Shown here: positions 1 through 64,000 of the stretch, in pieces | Numbering within the stretch: the stretch's first letter is position 1 | Layout: each line of letters begins with the position of its first letter | Assembly: GCA_965285935.1 (NCBI GenBank) | Contig: OZ260666.1 | Span: 22,320,001-22,384,000 of the forward strand | Length of the DNA: 64,000 nt | Direction: 5' to 3' | Source: Ophelia neglecta | Taxonomy: Eukaryota | The notes under the pieces: generated by a model | The model's database searches: none | What the model was told of the DNA's origin: nothing | What the model saw: only the letters and a program-made list of their open reading frames with translations | Translations under genes and position numbers: made by a program

Positions 1-1481
1 TGTCACCAATCATCCTCGTTTACAATGCTTCAAAAGTCCCAGAAACTTTAGCAAATAAAAAGGATTAATTTCCATACTTCGTTTGAATTCATTCATGTTG
101 CCGTGTTCCGAAAGCTGTTCGATGTCCGCCGTTTTGTCATTTCTTCAGATATATTTTTGTTATGAGGTCAACATTGGCCTGTTATCATAGTATTTTTCAC
201 CTACGTAAACTAACGTTATGAAAATCGGATTTTAGTTTATAAACTCTATTTCCTCCCCTATAGTCCTCATCTCTTGAGCGTACAAGCGATTTAAGCTCAG
301 AACCAATGGAATTTTCATTCCATTTTGAACAGGGGTCATTGTATCAATTTTATATTATATTCATCGGTGCTTTATCATGAAATTTCTCACTCATATTATT
401 ATAGCCACTTTCTAATTTACATTCTAAGCACATTTGAATTTGAGGGCATCAGTAAAGGCTGTGGTAAAAATGAGATTAAAGAGACGGGGACAAAAGGACT
501 GTACTATATTCTATATCATGGTTAAACGTTTATCTGGTAGATTTTAAAAAGTATCACGGCAGTTGTCATTAATTACATCCACGTCATCCTGCAACCACGG
601 AAAAAAAGGACATAAGGATTTACACACACAAAAAAGATCCTTGTGTCATTATTAATTATTAAGAATATGAAATATAAAAGTATCATATTTTTTTCATTAA
701 GAAAAACACAAACTTGTCATAGATATGGGTAGATGTAGATGTCATACATGATTTACATACTTAATAGATCATTGTTTTGTCTAACTATTGCTAAAGTCAC
801 GATAAAAGGGCCCATTATTCCGTCATCTATACAGATACAAATTACGCAAGTCTCTGTGGCCATTTTGGGTCCCTATCATGATGCTCCAGTTAGAAAAATT
901 TCAAATAACTAATCACCGTATTAGTAGATATAGGAAAGTTAGCTTTTGAAATAAGATTAAACTGTAGAAACCTCCCTACACCTGGGGGATATACACGTTT
1001 CTGCAAATCCCCATTCCTTCGAGTGTCCACAGCAAATAATGATCAAATTAGCCAGGTAATTGCCCTGTATTTTACATTCTAGAAAAAAAATAAAATTGGT
1101 AAAATTGTTGAGTTTAAAAGGCATGGTTATAGAGATAAACAAGCAGGGTTTCTCCCACCTTACCCCGTATAGCTCTCAAGGGGTTGGAAGGGGGGGGGGG
1201 GATCCACTGACTAGCGGACTAAGTCAGGCACGGAATAGGGCCTAAATCCTGGTCGGAATTAGTCTACTTTTCTTGTCGGAATTAAACGCTGAGCGTTATT
1301 AACTGCCTTTATCTTATCACACAGCACATTTTACTTCCTACGATTTTTCTTTGCTATTTTCGCGATTTTAAAGACTGCTTGAGAATTTGCCTGGTTTACA
1401 CTAAAATGACGGTTTCGGTAAAGCGAGCAGTAATACACATCGGCTATCATAACGTATAGACTCAGGGGTATAGATATTATA

Positions 1482-1855
1482 AAACACGACCGCCAAGTTA
1501 CCGTACTGACTCGTCAAACACGACCGCCAAGTTACCGTACTGACTCGTCAAACACGACCTCCATGTTACCGTACTGACTCGTCAAACACGACCGCCAAGT
1601 TGCCGTACTGACTCGTCAAACACGACCGTCATGTTACCGTACTGACCCGGCAAACACGACCGCCATGTTACCGTACTGACTCGGCAAACACGACCGCCAT
1701 GTTACCGTACTGACTCGTCAAACACGACCGCCATGTTACCGTACTGACTCGTCAAACACGACCGTCATGTTTCCGTACTGACCCGGCAAACACGACCGCC
1801 ATGTTACCGGACTCACTCGGCAAACACGACCGCAATGTTACCGGACTGACTCGGC
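1482..1855. repeat. 34-bp minisatellite, 11 copies (aaacacgaccgcca(a/t)gttaccgtactgactcg(t/g)c)
   Basis: Unit starts at 1482, 1516 ... 1856 with exact 34-bp periodicity. Confidence 0.95.
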
Positions 1856-1856
1856 A

Positions 1857-2452
1857 AACACGACCGCCATGTTACCGTATAGACTGCTGTATAACACGAC
1901 CGCCATGATACCGTATAGACTGCTGTATAACACGACCGCCATGATACCGTATAGACTGCTGTATAACACGCCAGCCATGATACCGTATAGACTGCTGTAT
2001 AACACGACCGCCATGATACCGTATAGACTGCTGTTTAACACGACCGCCATGTTACCGTATAGACTGCTGTATAACACGACCGCCATGATACCGTATAGAC
2101 TGCTGTATAACACGACCGCCATGATACCGTATAGACTGCTGTATAACACGCCAGCCATGATACCGTATAGACTGCTGTATAACACGACCGCCATGATACC
2201 GTATAGACTGTTGTTTAACACGACCGCCATGTTACCGTATAGACTGCTGTATAACACGACCGCCATGATACCGTATAGACTGCTGTATAACACGCCAGCC
2301 ATGATACCGTATAGACTGCTGTATAACACGACCGCCATGATACCGTATAGACTGCTGTATAACACGACCGCCATGATACAGTATATACTGCTGTATAACA
2401 CGACCGCCATGTTACCGGATAGACTGTTGTAAAACGCGACCGCCAAGTTACC
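1857..2452. repeat. 36-bp minisatellite, ~16.5 copies, with a 180-bp (5-mer) higher-order repeat
   Basis: Unit aacacgaccgccatgataccgtatagactgctgtat. 1861-2040 and 2041-2220 are near-identical blocks. The 36-bp period explains the repetitive ORFs on both strands. Confidence 0.95.
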
Positions 2453-3119
2453 CTACAGCTATCTGCAAAACACGGACGCCAGGTTATTGTTTATACTGCT
2501 CTTAAAATGAAGAACATATTTAGGAAATATCTTTAGAAATAATTATTGAGGGGCCAAGTGATTATTTTACGATAGCCATTTTACGACAATTTAATATATT
2601 TTTTTCATTTTGTTCGCCAAATACCAAGAGAAACATAGACTTGTGGTACGTCTGAATATCTAAATTGTCATAAACATTTTAAGTTCGCCAAATAAGCCAT
2701 GATCTCTTATAGGCTATATTTCATTAAATATATTAGCTGTGATAAATAAACTTCATGTACTATTAAACACAGAAAACAAAGAGTTTTTTTTTTGGGTTAA
2801 GAGTTTATTACAAATAAAGAGTGGTTGCAACGTCAATAAGAAGGTATTTTATTATCCGGCTTGCCGTTTTTCTATCGTCAAGTGCTGTTCTCATGCTATG
2901 TTACTTTCCTATACCTTGGACACCTCAAAGGTCAATTATATACTTTTCTCTTCAAACCTCGTGCCTTCCTACTCCATACTGTTGTCTTTAGTGGACCCGA
3001 ACCCATCAGGTTTTCACACTCTACAGGGTATAGTGCAGAGGGAGAGGCAGCAGACACCGACCTATATACAGTGGAGGGGAAGGGCGGGCGGGGGGGGGGG
3101 GGGGGGCGGAGAGAGACAA

Positions 3120-3475
3120 CAACGATCTTGACACTCCGGTCATGGGGGAGGGGGGGGGGGGGAGCCGTCAACGACCATGGGGTCCTCAAGTCAAGACAAC
3201 AACCACGATTTATAGACACTCCAAACATGGGGTCCTGAAGTATCAAGGGCGGGGCGGGGGCCTACACAGCGTGGGTGGGAGACATCTGCACAATAAACAC
3301 TCCGGGCATGGAGTCCTGAAATATCAGCGGAGTAAGTGGGGGGGGGGGGGGAGGGAGCGCTGACAACCACGGCTTATAGACAATCCCGACTCATGACAGA
3401 GGGAAGAGAGGGCAGACGACATGCCACTTCCTACGGACACTCCCGACATGACGTCCTGAACTCTACACGGACGTC
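3120..3475. repeat. Degenerate ~80-bp repeats with G-runs, in the probable 3' UTR of the Pro-rich gene
   Basis: Motif (g/a)cactcc..catg..gtcctgaa recurs, with some copies partial, at ~3131, 3214, 3295, 3378 and 3435, interleaved with poly-G tracts. Confidence 0.6.
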
Positions 3476-3667
3476 GACCATCGAGGGACCGCCACCAGGA
3501 GAGCAACCGACCTCAGACCGCCGTACCTCAGTCTGTGGTAGGTTACTCACCTTAGTGGGGTCTGAGCGAACAATCTGACGTCTTCGAGAAGACAAGGCGC
3601 CATTGTCGGGGGACTGTAGGTGTAAGGCTGAGCGTCGTCACAATGCACAAACATTTATATGTCCAAG

Positions 3668-4436
3668 TTACGACCTGTCTTTCCGTTTCTTAACGAACGA
3701 CCCCTTGACAAAACATTTCGCCGCGTCCAGGAGACTCATAGCCTCACCCTTCTTGCGGGTCCTGGACGCAGAGCTGTCGGTGGTTGGCATGTGGTCGACA
3801 GATGGCAGTGTGACTGAAGGCCGGGGATTGGAGCGCGGGTGACCGCTTGGTGGGCGAGGGAGGAAACGCGGGGCTGGCTGGTCAATATCTGGCAGAGACA
3901 CCGGCGAACCCTGGCTAGTAGGGCGGAGAGGGCTTGGAGGGCGGGGGACGAGCATAGGGGCGTCCGAGGTGGACGCCTCAGGCCTTGAGTAGGATTTTAC
4001 TGCTCTGGTACACAGTGGTTCTGAGACCATCTGAGGAAGGAACGGTGCTGGTCGCCTCTGTGAGGGTCTGGCAGCGGTTTGTGGGCGGGGAACATGGGAT
4101 CTGGTTTCCCTGATATCTGCTGGGGTTCCGTCTTCCTCGCTGTTTTCCTGTTTAACTTGGACGGTGTTATGGTAGTGTGGTGCTGGCCGCCTTAGAGCTG
4201 GTCTGGCTGCGGTTGGTGGGCGAGGAGCGAGGGTTCTGGTGTCGACCGCGGGAGAGGCGTCTTCCTCGCTGGTGTCCAAGGCCTCGGAGACTGTCTTAGG
4301 GCGGGGCGGTACTGGTCGCCGCTGTGCAGGTCTGGCTGAGGCTGGCGGGCAGGGCACATTAAGCGTGTATTCGGTGATTGTTACCGGAGGGTGGTTCTCC
4401 TCACTGTTCTGGTCACACTCTGTTGACATGGCGTGC
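3668..4436 (-). CDS. Pro/Arg-rich uncharacterised protein, last coding exon (exon 3)
   Basis: Acceptor ttttgcctctgcag|G at 4437/4436 is phase 2, matching the upstream donor (TG|G = Trp). Repeated PRPxTAARPxxRRP motifs, TAA stop at 3668, AATAAA on the minus strand at ~2848 and ~2804. Confidence 0.7.
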
Positions 4437-4846
4437 CTGCAGAGGCAAAAGGGTAACAATTAACAATTACACATTTTTTAAATTATATCTGTAGGACATG
4501 TATGAAAGAAATTATTTGAGATGGTATATAATATTCTTGAACAGTGAAGCTTAAGAGAAAGGATCAATATGCATTGTGACATCCATATTTCAATGACTTG
4601 CATATCAGCGAAAATAAAACGCAGAAGATACGTTATGCCAGCAGGTTGGAAGCTACTGTTATGAAAGGACCTTCAATGAAGTATTATGGGTTTTAATCAC
4701 GGCCTTGACCTACACTACAGGTCATGTAAGGCGCGTTTGCGTCCCAGCGTTCTGCGGGCGAGCCTTGGCGGGCCAGCAGATTGCCGCCGGCATTGCCGCT
4801 AGCTGGAGGTGAGTTTTCTTTAAGCCCGGACTGTACATTTACTCAC

Positions 4847-5736
4847 CAGTCTATGATCCACGCCGTGGGTTGCGCCTTCCTGGCGACATTCACGTGGCTG
4901 TCTTCTGACACGCTGGTCCTTTCTATTGCCGGACTGATCTGCCTGGCAGGACGGGATGGCTGATGTAACTGTCTGTCACCACGCCGAGAGGAAGGACGAG
5001 GGGCCGTTGGAGGCTTGGGGACGAGGGTGTCTCCTCCCATCGCTGGGAGAGGCGGGGATGGGACCCCTGAGGTCCCCGGCTGGGAGGTGTCCCCGTCAGG
5101 CTGAGGCTCAGGGGTCAGCGACTTGGAATTTTCCTCCACATTACTCGCCCCATACCACCTCATGGCAGCGGCCCTCTTTATCGCTGCGGAATCTGTCATC
5201 CCCCTGAACTCCGGCGGCAGATTATTGGGATAATCCAGGGGGTAGAGGCACGCCCTATACTCTGGCCATTGGTATAGCCCCCTGGCGTAAATGCAATAAG
5301 GGTTTGGTGTGAATTTGGTTTTTGTTTTGTTTTTTCTGACAGTATTGGGATGTATGGGTGGTTTACTGGTTACTGTGTTGTTGGGTGTGTCACTAGACTT
5401 TGTCTTCTGTGGGGCTGGTTTGTCGTTGTTGTTGTTGTTGTCTCTGTTGTTGTTGTTTTTGTTGCCGCCGGAGTCAGGTGCTGGTTTGTTGTTGTTGTTG
5501 TTGTCTCTGTTGTTGTTGTTTATGTTGACGCCGGAGTCAGGGACTGGTTTGTTGTTGTTGTTGTCTCTGTTGTTGTTGTTTATGTTGTCGCCGGAGTCAG
5601 GGACTGGTTTGTTGTTGTTGTCTCTGTTGTTCTTGTTTTTGTTGCCGCCGGAGTCAGGGGCTGGTTTCCTGGGTTGAGTAAATTTGTTCTCCTCTCTTAG
5701 ACTCCTAAAGGCAGGAGAAACAAGGAACACGATCGG
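4847..5736 (-). CDS. Pro/Arg-rich uncharacterised protein, exon 2, containing a KPxPDSG-(N)n coding minisatellite
   Basis: Acceptor (t)n cag|CCG at 5737/5736 (phase 0); donor TG|GTGAGT at 4847/4846 (phase 2); frame open throughout. Confidence 0.7.
5410..5667 (-). repeat. Coding minisatellite: 4-5 units of KP(A/V)PDSG..NNNNRDNNN with (AAC)n tracts
   Basis: ccggagtcagg and (gtt)n blocks recur every ~57-66 bp on the + strand. Confidence 0.9.
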
Positions 5737-7426
5737 CTGAAAAAAAAACGGATTGATTTAACTATCACCTGAAGGTTATAGGTATGTAGTAATCTACAAA
5801 CTATCAAAATACGTCACTCAATATTGTGGATCATATTATTAGATATATAAGACAGTTGAGCATTACTGGGGAACGGTATCAATAGGTGAGGTCACTCGAT
5901 TAGGCTAGCCACTAGGCGGATCTTTACTAAAACTATGAGTAACCCAAAGATATAGGTTTGAAAGGTTTTATGATATACAATGGCGACTGGAAAATTACAT
6001 AAGAAAATCATCACATACAGAATTGAAGAGTGAAATATTATGCCTCGGTTACAGAATTCTGAAATCAATTTGCAGGATCAGCAAAGGGTCACAAAAGTTG
6101 CGGCTATGTGATTCATAATCTGCCCCCCCCCCCCCAACCGCGCCCCGGATGCTAATAATAAACATTCCCTAAGGCATGTGGAGTATGAGTGTCACAATGT
6201 TTGGCACGTCACAGCACTTGATTTAATCCATGTACTGATTACCGTCATATATATTGACACATTGAGTTAAAATGTCTTGTTTTTTGTCGCATTGCTAGAT
6301 AGCGACGCAATGCTAGGGGGCCCGGGGGCATACCCCCCAGAAGATGTTACCAAAATGAGGTGTCAAATAGTCCCATTAAAAGCAATCTAGTCATCTTAGC
6401 TTTGGGGAAAAAGTAGTCCGGCCATGGCCGGTGCGTTCGTTATTCCCCTGTTTATCACCCATTATTTATAAATCAGGAATGAGATTTTATAGAAATAAAC
6501 ATTTTATTACAATATTAGCGCAGGTCTCAACTAATTTGGAAAATTCTAATATTAAAAAGAAACTTGAGATTGCTCCCAGTAAACCGGGACCTGGCTGGTC
6601 GGTTCCCTGAGGGAGGAGAAATCTGTTTGGAAATTACATCTGGATCACTCTGTTTGTGCACTTGTTGTTCCGTAACATTAACACTGCTGTGCAACGAAGT
6701 CAGGCTTTCCGCGAAGGAGTGAATATCCTCGAAAAAACCTGACTAATTTATTGGAAAAACTGACTCAAAACCTGGTCATTTTACCAAAAAATTACCCTAG
6801 TTCCGCGGACAGGCGGGATGTCACTGACTCCATTGTACATTAACTGTTTGGGCACATTTAAGGTATTCGCATGCGTGAATGTTGTTGAAGGCTGAGGGAG
6901 GAACAGCTACTGCATGAAGGACCAGATATTATGACGGGTGAAAAACGACACAGTTACTCCGATCCCCAAATATTCCCCAATAGCCCCCAGTTCCTTTAAA
7001 AAAAACATAGTCGGGAGTGACATAAGTTAAATATGCACCAGTTATAAAATCAAAGCACAGCCACAAGCAAGCCAGATTATACGTCATTTGAAAACTGATT
7101 TTTTTCCCAAACACTTTGCTTTAAAATTAGATACACTTTGTTCATGATTTTTACTGCAAATTCACACTCAATGTAGACCTTGTATAGACCTGCATACTGT
7201 GGATAATGAAGAAAATAATATTCCGAGAAACAAGGCATGACCCATATATCAGTCTTAAATCCCGGGCATAAAGGGCTGGCTACTTCTTAGCGAGGTCGCC
7301 TTTATAATAATTCACCTCTAAGTTTTTATATCGGAATATTTTTGTTAGTATATTTGCCCCAGTAGTTTTTTCCATGTTGTGGTCTAGGTACAGTCCCGTA
7401 ATATTTATTACAATAAATAATCCTAC

Positions 7427-7609
7427 CTTAGACTCTCCCAAAAGAAACGGTGGTTGGACAACATTTTCCTGGGCATCTTGAAGATGTGGATCTTCATCCT
7501 GGTTTCTGCGTGACTCGAGGGGTTGAAATTCTTCACTTTCACTCATCCTTTGTTGCATTTCATCCGACATTTTTTCGTCTAACGGGCGTAGCGCTCGTTC
7601 TATGAACAT
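7427..7609 (-). CDS. Pro/Arg-rich uncharacterised protein, first coding exon
   Basis: Acceptor cctgcag| at 7618/7617, ATG at 7609, donor AAG|GTAGGA at 7427/7426 (phase 0, in frame with exon 2). Confidence 0.55.
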
Positions 7610-7843
7610 AGCGCTGACTGCAGGTTACCAATAGAATTCGTCTAGATTTCCAACTAATTGTCAATTTCTTTCTCTGTTTTAAACACAGTTTGTAGAAAAA
7701 GAACAAGTATCAGTTGTATCAGTGGTCCATCTTCCGACTCCTTTGAAAAAAAAAAGAATGTCCCTTTGTTCATACTTCATGGCTCAATTTTTCATCAAAT
7801 CAGAAGTGATGCGGGGAAAGTAGTAACAGTGGGGTGAGGAGAA

Positions 7844-7979
7844 ACCATGCCCACAAACCCGCTAGCTGGCATACCATGCCCACAAACCCGCTAGCTGACA
7901 TACCATGCCCACAAACCCGCTAGCTGACATACCATGCCCACAAACCCGCTAGCTGACATACCATGCCCACAAACCCGCT
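7844..7979. repeat. 29-bp tandem repeat, ~4.7 copies (accatgcccacaaacccgctagctgacat)
   Basis: Direct periodicity at 7844, 7873, 7902, 7931, 7960. Confidence 0.95.
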
Positions 7980-8981
7980 TCAAATTCTCAAAAGAGATTA
8001 TTCAAGTCAGGATAAAGTCGGCAAATCCTTTTTTAATTCAATCCTTTCAACAACAAAAAATTATTTAAATCAAATGTTTAGGTAGCAAGGAATAATTTGG
8101 TTTGTCCTCTTTTGATAAATTTTGGATTTAAGTGTGACAATTAATAGTATTTCCCATAGATTTTTATTCTTATCAGGCCCTTGAATAATGTGAACTGAAT
8201 ATTATGCGTTCCAGTTTAATCGATTATTAAAGTTGCAATTGATTAGTAAAGATGGTTGGGGTTATCACCCAATTCTTTATTATAGTCCTATTTCATGATC
8301 GTCCCATCACTTATGAATGTCCGAACTGTATAACCCAGCGGACAATTCTTACGCCCCGGATGTTAGCCTGTTAGTCTGGGCACCTCTCTCTGTGATCCCT
8401 GCAACAGTTCTGTTATATCTAGACCGGGACCTACGTGTAAAAACTGCACACCGGGCCACATATTCTCGAGACTGAAGAAATCCTGCCAGTATAACGCTTG
8501 AAAGCGACAAACGCGGCAGAATTGTATGTTACAACGTCGTGTATTATGGGGGATATAAACTGCGAATTCTCAAACTGTAAACAGACTACGGAACATCTCG
8601 CTATAAACTGCATTGAAATGGGTCCGGCTGTAAGGTCATTAGATCTGGACCATTGTGTGATGAAACACAAACCAGGCCCCGCCGTGGGTCAGAAACAAAT
8701 CTTATTTGCCCATCCATGACAAAAGTAAGCAAGCTACCTTCGTCATCTAAATAAAAACATAGCCTTGTCATACGACGTCAGGAGATGACGCATCCTTCCC
8801 GGAGATTAACACAACGATTAAGGTTAAACAGGTATAGATATGTAAATTACCCCACGTCATATGTGGAGCACAAAGGGCAATCTCCGCTGATAGTCAATTT
8901 ACTAAGACATCTGACATCTGACATAACCTGTGGAGAGGGAGTCTCTGCTCCTAGAGGGGATACACAGGCCACGCATTACTT

Positions 8982-9169
8982 CGCCAGATATTAGAGACAA
9001 ACTCTGAAGTCCTAAGACGAAACGTTTATTACAGTCGAACGAACAGAACAGCCTACACTACAGCATACACTACAGCCCACCGCACAGGAGGCCAACACAA
9101 ACTCAGCGGTGTCATCTAGCAAAAGACCTAACATTAAACGAGATCTAAATATAGAACAATATAGTGGCG
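8982..9169 (-). repeat. 3' LTR
   Basis: Direct repeat of 14748-14935; contains AATAAA on the minus strand. Confidence 0.93.
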
Positions 9170-9682
9170 CAGTTGCTTTCCACCTAATAATAGTAATCTT
9201 CTCATAGTCAAATTACCACTGGTACAAGCTATAACAAAATACTCTTACTAAATAACACTTTCTAAATAAAGAGCAATATTTCCTACGCCACATGAACTAA
9301 TAGCTTTGTTTTTCATTGTAAAACTACAAAATAATATGGTGGTGCAGTTGCCTTCCACATAGCAGGTCTTATAATAGTCTCACATAGGCAAAATACCATT
9401 TAAGTCTACCTTGTAACACTTTCTAAATAAAGGGTAGTATTACTTATACTGTATACTAGACACAAACTAATAGCCTTGCCTGTCATCACGAGACTACAAA
9501 AAATAAATTTGACTATAGATCTAAACAATAACAATATTTAACTTGCATACAAACTATTGTCTCTGAAGTGTTGCCGTGTTTAATGGATGGGAAAATCCTA
9601 ATTTAAACGTTGTCAACTATATTTTACCCTCCTAATTAACGCATACATTAACTGAAAACATAATTATTTGTGAAGCTACATG

Positions 9683-10009
9683 TTATATCTGCCAATCACC
9701 CGTGGTCATCCATCCTGGAGGTTTACGCACACGTTGTGGACGATCTGGAAGGGCCGATGGCACCGAGGCCGGTATTGGCACTGTGCTAGGCGATGTAGCC
9801 AAGGCATCAGGAGGGTCCAGATGGACGTCCAAAGGGGGATCCTCGTCCGCAGAGAGACCAAAAGGACCGAAGTCTGCCACTGGAGGATCACTGTAGTCCT
9901 CGTTGTGGTTTATGTCAATGTGAGTAGTGGAGTCCTCCTCGGATTCGGTGTCGGAATGCCAGTCATCAACTGGAATATGCATGACCAGAAGTGAGGTTAT
10001 GGTCAGCAT
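9683..10009 (-). pseudogene. pol: Pol C-terminal acidic/Pro tail of integrase (another frameshift)
   Basis: Ends RPQRVRKPPGWM, the RxxRxRxPPxW tail typical of Gypsy integrases. Confidence 0.7.
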
Positions 10010-11270
10010 GGGTGGCGTCAGGCACAGGGTACAACTCTGACGGTTTCACCTCATAGAGCTTACTACGAAATTTGGAGCCGATCAGTTTCTTTATTTTGAC
10101 AAATGTGGGCCCACAAGATGACACAATATAGCGATCACGGGCACTGTGTTTTGTGCCGTCACTCTTAATATACACTATGTCCCCGGGTGAGAACCTATCC
10201 GACGATGGAGTGATACCGAAGGGAGCCTTTGACTTTGCGCTGTGTAGATGATTTTCTGAACGAGAAATGTGCTGTTCCCTTGCTAGGTGACGGTCACTCA
10301 CGTTGATTTGTTGACCAGTTGATAGATCACGTTGGAAAAGCATTTCCCGAGCACTCAAGCCCCTGGATCGAATCCGTGAATTAAGAGTAGCCACGGCCAG
10401 GGCAAGATCAGTAGATGAGATTGGGCCACCATCAGGGTGCAATTTCTTGAGTTCGAGAGAAAGTTCTTGGACTGATCTTTCTGCAACCGGGTTTTTGTTT
10501 TTATTTTTCAGGCGACCCAACTCCAAATTCAACCCAAGTCGGGCAAGGGAGGGATCTCCCAGGAGACTCTGTAATGCGCTGGCGCCATCCACACGTACAC
10601 TTGCACCAAAGGGAGATTTAAACTCGGCAGTGCACTCTATGAGGGCGGAGCGTAAATGGACTTTTTTCTCAGACGAAATTAGTCTGGCAACAGTGTAAGA
10701 TGTCAAAGTTTCTCTCAGTACGAAGATCTTCTGCCGGGCACGACACAGAACGTCACAGGCAAAGGTAGTTCCTGGAGTGTTTGGTGGTGTGCCTGTCGAG
10801 AACTCCACCAACTCTTTTGGCAAAGATCGAAGAGATGCACAATGAGAGCACTTCTCTGTGACAGCTGCGATCGCCTCGGGTGATTTAAGGGCAAAGAAGT
10901 GCCTATCGAAAACACGGGCTAGCTGAGTTTTGGACGGGTGACTTAGCTGTAGATGTAGAGCGGTGGCAAGGCCATATAAGATATGGGCAGGCACAACTAT
11001 AAGTTGGCGTGGAGGTGAGAAAGGCGTTGTGTGCTTCACCACCAAGCAACCCTCACGGCCTATAGTTGCTCTTTGTAGGTAGCGCTTTACCTCTTTGATG
11101 TTTTTGGCTTTTGTAGAAGGGCAGGTTCCTTGATGGAGGTGAGAGTAGACACGCCTCAAAGTGGGACAGTCCTGTTGAGATTGCTTCCAAGTAGGAAGAT
11201 TTGTAAAGGGCATAGGACGACGACCTTCCAACACATCAGGCACGGTGACAGAGCAAACAGTGGCGGACTC
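9966..11270 (-). pseudogene. pol: Pol: integrase (frameshifted relative to RT/RH)
   Basis: HHCC motif (H..SH...CSHC), DDE triad (ACDV, RVDG, VAER) and a GDIVY/RYIV C-terminal domain. Confidence 0.88.
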
Positions 11271-13255
11271 GTTGTCTCAGCAATGAAGTCACAAATTTGG
11301 CAGCTCGGTTCGACACAATCCATAGCATTACGAGAGAGGTAGTCAGCAGGCAAATTGGCTGTGCCTGAGAGATTCTGCAAGGTAACATTGTATCTACTGA
11401 GGACTGACAAGAAATGAGACACCCTGGCACTAGACGAGAATTGTCCTCTCATCAGCTTTGAGTAAGCCTGCACGCAAGGCTTTGAGTCTGTAAGAATTTG
11501 AGTCTGGTTTTCTGACTCAATAATGTATGAGGACCAATGGTTGGTGGCGGATCCTATAGCCAATGCTTCCACTTCGCAGGGCAACCAGCGTGTTTGGTGT
11601 TGTTTCAACTTTGCAGAAAAGAAGCCACCCAACTTCATCTTGCCATCTCGAAGGATATATAGCACAGAACCTATACCTCCATTTCGTACAGCACCATCAT
11701 GAGTGATGATTAGCTGATCACTGGGGCGTGGGATGATAATGGTTTTGGCGCCACGAAGAGCCTTCTGGGCAGTCATAAAGGCATCTCGAAGGACTGGGTC
11801 CCAGAAAATATGATCCCTGGTATCCTTTCCTGCAACAGCTGTTTCCAGTGGAGCGAGGAGGGAAGATTGTTGAGAGATGCACTCCCCGATATGCTTGCAG
11901 GCTCCGAGCCATGATCTGAGACCTTTAACAGTCTTTGGTGGGTCTGCTGTGGCCAGCGGGTTAATTTTGTGAGGTGATACGGAGATAGAGCCTGAAGTCC
12001 AAATCCAACCAAGAACTGTGGTTGTAATTGGACATATTACAGTTTTGGTGTTGGACAAACGGAGATTGTTGCGCTGAAAGCAGAGCAAAACATGCTCCCA
12101 TGTCCTCAATAATTTTGCTACACTGTCTCCACCCACATATAGATCGTCTGCAATTTTCATTACAACACCTTCATGCAACAGCTCACCCAGAACTCTGTAC
12201 ATAAGTTCATCTAAATGCTCAGTTGAGCCAGGCATCCCCATGGCGGCTCTGGTATAGACCCGTATGCCGTTAAATGGTGTAATGATACCAAGATATTTCA
12301 TTGAATGTTTGTCCACGGGTAACTGAAAAAACTGACTGGTCATGTCTGATTTGATGATATAAGGCCACCTTGCCAGAAAGCTCAACACAGAATTGGTAGT
12401 GGTTACTCGGGAGGGGGGTGATTTTGCATAGCAGCCAAGGTTGACAAAAGAGGTGACCAAGCGATGTCCACCGGCCGGCTTGCGAACAAGGAAGCTAGGT
12501 GAAACATACTCTACGGAGATACCCTGCTCCTCGGGCTTTGCCAAGACACCAAGTGATTCTAAGTCATCCATCTTGGTTTGAAGTTCATCAAGATCACTAC
12601 GTTTGTAGGCAGGGAGATGGCCCTTCTGCTTAGGAGGTTCTACTGGGCCCATTGTAAGACGAGCTCTTAACCTCCCAGAGGCATCATTGTATTTGCCAAC
12701 CCGAGGATTGAAAACGTCATCGTACTCTAAATGGAGGGATAGAAATGCAGACCTCTCCGAAGCAGATAACTGGGAATTGGGATCTATAATTACTGAAGAG
12801 GAAAATGGTCTCTGATTTTCCACATGAGAAGGTGGCAAAGCGAGGGGTGGACTAGGCACTCCACCTGACATGTTAGGTGTGGAGACATAATGTATCTGGG
12901 CCACATGCTGGTTTCTTTTGAGGGATACTGGGATTTCTGTGAGATTGGGGATTCTAATATTTCCTTCTATTGCCCTGGTCATTGAAGGTTCGGGCCAATG
13001 GTTGAATGGGGAATCACCCCGTGGCTCGATACAAATGTCTTTGTCGCTGATCAGGTCCTCGGGAGCCTGTAGCTCTACGAAATCCCCAGGAAGTAAAACT
13101 GACTTCTGGTTGGACCTGATGAGGTACGACTGTGACCGGCGGACTAAAACATTGTCTACAGATTCTATGTGCCTGTTGTAAGGGATTTTTATTTTCCCTT
13201 TTATGATGAGACATTCTTTCGGAAAGTCAATGACGATGTGGTTATCTTTCAAGAA
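11260..13255 (-). pseudogene. pol: Pol: reverse transcriptase and RNase H (ORF 11156-13273)
   Basis: SPSFLVRK, KSDMTSQFFQ, MGMPGS, KIADDLYVGG; RNase H motifs THDGA, EVEALA, LTDSKP, NLPADYLSR. Confidence 0.9.
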
Positions 13256-13580
13256 CTCCGGCGAGAATGTCACAGTCCAGATTCTTGACGACCAGAGCCT
13301 CTAATTTGAAGGTTGTCGGACCGCGTGCAAGGGATATATGAACTTCTCCACAAGGTTCCAGCTTGGTAATACCGTCTGCCTGACTGGCCTTATGAAGAGT
13401 GCTTTTGACAGGTAAGTTAGCTCTAGCAGCAAAAGCCTGGCTTATCAAGGAGGAAGTGGCTCCAGAGTCACATGTAACAGTAACAGCATGGTGATTATAA
13501 AACAAGCTGAAGGAAGGAGAAGTACTGCTTTGTACACGTTTCACATGAGTCATTTCAGTGGATCGAGGCTTCGCCTGGCG
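13242..13580 (-). pseudogene. pol: Pol: aspartic protease domain (in frame with gag after TGA; frameshifted to RT at ~13255)
   Basis: VTCDSGATSSLI active-site motif; CDILAG flap motif. Confidence 0.85.
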
Positions 13581-14561
13581 TCATTCTTCATCCTCCACGT
13601 CCAGGTGTAGGTCATGTAAATCCTCGGAAATCTGAGGTTCAGGGTCAGGAACGGAAGATTCTTCTACTCGACAGGAACGAGCAAATAGTAGCTTATCAGC
13701 ACGAGAAAGAAAGAAACAAGTGGCTAATGTATGGCCACTATAACGTCGACCCTCTGCTTTGCATAGTCTGCACTCGTCTACTAGCCCCTGGGATTGTCTA
13801 GGGCGACGTTCCTTTGGTCGAAGCAGTTTCTTTTGGCTGTATTTGTGTTGAGTTGTGAATGAACGGGCAGCCTTCACCTCTTCACCTCGCAGTTCCTCCA
13901 GGAAACCATCCAGGGCGTCAACAATCTGGGGCTGCATATCTTTCAGTGTCATGCGTTGTAAATCATAGGCAAATGTGCGCTGGACTAGAGCCGGGAGGCC
14001 TGGATGTATAAGCTCCATCCACCGTAAGACAGCAAGCCTCTCAATTGTAGGGCTTATATCCTCATCGACAGCCACGTCTGTATTGTCGTGTTTGCGTTTA
14101 CAGCCACTTTTTAACAGGTTATCCTGAAGGTGGGCCAGGATGCGCTGATATAACCTTTCAGGGCGCTCGCCCTCCTCCCATACAATGGCTGTATATTTCA
14201 TAAATTGAGCTTCAGACTGCTGAAAACCATAGTATTTTCGAATGAACTGCCAAATCGACTCCATACTGGTGGAATTTCTGGTTATATCACCGGCCAGGTA
14301 GTGAGGTACCCATTGAGAAACCAGACCCAACATTTGGTTAAGATTTGCGGCCTTTTGGGCTGCAGTTAGACCGTCAGCGTCGGCTGTCAGGCCACGATTT
14401 GGATTGGCCGCTGTTTGCTTCTGCCAGGTGTGAGCGGCTTCAAGAAAAGGTTTAAAATTGTCATCTTGATTCAGCGTATACATTAAGTTATTCTTCCAAC
14501 TGGTAAAGGAAGAGAATGTCTCTTCTTCGGTAAGTTTCCAGGGCTTGAGAGCTTTGGCCAT
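13581..14561 (-). CDS. gag: Gag of the Troyka-type element
   Basis: 326-aa ORF just inside the PBS, with a C-terminal Cx2Cx9Hx4C knuckle (CRLC...H....C). Confidence 0.85.
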   Translation of the reverse strand: MAKALKPWKLTEEETFSSFTSWKNNLMYTLNQDDNFKPFLEAAHTWQKQTAANPNRGLTADADGLTAAQKAANLNQMLGLVSQWVPHYLAGDITRNSTSMESIWQFIRKYYGFQQSEAQFMKYTAIVWEEGERPERLYQRILAHLQDNLLKSGCKRKHDNTDVAVDEDISPTIERLAVLRWMELIHPGLPALVQRTFAYDLQRMTLKDMQPQIVDALDGFLEELRGEEVKAARSFTTQHKYSQKKLLRPKERRPRQSQGLVDECRLCKAEGRRYSGHTLATCFFLSRADKLLFARSCRVEESSVPDPEPQISEDLHDLHLDVEDEE

Positions 14562-14736
14562 GACTGATATTGACTGGTATTATCGCTCAGTTGAGGGTCG
14601 TGTAAACGAACGCTATACGGTACAGTATAGCGGTATGAATGTCTGCTTTAACTGTGCGTTTTCGCCGTTACGGGACTTACAAAGATGCCTACAGATTTGA
14701 GAGGAGAGAATCCGGGTTCTTTTAGAGTTCCTTATT

Positions 14737-14747
14737 CGCTGCCACCA
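14737..14747 (-). other. Primer-binding site TGGTGGCAGCG (complementary to the 3' end of tRNA-Leu)
   Basis: Abuts the 5' LTR; complement of ...CGCUGCCACCA, the end of animal tRNA-Leu(AAG/TAG) plus CCA. Confidence 0.75.
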
Positions 14748-14935
14748 CGCCAGATATTAGAGACAAACTCTGAAGTCCTAAGACGAAACGTTTATTACAG
14801 TCGAACGAACAGAACAGCCTACACTACAGCATACACTACCGCCCACCGCACAGGAGGCCAACACAAACTCAGCGGTGTCACCTAGCAAAAGACCTAACAT
14901 TAAACGAGATCTAAATATAGAACAATATAGTGGCG
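14748..14935 (-). repeat. 5' LTR
   Basis: Direct repeat of 8982-9169; directly followed on the minus strand by the PBS. Confidence 0.93.
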
Positions 14936-16275
14936 CTTGTTATTCTCAACAGCATTCGTCTCACATAATAAACTACATTAAGTGAGTTTGACACCCACTT
15001 CCTCATTTTATTAATGTTGCCGTATACAAAATTCACGGATCATAAGTCAATGAAAAAAGTAATTAAACTACTGGCGGAATGCAACTGTCTACGAACTTGA
15101 TATCAATGAAATCCTTTATATGCTGTTTGTTCTTATTGTGAATTGTGTATTATGAAACCTTACTTTATACACGCTGGCAAATAATAAAACATAATATATT
15201 CCTTTTTTTGGTTCAGAATTAAGAGGCTACATGATATATGGATGGTATATGTGTTGAAATATAACTATATATATATATGTACATAAAAAAGGGCAACATG
15301 TTAGACAAATCTATATAATATTCATAATTATATTATAGTACAATGTACAGTTACCCTAACATCCTTCATGCTAGATAATAAAATAAAATATATACATGTA
15401 TGTTATTTGAGTTTTTACAGCGACAAATCAATACGGACATGAACATATTAAAGTCACATGATCCAATTACCGCGCTAATTCTCAATTGAGGATCAATTCC
15501 AGCTATTGACACGTAACACTTTCTTCTGTGTCGCCACCGCTTATCAGGATGGAAAAGTCTGGTAATTTCGCGCATCGTTAAATTCCACGCAGTAAGTAGC
15601 CCCACAATCAGCACGGAATAACACTAGTCACTGGGTGGAAATGAACGATGCGAAAAACGGCTAGCCTTTAAACTATGCACGGAATAAACCTACCTTAAAA
15701 CTTGGCATAATTACCCGACTTCGACTTATCGTAAAAATGTCAAAATAAGCACTCACACAACTTTAAGGAAATGCATCAGTCAATTATGAGTAAAATTTAA
15801 AGCGCGTTTTATATGTTATAACTTCGTCTATGACATATTTTCTATCTTTGATTACTTTTATTTAAGGACATCAAGTATAAAGTATATATTACGATATTAC
15901 GGACCTTGTAGTCTATTTCATTGATAATGTTAAGAAATAAGAAGAAATAACAGCATTGAAACACTAAGTACAAATTTATTCTTATGCCAACGACTTAAAA
16001 AAATTTCTCCCCCACCCGTCCCCCAATCTCATCCCAACAACGATTATTTATCAATCGACATCTCAGCATTATTCTTAACTTGTGGTTCGGGCTGAGTATG
16101 ATAACTCTAAAGCAAAGCAACCTGCATCCGATACAGTCTTATTTTGTACAACATCAATTCCGCCTGTCTCAAAGTATAATAATTTAATGCTACGTTTTCT
16201 GTTTGTACGCCGTTAAGATATGTCATGTTAGGTAAACAAATGTTAAAACATTGTGTAAAGTGGACCGCCGTCTCG

Positions 16276-19200
16276 TCAACCGTTTTTCTCATCAGAGCCT
16301 TGCTCCGTGAGGTATTCTACGATTTTTATACGTTTATTTTGCGACGCCACGTCCAGTGGAGTACGGCCTTGTTTATCTCTGATCTTCAGGTCTGCGCCTT
16401 TGCCAAATAGATATTTCACGACCTCTAGATGCCCCTCCTGAGCCGCACTGTGTAAAGCTGGGAAGCCATCACTCCCTGGTAGGTTGATGTCAGAGCCCTG
16501 CTTGATGAGGTATTCTACTACATTGATGTGTCCATTGTAAGAAGCAGTACCAAGTGGTGTTCGACCATGTTTATCTCTGATCTTCAGGTCGGCGCCTTCA
16601 CCAAGTAGATATTTCACGACCTCTAGATGACCTCTCAGAGCTGCACTGTGTAAAGCTGGTACGCCATCACTCCCTGGTAGGTTGATGTCAGAGCCCTGCT
16701 TGATGAGGTATTCTACTACATTGATGTGTCCATTGTAAGAAGCATTACCAAGTGGTGTATTGCCGTCAATACCTATGATCTTCAGGTCCGCGCCTTCACC
16801 AAGTAGATATTTCACGACCTCTAGATGACCTCCCAGAGCTGCACTGTGTAAAGCTGGATTGCCATCACTCCCTGGTCGGTTAATGTCCGAGCCCTGCTTG
16901 ATGAGGTATCCTACCACCTTGATGTGTCCACTGAAAGAAGCACTACCAAGTGGTGTTCGACCGAGTTTATTTATGATCTTCAGGTCCGCGCCTTTACCAA
17001 GTAGATATTTCATGACCTCTAGATGCCCCTCCTGAGCTGCACTGTGTAAAGCTGGATTGCCATCACTCCCTGGTCGGTTGATGTCCGAGCCCTGCTTGAT
17101 GAGGTATTCTACTACCTTCATGTGTCCATTGTAAGAAGCATTACCAAGTGGTGTATAGCCGTCAATATCTATGATCTTCAGGTCCGCGCCTTCACCAAGT
17201 AGATATTTCACGACCTCTAGATGCCCCTTCTGAGCCGCACTGTGTAACGCTGGATTGCCATCACTCCCTGGACGGTTGATGTCCGAGCCCTGCTTGATGA
17301 GGTATTCTACCACCTTGATGTGTCCATTGTAAGAAGCATTACCAAGTGGTGTATAGCCGTCAATATCTATGATCTTCAGGTCCGCGCCTTCACCAAGTAG
17401 ATATTTCACGACCTCTAGATGCCCCTTCTGAGCCGCACTGTGTAACGCTGGATTGCCATCACTCCCTGGACGGTTGATGTCCGAGCCCTGCTTGATGAGG
17501 TATTCTACCACCTTGATGTGTCCATTGTTAGAAGCATTACCAAGTGGTGTATAGCCGTCAATATCTATGATCTTCAGGTCCGCGCCTTCACCAAGTAGAT
17601 ATTTCACGACCTCTAGATGACCTCCCAGAGCTGCACTGTGTAAAGCTGGATTGCCATCACTCCCTGGTCGGTTGATGTCCGAGCCCTGCTTGATGAGGTA
17701 TCCTACCACCTTGATGTGTCCACTGAAAGAAGCACTACCAAGTGGTGTTCGACCGAGTTTATTTATGATCTTCAGGTCCGCGCCTTTACCAAGTAGATAT
17801 TTCATGACCTCTAGATGCCCCTCCTGAGCTGCACTGTGTAAAGCTGGATTGCCATCACTCCCTGGTCGGTTGATGTCCGAGCCCTGCTTGATGAGGTATT
17901 CTACTACCTTCATGTGTCCATTGTAAGAAGCATTACCAAGTGGTGTATAGCCGTCAATATCTATGATCTTCAGGTCCGCGCCTTCACCAAGTAGATATTT
18001 CACGACCTCTAGATGCCCCTCCTGAGCTGCACTGTGTAACGCTGGATTGCCATCACTCCCTGGTCGGTTGATGTCCGAGCCCTGATTGATGAGGTATTCT
18101 ACCACCTTCATGTGTCCATTGTTAGAAGCATTACCAAGTGGTGTATAGCCGTCAATATCTATGATCTTCAGGTCGGCGCCTTCTCCAAGTAGGTATTTCA
18201 CGACCTCTAGATGACCTCTCAGAGCTGCACCGTGTAAAGCAGGATCGCCATCACTCCCTGGTCGGTTGATGTCCGAGCCCTGCTTGATGAGGTATCCTAC
18301 CACCTTGATGTGTCCACTGAAAGAAGCATTACCAAGTGGTGTTCGACCGAGTTTATTTATGATCTTCAGGTCCGCGCCTTTACCAAGTAGATATTTCATG
18401 ACCTCTAGATGCCCCTCCTGAGCTGCACTGTGTAAAGCTGGGTAGCCATCACTCCCAGGTCGGTTGATGTCCGAGCCCTGCTTGATGAGGTATTCTACTA
18501 CCTTCATGTGTCCATTGTAAGAAGCATTACCAAGTGGTGTATAGCCGTCAATATCTATGATCTTCAGGTCCGCGCCTTCACCAAGTAGATATTTCACGAC
18601 CTCTAGATGCCCCTTCTGAGCCGCACTGTGTAACGCTGGATTGCCATCACTCCCTGGACGGTTGATGTCCGAGCCCTGCTTGATGAGGTATTCTACTACC
18701 TTCATGTGTCCATTGTTAGAAGCATTACCAAGTGGTGTATAGCCGTCAATATCAATGATCTTCAGGTCCGCGCCTTCACCAAGTAGATATTTAACGACCT
18801 CTAGATGCCCATTGTATGCCGCACTCTGTAAAGCTGGATTGCCATCACTCCCTGGTCGGTTAATGTCCGAGCCCTGCTTGATGAGGTATTCTACCACCTT
18901 GATGTGTCCATTGTAAGAAGCAGTACCAAGTGGTGTATAACCATGTTTATCTATGATCTTCAGGTCGGCGCCTTTACCAAGTAGATATTTCACGACCTCT
19001 AGATGACCTCTCAGAGCTGCACTGTGTAAAGCTGGTACGCCATCACTCCCTGGTCGGTTGATGTCAGAGCCCTGCTCGATGAGGTATTCTACTACCTTGA
19101 TGTGACTATTGTAAGAAGCACTACCAAGTGGTGTTCGACCGAGTTTATTTATGATCTTCAGGTCCGCGCCTTTACCAAGTAGATATTTCACGACCTCTAG

Positions 19201-19668
19201 ATGCCCCTCCTGAGCTGCACTGTGTAAAGCTGGATAGCCATCTCTCCCTGGTCGGTTGATGTCAGAGCCCTGCTTGATGAGGTATTCTACCACCTTGATA
19301 TGTCCATTGTAAGAAGCAGTACCAAGTGGTGTATGCCCGTCAATATCTATGATATTCAGGTCGGCGCCTTTGCCAAGTAGATATGTCACGACCGGTAGAT
19401 GACCTCTCAGAGCTGCACTGTGTAAAGCTGGTACGCCATCACTCCCTGGTCGGTTGATGTCCGAGCCCTGCTCGATGAGGTATTCTACCACCTTGATATG
19501 TCCATTGGAAGAAGCACTACCTAATGGTGTATGGCCATCATTTACCAAAATATTTAAATCTGTTCCTTTTCCTAGTAGATTTTTCACGACCTCTAGATTT
19601 CCTTCCTGAGCTGCACTGTGTAAAGTATGTGGCTTGTGGTCGTCGTGGTGTTCCGCCATTACGTCTTC
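16276..19668 (-). CDS. Ankyrin-repeat protein, terminal exon with 34 ANK repeats (17 x 66-aa double units)
   Basis: Acceptor ttttctccccag|GAA at 19669/19668 (phase 0). Alternating ALHSAAxxGHLEVVKYLL and PLGxASxxGHIKVVEYLI repeats; TGA at 16276; AATAAA on the minus strand at ~15975. Confidence 0.93.
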   Translation of the reverse strand, partial: EDVMAEHHDDHKPHTLHSAAQEGNLEVVKNLLGKGTDLNILVNDGHTPLGSASSNGHIKVVEYLIEQGSDINRPGSDGVPALHSAALRGHLPVVTYLLGKGADLNIIDIDGHTPLGTASYNGHIKVVEYLIKQGSDINRPGRDGYPALHSAAQEGHLEVVKYLLGKGADLKIINKLGRTPLGSASYNSHIKVVEYLIEQGSDINRPGSDGVPALHSAALRGHLEVVKYLLGKGADLKIIDKHGYTPLGTASYNGHIKVVEYLIKQGSDINRPGSDGNPALQSAAYNGHLEVVKYLLGEGADLKIIDIDGYTPLGNASNNGHMKVVEYLIKQGSDINRPGSDGNPALHSAAQKGHLEVVKYLLGEGADLKIIDIDGYTPLGNASYNGHMKVVEYLIKQGSDINRPGSDGYPALHSAAQEGHLEVMKYLLGKGADLKIINKLGRTPLGNASFSGHIKVVGYLIKQGSDINRPGSDGDPALHGAALRGHLEVVKYLLGEGADLKIIDIDGYTPLGNASNNGHMKVVEYLINQGSDINRPGSDGNPALHSAAQEGHLEVVKYLLGEGADLKIIDIDGYTPLGNASYNGHMKVVEYLIKQGSDINRPGSDGNPALHSAAQEGHLEVMKYLLGKGADLKIINKLGRTPLGSASFSGHIKVVGYLIKQGSDINRPGSDGNPALHSAALGGHLEVVKYLLGEGADLKIIDIDGYTPLGNASNNGHIKVVEYLIKQGSDINRPGSDGNPALHSAAQKGHLEVVKYLLGEGADLKIIDIDGYTPLGNASYNGHIKVVEYLIKQGSDINRPGSDGNPALHSAAQKGHLEVVKYLLGEGADLKIIDIDGYTPLGNASYNGHMKVVEYLIKQGSDINRPGSDGNPALHSAAQEGHLEVMKYLLGKGADLKIINKLGRTPLGSASFSGHIKVVGYLIKQGSDINRPGSDGNPALHSAALGGHLEVVKYLLGEGADLKIIGIDGNTPLGNASYNGHINVVEYLIKQGSDINLPGSDGVPALHSAALRGHLEVVKYLLGEGADLKIRDKHGRTPLGTASYNGHINVVEYLIKQGSDINLPGSDGFPALHSAAQEGHLEVVKYLFGKGADLKIRDKQGRTPLDVASQNKRIKIVEYLTEQGSDEKNG
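16290..19640 (-). repeat. 198-bp coding tandem array with a ~594-bp higher-order block
   Basis: Near-identical 198-bp units. A diagnostic triplet (NNG / YNGHMK / VMK-INKLGRT-FSG) recurs three times. Confidence 0.92.
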
Positions 19669-19749
19669 CTGGGGAGAAAACAATAAACCTGAGTTGTATA
19701 CATTACAATAAAGTAGAACCACAAACCATAAACAGAAAACAACGTTTAC

Positions 19750-19845
19750 AGACATCTTCATTAAGTGTTCTCTGTCTAAGAGAAGCCATCTCATATTGGA
19801 CAATACGTCGTCCTGGAAACAAGCAGTAGAACCACAATAAGTCAT
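19750..19845 (-). CDS. Ankyrin gene internal exon (alternative acceptors at 19845 or 19812)
   Basis: Acceptors cttgcag|ATG or gtttccag|GAC, both phase 0. Donor TCT|GTAAAC is weak. The 81-bp intron that follows has no stop codon. Confidence 0.55.
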
Positions 19846-20799
19846 CTGCAAGTGAAAGATACATAGGGATAATGGGTGACATATTGCCATCATGTTTATT
19901 AACTTGTCTTATAAAGGACATGTGTCGATATTTTGTTGGTATCGGCCTAACTTCGACCTGATGTGGTCCTGACTAGCGGGATCAACCGGTCTCACAAAAC
20001 CGGTCTCTTTCAGTGCCGAATCGAAATATCACGCATTTAGTTGACTTCTTTAGATAACACCACTGGTATTTTCTCACCGCTGTTCTAGTTAGCTGTGACT
20101 TCTCATGTCTTATTTTTGAGGGTTATTGAGGCAGGGACTGAGCTTTGACATACATTTACATGATACACTACGTGGTTTTTAAGTGAAGCTAGCCCCTATT
20201 ATCTACCTAGAAATATGCCTATATGTAATGGTCTCATTCGGCTATTACTACGGCTTAAATATCTCAAAGGAAAGGGCTTGACATTTTTATATTGGCCATA
20301 ATAAGCAAACCACTGTGTTGCCTGGTAATAATGTGCCATGTATATTTTTGTTTCTTTCACGGCAGCGTCATGCGTATCAATGTCAGGCTTCGATTTATAT
20401 TATATCCATATATATATGTCTAGTTTTAGTAGTACGTGACGATACCTCAGAAATTGACTTGAATTAAAGATAAGTTATCTTAATATTGATATAAATGTAA
20501 GGCACTTTAAATTTTGGCTATTGATTAAACGCGGACGTGCGGAAGCTCTGTGACGCGGACGTCAAGGGTATTTCAGAGTGAGAGGGAGCAAAAAAGCGCC
20601 AGCAAGGCTAGGGTTATAGCAGAGGGTTAATTTTTAAATGTACCAAAAAGCCTATCTTTTCACGTATTGTCTGTTTTCATTCCATTTGGCAAACAATTTG
20701 ACATTTGCCTCAATATTACACGCAAGCCAATCACATTTGTTATGTCTCAGACTAACTATAACGAGGACGTCATCATCCATGCTATTATAATTGATACAT

Positions 20800-21183
20800 A
20801 GAAAATCCCAACTAAATTGAAGGAACACTAGGCCACAACGCACCACATAGAAATGTACGTAACCGCATCACTAATTGATGTCTGTTAACATGATTTATAC
20901 ACTCTCCCTGGGCCAATGTAAAGTGATGTCGTCGTTCACAGTTAATGTTAAAACAATCTCAGCAAGGCAATCCACTCGACATAATAATGGTGAAAGCGTA
21001 CTTGTGCTGCCAAAGTTTATGGCTGGAGCCCAATGTTGTGAAAATGGAGTAACGTTGGTTTTGCTTGCCCGTCCGAGCCGGCTTCTGGCAGATTCGAACC
21101 CCCAGCCTCGGCCTATGAGCATGGTCACAACATCCCGCGAGATCCTACGGTGACCGATCTAATTCTTTCACCATTGACAGCCC
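20800..21183 (-). mobile_element. Candidate tRNA-derived SINE with an expanded head
   Basis: Perfect B box GGTTCGAATC (21091-21100, minus) and a weak A-box-like segment near 21170. 3' boundary uncertain. Confidence 0.4.
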
Positions 21184-21383
21184 TGACCGAAAGTAATATG
21201 TAGTTTTATTGATATAAATGCCTCCTTTCTATCGGCATATTAGAAAAACCCATCACTTATGTGGGAAATAAAATGGGATACGTTGCATGAACTATTGAGC
21301 CTGACCGGTCGTCTGAAGTCAATCGTTATCGTCATTACCAACGGGCGATTCCAAATGCATAATGACGTAATGGGAGGGGGGGG

Positions 21384-21622
21384 GGGCTCAATGCCCTCTT
21401 TATAGTGCTGCCTCACTTGGGTACCTACCGTAGACACAATACAGGGAACCCCACCCATTCACATTATACTGACACCGGGTTGACCAGTCCTGATACTACC
21501 CCGGCTGCCTGGCAGGGGAGCTATCAGTACCTATTTTGACGTCTTGGGTTTGAGGCGATCGAGATTTGAACCCCGATCTACCACTTGCGAGGCGGACGCC
21601 GTAACCACTCGGCCACGCTTGG
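21384..21622 (-). mobile_element. tRNA-derived Meta-domain SINE, 3'-truncated copy
   Basis: Reverse complement aligns with the 38736-39058 copy (gcgtggccgagtggtt, B box, gtgtcagtataatgtga, tgaggcagcact). Confidence 0.85.
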
Positions 21623-22779
21623 TCGTTGAGAGGCCATTGACCAGACTAACCATACTTAAAAACAGCGACAACATTTCTTTTTGTTAGTGGATATTAATTT
21701 ATAAATTAAATCGACTATAGCGAACCGAACTATTATGATTATATTTTTCGTTCAAGGTCAATTAAAAGGCCGATCCCGAGGGTTGGAAATATCCGTACCC
21801 CGCCGTTTTATGGGTATATTACAGTGTGTATAGCGTACAGTAATATAATGTATTATCACGATGGTCATACGGTACGTCCACTGGCCGGGTACCGAATAGG
21901 TATTTTACCGCTGCACAGTAAAGTGACGACCGCTTCACGGTAAAGCAGGCTGCGGGGAAAGAAGCCGATCGCGTAAAATGCAAACTTCCAGAAATAGAAA
22001 AACGGCATTTTATGTTACCATGTTTCAATGTCAATACATGATTATCCACATAATAACGTTTTGTCCGGATAAAATCGTTTATTGTTGTCCTAATAATTCT
22101 GACGGAAAGACCATTTTCGACCACCCTTCTGATAAAAGTTGTGCCTTGTGAAATGTACGGTGATATGGGTTAATTGATTGAATTTCCAACTTATGGCTAA
22201 GATTTTATTGTCCAGGGTGATAATAAAGTCGACTGGCATCTGTTTACTTTGAAGAAGATATGATTTATAATATTTATGATATATAATTTTTTGGGGAAAT
22301 TCTAGTATGCGTATTAGCTATCATTATATATGGTGTTAATGTCTCAGCCACATTGTGCCCCGGACGAATATGAGATATCAGGCGATTTCCCTACCTCCCG
22401 GACGCCGGTGTCACGTTCAAAACTTTCTGCAAAACTACGGCAAAACTACGGCAACCTTGCGTGTTAGGCCCACTCGACACTGTATGGTCCAGGATAACCT
22501 TCCTTTTTAGTCTATAAAAACCTCCAGAGACCATCAGACACCTCTGAAGACCGCAGGGGACCTTAAGATATACCCACGGTGCTTCTACTGCACTCTGCCG
22601 GTGACCTCCGACGCTTTTCTTTGAGCTATAAAATCGGCCGGCCGTTGAAACATTATAACTCAGTGTTAAGCACCCCAGCCCAAGGTTTAAACATATTCAA
22701 TGTGACTGTGACCGCACGACATTACCTGTGTCCGCCGTGACGTTCTATTTCGAAATAAATTATAAGGCATTTCACAACT

Positions 22780-23470
22780 CAGAATTTCCTTTTGACAATC
22801 ACCTCATCATATTCGAATAGAAATAAAAGGAGTTGTCCTCTCGTTTACTTTTACAAAGTAAGGCAGCCCAACTCGACTATCGTCCAGTTATCAGTTGGTC
22901 TTCTTCAATAACTCATTTTCTATTCAATGCTGCCCATAAGATATGGCGTCCCGCAGGGATCGATCGTAGGACCACTCCTTTTCTTCACATATGTCAATGA
23001 TTTACATCGTGATAAGTATAACTAAACTAAGTATATGATCTTTCGCAATCCACAAAAATTCCTGGGGATTTGGTTTGACAATCCACAAAAATTCCTGGGG
23101 ATCTGGTTTGACAAACACTTAAACTGGAAATATAACACCGATGTGCTCATCACGATCAACAATGCGTTAATTCACTCTTAGTTAACACTCGGAATTCTTG
23201 TATGGATGAACGAATGCCAAAAATGAACATCAATAGGCTGTTCTCACTACATAAACGTTCTATTCGCATTATAAATAGGTCTCATTTTATTGCATATACC
23301 GAACTTTTTAAAAAGCTACGCATTCTGAAACTGCCAGACCTTTACATCATCCAGGGGGTCAAGTTATATTCTTATGTTATATGTAAAAATGTCCTCCTTT
23401 TTTATCCACTGTCTGACACCTACAATGACTCACACCCATAATACTCGCCAAAGGCCGCGCATTCATTTTG
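22780..23470 (+). mobile_element. Decayed CR1-group LINE RT/3' fragment
   Basis: Translates to GVPQGSIVGPLLFFTYVNDL, KFLGIWFD (33-bp tandem duplication at 23047-23112) and LHKRSIRIIN; contains stops and deletions. Confidence 0.8.
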
Positions 23471-24979
23471 GAAGGGCACGTACAAATGTGCGTTCGACAA
23501 ATAAACTCATCGGGTAAGAACCAGAAGATAAAAACGGGGAGTGGATACCCGGTAGACAAGCCAAAATCATTGGTCTAGAAGAGTCCATTAAATCAGTACG
23601 AAATCTTCAGGAGCCAGCGGCCGCAGCAACCCACACAAAGCAACATTCATGAAAATGGCCGAAAAGTTATTAAACAAGCGATGAATGAGCAGTGGCTAGA
23701 TGGAGTAGTGACTAGTAGTACGAATAAGAGTGAATATGAAATCCCCATATGCAAACAGGGAGGAGTAAGTCTAACAGTTTCTGTGGAATTAGGCGAAAAT
23801 AAATGTATGGGAATATTAGATAAAGTACTACATATCACAATACTGAATGAATAGCCAGGATCTTGATGCCAAAGTTACAAACTGACAAAAAGGTTACATT
23901 ACGAGGGTCGTTATTATGTCAATATGATTCCAGAATATTTAATATAATAGAAAAGAATATTTAATATAATAGAAGGATAAGAATATTAAATTGTTATCTA
24001 CAGAGCTCCAATGAATGATGATCTCCTATAAGATTATAAGTATTGCATGGTTTGGAGTTGAGGGTGGCACTCGCACTAGTCAGTGTTCCATGAGGCGAGC
24101 CAGATCAAAAAAACAGACGAGTTAGTAGTAAAATTAGGACAGAGATAAAAAAAAATGCCCCGAAGAGCATTTGAAGGATTGAAGAGATAGCATCTAAATA
24201 CTACATTGTTAGTATACCTCACCTCAACAGATAAATTAATCTTGGAAACAGAGCCTCCTACAGCTGTACAGGAGCTGAATTACATCAATTACAAAATGGA
24301 CAAAAAAAATAGGCATTTCCAAGGAATGTGATTCCGAATGTCAAGAATTGCACTACACAAAAGGTACTGTTAGCGGTGGTAAATTTCACTTAACATTACA
24401 GATAATATCTACTTTCTTGGTAAAGACCATCACAGCCAGACTTTGCTTATGGGCTTCAAGAACATAGAGGGTCAATTGGCCAGGGGGCTAGAAAATAATC
24501 ACAGAATGATGTAGAAATGTGCATAGAAAAGGCTCCCAACAGGCAGATGCAGACGCTTTGAGTCGCCTAACAGAAATACTGGACAACTTTAATTGTTACC
24601 CAGCAAGATTCAAAATCAGGCCATTGCCTGTTGGTGGATGTTCTTACTGCTAGAGAACCATAAAACTGGGCATGGATGACGTGAACGACCACTCCGACGT
24701 CAATTATGTAAATGTAGATATACGACAATTTTTACAGCTCACGGGGTGGCAGTACAAAAAAACGCACCAACAAAAGTTCCAGAAGATACCGCAGAATACC
24801 TAAGAGACGAGGTTGCTACTTAAGAAAATACAGAGGAAGAACCGGAAGAGGAGCTGCCAATGGAAGAACCTATTGCAGCAATTGGTAGAGGCCCTGGAGA
24901 GACTACAATAAATGATCATTTCACGTATTCACAACATAAACCCATTACAAACAAAATACCAATCAAAGTACTTAGCCAT

Positions 24980-27900
24980 AGGATATCAGCTATACTGAGA
25001 GGCCTGATTTGGGTGTTTCTAATAATTATGTGGAAAGCTGTTTTGCTGAAATTGAGAATAATGGCAGGTCTGATACAGTTATTGGTATTGTTTATCGTCC
25101 CCCCGGGACAGATCCGGACTTATTTAATGATCTTATTAATGACGTGGTCAGTAAAATTAAAGCTGAACATAAACACTGTATAATTTTTGGAGACTTTAAC
25201 CTAAATCTCCTGAATTACGATACCCACAGGGGAACCCAGGAATTTGTTAATAATATGTTCTCTAATTCTATGTTGCCAGCTATTGTCAAACCCACTCGAG
25301 TTACCAAACAAAGTGCTACCCTCATTGACAATATATTCCTGGATGTTGTTGGACTTGATAATTCCTTACAGGGAGTTTTCCATTGTGATATATCTGATCA
25401 CTTCCCAGTTTTTTTTATTGATTATTCATTAACCGTCAAGCAAAACCCCCAAAGACCTGTGCAGAGAAGGAAATTCGGTCCTAAGAATATAGAAAAGTTT
25501 GGTAAATGTTTATCAGTACCGGGTCTGTGGTCAAACATTTATTCTGCCAATAGTACTCAGCAGGCCTACACCAGATTTCACGAGTGCATGACAACCACAT
25601 TTGATCAATGTTTCCCTTTTTCCACATCAAACGGATCAGTGTATCGTAACAGAAAGCCCTGGTTGACGGAGGGATTGAAAAAGTCGATTACTACAAAAAT
25701 TAGACTTTATATAATTAGTAAGAAATATCCTTCCACTACAAATATTAAGCAATACAAACTCTTTAATAATAAATTAGTGTCTTTATTGCGACTCCAAGAA
25801 AAAAACTATTACCATACACGACTTCAGAACTCTAGTAATAATTTAAAATGTTCATGGCAAATTATCAAAGAAGTTATCAACAAAAGAAAACCCAATAAAA
25901 AACAAGACTTTTTTTTAATTAATAATAAAAAGGTTACTGATCCTAGAACCATCGCTGATGGATTTAATGACTTTTTCGTAAATGTGGGCCCATCATTGGC
26001 AGCATCCTTTCCTTCGACCAATGATATTTCACTAGATTATTCAAATGTAAATAGTATTTTCATTGAACAAACATCAGTAAAAGAAATAGGTCAGATTTTA
26101 AATTCCCTTAGGGATAGCAGCGCTGGATGGGATGGTTTTACTGCTAAAGTGATGAAACAAGTAATCTCTTCATATGTTCAGCCGCTGACTTATATTATTA
26201 ATATATCACTACAAGAGGGTATTGTACCAGATGAATTAAAAATTGCTCGTGTTGTACCTATATTTAAGGGTGCTGATCCATCTCTGTGCACAAATTATAG
26301 ACCTGTATCAGTGCTACCCATCTTCTCAAAGGTTTTTGAGAGAATAATGTGTAGCAGGCTACTCTCTTTTATTAATGATAATAATTTACTATATGGTAAA
26401 CAATTTGGATTTAGAGAAGGTCATTCCACTAATATGGCTTTAATCCTCCTAACTGATCACATCTCGCGAGCCATTGAGGGTGGTGACTGTGTCTTAGGCC
26501 TGTTTCTAGATTTCTCTAAGGCCTTTGACACAGTCAACCACAATATCCTGATGGATAAATTATGCAAATATGGCATAAGAGGACAAGCCCATAAATGGCT
26601 TAAAAATTATCTTTCTAATCGATCTCAATTTGTGGATTATGATGGTGCTTTCTCGCAGTCCAAACTTATACAATGTGGTGTCCCACAAGGTTCTGTATTG
26701 GGCCCAATTCTTTTCATTCTATACATAAATGATCTTGCAAAAGTATCACAAATTATAGAAATTATACTCTTTGCCGATGATTCCAATGCTTTCATCACAG
26801 GGAAAAATGCAAATGACCTAATTACAAAGGTCAATGCAGAAATCCCTAAGATAACTAAATGGCTTGAAATAAATAAGCTTACGCTGAATATTAAAAAGAC
26901 ACATTTTATGATATTTAAGAGTAGTCGAAAAAAATTTCTATGTATTAATGGATTATTAATTAAAGGACAACCAATTGACCAAGTCGAGTCGACAAAGTTT
27001 CTAGGGGTCATGCTTGACTCAACTCTCTCTTGGAGTCAACACACTCAATATATTAAAGGCAAGGTAGCCAAAGGTATTGGTATTATTACTAAAGCCAGAA
27101 AATTTCTTTACACCTCTACACTCCGAACTTTATATTTTTCTTTCGTGTACCCATATTTTATATATTGCAACGAGGTATGGGGTAATGCCTGTAAGAAATA
27201 CCTTGACCCTCTTACTAAACTACAAAAGAGAGCAATAAGATTGGTGGCTGGATGTTCTAGAAAGGAGCATACAGAACCCTTGTTCTCTGATCTACAAATT
27301 TTGACGATAGGTAAAATTCACATCCAATGCAACCAAATTATAATTTACAAATACTTGCATGGTAAATTGCCTCACCCTTTGTTATGTTTATTTAAGTTGA
27401 ATGCCGAAACGCATGGATATGGTACTAGGCAATCCGGCAACATTCATCTCCCTCAAGTTAAAACTGAACTTACACTTAAATCGTTTGTATATAACAGTGC
27501 GGCTAGCTATAACCAAATCTCAAAGGTCTTGGATTACAATGTCGGTCTTCCAACCTTTAAACGTCATCTGAGGAAATATGTGCTCAGTGTTTAAAAAATA
27601 ATTCTCTTTGTGTATAATTACTTTTTTATTTTTTTATTTTTTTTTTTTCAGAGTAAATTCATATACTTGTCATTTTTTATTTTGCGTGTAATGTTATACA
27701 CAGGCTTGATGTTCGTGACTGTTTATGGAATATCTTAGATGCAGAGAGTATTGTGCTGCTGTTACTGCAGTATTTAAACTTATCTATTTGCATAGTGGAT
27801 TTACAGGCTGGGTGCGGCGTGGGCATGCCCAGCGATTGCAACCGGGTTGCGGTTGCTGGGCCTGTCCATGCCGTATTTATTTATTCATATTTATGTTTTT

Positions 27901-28258
27901 GGTGTGTGTGGTTCTGGGGCCGTCGCGGCGGGGGGTCTGGGGCCGGCGGGGGGCGGGGGGGGCTCGCTTTTGCGGGGTCTTCCTCTGCCCTGGCTGCCGT
28001 CTCCTGCTCTCCTGCTGTGGTGGCTCTAGAAAAAACATTCCCCTTCTTGTGGATATGGAGCTTTGATTTGATTTTTTTTTTTCCTGCACTTGTATGCACC
28101 ATCTTGTTATTTGAAGATTTCTACCGGTATTTGTGGGGCCAATAAGCTTAATGCTTTCTTGCCCCAGGGTATTCAGCTTTATTTATATCTAATATGTATT
28201 GTCAAATATTATGTATGTATGTATATATTGCGGTCTGTGTATCCAATAAACATTATTA
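24980..28258 (+). mobile_element. 5'-truncated CR1-group LINE insertion with 8-bp TSD
   Basis: TSD ttagccat at 24972-24979 and 28259-28266; 3' stem-loop ggggc...gcccc (28135-28165); AATAAA followed by an (ATT)n tail. Confidence 0.88.
25009..27594 (+). CDS. LINE ORF2: C-terminal half of the APE endonuclease plus reverse transcriptase (frame open from 24982)
   Basis: EN motifs VYRPP, GDFN, TLID, SDH; RT motifs NYRPVSVL, DFSKAFDTV, GVPQGSVLGP, FADD. No internal stops. Confidence 0.93.
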   Translation: MGVSNNYVESCFAEIENNGRSDTVIGIVYRPPGTDPDLFNDLINDVVSKIKAEHKHCIIFGDFNLNLLNYDTHRGTQEFVNNMFSNSMLPAIVKPTRVTKQSATLIDNIFLDVVGLDNSLQGVFHCDISDHFPVFFIDYSLTVKQNPQRPVQRRKFGPKNIEKFGKCLSVPGLWSNIYSANSTQQAYTRFHECMTTTFDQCFPFSTSNGSVYRNRKPWLTEGLKKSITTKIRLYIISKKYPSTTNIKQYKLFNNKLVSLLRLQEKNYYHTRLQNSSNNLKCSWQIIKEVINKRKPNKKQDFFLINNKKVTDPRTIADGFNDFFVNVGPSLAASFPSTNDISLDYSNVNSIFIEQTSVKEIGQILNSLRDSSAGWDGFTAKVMKQVISSYVQPLTYIINISLQEGIVPDELKIARVVPIFKGADPSLCTNYRPVSVLPIFSKVFERIMCSRLLSFINDNNLLYGKQFGFREGHSTNMALILLTDHISRAIEGGDCVLGLFLDFSKAFDTVNHNILMDKLCKYGIRGQAHKWLKNYLSNRSQFVDYDGAFSQSKLIQCGVPQGSVLGPILFILYINDLAKVSQIIEIILFADDSNAFITGKNANDLITKVNAEIPKITKWLEINKLTLNIKKTHFMIFKSSRKKFLCINGLLIKGQPIDQVESTKFLGVMLDSTLSWSQHTQYIKGKVAKGIGIITKARKFLYTSTLRTLYFSFVYPYFIYCNEVWGNACKKYLDPLTKLQKRAIRLVAGCSRKEHTEPLFSDLQILTIGKIHIQCNQIIIYKYLHGKLPHPLLCLFKLNAETHGYGTRQSGNIHLPQVKTELTLKSFVYNSAASYNQISKVLDYNVGLPTFKRHLRKYVLSV

Positions 28259-28302
28259 TTAGCCATCAATATCTTTTACATTTGTTCAGGCTATAAACTC
28301 AC

Positions 28303-28385
28303 CTTGGGTATTTCAGTCAGTGATGTAGGTTCTTCAATGGTGACCCCGGGTTTCTCTGCAGTTGGGTTAATTTCTGTGTGTCGAT
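28303..28385 (-). CDS. Ankyrin gene exon 2 (DRHTEINPTAEKPGVTIEEPTSLTEIPK)
   Basis: Acceptor cttttcttatag|AT (phase 1); consensus donor AAG|GTGAGT (phase 0) fits the downstream exons. Confidence 0.6.
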
Positions 28386-29787
28386 CTATAAGAAAAGCGA
28401 AGAGCACCATAAAACAGTAATTTTCGACATTTATTTCCACTAACTGTATAAGAAAATACGGTGTTTTTTCACACACAAAATACCAATAATACAAACTTTC
28501 AATATTACTAACTCAAAGAGCAGTGAATTAAAAGAGCAACACGATAGTACATTGTGTATCATCTACAAATTTTTTATGGTTAATGAGGGATCACTTCTAC
28601 GATTCCTTTTCGGATATTTAGCATATTTATATATTATTTGGTTCTATTACAATTGCTAGTGCTTAGATTAAACGATGATGCAAGTTTCGGACGACATGCG
28701 AGACTTTCTAATTATACTATTGCTTACCACTTAATTTTATATCTGGCTGGATTATTTAACCTAAACTTTCCAAGCAACTGCCTTTTCCTCCTCTGTCTCG
28801 TATCTAACACCTCCATATTGTCCTATGCATCTAACGCCAAAATATTTTCATTTGTTTTACGGTCTGTATTCATTTTGTTAACGCTTTAACTATTTACTTT
28901 AGAATGAAATGTAATTTTCCTAATATGGAATGTATCCATTTATGGGTATATATTTAGAAGTGCCTATACGTTAATCATATTGTGCTTCGTACGCCATTGG
29001 CCTTTCAACAGCAGTCAATTGGTAGCCATTTTTCACTATGTATAATACGATTTAAACCAATTAAGCGGTGAATGCCGTCAGCCTGACTTTTCCCACATAT
29101 ATTGTTTCAAAAAGCGTCTCTGATATTGCTTCCTCTATGGATTTGATCATATTACCAAGTTCTGTTTAATCTGTCACGACAGATATATTTATTCAATTAG
29201 TTATGTTTGTCTGCTTGCCTTATATATGTTAAATGAAGTTGCAGTAAATAAGACCTTCCTCATGTCCTTGTCAATTTAATGGATGATTGTCGATGTGTAA
29301 CATTTCCCAATGTCATATTCACTTCAATGGCAAGCGTTGCTGCATCTAATTCAAATAAAATTGCTTTGATAATTTAGGACATGTTACTCTTATTTGTAAA
29401 GTATTGAAACAGTTAAATGGAATTAAGCATATCACAGGCGCTCGTGCGATTATCATTGATGACGGATGTGACGCGCGTGTACTTATGTGATTGTGTGATT
29501 GTAGGATTCGTGGCTGAAGAGACCTAAGATTTGGAATATATTTGGACCATATTGTCTTTACTTCTCAGACTTATGCAAATTTTACATATAACAAGGCTGC
29601 CTTTTTATGCTGATTTCTTAGGAGCGATTTTTCTTTTTTGCCCCATGTATTCCACATCTGTCAGCACATTTTGATGATGTTGTTTCAACTTTTAGGCCCT
29701 AAGAATCATTACCGTTTGGGTTCGAACCATGTGTACCGGAACTGATTTTTTTTGCTACTTTTGTGCGGCACAATACTTCCACCCGAC

Positions 29788-29863
29788 CGTTCTTAACCAA
29801 CCTTAGTGTTTATTTTATTATCGTCCGTTCTAAACCAACCTTAGTATTTATTTTATTATCGTC
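29788..29863. repeat. 38-bp tandem duplication
   Basis: ccgttct(t/a)aaccaaccttagt(g/a)tttattttattatcgt occurs twice. Confidence 0.85.
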
Positions 29864-30377
29864 CTGAATTCTATTCTTGACCTCTATCTGGACCCATATC
29901 AATGTTCTCTTATCTGTTCAAATTTTTTTAAAATACGATCGGTTGTTCAATCCATAACTTAGGTTTAAAAACCTAAACATATCGGTGACGCTCGCCGAGA
30001 GGCAATGTTGGCATATTTAGCGGGACTTTTCATTAAATCTTTCAAAGCTATGGCAATCAGCTGGATGGACACCAGATAAATATATCACAAACATCTGAGC
30101 TTATTTAACTGTAGGATACTCAATAGATTAATATACGTCTGTCATGACTAGCCTCCGACAAATTGACCAAAATGTGTTGACTGTTTACTGCCAAATGCTG
30201 ATGGTCGAGGTGAGAACACCATCGTAGAAAATATCCCATAAGTGTCACATCTTCTGTTGATTACATGTTACACTTATATTAATATCTTTTAATGTCTTAA
30301 TGTTAGAATAAGTTTGTGTCTATCAAGTTTCCCAGGCTCTAATAATTTACTTACCCATTATCTCTATTTCAGGATAC

Positions 30378-30411
30378 CTGGCGCGGAGCCGAGACACCAT
30401 CTGCTGCCCAT
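30378..30411 (-). CDS. Ankyrin gene candidate first coding exon (MGSRWCLGSAP)
   Basis: Kozak-like gagacgATGG; donor CAG|GTATCC is phase 1, matching exon 2; myristoylation-type N-terminus. Confidence 0.5.
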
Positions 30412-31614
30412 CGTCTCCCAGAGGATTGATGCACAAACTGGCAAAAATTTAAACAGAAATTGCAAATGAAGTGTTTCGTTTCGTCGATAAGATAAACAGC
30501 CAAGCCAAATGAACCATTTTGTGACACCTCATCCTATCAATGGGTTGTTAATTATCACACAAGTAACTAGCAAACCGCTCAGTTAATTATTAACTGTGAA
30601 TAATCCCAGTCGAGAACCTTGATATCGTCGATCCACGTTTTCATACATATATGCCTTCACACGGACACATTGAGCATTATCGCGGACCCGAAATTTCACC
30701 GAGCATTTTTATAGGATCTTGCAAATGTTAAGCTCATACATGGATAGGTGAATCCACTTCACTATTTAATAGTTTTCTTGATGAATGATGGAAAGTTTAA
30801 TAACCTATCCATAATAACCTGCCATTTACATGTATATTTAAATATATATTACTGATTTTGTGAATAAATTTCTAAATACAATTAGTTACAAATATTTTAA
30901 TTTCATAAAATCTGGGCGCACTGCATTATAATAAAGGGTTTGAGTTTTAGATTTCTCAGAAATTCCATTGAATGGGTAAATTCAATTATATCATATAAAT
31001 TATCATAAAACATTCTTACTAAGAAATTTCTAATATAAATGAATGTATTGTAACATGTATTACAAACATACAGTTCTCTTTCTCAAATGCATATTGTATT
31101 TCTTAGATGCTTACTATCTACTACCTAGAAGCATATACTGAAACATTTTCTACTAATACATATTACTAATAAATATTTGACAAAATATAAAACCAAGACA
31201 TGGATGTAATAATGATTTTGAATAAATGACTCAATGCATTAGTTGAAATATTAGTAATCCACGAAACCGGGCTCATTGCCATTGTATTGAAAGTTTTACA
31301 ATTTCCATGATTGTTTTAGCAGTTTTAGTATGTGTAGATTTAAATACTGATTAGTTACATCCATGTGAAAAGAGACATGTGACTCTATTTTCCACAAAGC
31401 AACTGTTTTGTACTTATTTTTACAGTATGAATGATGAGGTCATGATGATATTTGTTTACTCTAGTTATTGGTAAGGTTTTTTTCTATTATTCTGTTCGCA
31501 ACGTCTGTTATTCATAAACCCATACTGCCTCACCATATATAGTGTAGTTTCCAATATTGATACATGGAATAATAGGTTTTTTTGTTTTGCACTCCTTTAT
31601 ATTATATTAGTTTG

Positions 31615-32510
31615 GTTTAAACATATTTATTTACACCGTGATTTTTTACAATAGCAAAAGCTAATCGGGGTAAGTATCACGAGATAACGAATAAGAAATA
31701 AATATTTACAAGTTGTCACATGCGTAAGGAATATAGAGACGTATGGTGTGTGAAATGGGATGGATGGATGGATAGATGGATGGATGGATGGGTAGATGGA
31801 TGATTTGGTGCCTGCGGGGTCTACATAGATGCAAACATGTTTAGCGAATGTGACTAAGTGACAAAACGCCCAGTACTAATAATATAAGAACTAATTAAGT
31901 TGCAAAACTCTTGGGCTCTATCAGCAACGGGTCCGTAAAGGATAGTTTGGACCCAATCATTGCTGTGAATATTGTGTCTATTAAAAAATTCCATGATTGG
32001 AAGTCTGGAATTAGAATATTTTTCGCAGAATAGAAAGAAATGAGAGACACTCTCAGAGCTGGTGCCACACGGACAGGTAGGAGAGGGAATACAATGGTTA
32101 AGATAAAGATTGTGATTGAGACAGCTACAGCCAAGACGACATTGGGATAGAAAGATTTGAGTAAGTCTGCAGCCCATGAAATACCAGGCAGGAGTTTCAT
32201 GCAGGGGCCAGGAGATACGAGTTCTGAAAATGTTTTTGCTCCGACTGGTTCTAATCGATAATGCCAATTTATTCCATTCCGAAATTGCTAAAAGAAAAAA
32301 AAAATTCTGATAATGTTGTGTGCGAAAACGAGGCATGGGCACCCTCAAATTGGAAACACTACGGGTAAAGAGAGTTACCTGAGGCAGGGTAAGTAGGAAA
32401 TTACTAAGGTACTAAGGAGTGGAGCCATTATAAATATCATAGAATTTACAAAGAACAGATCGATGCGGTCGAGAAGCAAGACTTACCCAACCCACTTCAT
32501 TTAACAGAAT
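31615..32510 (-). mobile_element. 3' fragment of a CR1/L2-group LINE, flanked by ~165-bp direct repeats
   Basis: ORF 31854-32348 has EWNKL, RLGCSCLN and CPCG..E...HFFLFC, typical of an ORF2 C-terminus. (GGAT)n at ~31757-31802. Flanking repeats 31448-31614 and 32511-32676. Confidence 0.85.
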
Positions 32511-35229
32511 ATATTTGTTTACTCTAGTTATTGGTGAGGTTTTTTTCTATTATTCTGTTCGCAACGTCTAATATTCATAAACCCCTACTGCCTCACCATA
32601 TATAGTGTAGTTTCCAATATTGATACATGGAATAATAGGTTTTTTTGTTTGCACTCCTTTATATTATATGAGTTTGTAATAAACTTTATAAGGAAGCATT
32701 TGGTTTTGAAAACATGTTTTATGCGGTTATTGTGCCGTTTATTGACCATCCTCAGAACGTGGCCGCAATGTTTGTTTAGTGTAATGTCATCTTTGTCACA
32801 AAATTATTTTGCACTCGAATTTGCTCCTGAACAAGAATTTTCCGATTTGATATATTTTATTGTCCTAGATGGTGGCTTATAGAAGTTCAATTATTCCTAT
32901 TGTGCGCTACAAAAATGAGTGATAGCTGAATTATTTGGCATCAAATAACTAGTAGTAATGTAGGAACAAAAATCAGTTTCCGTTGTTTTTAAAGGCCTCA
33001 ATAAGTAGTGTATGTAGAGCAAGGCCGATTTGATAGAAGGTTCTGCTTTATCTCGTCCTGTTTCGCTGGCTCAAGGAAGTAGTGTTTCAAAAGTTCTACT
33101 TTTTTAAGTGGATCCTCAATAAGTAGTGTATGCGAAGGAAGATCTGGTTTTGCAGGCTTAAGGAAGTAGTATAGCCAAATGTTATAGTTTCTTAAGTGGT
33201 TTAAGTGTGCCTTGAGCTGAAACGTTGAAATATATTAAATGCCCTTAGGCACTTAAGCCTAATAAGAAACTACGAGTAGCCAACAAGGCGAAATAGTATA
33301 GTAGATATAGTAATACTCTGATATAGTTTGTTATAGTGGATATATTAGCGACCTTATAAGTCAATACTACTTGATGACGCAGTTGTCACCTGCGGACATG
33401 AACTTCAGTGTCCTGCCTGATGTATAAATTTTTTTTCGACCGTTATACACTACTCTCACCAGGGATAAAGAGGAATTATCTTGGGATAAACAGAAGGCAT
33501 TAACTAGTTGAGAAATCCTTTTTTTAAATTGGAAAACAAGGAAACCAAATTATGTTAGTCCGGAATTGGATATTCAAAAATTAATTATGTGTCGTTACCA
33601 GTTAAGTTTATTTCTATTATTTATGATGCCCAGTCATTCCCGTGTTAATAGTCCTATTTTAACAGGATGAACACGTGTGCAGAAAGGTCGGTATAAGCTG
33701 TAATGTAATTCTAAACTACAGCTGCAAAAAGCAGTAATCATGAATGAGCGATCTGATATCGACATTGCAAAAAGAAGCAAACATTACATATCAGATACCA
33801 TGTCTGTGCTATGATCACCAAATTGACGAGGTCTGGCCTCTTTGGACAAAACAACATAGGTTAATGTAAGAGTTGGTCGGGTGGCGAAAATAGGAAAATT
33901 GTCTGCATTAAATTTAGCGTAATTCACAGAATAATACTTACTCCCTCCTTGCCAAACTATATATCTGCACGTCTATGTTACCGCAGAAATACATAACTGA
34001 AGTGGTGGGAATGATTAAAAGAGATGGCATACAGGGGGTGTTTAAAAGCGTGCGTGGATAGCCAGCTGACAAAGGAAAATCAGTAATCAAGAGTATACCA
34101 TTCAATCGGTCCGAAATCATAAGGAACCCAGGCATACTTACATCAATCCCCAGACAATGCTGTAAATCCTACCTTGTTTATTTAACCCCCATTTAGCCAA
34201 GGATTTAATAGTTATCTGCAAAAGAAAAATAACATTATTCCATATAATAGAACATCAGCATTTTACAAGGAAAGACGTTATTTGTTAACAGTAGGCTCAC
34301 CAGGATACCAAATGCGGTATATGTTTGGTTCCTGGTGACGGTCATACAGTGTAAATGGAGCGCAAATTGGAGCGCAACTGTTTTTTTTTTTTTGGGGGGG
34401 GGGGGGCGACTATTAGACGATGAGATCACTCAAATATGTAAGGGCAAGATCTTGAAATATCTTGAAGGCGAATAAAGACCATTCAATTTAAATCCAAAAC
34501 AGGCAGGTATTGATGTGCTCTGGCCATTTACTGCACGTGATCAACCGTGTTCCACCTATTGGATTTTCTAATAGTATGTTGACAGTCTTAAGGACATCCC
34601 CAGTGAGATATCACTTCCTCCTACAAATGTTGCGAACGCTGTACATTGTGGACTGACACACGTACTGGATTTAAAATCCAAATACTGTCGAAATCATGCC
34701 TGTGTCACACAGATTACACAGAGTGATACCAGCTCCATCAATAATAATGCTGTTATATCTAGACTTTACAAGTGTCGACTGGCGACTAGTCTTCAGGGCC
34801 AGGAATTCGTATTTCCCCCGTTCAGCTTTAAAAAGCTATTGTAATCAAAAGTCGAACTTCGCTAATACTAGATTCCATTGGAAACAAGGATGGCAATAAT
34901 GTCAAGCCAAAGTATAAAGCTAAAGCCTTGGGGTACGAAAGGTACGACAGCTTATGGTTTTTAATAAATCCCCGAAATACAACGTACGCACGAAATGGAA
35001 AACTGGATCGATGACACTTCCTTGGGTGGAGGGTGGGGTGGAACATTATTATTCATTTCATTATACATAGTATATATAGAACAGATTAATATATATATAT
35101 GAAGAATTTGGTATTTCGTTTGAAAATAACCGATGTAATAACACCTATATATGTTTCAAACACCAAATCACGATATTATTTCAGGACATCTTACTTTACT
35201 TTCAACCAACAGTATTATAGCTTCTAGTC

Positions 35230-36150
35230 TGGATCTTCCTAGAATAAACTGGCAACCAAAACGGCACAAGAGTCCATATTAACACCGGTTCATCTTTCAG
35301 CAATGCTTACGAAAACTTTCAGAACTGTTAAGGAATATTTGGAAAGGTATTAAGCTGTAGTCATTCGTTACTCAGATGTCCAACCTACGTGAATTCTAAA
35401 AAAAATGGTAAGATCATGTTACGGTTTCTTGAAGATCTCGGTATAACTGAATACCGGTTTCTTTCTACCTGGGACTTCTCTACCATGAATACTTCACTCC
35501 CGCATGCTGAAAGAACTTATAAAACAGCACACTGTTCAACTCGTGTAAACAATACAAAATGTTCTTTATATGCTGAAAGTCGAGGTTTGAGTTCAACCTA
35601 AATTGTCGACTTGCTGTTCTTTCTCATAGGGAACATATTTGTCCCGGTGGGTAGTGAGGTGTTTCGTCAAACTATTGGTATTCCAATGGGATCCATCTGC
35701 GCTCCTTTGATGGCTGATTTGTATCTCTTCATGGATGAATACGATTTTTTATTCAGTTTTTTCAAGGCTGGGGAATTTTCCAACTTACTTAGATACGAAG
35801 ATGACTTATTTTCGTTTAATAACAAATACTTCAGACAGTAGTTTGGTAAAACTTATCCATCATTTCTTGGACTTAAATATACTAATGCCAGGCCCATTGG
35901 TTGTTCTTATTTGCATAGTATTTTCTTTAGACCAAAGGGGTCTTTCAAGTTCAAATCTTTATGCAAAGGTGATTAATTCGATTTTCCAACCGTAAATGTC
36001 CCATTACTTCAAAGCAATATTCCGCACATGGGGTGTTTTCTTTGATGCTTGTGGGCTGGTGCTTTCTGTCTGATTTTAACAAAGGCAAGAAACCCTGCTT
36101 ACGGAATTACTGACCCAGTGATACGAGTTCTGCAGCCCTGCGAGCATTTT
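35230..36150 (+). mobile_element. Decayed Penelope-like element RT
   Basis: WDFSTMNTSLPH, FRQTIGIPMGSICAPLMADLYL and RYEDDLF, plus a frameshifted FDFP.VN.P..QSNIP segment. Confidence 0.85.
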
Positions 36151-36843
36151 TTGTGCGATAATGGATTTCATCAAACCAAAGGAAAATCAATATATGATCG
36201 ATGACTTTAGGGCTTTTCATGTGTAGTTTCAAGTCGCAATTGTTTTAACACCTACGCAGTAAAATACTTCGATGACATTGCGGGATCTATTCCGCTCATC
36301 CTAGGGCGACATTGTGATATACTATCGTATGGTGCAGCTGCACGAGTTCAGTAAATAATAAAAGCGTGCTTGTTCACTATACATAGTACAAATTATATTA
36401 AGCAATCGAGGAGATTTTACACCCCTCCTTTGTCTTGTGTTAATTGAGAGATCTTACACCATCAAAGACACTCCTGGCGCATACTTCTGTGTTCTACGTT
36501 CACTACTGACTCTTTGTTTGGGGTCTGACTCGCATCATGGAAAGCTGTTCACTACTACTCATTACAAGTAGCAATGCGGTCCCATTGAACTCCCAATATG
36601 AAAGAAAATGCCGGAAATTAATAATGCAAAGCCATAATTGTAGTACAAATACGTCGTATGTACACACGCTGTGCATTGAGCGAGAAAGATAATTTTATCA
36701 TAGCTATATTAGAACCTTATGTAGTGACACACCATATCACAAAGAGGTGAGCCTAGCTGTTACTGTCTCCCCAAGACTAGGTCACTTCAATTGCATCGTT
36801 GCTCATTTCCAAGCTCTGAAGGATAATTATATCTCTCTTCACT

Positions 36844-38221
36844 ATGGCAAACTCGGAATGTTTTGAATTATTTGAGTTGGGTGCAGAAGAGGGCAGCCAT
36901 CCCGATTCGACTAATCATGCCAAGCCATGTGGGAAAACATCGGAAAACATAGGTAGGTCACAGATAACTTCAATCATTGCTAAAGATGTCCCGCAAAGCC
37001 CCGAAGTCGACAATGAATCCTCGTCGAGTTCCTCGGACACCCACAGCTTAACGACTGATGAGTGGGCGGCAATTTGTAACGAGCCTGAATATGAAATAAC
37101 TGCCATACGGTCAGATTATCTTCACCCTCCCAATTTTCCTCTTTCTGAGATAGCCTTGGTAACTGCCCCTGATACCGAAAGCCATATATCTAACGAGGTA
37201 CAAACACCTGTCCATAATAATAGTCAAGATCACAATGCACCTTCCGCTCAGACAGCAGGCGACACTGTCAGTTCTGAACAACAAACTGATGGGAATGTCG
37301 TCACAGGCGCGTCCGAAATGGAAAATACGACGAGCTTCTCTAGAAAAGACTATTTAACCTTTAAAACTGTCCGAAGAAGCCAGATGATATTGGTTATTGA
37401 TACAGATAACACATCGCATGCGTCAACTGGAACCCCCGTGCCACATTCGTCCGATAATGACCAAGAAATTGAATGTTCACAGCCTGTTAACGATGCATTT
37501 CGTCAACAACAAAATCTGCAAAAATTAGAATCAGTTACACTATCTGGTACGCTTGATCAAGATGAAGACCGTAAGAAGAATCGTGCACGTTCCTGCACAG
37601 ACGAACGAACACCGAACGCTCAATCAGATGCGAAAGTACATGTTGATCCCCTTGAAAGTAATCTTGACCAACCTACACCACGACCCTTGATTAATCCAAC
37701 AGAGCTAGTTAGAAGTACAGAAGAGCGCCTTGAAGTGAACGTAAATAGCGACAACTTACCGGCAAGGTCATTACCACTAAGGCCTAGATATGACCCTGAT
37801 GAGTCCATTGACCCTCCGCAACCATGCCGACGATATACAAAGGAACACGACTATTCAACAATAAGTGATTACGGTATTAACAGCGACAATGCCGATCTGG
37901 CTGAAGCAGAGAATGTACCAATTGAAGTACCCGAAATATTAACGACAGAAAATCCCCCGACAACAAACCAGTATGAAAAGCTGGATTTTACTAGAAGAGA
38001 TGGATGCAGAGTAAATTGTAAGGCTTTGCCATACATTATTACGTCGTTAATAACAGCCGTGATCGTTGGACTTCTATGGACTGCTCAGCAATACGACTGG
38101 TTCAGGGGTGAGTTAACCATGAATCTAGGTCAGAAAGAAGGAGGCTTAATTTCCACTGATACTTTGCTGATGTATTCCGAACCAGTGACTCGAGAACCTT
38201 CAATTCCAACGGCAGCTCCAG
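36844..38221 (+). CDS. Type II membrane Ig-domain receptor, exon 1 (disordered N-terminal tail, TM helix, stalk)
   Basis: 459-codon open exon, no N-terminal signal peptide. Hydrophobic ALPYIITSLITAVIVGLLW at ~38023-38080 follows basic residues. Donor G|GTAGGA is phase 1. Confidence 0.75.
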
Positions 38222-38735
38222 GTAGGACAACCCATCTATCTTAATTAAATCAATGAAAGTATAAACATATACATTTCTATATCAGTGTGAGCTCAGGAAC
38301 AACATGATGATAATACTTATATGCTTTAACATTATGGCCATAGGGAAGAGGGCGAAAATCAATAGTATATCCGGTATTAAGGAAAAACTAGCCTTATGGC
38401 ACTGATGTTATGTTCAGACACGGTTTAGTCACTGTGGCAGAAATACGATATTGTTTCACAAGTATAATTTTGTTCTTTAACTGTAAATTGCCCCTAATAT
38501 GTCTATATTTGAGAACAAAATTTAAATATTTTTGGGTGCATTGACCAGTAGAAGGAGTAACACAAGCTGGTAAAGGAATTTATATTAATCCGTGTAGTAT
38601 CAGTGGCATATATTTGGTTATGTAGTGGTACTGGGAAGGAAAATTATAGGGTTAAATATACATACATCGCTAGAAAATAAATCAAATGCTGGCCTCTTTT
38701 AAAGGTCTCTAAAATATGGTATGGTGTCATTCTTC

Positions 38736-39058
38736 CCAAAGCGTGGCCGAGTGGTTAGGGTGTCCGCCTCGCAAGTGGGAGATCGGGGTTCGCTTCTCGA
38801 TCGCGTCAAACCTAAGACGTAAAAATAGGTACTGATAGCTCCCCTGCCAGGCACCCGGTATTTCGGGGTAGTATCAGGACAGGTCAACCCAGTGTCAGTA
38901 TAATGTGACTAGGTGGGGTTCCCTGTCTGGTGTCTACGGCAGGTACTCCAGTGAGGCAGCACTCTAAAGAGGGCATTGAGCCCACTGTCACAAGTAGACA
39001 CAGTGGCGATATGACCGCTTAGTGTTGAAAGCCACGTAAAACCCCAAACAACAACAAC
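38736..39058 (+). mobile_element. Full-length tRNA-derived Meta-domain SINE in intron 1 of the Ig gene
   Basis: A box TGGCCGAGTGG, B-box-like GGTTCG, central gtcaaacctaagac...ggtact...cctgccaggca domain, gttgaaagccacgtaaaacc 3' end and (AAC)n tail. Confidence 0.87.
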
Positions 39059-39588
39059 CCTAGCGCAGTTGGTTCTGTGCTAAAAGGTCAGCGATTTGAT
39101 GCCAGTGTAAGCGATTGATATGTTCGAATTTACTGGCATCAGACTGTTACCGATTTCCTTTAAACCCGAACTTCGGGAGCCTTGTTAGATCCGTGTGTTA
39201 CAACGTGACGCTCATTTATCATGAATGAGGAACCCCTAGCAGGTCTTTGACATAGTCTAGTAAAGGCGAGCCCAACTATGCATCTAAGTTGTTGGTTGCC
39301 TCGTGAAAAGGTCCCGTCGATAAATGCACTATAGTGAGGGAGAAAGGTTGTTCATAGATGTATAATAAGTTATGCTTATCTCTCAGTAAAAAGCATGTGG
39401 TTTGAAAGTAACTATTAGCAACCGACATCGGCGACAAAATAGCAGTTGCTGAAGCAGCTTTAATGATCATCTGATCAATTTATTGGAAAATATCGAATGT
39501 GGATTAATTATCATCCCTTTATACGATGAATGATTAATTATGCTTTTATAGTATCTGATGTTTGCTGTATTGATCTTTTGTTGTTCAG

Positions 39589-39906
39589 CAGAAGTCGTAT
39601 TTAGTGCCTCTTACATTGGTGGAAACGCCACACTGCGTTGGAGTAGCCTGGGCATAGCTAGGTATCCACCTATGGCGTGCGTGAACAATTATGATTCGGT
39701 CTTGTTTCTGTTTCTTAACTTTTCGGCAAGTAAAATAAACCAAGGGGACTCCGAAATTGACAATCAAAGAGCTTTAAAATTGTTCACTGACAAAGAAGCC
39801 CAAACATTTGGATTCACACTTATCAATGTCACCATGAGGGATGCCGGGATATATAAGTGTAAAGTGACAGGACAAATAAAACGGAGTGGTACTATATTTA
39901 TCTGGG
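39589..39906 (+). CDS. Ig receptor exon 2: V-set-like Ig domain
   Basis: NAGNAG acceptor ttcag|cag and donor G|GTAGT-type G|GTAAGT, phase 1-1; GGNATLRW and FTLINVTMRDAGIYKC motifs. Confidence 0.85.
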
Positions 39907-40444
39907 GTAAGTGATGTGACATATATGTGTATCTTATTATGTATATATACATATTCAATAGTAGATGTGGTGTCTGCCTTGTTGGTTTCTCTGAAATAAG
40001 TCTCAAAATACGACTGTGACACTGATTATAAAATGGCAAAGGTTATGATAAGCATTTCATAGCTGGAATCCATTATATAAACAATTCGCAGATGACGACA
40101 CATAACTCGGTGAAATTTAGAGTCTATTTTTATGATGATTTTTCACATGGCTTTCCCTCCATGCAATAAAAAGATATTGGAATTAGCGCGGGATCAATGG
40201 CTTCATTTACGAATTATTAATCTAGCAAGTTGTCTGATTTATCTATGATTACAGGCTTAGTTTAAATACTGCGGTATGCCTATTCAATCTCTATAGTCTC
40301 TTGTCTGAATTTATCGAAAAATTAATGTTTGATTTCTTTATCATATACCTTACCTCAATCATACATTAAGTTTTTATATGACGAATTACTCCTGAAATAA
40401 ACTGCAGCTGATTGTAAATTACCAGCTTTTTCTTCGTTATACAG

Positions 40445-40714
40445 GCAAACCACTTAAAGCTCGTATAACGCAGGAAGGCAGTATGTTGAGATGTGACGTT
40501 CAATCTACTTCTCTACCAGTAAGGGCCCGACCCCCAATGTTGTATACATGGTTCCGGAATGGTTCTTTTCATGTCAATGAGACAAATGATTCCTACCTAC
40601 CACCACCAGTAGAAAATTGGCGGATAGGCATTTCGCTTTATTCCTGCTATGGGAGAGAAGAAGGCTCTTCCTTTGTTTCGGACCAAAGTCGGAATGTTTC
40701 CATTACCGAAAGAG
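40445..40714 (+). CDS. Ig receptor exon 3: C2/I-like Ig domain
   Basis: Acceptor gttatacag|; MLRCDV...YTWFRNG...YSCYGRE; donor G|GTAGAT; phase 1-1. Confidence 0.85.
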
Positions 40715-41762
40715 GTAGATATTTCCTCATACTGTGTACTATATATCTCGTTCATGCTCCTTGTAAGGCAAAACACATATTGTTGGTATCCAGCGTTGAA
40801 CGTCCGAGCTCAGGAAAACCGGCAAGTAATTCTTCAATTGGACGTCATATTGAAAGTTTTAAGTTTTCCAATTTATATGTTTGTGCGCGTTATATTGTGG
40901 ATAGATTTCCAGTAAAGCTGAACTTACAGCTTGTTTATATCACATATGGTCATGTTTTTTTTTAGATGGTCAACGAATGCCACCGTCGAATTTTTTTCAT
41001 AGCACAGGTGAGCTTAAAATAATTTGCCCTGTGTCCAGATGTTTACCCTAATTTTTCTTGACAACCTGAATGATCGATATGGTTCATTTGATGTTTTAGG
41101 TTGCTGTTATACAAACCGATCATTTGGTTTACTTTACAGCACGAAATGATTTTATTAGACGAAATCTAAATTTTCTTTAGTGTGAGGACTGCTACGAACG
41201 AGCCGTAGCGAGGCGATGACTGACCCTTAAACAGCTTGTTTGTCGTAAGATTTCAACTGATAGGTGAAATCGAAGCCACGATTTGCAGGCCGCAAAACCT
41301 ATCCATCAGAATAGCTCTAACATTTGTTTCAGGAAATGAAAGAACCTTAGGCTCAGCAGCTAAAAATGATAAATCCTATTAATTTTCGGCCGTGAGTCGG
41401 GACAAAGCGCAAGAGATGAATACTGTAAAGCTTAAAAGTGGGGTATAGAAATGTAGAGCAAACTTCAGCTTTAACGTAATGAATCTGTGATGCCTGAGAT
41501 CTGGGGGACAACTTGCGGTATTCCCCTGGGCACGGATATTCAATGCATCACTGCAAGTAGGGTATATTAGAAAGGCCTTGTCTTTAAATAAATTAATTTT
41601 GCATATACATATGTATTGTCAAAGAAGTATTGCGTTTATTTAGGAGAAGAATGTTAAGGGAAAGTACTACAATTCAATGCCATTTGATGATTGATTATAC
41701 ATTATCCATACTAAACAAATAAGGAATACTCGCTGTTAACTGCCATTTTTCTTTAACTTTAG

Positions 41763-41782
41763 GCTCTTTCAACATGAACTAG
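41763..41782 (+). CDS. Ig receptor candidate terminal coding exon (GSFNMN*)
   Basis: Strong acceptor ttttctttaactttag|, phase 1. An alternative acceptor at 41333 gives GNERTLGSAAKNDKSY*. AATAAA at ~43246. Confidence 0.45.
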
Positions 41783-44700
41783 GCAACGGCAGCATTGCAA
41801 TAATTGCATAAAAGGAAGATTGTTAAAAGCACTAAAAGAAAATCACGGACACGATAAACCTCTACCCTTGTTGTCTGGTTATATCTGGTTATATGTGATT
41901 GACAATTACTGGCGACCGAAACACTATGGCAACAACAATCACCTGTGCAATGGCCTCCTACATGCAAAGGACAAGGATAGAAGTCTCAATTAAGTGACGA
42001 TCGTTAAGGACAAATAATCGTACATAACATTCAGTTTGGGTCTTCATCTGTACAATATTGCTTGGATATTCTAAGAGATGAATAACCAAACCGAGATGTG
42101 CGTGACACTATTTCATACATTAATGCGAAGTGGCCTCTTGACATCAGAGACAGGTAAACCCAATCAAGTTACTTCTTCGTTGTTTTGCATTTTAATGAGG
42201 CTATATTTGCTTCATATTAAAATATGGCTGTAAGTAAGGTTTACAATGTGATTTGACAATGGGGGTATCACATAATATCCCTCGTGTTATTTTGTATTCA
42301 GATATAGTTAGAAGAACAACATTTTCTACATGATTCTTGTATACCCTTCATATAGACTTAAGACGTGATAATTAAGCATGATAATACAGCATGTTATATG
42401 TTACATATGATGATAAAAAAAGAGCATAAGGTCAAGAATGCATTGTGTTTAATATAGTCTAGTTATTCTTATTTCCTTTGAAGAACATTAACACTGCTTT
42501 GTATATTTTTCTTACATATATCATTGACCAATTCAAAATACTTCCAGCTTAGTTGATGGTTCAGCTAACGGTAAATTAAGGAAGGACGCACAGAAATATG
42601 TTATGTTTACTCCCCACCCACCCCCATCCCCCTTTCATGTCATAATGTGTGTTGAAATGGGACACCACATGATATTCAGATGGTTCTAATGTTGAGACAA
42701 CATAAGTTTGTTATATTAGAATGATAATAGTTGCATGAAGGGCACATTATTGCTTACTGAGTGGTTAAGATAAGAAATTTATATCATTGATGTATCAGAT
42801 CTACGTAATCTGAGCTAGTGCTTATTATAATCGCTAAGGTGCATCAAGAAAACTAATTCATATTATACTACACTGTACATATAATGATAATCTGACACAG
42901 ATTGAATGTCCAATTAATAACGAAATGTTTTCTAAGCATTTAAGTGATTTGTTATGCAAATATATGTATGGGTTAAACATTTAGTCAACCAGCATAATTT
43001 TATATACAAGAACACATGTGTGTGGCGCTGCCTTTGCTGAGCTGTCGTTTTGTTTATACATTTAACTACGACAATCTTTTCTATGCCTCGTTATATTCAC
43101 TCAATATATTCAGCATCATTTTATTGGCGTTTCTAACTAACGGATGCATATAATAATCAACTGCTTTCAACTCATGTTAAAGTATGTCATGCTTCTGTCA
43201 ATAACTACTCTCTTAGTCATGTTCTTGCTGTATATAATGTTTTGCAATAAAATATTATGAATATAAATATTTGCAATGTCATAAATGCTTGTAGTGACGC
43301 GGAATGGTTATTCGTCTGGTTGAGGTTTAGAATATCTTGGGGTTTCGGCTTCATTCAGATTATTTTTGATGTTTTATCGTTTTGAATAATAAGCGACACA
43401 GTATAATGCATTTGTGAACTGATTACACATATGCGCTAGTTTAATATCTTAGCAGTTTACACCAACAACAATTTTCGTCTAATGCCAATGGTTAATTTGA
43501 TGTGTATCAATGGGATATGGATATTCACCAGACCGCAGTGTCAAAAAGTGGCGTAAGGAAATAAATATATAAATTAGGCAAACAAAATATTGCCTATTGG
43601 TCAACACAAATATGATGGAAAGTACTGATCAAAAGCTATCTTCACAAAATCGTTTTTTTTCAACAATGGAGACGTGATCATTGAACATTTTCATAAAGGT
43701 CGCTGTGATCTTGAAAATCAAAACACCTTATATATTAAATTAAGGGTTATAAAATTGGTAATTCTCATATTAGTTGATCAAAGTCGATTTATAAACAACT
43801 TTCAAGCGTGGCCTGAAACCAGCGCGGCAAATAAAATTGTATTATATGGAAGGATTATAAAGGGCTAAAACCCATAACATTCTCGCTTCCAATCACTCTC
43901 CGCACTCACCCATGACAGAAATCTTCCTCAATAGAATTCACCATAGATTTAGCAAGTTCAATTATTTATGATGAAATAATAACGATGAAGACGGGGCTGG
44001 CGATAGATAATAATTCAACTAAAACCATTAACTGCAGGCCCACATTACATCAACTGCCTCTCTCATTAGTGTAAATAAAGTTGGGGCCAAATGTGAGTGT
44101 AATGAATATGAAGTGAAATATCATTCTAAATGATAAATACTCCAGAAGAAAAAGACGTAACATACAGCGAGTCCTTGTGTAATGTAATGGTAAATGGTAA
44201 TGAAGGTATAGAAATAAATTGGTTCGGACGAATCTAAGATGGAATTGACATGGTTATAAAAGTTGGCACAGCTCCATATTATTTTGAAAACATTAGCTTG
44301 CCAAAAGTGTTTTGAGTATATAACACAATGCAACCAATGTCACAGTTTACACAAAATAGGCAAATTTAATATCAACGGTGATTATGCTTTGGTGTACATT
44401 ATTTCAAAAAGAAAAAAGAACTAGGTGGGGCGGGGGGGGGGGGGGTCATTGTTCGTGCCTGTAGAATACCACACTGCTTAGCTCTAAAGCGACAATCTAA
44501 TTACACATTGTCATACAACAGTGAAGTACACGGTTAAAAGTCCAGCCGTCTACAACCCCTCTACTAGTGTTGATCAGCAGGGTATTTCAGACAAGCTTGC
44601 TCAGACCTATTAAATTTGCGCAAGGGCAAGGTACAGTTGGCGCGTCTTTATTATCATACACAGCTTATCTCCGAATCATATAATTAATGGCTTAATGTTG

Positions 44701-45368
44701 ACATAACATAACCTTGATACTCGTATTCTGGTACAATTACAACAATCAGTCGTAGACTCCGGTCTTGCGTGTAATGCAATGAAAGGCTAGGATGCATATA
44801 TTTTTAGCTGAGTTGTTAAATTTGAAGGGCGAGGACGCGCTGATATCTTGGCTAGCGATCAAAATCAATAAGTCGGCTCTAGGCCCAGGACTGACTTCAC
44901 CAGGGCTTACGTCAGAGGGCCGGGCTCCCGCCCACATTTGAGGGAATATCCAAGCCATTCATCGAGAACTGTAATATACACCGAGGAAACAGACAAACGC
45001 CCGACTCCTTATCAAATTCCAATCATATGATATTGAATATAAAAATCATATGAACGTTTCCAGCCTGTGGCTATAATATTCGTGACGTGACAGGTTACGC
45101 AAGATCAGTTATATCTGACATATAGGGCCATGCATGAAATGCAAGGTTTCAATCAATTAGTGATCTCAGCTGATTTTAGCTGTCCATTTGAACTTAAAAT
45201 AAGTGCCCCATTTTCAAGGTCAGCACTGTTTTGGAATCAATTCTAGCTATTCTACAATACTTTTTTTCTTCATTTTTTTTTATAAAAACTACGGTTTTGT
45301 TTTGCGCATGCGCGGTGGCCATTTTCAAAAATAATGTAGCTGAGGCCATCGAAGTTCTAGGCCTGAAA

Positions 45369-46135
45369 AACAAGATGTCGCTGTGACTTTGGGTTTTGGA
45401 GATATAACCCCTGGAAAGCGACGAGACTTGAAACGCGATTATGTAAAAAAATAAACTCGAAAAGTAAGTGTTGGAGAGCTTATTGGACGATTACTTTTCG
45501 AAGTTCAACAGAATGCCGCCGGCGATAATTCTGAATCTTGGAACATGGACATGTGAGGGTCAAGGTAAAATGTGTGAAAAAGATGTAGAATTCTACTCCC
45601 GGTTGCAAAAACGAAAAAATACCTGACTTCATAACGTCATAGCGAACTGGACTGTTGTAAGTTCATATTATGGGGGCCATTTTGATTTTTACTAGACATC
45701 TGTATCACGTCCGGTTACGCAATACGTATCAAAAATAATGCAAAATGACTGCGATAAACCTCTTGAGAATCGCATAAAAACAAGGCTGGATCCACAAATG
45801 AGTAATCGACACGCAGGAATGTTGCGCTATGAAATGGCGCCAATATTTATTAAGTTTAATTTTCAGTGTCCCATTTGACCTTGTTCTTATTGCATTACTG
45901 GCTACTCAATATGCAGTTGTGTGTAGCGAAACCTAGCTTTAATATTTTATTTTCATCTTTGACAACATTAAAAAAACTGAAATTTAGACCATGGTTGTTC
46001 TAAAACTGACAACCAGATGTTGCTGTGACTTCCGGTTTCGGAAATATAAGAATCGAAGGAGACGAGACCTGAAACAAGATTTGGGATGTAGCCCAAAAAC
46101 TGAGCTTCGGAGAGTTTAACTGACGAATTTTTTTG
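45369..46135. repeat. Diverged ~130-bp direct repeat pair (45369-45500 and 46011-46135), probable non-autonomous DNA transposon subterminal repeats
   Basis: Shared agatgt.gctgtgactt.ggttt.gga.atataa...gacgagac.tgaaac. Confidence 0.55.
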
Positions 46136-46214
46136 GGGCACACAGCGAACCCCATATTCTCGATGGCCAACAGATTTAACCACAGCAAATTTTTTCTTAA
46201 TGTCTTTCAATTTT

Positions 46215-46630
46215 TAGAGAACACTACATGACCACATTAGCTGGTAGAACATTTCAGATAAGTTCAATAATGAAGAATTTGCTGCAGGACTATTTGTTAA
46301 TTGAAAAAGGCCTTTGATACAGTGGATCATGATATTCAATTTAACAAGTCAGAACACTATGGTATACGAGGGTATATTCAATAATGCTTTAAGAGTTACC
46401 TCACAAATAGGAAACAGGATACAATAGTCCATACCACTAAGTCTAAATTACAGGGGATTGAAAGTAGAGCAACCCATGGGTTTACACTCTATAGGGATCA
46501 TATTCACTTATGCAATGGCAAACAATAATATTCTTATATTTTTAAATGATACCAATATATATCTGAGTGCTATTATTACAGTTAATTAAAGGAGAAACAT
46601 TCAAATATTGATGAACACTTAAATTGGAAC
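46215..46630 (+). mobile_element. Decayed CR1-group RT fragment
   Basis: LKKAFDTVDHDI...EHYGIRG and SYLTNRKQ, with stops. Confidence 0.8.
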
Positions 46631-48486
46631 ACCGTTCATATCCATGCACAAGACACAATAGCGCTAACTATTTTCTAACTATGGAGCACTATTTGTGTGT
46701 ATCAAACGACTTTGTATGTACAAAGAATACATTTACACACACACGTATTCACAAAGTCACACACGTACACAAAGACACGTCTAGGCATATGCATACGTAT
46801 ATATGTGCATATCAATATGTGGCCCACATACAATTACATCTACTTAAAAAGTGGTGTTCCAATAAGACGCTTTGATAGCTACTACAGTACAAATTCATGT
46901 GCATACATCCATACACGTACATGTTTTCGTATGCATGCTATCAACTACAATATATACGGTCAAAATCAACACATGAAACATCAGCTAAATATGATATCAC
47001 AGAAACGCGTCTATAAAATGACAGACGGACAACATGTGCATTGGCAACATCGTGTGAAGCCGCGTCGCTACATTTTTTCGGAAATTTCCGATGTTAAGCA
47101 CTGTTATTTTCAGCCAATTCTCAATATGACAAAATACAATTATACTAGTAGTCAGATATTGGATAAACTTTGCCCTATAATAAAATTCAGGCATTAATGA
47201 GCAAAAGTTGGCAGATGGAGATTCTAGAACAATGGCTAGGACAATATGCTGCATCCGACGTTGGTGTCTGCCAAGCTTTTTCTGTGCCATTGACCTTCAA
47301 AATCCCAAAACAATAATGGCCGCCGATAATAAACTATTTAATTCAATATTTCAGCTTCTAGACCACTTAAAAAATTCAGGTTTCTATATATACCTATCTT
47401 TTCATGATCAAGGAGTTCAGATATGATATTTCTGAAATGGCAGCCTTGTTGGTTTCCAAGATGGCGGCCAAGTTTTAAATTAGCTGTTACCTTTTGGCCA
47501 TGCTGTTAAAACACAGATCTGCCCTGTAAGGCATGCAGCATAACTACACTTCGGGAAAGAACTGGTTTAGCTGCAAAATGATTTTTGATTCCTGTTTCCG
47601 GAAGGCTGCTAAAGATGAAGGTGCCAAGGCGGTGTATGAACCCGCCGCCTTATAAATTACTATAAATATCGTAGGTGATCGGCAGGAACACAACTCATGA
47701 GGTATCCAAGCCGGTTGAACCATGCCGGTATTTATTATGATCTAAACATAATATCTATTGATTTCGGCTAGCTCACAGTCAAGAAAAAATATTAATACCG
47801 GAATAAGCCTGTACAACATGAAAATTCCTCCTTTAATTATAGATTGCTAATTTAAAAATCTCAAGAAAATATCAAAAGTGTTAACCTGGGACTAGTTTGA
47901 AATTTGCTTTCAATTATTACTGTCTGGCCCCATATTACATGGAAAGCATAAAACACTATCGGGGCTAGGCAGTTTTATAGACTGATCGAAAGTTATATGT
48001 TTGTTCTTTCTTTCAAATATAACTAAACCTGTAATACATCAGTGCAAGCCCTCTCTTGAACAATATTTACAATCTTACTTAGTTTATTCGATATTAAAGA
48101 CCCTCTCAAGACAAGCGGGAGATATCACAAGTGAGTTTTTACAATGCACATAAATCGGTTCATGACATAAAAACATGAATCCATGATCATTAACATTCAG
48201 TCAGATTAGTGCTTTTCAAGTGTTTCTGCTTACAAATTACTTTCACCTATTTTAATATAGACCTGTTTATAATGAGCCTAATTGAAAACCTTGCCAAAAG
48301 TACTCAATGGTGGGTCGGTATACCTTAAGCGAGTGCAAGCCACCTGGCATGTCTTTTGCTGTTTTTAAATATGTAACCTAGTAATGAGATTGATGGGATC
48401 ACCATATATTTGCCCAAAATAAAAGTTTGGATACATAGAAATAAGTAAACATGATAAAATTTTTAGCGTATAGTCGTTAGCTTGGT

Positions 48487-51400
48487 GTCTCATTCAATAC
48501 TGAACAAAATCCTCGAAATTGATGAGCTTATTCTTTGTATGGCATGTTCAGATATGTATGATACCTATATGCTTGGATAATCATATGCTTGGATAATTTA
48601 CCGACTATAAAAATAGTTAACTTCCCGTGAATCCTGTATTATGAGAACCGAATTGGTCAAACAAACTATTATTTGTAGTAATAATTCTGTATGCCCACTG
48701 ATGCAACACAATGTCACATTTCCAAGAAGTAATAATTCTACACCTTAATCTCCCCTTGTGAGTTTGACACACCTGGTCCAAATGAGCTGGCCAAGATTGT
48801 ATTCATATTCTCAATAGCCTAATGGTAGGGGTAAATCCAGTCTTGTAAGCGGCAAAAAAAATATCTAAGAGGTCGTTAAACACACATGGGGGCTGTTAAT
48901 TTAGTGGTGGTAGTTAAAGGGGGGGGGGTCAAATTTACGTTTTACCTTTATGAGGCATTTAATTTTACAACTTCGAGTTACTGTCACAAGTGGGCTGAGG
49001 CAAGCATATTTGGACCTCACTTGCAAGTTTCCACTCCATGCCATAATATTCCCAAAAGGGACACAATATTTACATTACACCAATATTGGTCAATAAGCAG
49101 GTAGGTGTAAATATGTAGAATATGTTTAAATGACCGCCATTTTGGAAACGCCATGAGTATTTGCATGCAATTAAAAACATAATTTGTATATGTTTGCTAG
49201 GGTGCATAGTCTAATATATCTGGTATAGTAAAACAGACCCAACCTAATAAGCACTTAATATGTACACATGTATATGTACAGATGTGGACTAACCCTACAA
49301 TGGTGCCCATTTTGAAAATGCCAGGCATGTTAAAAAAATTTGATGCCATTAAAACATTTTGATATGTTGGTTATTGGCACACATTCACCATTACAGTAAA
49401 ACATACAGCATACTTTTTAAGCTCAAAAAAACGCTAAAAATGCCAAATGTAACAGCCATCTTGAAAAGGGCGACAAATATAATGGCTGTCAATTTAAAAA
49501 GTATCAAATTGGAGTCCCTTGACAATGATAAACATGGCTAGAGAATTGAAAAACCAAACTTCTAAATAACCATCAAGCTAAAAAATTATAAAAAATACCT
49601 TTTCATCGGCGATTTTTTTTTTGCAATTTTTAAGGTTAAGGACAAAAAAGTGTCGGTCAGACGCAAAAGTTGGAAATAGCTTAGTCAAATTTCCCTAAAA
49701 AGTCTGTCTGCCACTTTTTTACTTCAAAATGTCTGAGGGTGTTGGATTTTGTCAAAATCTGACTATTCTATAAATGCTCAAATAAAGAATTTACTTTAGG
49801 CATGAAGAATCGCTATTTTATCTTTGGCGTTGCCATGGCAACTAAATATAATCCGATTCGTACCAAAAGTTAACCAGGTTGTCTCCATCAATATTAGTCT
49901 CATCCCTGTCAATTTCAACTTTACAACTGTAATATGAAACGTCTTTAACTAACTGCAATGAATTTACAAACTATATACTCCCAGCAAGCATTGTGCTTTT
50001 TTTGGGAACAGTTTTTTTATTGGCCAAAATCTGTGTCTCGTAATGCTCAATATCAGGTCACGTCTGGGTTCATGTGTATCTAAAATGTGCGAATTGCAAA
50101 TTATGATCCTTCTACTCTTACGGAAATGAGGCTAGTACCACAGAATTGCTTCATGTAGAGGAATGGGTAGCCCTCTGACTTGTATCATTAATCGGCGTTT
50201 CAGCCTTGATCCTTGACTATCTGGGTTGACATGCGTGTTATAATGTCTCATTCAATACTGAACAAAATCCTCGAAATTGGCGAGCTTATTCTTTGTATGG
50301 CATGTTCAGATATGTATGATACCTATATGCTTGGATAATTTACCGACTATAAAAATAGTTAGCTTCCCGTGAATCCTGTATTATGAGAACCGAATTGGTC
50401 AAACAAACTATTATTTGTAGTAATAATTCTTTATGCCCACTGATGCAACACAATGTCACAATTCCAAGAAGTAATAATTCTACACCTTAATCTCCCCTTG
50501 TGCGTTTCACACACCTGGTCCAAATGAGCTGGCCAAGAATGTATTCATATTCTCAATAGCCTAATGGTAGGGGTAAATCCAGTCTTGTAAGCGGCAAAAA
50601 AAATATCTAAGAGGTCGTTAAACACACATGGGGGCTGTTAATTTAGTGGTGGTAGTTAAAGGGGGGGGGGGGGTCAAATTTACGTTTTACCTTTATGAGG
50701 CATTTAATTTTACAACTTCGAGTTACTGTCACAAGTGGGCTGAGGCAAGCATATTTGGACCTCACTTGCAAGTTTCCACTCCATGCCATAATATTCCCAA
50801 AAGGGACACAATATTTACATTACACCAATATTGGTCAATAAGCAGGTAGGTGTAAATATGTAGAATATGTTTAAATGACCGCCATTTTGGAAACGCCATG
50901 AGTATTTGCATGCAATTAAAAACATAATTTGTATATGTTTGCTAGGGTGCATAGTAAAATATATCTGGTATAGTAAAACAGACCCAACCTAATAAGCACT
51001 TAATATGTACACATGTATATGTACAGATGTGGACTAACCCTACAATGGTGCCCATTTTTAAAATGCCAGGCATGTTAAAAAAATTTGATGCCATTAAAAC
51101 ATTTTGATATGTTGGTTATTGGCACACATTCACCATTACAGTAAAACATACAGCATACTTTTTAAGCTCAAAAAACGCTAAAAATGCCAATTGTAACAGC
51201 CATCTTGAAAAGGGCGGCAAATATAATGGCTGTCAATTTAAAAAGTATCAAATTGGAGTCCCTTGACAATGATAAACATGGCTAGAGAATTGAAAAACCA
51301 AACTTCTAAGTAACCATCAAGCTAAAAAATTATATAAAATACCTTTTCATCGGCGATTTTTTTTTGCAATTTTTAAGGTTAAGGACAAAAAAGGGTCGGT

Positions 51401-51985
51401 CAGACACAAAGTTGGAAATAGCTTAGTCAAATTGCCCTAAAAAGTCTGTCTGCCAATTTTTACTTCAAAATGTCTGAGGGTGTTGAATTTTGTCAAAATC
51501 TGACTATTCTATAAATGCTCAAATAAAGAATTTACTTTAGGCATGAAGAATCGCTATTTTATCTTTGGCGTTGCCATGGCAACTAAATATAATCCGATTC
51601 GTACCAAAAGTTAACCAGGTTGTGTCCATCAATATTAGTCTCATCCCTGTCAATTTCAACTTTACAACTGTAATATGAAACGTCATTAACTAACTGCAAT
51701 AAATTTACAAACTATATACTCCCAGTAAGCATTGTGCTTTTTTTGGGAACAGTTTTTTTATTGGCCAAAATCTGTGTCTCGTAATGCCCAATATCAGGTC
51801 ACGTCTGGGTTCATGTGTATCTAAAATGTGCGAGTTGCAAATTATGATCCTTCTACTCTTACGGAAATGAGGCTAGTACCACAGAATTGCTTCATGTAGA
51901 GGAATGGGTAGCCCTCTGACTTGTATCATTAATCGGCGTTTCAACCTTGATCCTTGACTATCTGGGTTGACATGCGTGTTATAAT
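48487..51985. repeat. Head-to-tail tandem duplication of ~1.75 kb (48487-50244, 50245-51985)
   Basis: Near-identical copies with scattered SNPs; a 17-bp internal duplication occurs only in copy 1. Confidence 0.95.
49100..49770. mobile_element. One end of a DNA transposon with a ...CTA terminus (Academ-like); repeated at ~50840-51511
   Basis: Ends tgactattcta (TAGAATAGTCA on the minus strand) and is preceded by many gccatttt/aaaatgc motifs. Family assigned from recalled terminus only. Confidence 0.35.
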
Positions 51986-54786
51986 ATACACGAGTTCCCT
52001 CCATGTGTATCATACACACACTGCCACGTCAAAGGCGGTGGGGAATATACCATGATTTTTTTGCGTTTCAAGTAATTGATAACTATTCCACTGACATGAA
52101 AGCTATAGCAAGCGACCATCTGATCATTCGCCATCCATTCAGATGGGTAAAAATCCAGTACTATGCTAGTATCATTATTCAATAATAAACCACTCGCGGT
52201 TATTGACGTAATTGAGTGTGTAGCGGCATAGTTATCCTACCCGTTCATTATAAAAGGAGAGTATTATACGGATGTAGTATCTAGCTGGCCATTTTGTCTT
52301 CGATAGGGGTATAGTATGGGTTGGAACATGTCCCAAAGATGGTAGCTGATAAGCAATTGAAGGTCGATTTACAATGTACAAATTTGGTGTATTCTTAGTG
52401 TGTATTAGCTGGAATACTAGGAAATAGACAACTGGTGATAATCTATCAATTTAATGTGAGTTAGGTAAACATGACACCCTGTCAAAAAAAAATTATATTT
52501 TTTGTATTATAGTTCATTTACATATAAGTTGAAAACTATCAAACAATATTTTGTAAAATAAAATGAAAAATAATATACATGCTTGTGGAAGTCAATACAA
52601 TGTGATAAAAACAAAGCATTACACCTGTGCTTTTGATACAATATATCGACAATTCTAATACAATATCTCAGTATATATGTACGTATACAAATTTGTAATT
52701 TCTATGATTTTATGGGTTTATTAGACTTTAATGTGCCAAATTTTGGGGGACACCGATTTGGTTCGGATTGGCCGAAAGTCCGGATGCGAGGGGTTCGGAT
52801 ACGAGGGCTTGTACTGTATGTAAAAAAATTATTTTTAGTTTCTTGCCTTATATACCTTTATTGACAATATATTGACTTTGTCACGATTCGTTCTTTCCTG
52901 CGCTCATTCCAGCCATAATTCATTCTTTTGTTATATTCCAATACATTTTCTCGTAGACAGCTGGTTTAATCATCATTCATTATAATGATCTGCTCATGTT
53001 TCAGCTTGACGCACAAAACTAGCATATTATTATTTATGGTATCAATTGCCGGCTAGACTAGTTAAAGTGGGGTGATTTGTCTGTTTGGCGTACACAATGA
53101 CACATTGAATTTTGCTCGTAAGCCATCCGATTTGAAGTTAAATGAACATACCAGTGTCAGTTAAGCTCGCGCTATGTTAATACATACACTGGTTGCTTCA
53201 GGAGCAAATGTATGGAACATTCCATTTTAATTAGGAGAGAAGGTGATTCCTTCCTTGACAAGAAACTCATACGACCCGAAGGCACGTAGAAAATATATGC
53301 GAAGGAATATTTAACTTGCAGCATTTTGGAATGCTTCAGTTGTAAATCAATTTCCGAGGTCACTTCTTTTCCTGACAAATATGTTTACCTCTCCCCACCT
53401 CCCTCCCCTCCCATCGCAACGTCGTTTTTATATGCAGGTTGGATGCAACTGATGTTATATCGGACGAATCGCATTACTTTATTTGTTTGATATGGGACAA
53501 CGAGGCCTGGGACGAAAAATGGGAAGCTCTAAAGTTCATGTGACCTTATATATTACACACATTAATACTTAATAGGCATATACTGCATGAAAAGTCATTT
53601 GTATTGTTCAAACTAAAAATTCACATACTGCAGGTGACAAAGATATGCTGAAATATATGGAACGGTCCCCTTCGAAAACTTGGTATTTCTATGATTCAAT
53701 GCAATGAAGGTTCTGTTTGTGCTTCGTCGTGAGAAACTCCTTCGTTTATCTTTAGAAATTTGTTATAAAATACCCCGTTTTAATTCATTCCTGACATCGA
53801 AAGATAATGTAAATTACTCAGGTTGTAGAAGTTGTAGAGCAAGTTGCTACAACCGGTGACACTGACAAACTATCAAACAATTAAGGTTAACATACGTGGA
53901 TCCATTTTAGCTCGATCCGCGCAGAATGAAAACATTGTATCCATTGAAGGTACATATGAAAGAGGAATGCATGCCAAATCTCTCCCCCTTTCAATCAAAT
54001 CAAGAAGTCAGAGTCTCTAAAGGAAGGGAACAACTGTACGACTATCAAGCAATAATAATGTGTGCTTCATGACGTTTGCCCACAATTGCAGTAAATTCAT
54101 TTATTACCCAACCGAGGTCGTTGGTTAAAGCATAAGTTCCCACTTATGCTGGGGGTCTAATTAAGCTTAGGGATTAAGTAAATATAAATTTAAAAAAACC
54201 TAGTTTATAGTGTTTATACATCGAGCGTTGGTATAATAAAATCTCTAGAGGCTTGTCAACACCATGTGAGCCCCATATATCCCTCATGACGTTTTTGGCA
54301 AACACAACGAGCAAGAAAATGTCGCCAATTTTGCAAAGTTCGTGGACAATTTTCTGCTTTAGATTTCCTATAAATATAGAGTGTTAAGTCGCTAATTTCA
54401 CGCATCCTTTAAATCCACTCAGTAAATAGTTTACACTGTGGGTGTAATAAGCCTAATTCCTGCACTGAACTAACCGAAATTCTGGACTGAACCATCCATT
54501 ATATTCCAGCATATTTGATAAAGGGACATATATCTTATTTTATGTTTTCGTAGTTGGGATGGCAAATGTACCGTCATTTGTGGATAATATTTAAATTATT
54601 CGTTATCTTCCAAGGTCGCCAATAATAATTATGAAACATTTATAATATCAATATTGTCTACGAGCAACTAGAAGTTAGCACATTTTATTTAATGTTGATA
54701 ATTAGTTGCCTTGGGACCAGTGAGCAACCCCATCCCACCCCCCTTCCGTCCCTCGCTGAGGAAACTAAGTTTTGAGGAGAACTTAA

Positions 54787-57700
54787 AATCATTTTAACCA
54801 TAGGACCATTAGGACGCATACGCACATTCTAGGGTCAAAGTCACGGACAAATTTGACCTGTCAGAGTAAAAGGATATCATTCTTTATTTTGTTTTTAATC
54901 AAAAGGGAAGAAGCTTTATGAGAATTTTATGCGAATTTTATTCAGAATGATAAACCTTATAGACCTGTATGGTGGGCATGTCCAGATTATCGGTTTATTT
55001 GTCTGTCGGTCCATGTACTGAAGGATCGCCTTCTTTAATATGCGAGTTTATCACCAAAGATCAAAGGTAGACATTCAACAGCATAAATAACATAGTCTTC
55101 TGAAGACATGACTTGAGATTTGAACTTTACTGGTAATCAGGATAGTTTGAATTGTGGGACAGGGCCCGGTTAATGCGAGTGGTCGGACTCTTTACTCCGA
55201 TTAAAATCAACAGTGCTTCATCACTTTTAACGTGCTATAAGGATTGCTGTAAACTGGATATGGTTTTAATCCAATTCGATACTTAACTTAATCTTGGACC
55301 TTGGGAAGGTTCCAGAAACAACGAGTGATGCAGATATCGCCTAATCGGTAATGGCTTATCTAAACTTACTACCATTTCAAAACCGGGACCAGGAAACTTT
55401 CTCGTGGATTACGAAATTTCACTTAACCCCAAATCTCCCTCATTCTATTTACCTAGTAAGGCTAAATTTATCACTAATCAGAGTCAACTCCGAATTCTCA
55501 GGTCGAAAGAAGTGAAATTAAGCCAGAGAAATTTGCCTGCTCATGAAAATTCGTTGCTTTTACATTACTGGTCAGTCAAAAGAAAATCGATATATGCCTA
55601 CTATTGTCGAGGTTTTTGCATGCACGTCATCCTTTGTGGCAATTTGCACTTGATACTTAATGATATGATGTCCAAAATAGGTAACTGAGAGTCAGGATTT
55701 GCTGTTATTGCTAATTTTCCGAGGGGTGCGGGAGGGAAACTCCAGATCACTGAAGCTTTGCTATAGGTCGAGCTTTGTCCAATCATATTCCCAATTTGAA
55801 GCGTGTATCTCAACAGTGTGAATGTAAGTCAAGAAATAAAGGTCAGGCGAGTCGGATTGGGGGCGGTTGGGATGGGTGGACAGGTAGAACCCCCTTCACA
55901 AGGGATTCCCGTGTATGGCTTCCTTGGTATCAGGAATCGATCATGGAACTGATTCTTGTTCTACCAAAATTCTTGAATCCGCCTCTTTAGTGTGTTTACT
56001 TTCTGACAACAAACATGTATAGTCCATGAAGACTACTTGGACTTTAACCGTCTGTGATCCTGATAGGCCTGTAGGCCTACACAGCTATGGCTTGGTGTTA
56101 AAATTTGCATTCGAACTCAGAAAGAGGTTGGCTCCTTTCACATGTTTCAAAATGGACTTTATATCATATTCAATACAAATCTAGCCTGAAGAAGGGCCAC
56201 TCCTCTTTAAGAAAACTTACAATGTGATCACTTTTCAGGGGATTCAGCCGCAATGATAGACCCAAGACAGCTGAACCATACCTGATTTCGTAATTTACAT
56301 TATATTTAATACCTTAATCCTCGGCGCCGATCTGATCAAGAAAGGAGTGTATTATAATTTTTTTAATAAGCCTGCAGGTGAAATATCATCAACCAGTTTT
56401 ATTATCTTTTCAGAGGGAAGGTATATTATGCACTGCATTTATATTGCTTAAAAAATATTTCATAAATATCGAAAGTTACGTAATGCCTATCAATGATGGC
56501 AATCGATCTACAAAGCAGTGTTATTTTAGAAGTCAGAAGGGCACCACAACACTTTATCAAATCTATCTTAAATATAATAGGTTAGTTACTGTGTACAACC
56601 CTGGAAAACATCTGAAGGCATCTCCATGTTTTATTGGATATTAATGTGACACTGGGTGCCCCCCCCCCCCCCGTGAATAACAAGTCTTTACTCCACAGTC
56701 GGCGTTTAATGGCCAAGTCTGCTTAAGGAAGACATACAATTAATTCTCTTTTAGACAATGTTAGAATAATATACAGGTCCATGAAGTACAAGGAAAAGCT
56801 GCAAATACTTTTGGATGAAAAAAAAAACTTGTGGATACCGTTGTTTGCCAGCATGAGTTCTACAATTTATATATGAATATATATATATAAGGGTATAAGT
56901 GTTTCCAAGGCTCGTAGACACCTCTATGCCGAAAGTCCCTGGGAGAAGGACACAATGAACTCAGCCACCTGACTGTCAGTGCGGTGATAGTGCTGACTTC
57001 TAGCGAATAGGAGGCGAAGCAATTTACCAGAATCATAACATCAGCTAACTGGAGTAGTTCAGGACACGCACACCCTCACATTATTCTTAAGTCCTTGCTT
57101 GGTAAGTCATACTTAGAAACTAAGCACTGGGGTTGTCCAGGACTCGAACACCTTCACATTTTATTGGAGTTTAAGACAAGGCTGAGCAATAATTTGAAAT
57201 TATTTGGATGGAAATTACACTATGAGAAGGTTTTTGTCTATTTTATGCAGGCGTTGAAAATATAAGAGAAAGGTTCGGTTGCCTGATAGATTTGGTTTAT
57301 TCTCATAAACTACATGAAACCGAGAGGCAACAAAAGTCGCCATCAATTCACCCAACCTGCAATACAATTCGCCATCTGGTGGGCATCGCAGAACTACGAT
57401 CGCGCAATGCATTGCGGGAAAAAAGTCGACCAAAACAGTAGGCGTACCCAAGCTGTCATAAACATTGCATGGCGTCTTACATGGTCTGCTGAGATCGTCG
57501 CGGTATAACGTTATTTTGAGGTTACAATGGTTGTAGTACAATGGAATGAGAACATGTTGACGAGCGCGCCACTTCTCCCGAGCCAAGTATGGATGAGTCT
57601 GCAAGACAGAAGGCAATTTCCCAGTTTCCGATGATTGAGAATGACAGAAGATGATGCAGTAACTAAAAGCTCAATAGAAGGCGGTGGGCCTCCTGATCAT

Positions 57701-60481
57701 GTCTAGGGGGTACAAGGCGTCCGGTGACGTCGACCTGCACCGGTTCTCCTGCCCATATAGGAGGCAGTTACTAACTAAAGACGACTAAGCTACTTCCCTA
57801 CGTAGCTTTAATTGCCATAAGAAAACTCTTACTTTCATCAGAGACGACATATTATGCCGAAAATGATTTAAATATGGTTCGCGAAATGTTCCTTCTCGCG
57901 AAAATATCATGCTTTCAGTAGTGTCATCTACAGGCGAACCGACTCTATAATCTACAAACATATTGATAGAAATAAATTAATCATTTTAACCATAGGACCA
58001 TTCTAGGGTCAAAGTCGTGGACAGATTTGACCTGTCAGAGTAAAAGGATATCATTCTTTTCTTTTTTTTTTATCAAAAGGGAAGTAGCTTTATGCGATTT
58101 TTACGCGAATTTTTTTTCAGAATGATAAACTTAATAGACCTGTATGGTGGGCATGTCCAGATTATCGGTTTATTTGTCTGTCGGTCCATGTACTTAAGGA
58201 TCGCCTTCTTTAATATGCGAGTTTATCACCAAAGATCAAAGGTAGACATTCAACAGCATAAATAACATAGTCTTCTGAAGACATGACTTGAGCTTTGAAC
58301 TTTACTGGTAATCAGGGTAGTTTGAATTGTTAGACAGGGCCTGGTTTGTGCGAGTGGTCGGACTCTTTACTCCGATTAAAATCAACAGTGCTTCATCACT
58401 TTTAACGTGCTATAAGGATTGCTGTAAGATTCCAGCAACAACGAATGATGCAGATATCGCCTAGGTAATGGGCTTATCTAAACTTACTACCATTCCAAAA
58501 CCGGGTCCAGGGAACTTTCTCGTGAATTACGAAAATTCACTTAACCCTAAATCTCCCTCATTCTATTTACCTAGTAAGGCTAAATTTATCACTACTCATA
58601 GTCAACTCCGAAATCTCAGGTCGAAAGAAGTGAAATTAAGCCAGAGAAATTTGCCTGCTCAAGAAAATTCGTTGCTTTTACATTACTGGTCAGTCAAAAG
58701 AAAATCGATATATGCCTACTATTGTCGAGGTTTTTGCAAGCACGTCAACCTTTGTGGCAATTTGCACTTGATACTAAATGATATGATTCCAAAATAGGTA
58801 CGTGAGAGTCAGGATTTACTGTTATTGCTAATTTTCCGAGGGGTGCGGGAGGGAAACTCCAGATCAGTGAAGCTTTGCTAAAGGTCGAGCCTTGTCCAAT
58901 CATATTCCCAATTTGAAGCGTGTATCTCAACAGTCTGAATAAGTCAAGAGATAAAGGTCAGGCGAGTAGGAGTGGGGGCGGTTGGGATGGGTGGAGAGGT
59001 AGAACCCCCTTCACAAGGTTTTCCCGAGTATGGCTTCCTTGGTATCAGGAGTCGATCGTGGAACTGACTCTTGTTCTACCAAAATTCTTGAATCCGCCTC
59101 TTTAGTGTGTTTACTTTCTGACAACAAACATATATAGTCCATGAAGATTACTTGGACTTTAACCGTCTGTGATCCTGATAGGCCTGTAGGCCTTCACAGC
59201 TGAGGCTTGGTGTTAAAATTTGCATTGGAACTAAGAAAGAGGTTGGCTCCTGTCACATGTTTCAAAATGGACTTTATATCATATTCAATACAAATCTAGC
59301 CTGAAGAAGGGCCACTCCTCTTTAAGAAAACTTACAATGTGATCACTTTTCAGGGGATTCAGCCGAAATGATTAACCCAAGACAGCTGAACCATACCTCA
59401 TTTCGTAATTTACATTATATTTAATAACTTAATCCTCGGCGCCGATCTGATCAAGAAAGAAGTGTATTATAATTTTTTGAATAAGCAGGTGAAATATTAT
59501 CAACCTGTTCAGTTTTATTATCTTTTCAGAGGGAAGGTATATTATGCACTGCATTTATATTGCTTAAAAAATATTTCATAAATATCGAAAGTTACGTTAT
59601 GCCTATCAGTGATGGCAATCGATCTACAAAGCAGCGCTATTTTAGAAGTCAGAAGTGCACCATAACACTTTATCAAATCTATCTTAAATATAATAGGTTA
59701 GTTACTGAGTACAACCCTGGAAAACATCTGAAGGCATCTCCATGTTTTATTGGATATTAATGTGACACTGGGTGCCCCCCCCCCCCCCCCCCCCCGTGAA
59801 TAACAAGTCTTTTCTTCACAGTCGGCGTTTAATGGCCAAGTCTGCTTAAGGAAGACATACAATTAATTCTCTTTTAGACCATGTCAGAATAATATATAGG
59901 TCCATGAAGTACAAGGAAAAACTGCAAATACTTTTGGATGATAAAAAAACTTGTGGATACCGTTGTTTTCCATCATGAGTTCTACAATTTATATATGAAT
60001 ATATATATATATAAGGGTATAAGTGTTTCCAAGGCACGTAGACACCTCTATGCCGAAAGTCCCTGGGAGAAGGACACAATAAACTCAGCCACCTGACTGT
60101 CAGTGCGGTGATAGTGCTGACTTCTAGCGAACAGGAGGCGAAGCAATTTACCAGAATCATAACATAAGCTAACTGGAGTAGTTCAGGACACGCACACCCT
60201 CACATTATTTTTAAGTCCTTGCTTGGTAAGTCATACTTATTTAAGAAGAAACTAAGCACTGGGGTTGTCCAGGACTCGAACACCTTCACATTTTATTGGA
60301 GTTTAAGACAAGGCTGAGCAATAATTTGAAATTATTTGGATGGAAATTACACTATTAGAAGGTTTTTTTCTATTTTATGCAGGCGTTGAAAATATAAGAG
60401 AAAAGTCCGGTTGCCTGATATATTTGGTTTATTCTCATAAACTACGTGAAACCGAGAGGCAAAAAAAAATCGCCATCAATT
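54787..60481. repeat. Diverged ~2.5-kb direct duplication (54787-57348 and 57979-60481)
   Basis: Colinear throughout, with many substitutions and indels (e.g. ~60 bp at 55250-55310 missing from copy 2); ~630-bp unique spacer between copies. Confidence 0.95.
56906..57348 (+). mobile_element. Truncated left TIR of the same foldback element
   Basis: caaggctcgtagacacctctatgccgaaagtccc... matches 60030 onward; similarity stops at 57348. Confidence 0.85.
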
Positions 60482-61908
60482 GAAAACTGGCATCATGGAA
60501 CTCTCAATAAAACAAGTCCTTAAATCAATAAATCATATACGGTTGACAAATTTAGCTAATGGCGAAATAAATCGTATTTTGGAATATTTATCTGTTGTTT
60601 TTAAATGCAGTTTGTGCAGGAATTTATATAATATTTTTCAGTAACAAGGATTCGATAAACGATTGTACAAAGAGCGCAATAGAATTTGTATTATTAGACG
60701 AATACACTATATTATAAACTAATCTATAAAAGTAATTATTAGAATATATTAGACGGGGTTAAATTTTCAATTGAAACGTTTTTCAAAGTTAATAAATATT
60801 AAACTAATCAATAATATTATTAATTCTTTATATATTTCAAATAATGTCGTGCAATTGCTGTAATTATTATGGAAACAAATTTAGATTCATTAGCCAAATT
60901 AATTTATTTATCAATTTTGAATAATTCCCAGACACTCTTCAAGATTAAAACTTAAACAAAATGCATGAACAATATAAACAAACGTTTTGTTATTAAATGA
61001 GGTACGTCTTAATTATAACTTTTATTTTGAAGATTTCGTCATATCTTCCAGCGGTGTATTTAAAAAAATAAAATAAACACTTCATATGTATAATAAATCA
61101 CTGGAAATTAAGATCACACTCTGGTCTGTATAATACTTGTCTGCTTATAGAGGTGTCCTGTTTAGACAGGTACTTTTTTGGTATGGTCTTCATATGGAAG
61201 ATCTGGTTTGACAAACGATCTGAATATAGAGGGGGTCTTTACGGCAAGTTACATTTTATAGAGACAAGGAAGCACATTTGCCTCTCTAATATATGCTAAT
61301 AATTACTTTTATGTATTAGGTTATAATAGAATTTATGCGTCTTATAATACAAATGCTATTGCGCTCTTTGTAAGATCGAATCCTTGTTACTGCAATAAAA
61401 CATATAAATTCCGGCATACACTACATTAAAAAAATAGATAAATATTCCAAAGTACGGTTCATTTGGCCATCAGCTGAATTTGCCAACTGTATATGATTTA
61501 TTTGACTCAAGGACTTTTATTTGAGAAGTCCATTTTGCCAACTTTTTCTAATTGATGACGACTTTTGTTGCCTCTCGGTATCATGTAGTTTACGAGGATA
61601 AACAAATATATCAGGCAACAAGACTTTTCTCTTATTTTCTCAACTGCCTGCATAAAATAGACAAAAACCTTCTAAAAGTGCGATTTTCATCGAAACTATT
61701 TCCATTCATTGCTCAGTCTTGTCTAAAACTTTAGTAAAATGTGAGGGTGCGCGTGTCCTGAACTACTCCAGTTAGCTAATGTTATGATTGTAATGAATTA
61801 CCTCGCCTCCTGTTCGCTAGAAGTCAGCACTATCACCGCGCTGACAGTCAGGTGACTGAGTTCATTGTGTCCCGGGGACTTTCGGCATAGAGGTGTCTAC
61901 GAGCCTTG
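60030..61908. mobile_element. Foldback/MITE-like element with long imperfect TIRs (CAAGG...CCTTG)
   Basis: 60030-~60705 is the reverse complement of ~61334-61908; AT-rich spacer with no transposase ORF. Confidence 0.85.
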
Positions 61909-62043
61909 NNNNNNNNNNNNNNNNNNNNNNNNNNNNNNNNNNNNNNNNNNNNNNNNNNNNNNNNNNNNNNNNNNNNNNNNNNNNNNNNNNNNNNNNNNNN
62001 NNNNNNNNNNNNNNNNNNNNNNNNNNNNNNNNNNNNNNNNNNN
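61909..62043. other. Assembly gap (135 N)
   Basis: Run of n. Confidence 1.
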
Positions 62044-64000
62044 GGGAAACCATTCATACATTTTTAACCCACGTTTTAGGCACATGGTTTGCATTGTGAA
62101 ACCTTCGCAAGGTTTCACAACTAGGTTTGCGCTGAAAAGCATCATAATGTGTTTAGAGGGTCAAAAGACCCCTGTAGACATCGAGGACTCATAAGAAAAA
62201 AATAGTTCTGAAAGTCCCGCTAGGTGGCGCCACTGTACCACAAGGTCCCATGTTTTTATGTCCCATGATATATATATTTCTATATATCAGCCAATCAGCG
62301 CAAAGGTCAAATCCATGTGCACACATAAAGTTGTGAGCATAGACAGTATATATCGCCTTCTATAAATAAGAACTTTTTCCAATATATCACTGTTTATCTT
62401 GGTGCTTTCAAAGTTATACAATACGTAAGTAGCTACCCGGCAGTCAAAGCCAAATCATTAGTCGAGAATAGCCCATTAATCGGTCCAAAATCATCAGCAA
62501 CCATCAGCCACAGGCTAACACATACATCAAAGCACCAATGTACCGCTCTCAAAGAGTAAATAGACTTGCAATGCAAATAAATAAGAATCTGCTCTTATTT
62601 CAAATAGGATAGTGATGCCCCGAGTTAAATATATGACTTGTATTTCGACCATGACTTCAAATATTCTGTTTGTACTTGTGCCTGTGCCGTGTGCGCATGC
62701 ATATTAAGTTGTAGGCAAATATGTTATATGGCACCCAATATAAATACGAACTAATCAGGATAGTTTGTTAAGGGTACTTTACATATTAACATGTTATCAA
62801 ACAATCCAAAATGTTCCCATTAATCTACGTTTATACATATGTATAAGCCTATGCTCGTAACTCAAGTTGTATAACGATGTCCCGAGTTCTCTATATCACT
62901 TTCTGATTGACCATGACATCAATTATTGTGTGGATACTTTGTGCCTGTGTGAAAGCGCCTGTGTGTGGGTATAGATATTAAATGGTGCTTGATATAAATG
63001 CGAACTTCGCATGCAAGTCCATCCAGGGTTGTATACATGTATTTGATCTTTTTTGTCCATTGCTGCCTTTGGCTTAGTAGAGGAAAGTGGTTTTCCATTC
63101 TTAACTTCTTAGGTCTATTGGCGATTGCCTCTGAGTCTCCCCTTCAAGCATCTTCGCCTAATAAACATGCGCCAAGGAAAAGCTTTTATTTTTTTGCATG
63201 CGATGATTACCAATATGCAAAGAATATGAGCCAAAACAGAAATTGTATTGTGTACTCTAGAAACCCATAAATACAAATACTATGAAATATATTTCAATAC
63301 AACCACATAAACATTCATGCATTCAATCATAGGCGGTCTTTAAAACTTTTTGTTGCTAAAGAAATGATGTACTTCATGTGATGACAACTGTGTAAAAGCT
63401 CCTTAAGGTGCCAGGTATCCAACGGAGTTCGTCTGCAAATCACACATGTAATTAATTCGGAGGGAGAACAACTATTTCCCGGTTAGTTAACATATTGTAT
63501 CCACAAATTAAACAACAATTTATTTATCAATGACTTTCAAAAATAATTTTCATAATACAACACTATAGCTGATGACCGGACCAATTAAATGCAACTAGCA
63601 GTAGTAATAGCCATCAGCAAAGGTTTCTTGACCATGTCTTGTATTGCTGCGGTTGTGCTGCACTGTGATCCCCGGATCCAATTGCATGTGTTCAATCCGC
63701 GAAGGATACAGATTTAAGAGACGCTTTTTTACACATTTTTCATCCATACTCATGGGGAGACAGTATGAATTATTTACTACATAGATGCGTAGATTAACCA
63801 TGTAAATGAGAATATTTTCAATCAAAAATCATTCACTGCCGACAAGTTTAGTCACACACATAAATTTCCGATACTTCGAGCCATGCTGCTACAGAAAGAC
63901 TGGTTGACAGTATTCTTCCCAGTTTGATATGATTTGGTCTTAATCCAATATTATGACTTCATATCATTACGACTGTCATGGGCAGTCGTAGATATGACTT

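Follow-up and report, generated by a model that had tools for sequence, protein, structure and literature searches.

A lineage-specific ankyrin-repeat array in Ophelia neglecta with unit turnover, a constrained framework and one rapidly replaced hairpin codon

Gene structure at the locus

The window analysed here is a stretch of 64,000 nucleotides of the Ophelia neglecta genome (GCA_965285935.1, contig OZ260666.1, positions 22,320,001 to 22,384,000), and its minus strand carries, at 16276–19668, a single uninterrupted exon encoding 34 ankyrin repeats of exactly 33 residues. This main (last) coding exon, which consists of an N-terminal cap, 32 internal repeats and a C-terminal cap, belongs to an apparently intact gene and lies in an open reading frame of 1205 amino acids (16276..19893, minus strand). 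The 33-residue repeats score above the Pfam gathering thresholds of the ankyrin repeat superfamily (clan CL0465), with matches of the array ORF to Ank_2 (E = 0, 1301.8 bits, cut-off 27.3), Ank (835.6 bits, 32 stretches) and Ank_4 (33 stretches). Only ankyrin-type families exceeded the cut-off in this ORF, which showed no match to NACHT, NB-ARC, TIR, death-fold or enzyme domains.

The array gene terminates at a TGA (16276–16278, minus strand), and four subfamily copies, ending in EKNG, VNYG, ENNG and EING, stop at the same place. A candidate polyadenylation signal, AATAAA (15975..15980, minus strand), lies about 296 nt past the stop. At the opposite end, the exon is preceded by a pyrimidine-rich intron tail (19669..19885, minus strand) with an acceptor AG at 19670–19669, and this tail is conserved (72–100 %) beside all 26 family members, each of which scored a match on contig C9. 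Since the array exon begins at this splice-acceptor-like AG, the gene is probably multi-exon: the array is confined to a single exon, but the whole gene probably is not. The claim of a single-exon array of near-identical units, made in an earlier sequence-only reading of this DNA, holds for the array itself, which forms one open frame with no indel over 34 repeats. A possible start codon within the exon (19657..19659, minus strand; context GTAATGG) is suggested by the sequence and by the N-termini of paralogs, most of which have Met at this codon (Ile in the copy at 22.06 Mb). The product from this Met would comprise about 1,127 residues, and a single-sequence AlphaFold2 model covering them all was too poor to use (mean pLDDT 43).

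Further upstream, a candidate mini-exon (24916..24945, minus strand) reads ATG GGT .. TGT TGT GAA .., then GTGAAATGA; this exon is unproven, and if joined in phase 0 it would add an acylation-type N-terminus (Gly2/Cys4/Cys5). The 120-bp block in which it lies (24860–24979) was found 4.1–8.3 kb upstream of each subfamily gene (8 of 8 scored), and in the alignment of these eight copies the ATG, the GGT, Cys4, the GAA and the 9-nt donor are all invariant, while two of the eight carry a TGA at codon 5 of the MG.CC mini-ORF. Conservation of about 90 % extends across the entire block, and hence no signal is specific to the mini-exon. A LINE-type retrotransposon (24980..28257, plus strand; reverse transcriptase ORF 25009–27594) is inserted in the presumed first intron and is absent from a near-identical twin of the locus.

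Architecture of the array and its family

Tandem Repeats Finder reported a period of 198 for the array (16.4 copies, 89 % matches, 1 % indels, score 4882), and slicing the protein into 33-residue segments, beginning at residue 84, yielded the 34 repeats without insertion or deletion. The repeats alternate between an A type (xDGxPALHSAA..) and a B type (xxGxTPLGxAS..), which are only 35.8 % identical to each other, giving 17 A/B double units. The 32 internal 99-bp repeats follow this A/B alternation strictly, forming 198-bp double units (16375..19542, minus strand), and the slicing together with a distance matrix places a divergent capping repeat at either end, of A type at the N-terminus (19543..19641, minus strand) and of B type at the C-terminus (16279..16374, minus strand). 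Of 198 nt, 44–75 separate unit 1 and 48–75 separate unit 17 from the remaining units, compared with 1–31 among internal units, which bears out the earlier description of the first and last repeats as divergent caps.

Within units 6–15 (16672..18651, minus strand), a higher-order repeat of three units (594 bp) occurs three times, as units 6–8, 9–11 and 13–15, with unit 12 as an extra. In the distance matrix, units 7/10/14 are 1–4 nt apart, units 6/9/12/13 1–5 nt and units 8/11/15 8–16 nt; the 17 units are a few types and not independent variants. The internal 66-residue double units share a mean identity of 85.9 % (range 75.8–100 %), and 41 of their 66 columns never vary among the 15 internal units, so that the nearly invariant framework initially described for the 17 double repeats was confirmed. 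All of the variant strings listed at the same time (DID/NKL/DKH/GID/DKQ, G-[H,R,Y,N]-TP, G-[V,Y,N,D,F]-PA, QE/LR/YN/QK/LG and SN/YN/NN/FS) are present.

A search with the 5′ end (intron tail plus N-cap) returned 26 scored matches, all 26 of them on one chromosome (C9) between 15.5 and 23.7 Mb, and this cluster of about 26 loci is a lineage-specific family. The arrays of 17 of these loci were read and nine loci were left out; the 17 contain approximately 7 to 27 double units each, share one 66-residue register and have open frames of 455–1837 amino acids. Two protein searches, with the full protein and with a 467-residue family member against 5.8 billion proteins, returned only generic ankyrin proteins of 25–49 % identity, and the family is therefore without a name. 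On present evidence, the locus amounts to an ordinary expansion, within one lineage, of a repeat that is very common.

Turnover of repeat units

The twin is an inverted copy at 23.47 Mb on C9, 1.14 Mb from the window array. In 14 units it is 0–1 nt from the window array, but unit 2 is missing and unit 16 is present twice. These two unit-level differences show that turnover of the repeats by recombination is real. In the arrays that were read, Q and L at A12 each occur with both I and K at B1, which requires recombination or recurrent mutation, and the nearest neighbour of 15 of the 15 window units, with the twin ignored, lies within the window's own array. The suggestion that the array is recombination-shuffled is upheld by the twin and by the four A12/B1 combinations. 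Units are duplicated, deleted and re-associated by unequal recombination that stays in register and acts on double units of 198 bp and triple units of 594 bp. A single contig in a single run showed a frame-breaking joint outside the register (16382 to 18829), which was discounted as probably a graph artefact or a paralog.

The length and order of the array rest on the assembly alone, as the listed contig pieces lying wholly inside it measure 117–126 bp, and public short contigs cannot span it. It could thus be argued that the repeat number and order, together with the twin, stem from a mis-assembled tandem repeat or from a second haplotype placed as an inverted duplicate. For most of a stretch of at least 44 kb, the twin is 99.5–99.9 % identical to the window copy, a value within the range of allelic divergence of many marine invertebrates. 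However, this identity drops to 94.6–97 % at one end, and the two copies are separated by the 3.3-kb LINE insertion and by the two unit-level changes, which implies that both exist as distinct molecules. The strict 33-residue periodicity, the absence of any frameshift over 3.4 kb and the common register of 16 other arrays likewise argue against a scrambled array, and the artefact explanation as a whole is considered very improbable. If the twin were the other allele, the array would stand, and the difference would become a polymorphism in repeat number and repeat order.

Distribution of variation within the repeats

The variation between repeats had been assigned mainly to positions 2, 3, 5, 13, 14 and 33, which were reportedly randomised by Binz et al. 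in their 2003 library of designed ankyrin repeat proteins (DARPins). In the present analysis, these positions were compared only with the inter-repeat differences of one solved DARPin (5le2), and the DARPin numbering register was mapped by alignment to the same structure. Of the 12 columns at these positions, 10 vary across the 15 internal double units, as opposed to 15 of the 54 others (Fisher p = 5.8e-4), and the 12 columns hold 54 % of the variability measured as entropy. Of the 11 columns with an entropy of at least 0.9, seven are DARPin-type (p = 2.4e-4), located at positions 2, 3, 5, 13 and 14. Position 33 adds little variation (I/R in the A repeat, an invariant P in the B repeat); unlike in DARPins, the other four strongly variable columns are positions 1, 10, 17 and 26. 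On the basis of published ankyrin and DARPin knowledge and the alignment to 5le2, the variation is predicted to sit on the concave face, the putative binding face.

Selection on codons

For the analysis of substitutions, 30 of 237 sliced unit lines were dropped (pre-exon lines, N-cap units and units without the xPAL hairpin); the nearest-pair, A4-pair and register tests leave out the twin, and the register test also omits the first and last unit of each array. The framework is constrained, with an omega of 0.37 in tree counts over 179 distinct units and 0.39 in 86 disjoint nearest pairs, the latter showing 241 replacement versus 203 synonymous differences, with replacement sites about threefold more numerous than synonymous ones. 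At the 12 DARPin-type codons, which take 46.5 % of replacement changes versus 18 % expected (Mann–Whitney p = 4e-4), the pooled dN/dS is 0.96–1.0, or 1.06–1.23 relative to the global synonymous rate. Because the pooled surface omega is about 1, the surface pattern is mostly accounted for by relaxed constraint, except at one or two codons.

The clearest exception is codon A4 in the hairpin of the A repeat, which corresponds to DARPin position 5 and whose omega reached 3.3–4.3 (p ≤ 4.1e-10) in four cutting registers. In disjoint nearest pairs, 43.8 replacement differences were counted at this codon versus 13.0 expected (p = 4.3e-11), and its states amount to 13 codons encoding 12 residues. A cutting-edge artefact was rejected, as the excess persists at offsets 0, 17, 33 and 50, and so was CpG decay, as CpG-type differences account for only 2 of the 33 pairs that differ; in the set of sliced unit lines, path averaging between multi-nucleotide codon states explains the synonymous count of 23.7 at A4. 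Many of the A4 differences between near-identical units are two-nucleotide swaps of existing states (e.g. AAT/TAC in five pairs), which look like an exchange of existing variants rather than new mutation, and exchange between units can inflate site-wise replacement counts. Codon B9 follows with an omega of 1.7–2.4. The surface variation, previously taken as an adaptive sign to be checked by per-codon dN/dS, bears out that reading only in part: omega is robustly above 1 at A4 alone, with B9 in second place, and about 1 for the pooled surface codons.

The reading that is favoured, and that is considered rather probable, is that the locus is a protein-coding gene with an ankyrin-repeat-only product, whose units turn over by recombination, whose framework is constrained, which contains one fast hairpin codon and which probably serves as a binder or scaffold. 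Purifying selection keeps the framework at an omega of about 0.4, about ten codons of the hairpin and the outer face of helix 1 drift almost freely (omega about 1), and a single codon at the hairpin tip of the A repeat is replaced faster than synonymous sites change. The product is predicted to be a long solenoid inside the cell, with a concave face on which numerous binding patches differ slightly from one another; it would probably be a scaffold or binder of other proteins with a quickly turning-over ligand surface, of which hairpin A4 and helix B9 may be nominated as likely ligand contacts.

The same data may instead be viewed as neutral churn in a young, weakly constrained or non-functional repeat family, in which the surface positions are simply the least constrained and have no recognition role. 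The pooled omega near 1 at the DARPin-type codons fits this explanation, the framework omega is high for a structural core, and stops occur in some copies (one family relative has a TGA inside its array, besides those in the candidate upstream exons). It is also in keeping with this explanation that the best identities in the protein searches were 46–49 %, to generic ankyrin proteins, and that none of three listed sequencing runs (one sample, one study) is on record as RNA; their contigs cover the flanks and the presumed intron in the same way as the exon, and these runs are therefore DNA. However, the framework omega is clearly below 1, open frames are kept between subfamilies whose 5′ flanks share only 72–81 % identity and the excess of replacements at A4 over the synonymous rate holds in each of the four cutting registers. 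Neutral churn is accordingly regarded as rather unlikely, while the favoured account of a constrained gene would, if the gene is expressed, provide a clean natural animal example of repeat-by-repeat diversification of an ankyrin surface combined with unequal crossing-over. The 26 arrays, together with a twin that differs by two unit events, are material for measuring unit turnover against point substitution.

Comparison with known repeat systems

The pattern is already known: Dyrka et al. (2014, PMC4986451) published it for ankyrin repeats in the NOD-like receptors of fungi. There, recombination alters the number of near-identical repeats, and the positions that vary and are under positive selection map to the inner helices and the hairpin, on the concave face; the threshold for highly conserved repeats is 85 % identity over 100 amino acids, and five positions of the ankyrin locus are under positive selection. 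Most of what has been documented to date on this mode of diversification comes from fungal receptors. Supplementary table S2 of that study, which covers highly conserved repeats of metazoans, may list comparable animal arrays. By comparison, the present array belongs to an animal genome, its conserved unit is a pair of unlike repeats, and the 85 % threshold is reached only by the double units. One codon is clearly above neutrality here versus the five positions described there, and the difference in repeat number is that between the window copy and its twin. In contrast to the fungal receptors, no NACHT, NB-ARC or effector domain accompanies the array in its ORF or in ten neighbouring ORFs.

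A possible function as an intracellular innate-immune sensor was raised in the sequence-only reading, and the hypothesis can be extended to any germline-encoded variable recognition module, including a free recognition subunit or decoy with effector-bearing relatives. The shared evolutionary regime with the fungal repeats (PMC4986451) is consistent with such a role, as are the expanded and clustered family and the fast replacement of A4 and B9. A further gene of the genome, L031, combines an A/B double-repeat array of the same type with a weak Mab-21_C match (E = 1.3e-4, below the Pfam cut-off). Against this stand the ankyrin-only composition of the ORF, the ten neighbouring minus-strand ORFs without any Pfam match, the absence of an effector domain from the array ORF and 14 other window ORFs (4 + 10; at least 70 amino acids, unspliced) and the restriction of the excess over neutrality to one or two codons. 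Nothing was found to support the sensor, and the recognition module in its wider form is deemed improbable. A more specific and comparably doubtful proposal is a germline repertoire of about 26 genes for free, ankyrin-only ‘natural DARPins’, shaped by hairpin-tip selection and unequal crossing-over, which would act as detachable recognition or decoy subunits for ankyrin–effector fusions of the same genome (Mab-21-like). Such a repertoire, if real, would be an animal counterpart of fungal repeat-based non-self recognition. In the variable lymphocyte receptors of lampreys, an incomplete germline gene with donor cassettes on its flanks is rearranged somatically; the germline exon described here is complete and includes both caps.

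DARPins contain two to three internal repeats, whereas the natural array has 34 repeats in total and two alternating repeat types, with TPLG and PALH replacing TPLH. Both nevertheless share caps, an internal stack, a constant framework and variable surface positions (PMC8683736).

The membrane-binding domain of ankyrin-R/B resembles the present array in being a long ankyrin solenoid without interruption, and its inner groove is where many partners bind. In canonical ankyrins (ANK1-3) the repeats are followed by a ZU5–UPA–death module, while the array ORF stops directly after the C-cap and has no Pfam match to ZU5, UPA or Death; their repeats are each distinct and conserved between species, whereas those of the array are near-identical and unstable. 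The closest match in a search of solved structures was the 24-repeat ankyrin-R/B domain (4rlv, E = 4.6e-162), along with DARPin concatemers, with 7tw3 (ankyrin-R/B) and 6mol (DARPin) as other solved examples.

Structure of the repeat array

The ankyrin gene occupies positions 16276-19668 on the minus strand of the window, within an open frame of 1205 codons (16276-19893, minus strand) in which Tandem Repeats Finder recognized a period of 198 bp in 16.4 copies, with 89% matches and 1% indels. When the protein is cut every 33 residues from residue 84, it yields 34 repeats without any indel, and two repeat types, A (xDGxPALHSAAxxGHLEVVKYLLGxGADLKIxx) and B (xxGxTPLGxASxxGHxKVVEYLIxQGSDINRPG), alternate strictly along the array. 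The two types share only 35.8% identity with one another, whereas the 15 internal A/B double units have a mean identity of 85.9% in protein and 90.6% in DNA. An earlier sequence-only reading gave correct coordinates, and all of its variant strings are correct as well; the divergence of the first and last units, which it had described as caps, is reflected in the unit distance matrix. Every Pfam ankyrin model matched the open frame with an E value of 0 or near it; the frame contains ankyrin repeats only, with no NACHT, TIR, death-fold or enzyme domain detected in it by Pfam. A TGA stop follows immediately after the C-cap and is found at the same position in three sister genes. A full-length structure model of the protein (pLDDT 43) was unusable.

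Distribution of variation along the repeat

The register was checked by alignment to the solved DARPin concatemer 5le2, position k of a repeat line corresponding to DARPin position k+1. The internal repeats of 5le2 differ from each other at positions 2, 3, 5, 13, 14 and 33, along with three framework changes, and the columns at these six positions in the A and B repeats (12 of 66) are referred to here as DARPin-type. Among the 15 internal units of the window, 41 of the 66 columns are invariant, and variation is seen in 10 of the 12 DARPin-type columns versus 15 of the 54 remaining ones (p=5.8e-4), the DARPin-type columns accounting for 54% of the summed entropy. Seven of the 11 columns with an entropy of at least 0.9 are DARPin-type, the other four corresponding to DARPin positions 1, 10, 17 and 26, while position 33 is nearly constant in the internal units. 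The earlier proposal that variation lies mainly at DARPin binding-surface positions is thus upheld with respect to clustering, but not with respect to position 33 or to the variation at those four additional positions. Judging from helix geometry, positions 10, 13/14 and 17 would share one face of helix 1.

Selection on codons

For tree-based counts, 207 of 237 unit lines were kept (179 distinct units), and changes were counted by parsimony on a FastTree tree, giving totals of 394.8 synonymous and 677.2 replacement changes and a global omega of 0.525. The 12 DARPin-type codons received 46.5% of the replacement changes against 18% expected, with an omega of 0.96 (1.23 when scaled to the global synonymous rate), compared to 0.37 for the other 54 codons. 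A tree-free control, based on 176 distinct units from which 86 disjoint nearest-neighbour pairs were formed, returned values of 1.0 for DARPin-type and 0.39 for the remaining codons. Since the pooled omega is close to 1 in both tree counts and pairs, the surface codons as a class look unconstrained rather than positively selected.

The exception to the class is A4, the fourth position of the A-type repeat (DARPin position 5), which precedes P-A-L-H at the hairpin tip. Over the 86 pairs it shows 43.8 replacement differences versus 13.0 expected (omega 3.4, p=4.3e-11), and it is occupied by 13 codons for 12 residues. An artefact of the cutting edge was ruled out, as the excess persists at cutting offsets of 0, 17, 33 and 50 (omega 3.3-4.3, p at most 4.1e-10), and so was CpG decay, as CpG-type changes account for just 2 of the 33 pairs that differ. 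B9 (DARPin position 10) ranks second, with an omega of 1.7-2.4 (p 5.1e-5 to 0.018). The per-codon dN/dS comparison suggested in the sequence-only reading therefore gives values above 1 for A4 and, second to it, B9, but only about 1 for the pooled DARPin-type class. Between near-identical units, many of the differences at A4 are two-base swaps among existing states, and hence part of the A4 signal may stem from the exchange of old variants rather than from new mutation.

Array growth and the inverted twin copy

The distance matrix reveals a higher-order repeat of three units (594 bp), present three times (units 6-8, 9-11 and 13-15) with unit 12 as an extra unit; distances are 1-4 nt among units 7, 10 and 14 and 1-5 nt among units 6, 9, 12 and 13, and the units of the window are not mutually independent. 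When the near-identical inverted copy described below (the twin) is ignored, the nearest neighbour of all 15 window units compared lies inside their own array, so the array has grown by recent internal duplication. In the arrays that were read, all four combinations of Q or L at A12 with I or K at B1 are present, so either exchange within units or recurrent mutation is needed.

The twin lies 1.14 Mb away, at 23.47 Mb of contig C9 of the same genome (G000:C9:23454001-23495299), and its match to the window extends for at least 44 kb (4-43873). Identity is 99.5-99.9% over most of the span and 94.6-97% at one end (4-1559), reaching 99.89% with zero indels over 33880-43873; the duplicated stretch also takes in an immunoglobulin-type gene at 36844-41782. 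Window units 3-16 correspond to twin units 2-15, each 0-1 nt apart, while unit 1 differs by 6 nt, window unit 2 is missing from the twin array and twin unit 16 duplicates unit 15 of that array exactly. The recombinational shuffling of units that had been postulated is thus visible as one unit lost and one doubled. The single-base differences between the two number three, at B24, B9 and B12, and all are replacements; with two events at the unit level and three point changes, unit gain or loss is, over the whole array, as frequent as substitution. The twin represents either a palindrome-like duplication that gave rise to a paralog or a second haplotype misplaced in the assembly; in the latter case the array difference would amount to the polymorphism in repeat order predicted by the sequence-only reading.

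Gene family

When a 200-aa piece was searched against the same genome, at least 218 matches were obtained (150 of 1978 candidates scored), and of the 150 matches listed, 149 are on C9. For the 5' end (intron tail and N-cap, 286 bp), all 26 scored matches are on C9 at 15.5-23.7 Mb, eight of them forming a near subfamily (84-100% identity, 20.06-23.70 Mb) and 18 a distant group (72-81%, 15.5-17.65 Mb). The 17 of these 26 arrays that were read are all in one 66-aa register, comprise between about 7 and 27 double units and carry one of a few end-cap types. Among 5.8 billion proteins, no close homolog was found above 46-49% identity, the matches all being generic ankyrin proteins.

The paralog at 23.58 Mb (L016, G000:C9:23579001-23589000) contains about three copies of a seven-unit (1386-bp) higher-order repeat, an in-frame TGA inside the array and another TGA in a candidate upstream mini-exon, and is probably a decaying copy. 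In several paralog arrays at C9:15.5-17.65 Mb (L019-L027), the antisense strand is open for 260-460 codons, which is most simply explained by the repeated unit being free of stops. On contig C12, an open frame of 1829 aa (L031:274-5760; G000:C12:4220274-4225760, plus strand) has ankyrin repeats at its N-terminus, then about 700 aa in which Mab-21_C matches weakly (E=1.3e-4, 22.4 bits, under the 24.1 cut-off) and, at its C-terminal end, a long A/B double-repeat array of the type seen in the window gene; it is possibly a fusion of a cGAS/Mab-21-like protein with an ankyrin array.

The 5' end of the gene

A pyrimidine tract ending in AG (19670-19669) lies immediately upstream of residue 76, and downstream of this AG there is an ATG in good context (19659-19657, minus strand). 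A 120-bp block (window 24860-24979) is found 4.1-8.3 kb upstream of all eight subfamily genes in the right orientation and contains ATG GGT .. TGT TGT GAA .. followed by GTGAAATGA, a mini-ORF that may represent a candidate phase-0 exon of the myristoylation/palmitoylation type. The ATG, Gly2, Cys4, Glu6 and the donor are invariant in the eight aligned copies, two of which have a TGA at codon 5; the alignment exhibits no exon-specific conservation, the entire 250-bp block being about 90% conserved. A second conserved donor, AAG/GTGAGT, is located about 70 nt farther upstream and in the window has been shifted beyond a LINE-type element (24980-28257, plus strand; 861-aa RT ORF at 25009-27594). 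This element is missing from the near-identical twin, which indicates a very recent insertion.

Comparison with known repeat systems

PMC4986451 describes fungal NOD-like receptors with near-identical ankyrin repeats, changes in repeat number by recombination and variable or selected concave-face positions, and puts such highly conserved repeats in animals at a rare 0.8%. PMC5100051 and PMC5120217 present as general findings that repeats evolve in concert through unequal crossing-over and that selection between them is relaxed or positive. The family studied here resembles the fungal receptors in this three-feature regime of near-identical repeats, number change and a variable concave face. 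However, those receptors are defined by a NOD domain, on which the present family falls outside NLR membership; it is without a partner domain, and its repeat unit is a pair of unlike repeats. The window gene is real and probably functional; it encodes ankyrin repeats only and belongs to a lineage-specific family whose members are clustered. This family evolves through unequal crossing-over, and its predicted binding face is largely unconstrained, with one hairpin residue clearly fast-replaced. A role as an immune sensor is no more than a possibility.

Surroundings of the gene

No Pfam match was found in ten more minus-strand ORFs around the gene. A run search returned three runs from one sample, none recorded as RNA, and their contigs cover not only the exon but also its flanks and the presumed intron, showing that the runs are DNA; among the contig pieces listed, those wholly within the array measure only 117-126 bp. 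At 20422-20618, word depth is 5,700-11,000 in all three DNA runs versus about 20-110 alongside, and loose contig ends are numerous at 20512-20547; this segment is a very high-copy short interspersed repeat. An LTR retrotransposon at 8982-14935, with a gag-like ORF (13581-14561) and pol ORFs (9966-13273), is common to the window and twin; three older paralogs (L016, L017 and L030) lack it at the corresponding site. Two proline-/asparagine-rich ORFs of 263 and 304 aa (3671-5757, minus strand), neither with a Pfam match, are kept in the twin with several replacements and may form a low-complexity gene of their own, located downstream of the ankyrin gene. The minisatellite at 1838-2452 is open on both strands (minus, 202 aa; plus, 187 aa) with repeated short peptides, and a related array of about 80% identity occurs in the twin region.

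What the first reader, a model, noticed from the sequence alone, without database searches (positions are those of the whole stretch)
36844..41782. Inverted-topology (type II) immunoglobulin-superfamily receptor
Seen: ~395-aa disordered N-terminus with no signal peptide, a single TM with basic residues on its N-side, a short stalk, then two phase-1/1 Ig exons rich in N-glycosylation sequons (NAT, NFS, NVT, NGS, NET, NDS, NVS) and a stop soon after. Established: IgSF receptors are almost always type I, GPI-anchored or secreted; type II topology is typical of C-type lectin receptors. Inference: Ig exons shuffled onto a lectin-receptor-like signalling chassis, possibly an undescribed invertebrate receptor class.
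Basis: partly seen in the sequence, partly recalled or inferred. Interest (0 to 1): 0.8.

Follow-up and report, generated by a model that had tools for sequence, protein, structure and literature searches.

The report
Inverted-topology Ig receptor gene family member
This locus is one intact member of a family of at least 77 genes, almost absent from public protein databases, that appear to encode cell-surface immunoglobulin-domain proteins anchored the opposite way round from nearly all known ones, but no RNA data exist yet to confirm the splicing or the 3' end.

Summary
There is a 459-codon first exon with no N-terminal hydrophobic segment and one transmembrane helix with basic residues on its N side. 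A stalk follows, then two phase 1-1 Ig exons, one V-type and one C2-type, both enriched in N-glycosylation sequons.

It is not a lone oddity. 76 of 77 exon-1 homologues in this genome have an Ig exon of the same type downstream on the same strand (median 2.8 kb). All 19 intact paralogues examined keep a phase-1 donor at the same glycine just after the helix. No conserved start codon or leader exon precedes the Ig exons. In the window's lineage one intron was almost wholly deleted with the frame kept.

Several paralogues stop at or just after their last Ig exon, so a second helix is unlikely. A type II reading is therefore well supported (about 0.7).

The "lectin-receptor chassis" is an analogy, not homology.

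No RNA runs were available. An exhaustive profile search of 1.84 billion proteins found three fragments, at least one from another species. The scan had already noted this family on other DNA of the same genome (s1-730855, s1-730835).

The parts
36844..38221 (+). Exon 1: start codon, about 393-aa low-complexity cytoplasmic region, transmembrane helix and stalk. It ends in phase 1 at CCAG|GTAGGA.
   Evidence: ORF and donor; start Met invariant in 15 paralogues; about 77 homologous loci in the genome; dN/dS 0.39-0.58 against close paralogues.
37018..37074 (+). Conserved Ser-rich acidic motif ending in TTDEWAAI (aa 59-77). It has an invariant W followed by I/V/L at +3.
   Evidence: Alignment A1, (S60, S63, S64, S68, T70, T71, D72, W74, A76 invariant). 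Its function is inferred only.
37342..37398 (+). Conserved motif R-x-D-Y-L-x-F-x-x-V-P-x-x-x-M-I (aa 167-185).
   Evidence: R167, Y170, F173, V176, M181 invariant. Together with the previous motif it is repeated three to four times in the 768-aa paralogue L030.
37843..37878 (+). Conserved tyrosine motif E-H-x-Y-S-x-I-S-D-Y (aa 334-345).
   Evidence: Y337, I340, D342 invariant.
37966..37983 (+). Conserved tyrosine motif N-x-Y-E-x-L (aa 375-380), 14 residues before the helix.
   Evidence: N375, Y377, E378, L380 invariant. It is also present in P0001 from the other sample.
38023..38085 (+). Single transmembrane helix (aa 394-414), the predicted uncleaved signal anchor.
   Evidence: Kyte-Doolittle 19-mer score 2.04, next best 0.34. 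K+R is 5 on the N flank and 1 on the C flank. The same pattern holds in all 15 paralogues.
38108..38128 (+). 21-nt in-frame remnant of an ancestral intron. It begins with the old donor GTGAGT and ends with AG.
   Evidence: In paralogues L023-L026 the same donor GGG|GTGAGTTAACCATG opens a 1.1-1.5 kb intron. The window, L021 and L022 keep only these 21 nt.
38129..38221 (+). Stalk. It was ancestrally a separate 93-nt phase 1-1 mini-exon and is now fused to exon 1.
   Evidence: it is a separate exon in L023-L026 with acceptor ...ttcaag|GT and donor CCA|ggtagg, at 74-77% aa identity.
38735..39057 (+). Very high-copy 323-bp interspersed repeat inside intron 1. It is absent from one contig form in each of the DNA runs.
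   Evidence: joint 38734->39058 in all three runs; word depth 2.6e5 to 1.1e6. ARAGORN calls no tRNA in it.
39589..39906 (+). Ig exon 1, V-type, phase 1-1. Sequons are NAT, NFS and NVT.
   Evidence: Invariant residues are C30, C90, W17, NVT and the D-A-G-x-Y-x-C motif.
40445..40714 (+). Ig exon 2, C2-type, phase 1-1, ending G|GTAGAT. Sequons are NGS, NET, NDS and NVS.
   Evidence: Invariant residues are C16, W35 and C67. The phase-1 donor is conserved in the paralogue groups that have one.
41763..41782 (+). Unverified.
   Evidence: The AG acceptor plus 20 nt are identical in 6 of 7 close paralogues. The surrounding intron is equally conserved, and eight invariant runs of 20 nt or more lie in about 1.5 kb.
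40966..41051 (+). Alternative candidate terminal exon (28 codons, then TAA). Weak.
   Evidence: Phase-compatible, but the AG acceptor exists only in the window and its near-identical twin L021, and frames differ in L022 and L025.

Best explanation
The locus encodes a single-pass type II (N-in, C-out) membrane glycoprotein of the immunoglobulin superfamily. It belongs to a lineage-restricted family of at least 77 genes.

How it most likely works:
- Translation starts at 36844. About 390 residues of low-complexity tail stay in the cytosol.
- The only hydrophobic segment (aa 394-414) acts as an uncleaved signal anchor, with its basic N flank kept inside.
- The rest is translocated: a roughly 37-aa stalk, a V-type Ig domain and a C2-type Ig domain. 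Each folds around a conserved cysteine pair and is N-glycosylated.
- The C-terminus is free, or a short tail follows.

Inferred, not shown:
- The ectodomain binds a ligand on other cells or microbes.
- Signalling runs through the tail's invariant short motifs. These are two tyrosine motifs, Y-S-x-I and N-x-Y-E-x-L about 40 residues apart, that would recruit SH2-type partners after phosphorylation. There is also an acidic Ser/Thr-W-x-x-I motif and a D-Y-L-x-F..V-P..M-I motif of unknown partner.
For: One gene, not two:
- All 20 fetched paralogous loci have exon 1, then Ig exon 1, then Ig exon 2 on one strand.
- Genome-wide, 76 of 77 exon-1 loci have a same-strand Ig exon within 12 kb downstream, and none has one on the opposite strand.
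- All 19 intact exon-1 ORFs end with a phase-1 GT donor at the homologous Gly, 5-10 residues after the helix. This holds despite only 23-31% aa identity.
- Every Ig exon 1 has a phase-1 acceptor.
- A phase 1-1 stalk mini-exon lies between them in L023-L026. In the window it is fused in frame to exon 1 by an intron deletion.
- dN/dS is 0.2-0.6 for the tail, Ig exon 1 and Ig exon 2 alike.

Orientation:
- There is no N-terminal hydrophobic segment and only one helix.
- K+R is 2-5 on the N flank against 0-2 on the C flank in 15 paralogues.
- Sequons are at the expected rate in the tail (0.86 per 100 aa against 0.99 expected). They are 2.9-fold and 2.2-fold enriched in the Ig exons.
- The NVT sequon is invariant and NAT nearly so.
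- The cysteine pairs are invariant.

No second helix:
- No coding sequence is conserved 3' of the Ig exons between subfamilies.
- L036 and L038 carry an in-frame stop at the end of Ig exon 2. L037 stops one codon after it.
- Group B (L027-L029) stops four codons after its third domain.
- All of these have intact upstream exons.

Ig fold.

Presence elsewhere: a fragment from another sample (P0002) has no match in this genome at E 1e-8, yet shows the same helix and a G|GTATGT phase-1 donor.
Against: - There is no transcript evidence at all. The three runs found are genomic DNA: contigs cross exon-intron borders and depth is even.
- The 3' terminal exon of the window's gene is unknown. Ig exon 2 ends in a phase-1 donor, GTAGAT, which is weak.
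- No dedicated topology predictor (DeepTMHMM, SignalP) was available, and the spliced model was not searched or folded as one chain.
- In a type II layout the V-type domain is membrane-proximal and the C2-type domain distal. This is the reverse of typical type I receptors.
- Pfam scores for both Ig exons are below the gathering cut-offs.
- Function and signalling are inference from motifs only.
Confidence: 0.7

Rival explanations
1. Two neighbouring genes that are co-duplicated. Exon 1 alone would make a tail-anchored-like cytosolic protein that ends a few codons after the helix. The Ig exons would belong to a separate secreted Ig protein with its own start or leader exon.
For: - Unspliced exon-1 ORFs do terminate 3-22 codons after the conserved Gly.
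- In the window an in-frame ATG at 39558 precedes the Ig exon and reads as a short hydrophobic peptide.
- There is no RNA to show the junction.
Against: - 12 of 21 loci have no in-frame ATG between the preceding stop and the Ig acceptor. The hydrophobic reading is simply the translated polypyrimidine tract.
- A permissive scan finds no leader-exon candidate in 9 of 19 introns, and none is shared between subfamilies.
- The phase-1 GTRAGT-type donor at the same Gly in all 19 intact loci would be unexplained.
- The phase 1-1 stalk mini-exon has no start codon and can only be coding if joined to exon 1. In the window it is fused to exon 1 in frame.
Confidence: 0.1
2. A hairpin protein. Further 3' exons would add a second helix, so both ends are cytosolic and the Ig domains form an extracellular loop.
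For: - Ig exon 2 of the window, and the last Ig exons of many paralogues, end in phase-1 donors. At least one more exon is therefore expected.
- Short hydrophobic exons are hard to detect by similarity.
Against: - tblastx finds no conserved coding block downstream between subfamilies. This includes 23 kb downstream in the window.
- The only conserved island found has stops in all frames.
- Three to four independent lineages with intact upstream exons stop at or within four codons of their last Ig exon.
Confidence: 0.1
3. A decaying or unexpressed gene copy. The family would be real, but this copy or the whole subgroup would be a pseudogene.
For: - There is no expression data.
- Some relatives are broken: L034 has a disrupted exon 1, and several hits carry stops.
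- The donor of Ig exon 2 is weak.
Against: - All three coding exons of the window are open.
- dN/dS is 0.2-0.5 against its 92% and 80% paralogues.
- The frame was preserved across the intron deletion.
Confidence: 0.06
4. Opposite orientation: N-terminal region outside and Ig domains in the cytosol, as in titin-like intracellular Ig domains.
For: - Cytosolic Ig domains exist in muscle proteins (my own knowledge).
- A few proteins translocate long N-termini without a signal peptide, for example neuregulin-1 (my own knowledge).
Against: - The charge bias is positive on the N side in all 15 paralogues.
- Sequons are enriched only in the Ig exons.
- The cysteine pairs and the NVT sequon are invariant.
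Confidence: 0.03

Closest known systems
Type I IgSF immune-type and adhesion receptors (for example CRTAM, nectin-like proteins, CD4, KIR/LILR)
   Same: - V-type and C2-type Ig domains, one per phase 1-1 exon.
- Conserved cysteine pair and the D-x-G-x-Y-x-C motif.
- The best structural matches are CRTAM, CD4 D1, IgLON and TREM2.
- A multigene, clustered, rapidly diversifying family.
   Different: - No signal peptide.
- The helix lies N-terminal to the Ig domains and the long tail is N-terminal.
- The V-type domain would sit next to the membrane.
- The tail has no detectable relatives.
Type II C-type lectin-like receptors (Ly49, NKG2/CD94, CLEC-2, Dectin-1, CD23)
   Same: - N-terminal cytoplasmic tail with tyrosine motifs, then a signal-anchor helix, a stalk and a C-terminal recognition domain.
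- Clustered multigene families.
   Different: - The ectodomain is Ig, not a C-type lectin domain.
- The tail is about 390 aa rather than 30-50 aa.
- The tyrosine motifs do not fit the strict ITIM or hemITAM consensus.
- There is no sequence homology.
Hydractinia Alr family of unusual IgSF genes (PMC9546547)
   Same: - An invertebrate, clustered, large family of divergent Ig-domain membrane proteins.
- Weak Pfam signal, with the fold recognised by structure prediction.
   Different: - As I recall, Alr proteins are type I with signal peptides. I did not read the paper here; only its title and abstract start came up.
- No sequence relationship was tested or seen.
Other members of the same family in this genome, noted earlier by the scan (s1-730855, s1-730835, C9 about 14.3-15.0 Mb)
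   Same: The same exon-1 motifs, helix, phase-1 donor and Ig exons. Those loci appear among my hits and as L018-L020 and L030.
   Different: - That subgroup has a 770-790-aa tail with the two N-terminal motifs repeated three to four times, and three to four Ig-like exons.
- The window's subgroup has one motif set, two Ig exons and a stalk.

Membership tests
Immunoglobulin superfamily (Ig domains) | Ig beta-sandwich fold | tested here: met
   AlphaFold2 from paralogue alignments gives pLDDT 82.7 and 82.1. Foldseek against PDB gives CRTAM, CD4 and IgLON at E 7e-6 for exon 2 of the gene. For exon 3 of the gene it gives CD2 d2, OSCAR and GPVI at E 8e-3, TM 0.55-0.67.
Immunoglobulin superfamily (Ig domains) | Conserved cysteine pair with the Y-x-C motif in strand F, and Trp in strand C | tested here: met
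   In the first Ig exon, C30 and C90 are invariant and D-A-G-x-Y-x-C is nearly invariant. The invariant Trp (W17) lies before the first Cys, which is atypical. In the second Ig exon C16, W35 and C67 are invariant and canonical.
Immunoglobulin superfamily (Ig domains) | Significant match to curated Ig sequence models | tested here: inconclusive
   The window's exons score 20-21 bits against cut-offs of 21.8-27. 13 of 17 paralogues hit PF00047 and 6 of 17 hit Ig_2 at E below 0.01. The family profile hits IgSF chains in PDB at E down to 4e-10.
Immunoglobulin superfamily (Ig domains) | One domain per phase 1-1 exon | tested here: met
   Exons of 318 and 270 nt, phase 1 at both ends. The same holds in the paralogues.
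Type II (signal-anchor) single-pass membrane proteins | No cleavable N-terminal signal peptide | tested here: met
   Hydropathy of the first 48 residues is at most 0.5 in all 15 paralogues. The start Met is invariant. SignalP was not available.
Type II (signal-anchor) single-pass membrane proteins | A single internal hydrophobic helix with more positive charge on its N side | tested here: met
   one segment scoring 1.9-3.0, next best at most 1.08. K+R is 2-5 on the N flank against 0-2 on the C flank.
Type II (signal-anchor) single-pass membrane proteins | No further membrane-spanning segment downstream | tested here: inconclusive
   The terminal exon of the window's gene is unknown. Family evidence argues against a second helix: stops occur at the end of the last Ig exon in L036, L038 and group B, and there is no conserved 3' coding block.
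Type II (signal-anchor) single-pass membrane proteins | Experimentally shown N-in/C-out orientation | not testable with these tools
   This needs tagging, glycosylation mapping or protease protection.
C-type lectin-like NK/myeloid receptors | C-type lectin-like ectodomain | tested here: not met
   The ectodomain exons are Ig. There is no lectin hit in Pfam.
C-type lectin-like NK/myeloid receptors | ITIM (I/V/L/S-x-Y-x-x-L/V/I) or hemITAM (acidic triad plus Y-x-x-L) in the N-terminal tail | tested here: not met
   The window has H-D-Y-S-T-I and N-Q-Y-E-K-L. Position -2 is H or N, and no acidic triad precedes the tyrosine. Y-x-x-I/L cores are present, so the resemblance is functional at most.

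The most novel reading that the evidence does not exclude
The family is a previously undescribed class of animal recognition receptors: type II IgSF proteins with long N-terminal tyrosine-motif tails. Members are co-duplicated head-to-head with ankyrin-repeat genes, and the two work together as a sensing and signalling pair in immunity or allorecognition. This would be an independent invention of the 'type II receptor' layout that vertebrates build with lectin domains.
Probability: 0.2. Interest if true: 0.85.

Novelty: new variant of a known kind. Interest (0 to 1): 0.66.

Why it matters
To my knowledge, Ig-domain surface receptors are almost always type I, GPI-anchored or secreted. Three full-text literature searches here turned up no described type II IgSF receptor family.

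A family of at least 77 genes with the reverse layout would show that Ig exons can be deployed on a signal-anchor chassis at scale. It would be an invertebrate parallel to the lectin-type NK and myeloid receptors.

It also offers a set of conserved, wholly uncharacterised cytoplasmic motifs to test for signalling partners.

The claim is directly testable with one RNA library and a simple topology assay.

Tried and rejected
- RNA evidence: the run search returned only three runs of one sample. When laid, they behave as genomic DNA, so there are no splice joints.
- Relatives of exon 1: word search found none. ESM Atlas gave no usable hit. Pfam found nothing for the window or five paralogue tails. 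A PRIMA1 hit at E 0.07 lies on a poly-proline run and is chance.
- Own start codon at 39558 for the Ig exons: rejected at family level.
- Leader exon hidden in the exon 1 to Ig intron: no conserved candidate.
- Conserved 3' exons: tblastx of the window's downstream 5 kb and 23 kb against distant paralogues found nothing. Among the paralogues only a third Ig-like exon turned up.
- Remnant of that third exon in the window: HMM and blastn gave nothing significant.
- My candidate exon 40966-41051: dropped, because its AG acceptor is confined to the window and its twin.
- Conservation profile to pick the terminal exon: uninformative, because introns of the close paralogues are as conserved as exons.
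- A conserved island downstream of L031 and L033: stops in all frames, so non-coding.
- ARAGORN on the intron repeat: no tRNA.
Only coordinates were compared.
- Every exon was handled separately by reference.


Full report
**What is in the sequence**

The ORF 36844-38244 opens with ATG and encodes 466 codons. Read with the donor CCAG|GTAGGA after 38221, it gives 459 full codons and ends in phase 1.

Kyte-Doolittle scanning finds one hydrophobic segment, aa 394-414 (nt 38023-38085), with a score of 2.04. The next best window scores 0.34, and none lies near the N-terminus. Five K/R lie in the 15 residues before the helix and one lies after it.

The acceptor ...ttgttcag|CA at 39588/39589 opens a 318-nt exon that ends TGGG|GTAAGT (39906). 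The acceptor ...tatacag|GC at 40444/40445 opens a 270-nt exon that ends AGAG|GTAGAT (40714). Both exons are phase 1-1.

**Are the two exons Ig domains?**

Pfam gives only sub-threshold hits: I-set, ig and V-set at E about 4e-4, and Ig_2 at 9e-4. I therefore aligned each exon with 16 paralogues (A2, A3) and folded them.

- The first exon gives pLDDT 82.7. Its best PDB matches are CRTAM, CD4 domain 1, IgLON5, nectin-like 1 and TREM2, at E from 7e-6 and TM about 0.6-0.67. It is a V-type domain.
- The second exon gives pLDDT 82.1. Its matches are weaker and C2-like: CD2 domain 2, OSCAR, GPVI and Fc receptors, at E from 8e-3.
- The A2 profile hits CEA, pIgR, titin and contactin sequences in PDB down to E 4e-10.
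- The invariant residues are the expected ones. In the first domain they are C30 and C90, D-A-G-x-Y-x-C and an invariant NVT sequon. In the second they are C16, W35 and C67.
- One oddity: the invariant Trp of the first domain lies before, not after, the first Cys.

**It is a family, and exon 1 and the Ig exons travel together**

In the window's own genome (762 Mb) exon 1 has 104 matches and the first Ig exon has 143. I merged the exon-1 matches into 77 loci. Of these, 76 have a same-strand Ig exon of this type within 12 kb downstream, at a median start-to-start distance of 2.8 kb. None has one on the opposite strand.

I fetched 20 loci that range from 100% to 23% exon-1 identity, on C1, C2, C5, C7, C8, C9 and C12. 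All show exon 1, then Ig exon 1, then Ig exon 2 in order.

**Evidence that they are spliced into one message**

No RNA was available, so the argument is comparative.

1. All 19 intact exon-1 ORFs carry a phase-1 GT donor (G|GTAAGT, G|GTGAGT and the like) at the same conserved Gly, 5-10 residues after the helix. The ORFs then run into stops at variable distances.
2. Every first Ig exon has a phase-1 acceptor behind a polypyrimidine tract.
3. The in-frame ATG at 39558 could give the Ig exon its own hydrophobic start. It is not a family feature: 12 of 21 loci have no ATG there, and the 'hydrophobic peptide' is the translated T-rich tract.
4. A permissive scan for leader exons in the intervening introns finds none in 9 of 19 loci, and none is shared between subfamilies.
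5. In the 80% paralogues L023-L026, exon 1 ends at GGG|GTGAGTTAACCATG. The stalk is then a separate 93-nt phase 1-1 mini-exon 1.1-1.5 kb downstream. In the window, its twin L021 and L022, only 21 nt of that intron remain (38108-38128, from GTGAGT to AG). The stalk is therefore fused to exon 1 with the frame kept. A start-less phase 1-1 mini-exon can only be coding if it is joined to exon 1.
6. The tail, the first Ig exon and the second Ig exon all show dN/dS of 0.2-0.6 against close paralogues.

**Orientation**

- The charge bias holds in all 15 aligned paralogues: K+R is 2-5 before the helix and 0-2 after it.
- N-glycosylation sequons occur at the compositional expectation in the tail, 0.86 against 0.99 per 100 aa.
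- They occur at 2.9 times and 2.2 times expectation in the two Ig exons.
- Together with the invariant cysteine pairs, this places the Ig part in the ER lumen or outside the cell, and the N-terminal 390 residues in the cytosol.

**The 3' end**

The second Ig exon ends in a phase-1 donor in the window and in those paralogue groups that have a donor there. However, these paralogues' introns are just as conserved, so this proves nothing. My own candidate (40966-41051) has its acceptor only in the window and its twin.

Between subfamilies nothing coding is conserved downstream, except a third Ig-like exon. That exon is present at 55 genomic places, including the seven fetched loci L027-L031, L033 and L039. 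It is absent from the window.

Several lineages with intact upstream exons end at their last Ig exon:

- L036 has TAA in place of the last codon before the old donor.
- L038 has TAA four nt before the old donor.
- L037 stops one codon after it.
- Group B stops four codons after its third domain, where relatives have T|GTAAGT.

A required C-terminal helix is therefore unlikely.

**The tail**

It has no Pfam, word-search or ESM Atlas relatives. Across paralogues of 23-31% identity, five short motifs are conserved:

- a Ser-rich acidic stretch ending T-T-D-E/D-W-A-A-I/V;
- R-x-D-Y-L/F-x-F-x-x-V-P-x-x-x-M-I;
- P-C-P-K-x-P-D, in some members only;
- E-H-x-Y-S-x-I-S-D-Y;
- N-x-Y-E-x-L, just before the basic flank of the helix.

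In the 768-aa paralogue L030 the first two motifs are repeated three to four times. The two tyrosine cores (Y-x-x-I and Y-x-x-L, about 40 residues apart) suggest phosphotyrosine signalling. This is inference. They do not fit the strict ITIM or hemITAM patterns.

**Distribution**

An exhaustive profile search (A1) of 1.84 billion representative proteins found three hits only. All are short ORFs from Logan contigs of one run, ERR14113986, and all are singletons without names.

P0002 has no match in this genome at E 1e-8, so it comes from another organism. Its contig shows the same helix followed by G|GTATGT in phase 1. The family thus exists beyond this genome but is absent from annotated protein space.

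**Context**

The gene lies head-to-head with the 1205-codon ankyrin-repeat ORF at 16276-19893 on the minus strand. The closest relatives of that ankyrin gene lie head-to-head, 13-48 kb from paralogues of this gene, at ten or more places on C9 (one search compared). This may merely reflect duplication of a two-gene block.

**Relation to earlier notes of this scan**

The scan had already noted this family on other DNA of the same genome (s1-730855, s1-730835). I re-derived the family size, gene structure and topology argument independently. What is new here:

- the stalk-exon and intron-deletion argument;
- the genome-wide pairing count;
- the leader-exon and start-codon controls;
- the natural stops at the last Ig exon;
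- the hit in a second organism.

**Limits**

- There is no transcript evidence.
- No dedicated topology predictor was available.

Noticed in passing
window 16276-19893 (-) and 36844 (+); C9 coordinates: The type II Ig gene is head-to-head with a long ankyrin-repeat gene, with 17 kb between the ORFs. The same divergent pairing, 13-48 kb apart, recurs at ten or more paralogous places on C9. Examples are 20064788/20093909, 22238076/22271465, 23461030/23474491, 17406221/17430448 and 17248261/17276144.
   Followed up: partly
window 36844-41782 versus G000:C9:23452000-23461999 (L021): A near-identical inverted copy of the whole gene lies 1.1 Mb away, with one amino-acid difference in exon 1 and identical Ig exons. 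Neighbouring paralogues and ankyrin genes are mirrored too: coordinate sums are about 45.81-45.82 Mb. This suggests a large inverted duplication or palindrome centred near C9:22.91 Mb. The inner arms are more alike than the outer ones.
   Followed up: partly
window 38735-39057: A 323-bp repeat in intron 1 has an enormous copy number (summed word depth 2.6e5 to 1.1e6). In all three DNA runs one contig form skips exactly this stretch (joint 38734->39058). It may be an insertion polymorphism. Its head looks tRNA-like by eye, but ARAGORN calls nothing.
   Followed up: partly
window 38108-38128: An intron of 1.1-1.5 kb in sister paralogues is reduced here to 21 in-frame nucleotides, apparently by deletion between two AGGT microhomologies. 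The old donor GTGAGT survives and could still splice to the Ig exon in phase. That would give a stalk-less isoform.
   Followed up: partly
L019:2014-2346 (-), L027-L031, L033, L039 (third exon); Domain number varies in the family. Some members have an extra V-like exon before the first Ig exon. 55 genomic places carry a third C-terminal domain exon with two conserved Cys and no Pfam hit. Its fold was not predicted.
   Followed up: partly
one search hits on C9:2.99-5.05 Mb, C1:16.2-16.7 Mb, C2:121.18-121.23 Mb and C8:8.63-8.67 Mb: 61 of 143 Ig exons of this type have no exon-1 homologue within 12 kb upstream, so the same V-type exon seems to serve other gene families. That would fit exon shuffling between type I and type II chassis.
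   Followed up: no
window 25009-27594 (+) and 31854-32348 (-): An 861-codon reverse-transcriptase/endonuclease ORF of a non-LTR retrotransposon, plus another element fragment, fill the space between the ankyrin gene and the Ig gene.
   Followed up: no
L031:6400-8500 and L039:8100-10000: A long tandem array with a 40-nt period lies downstream of two paralogues. It reads as repeated peptide-like ORFs in tblastx, but the period is not a multiple of three.
   Followed up: no
window 61909-62043: A run of 135 N. It is outside the finding and was left untouched.
   Followed up: no
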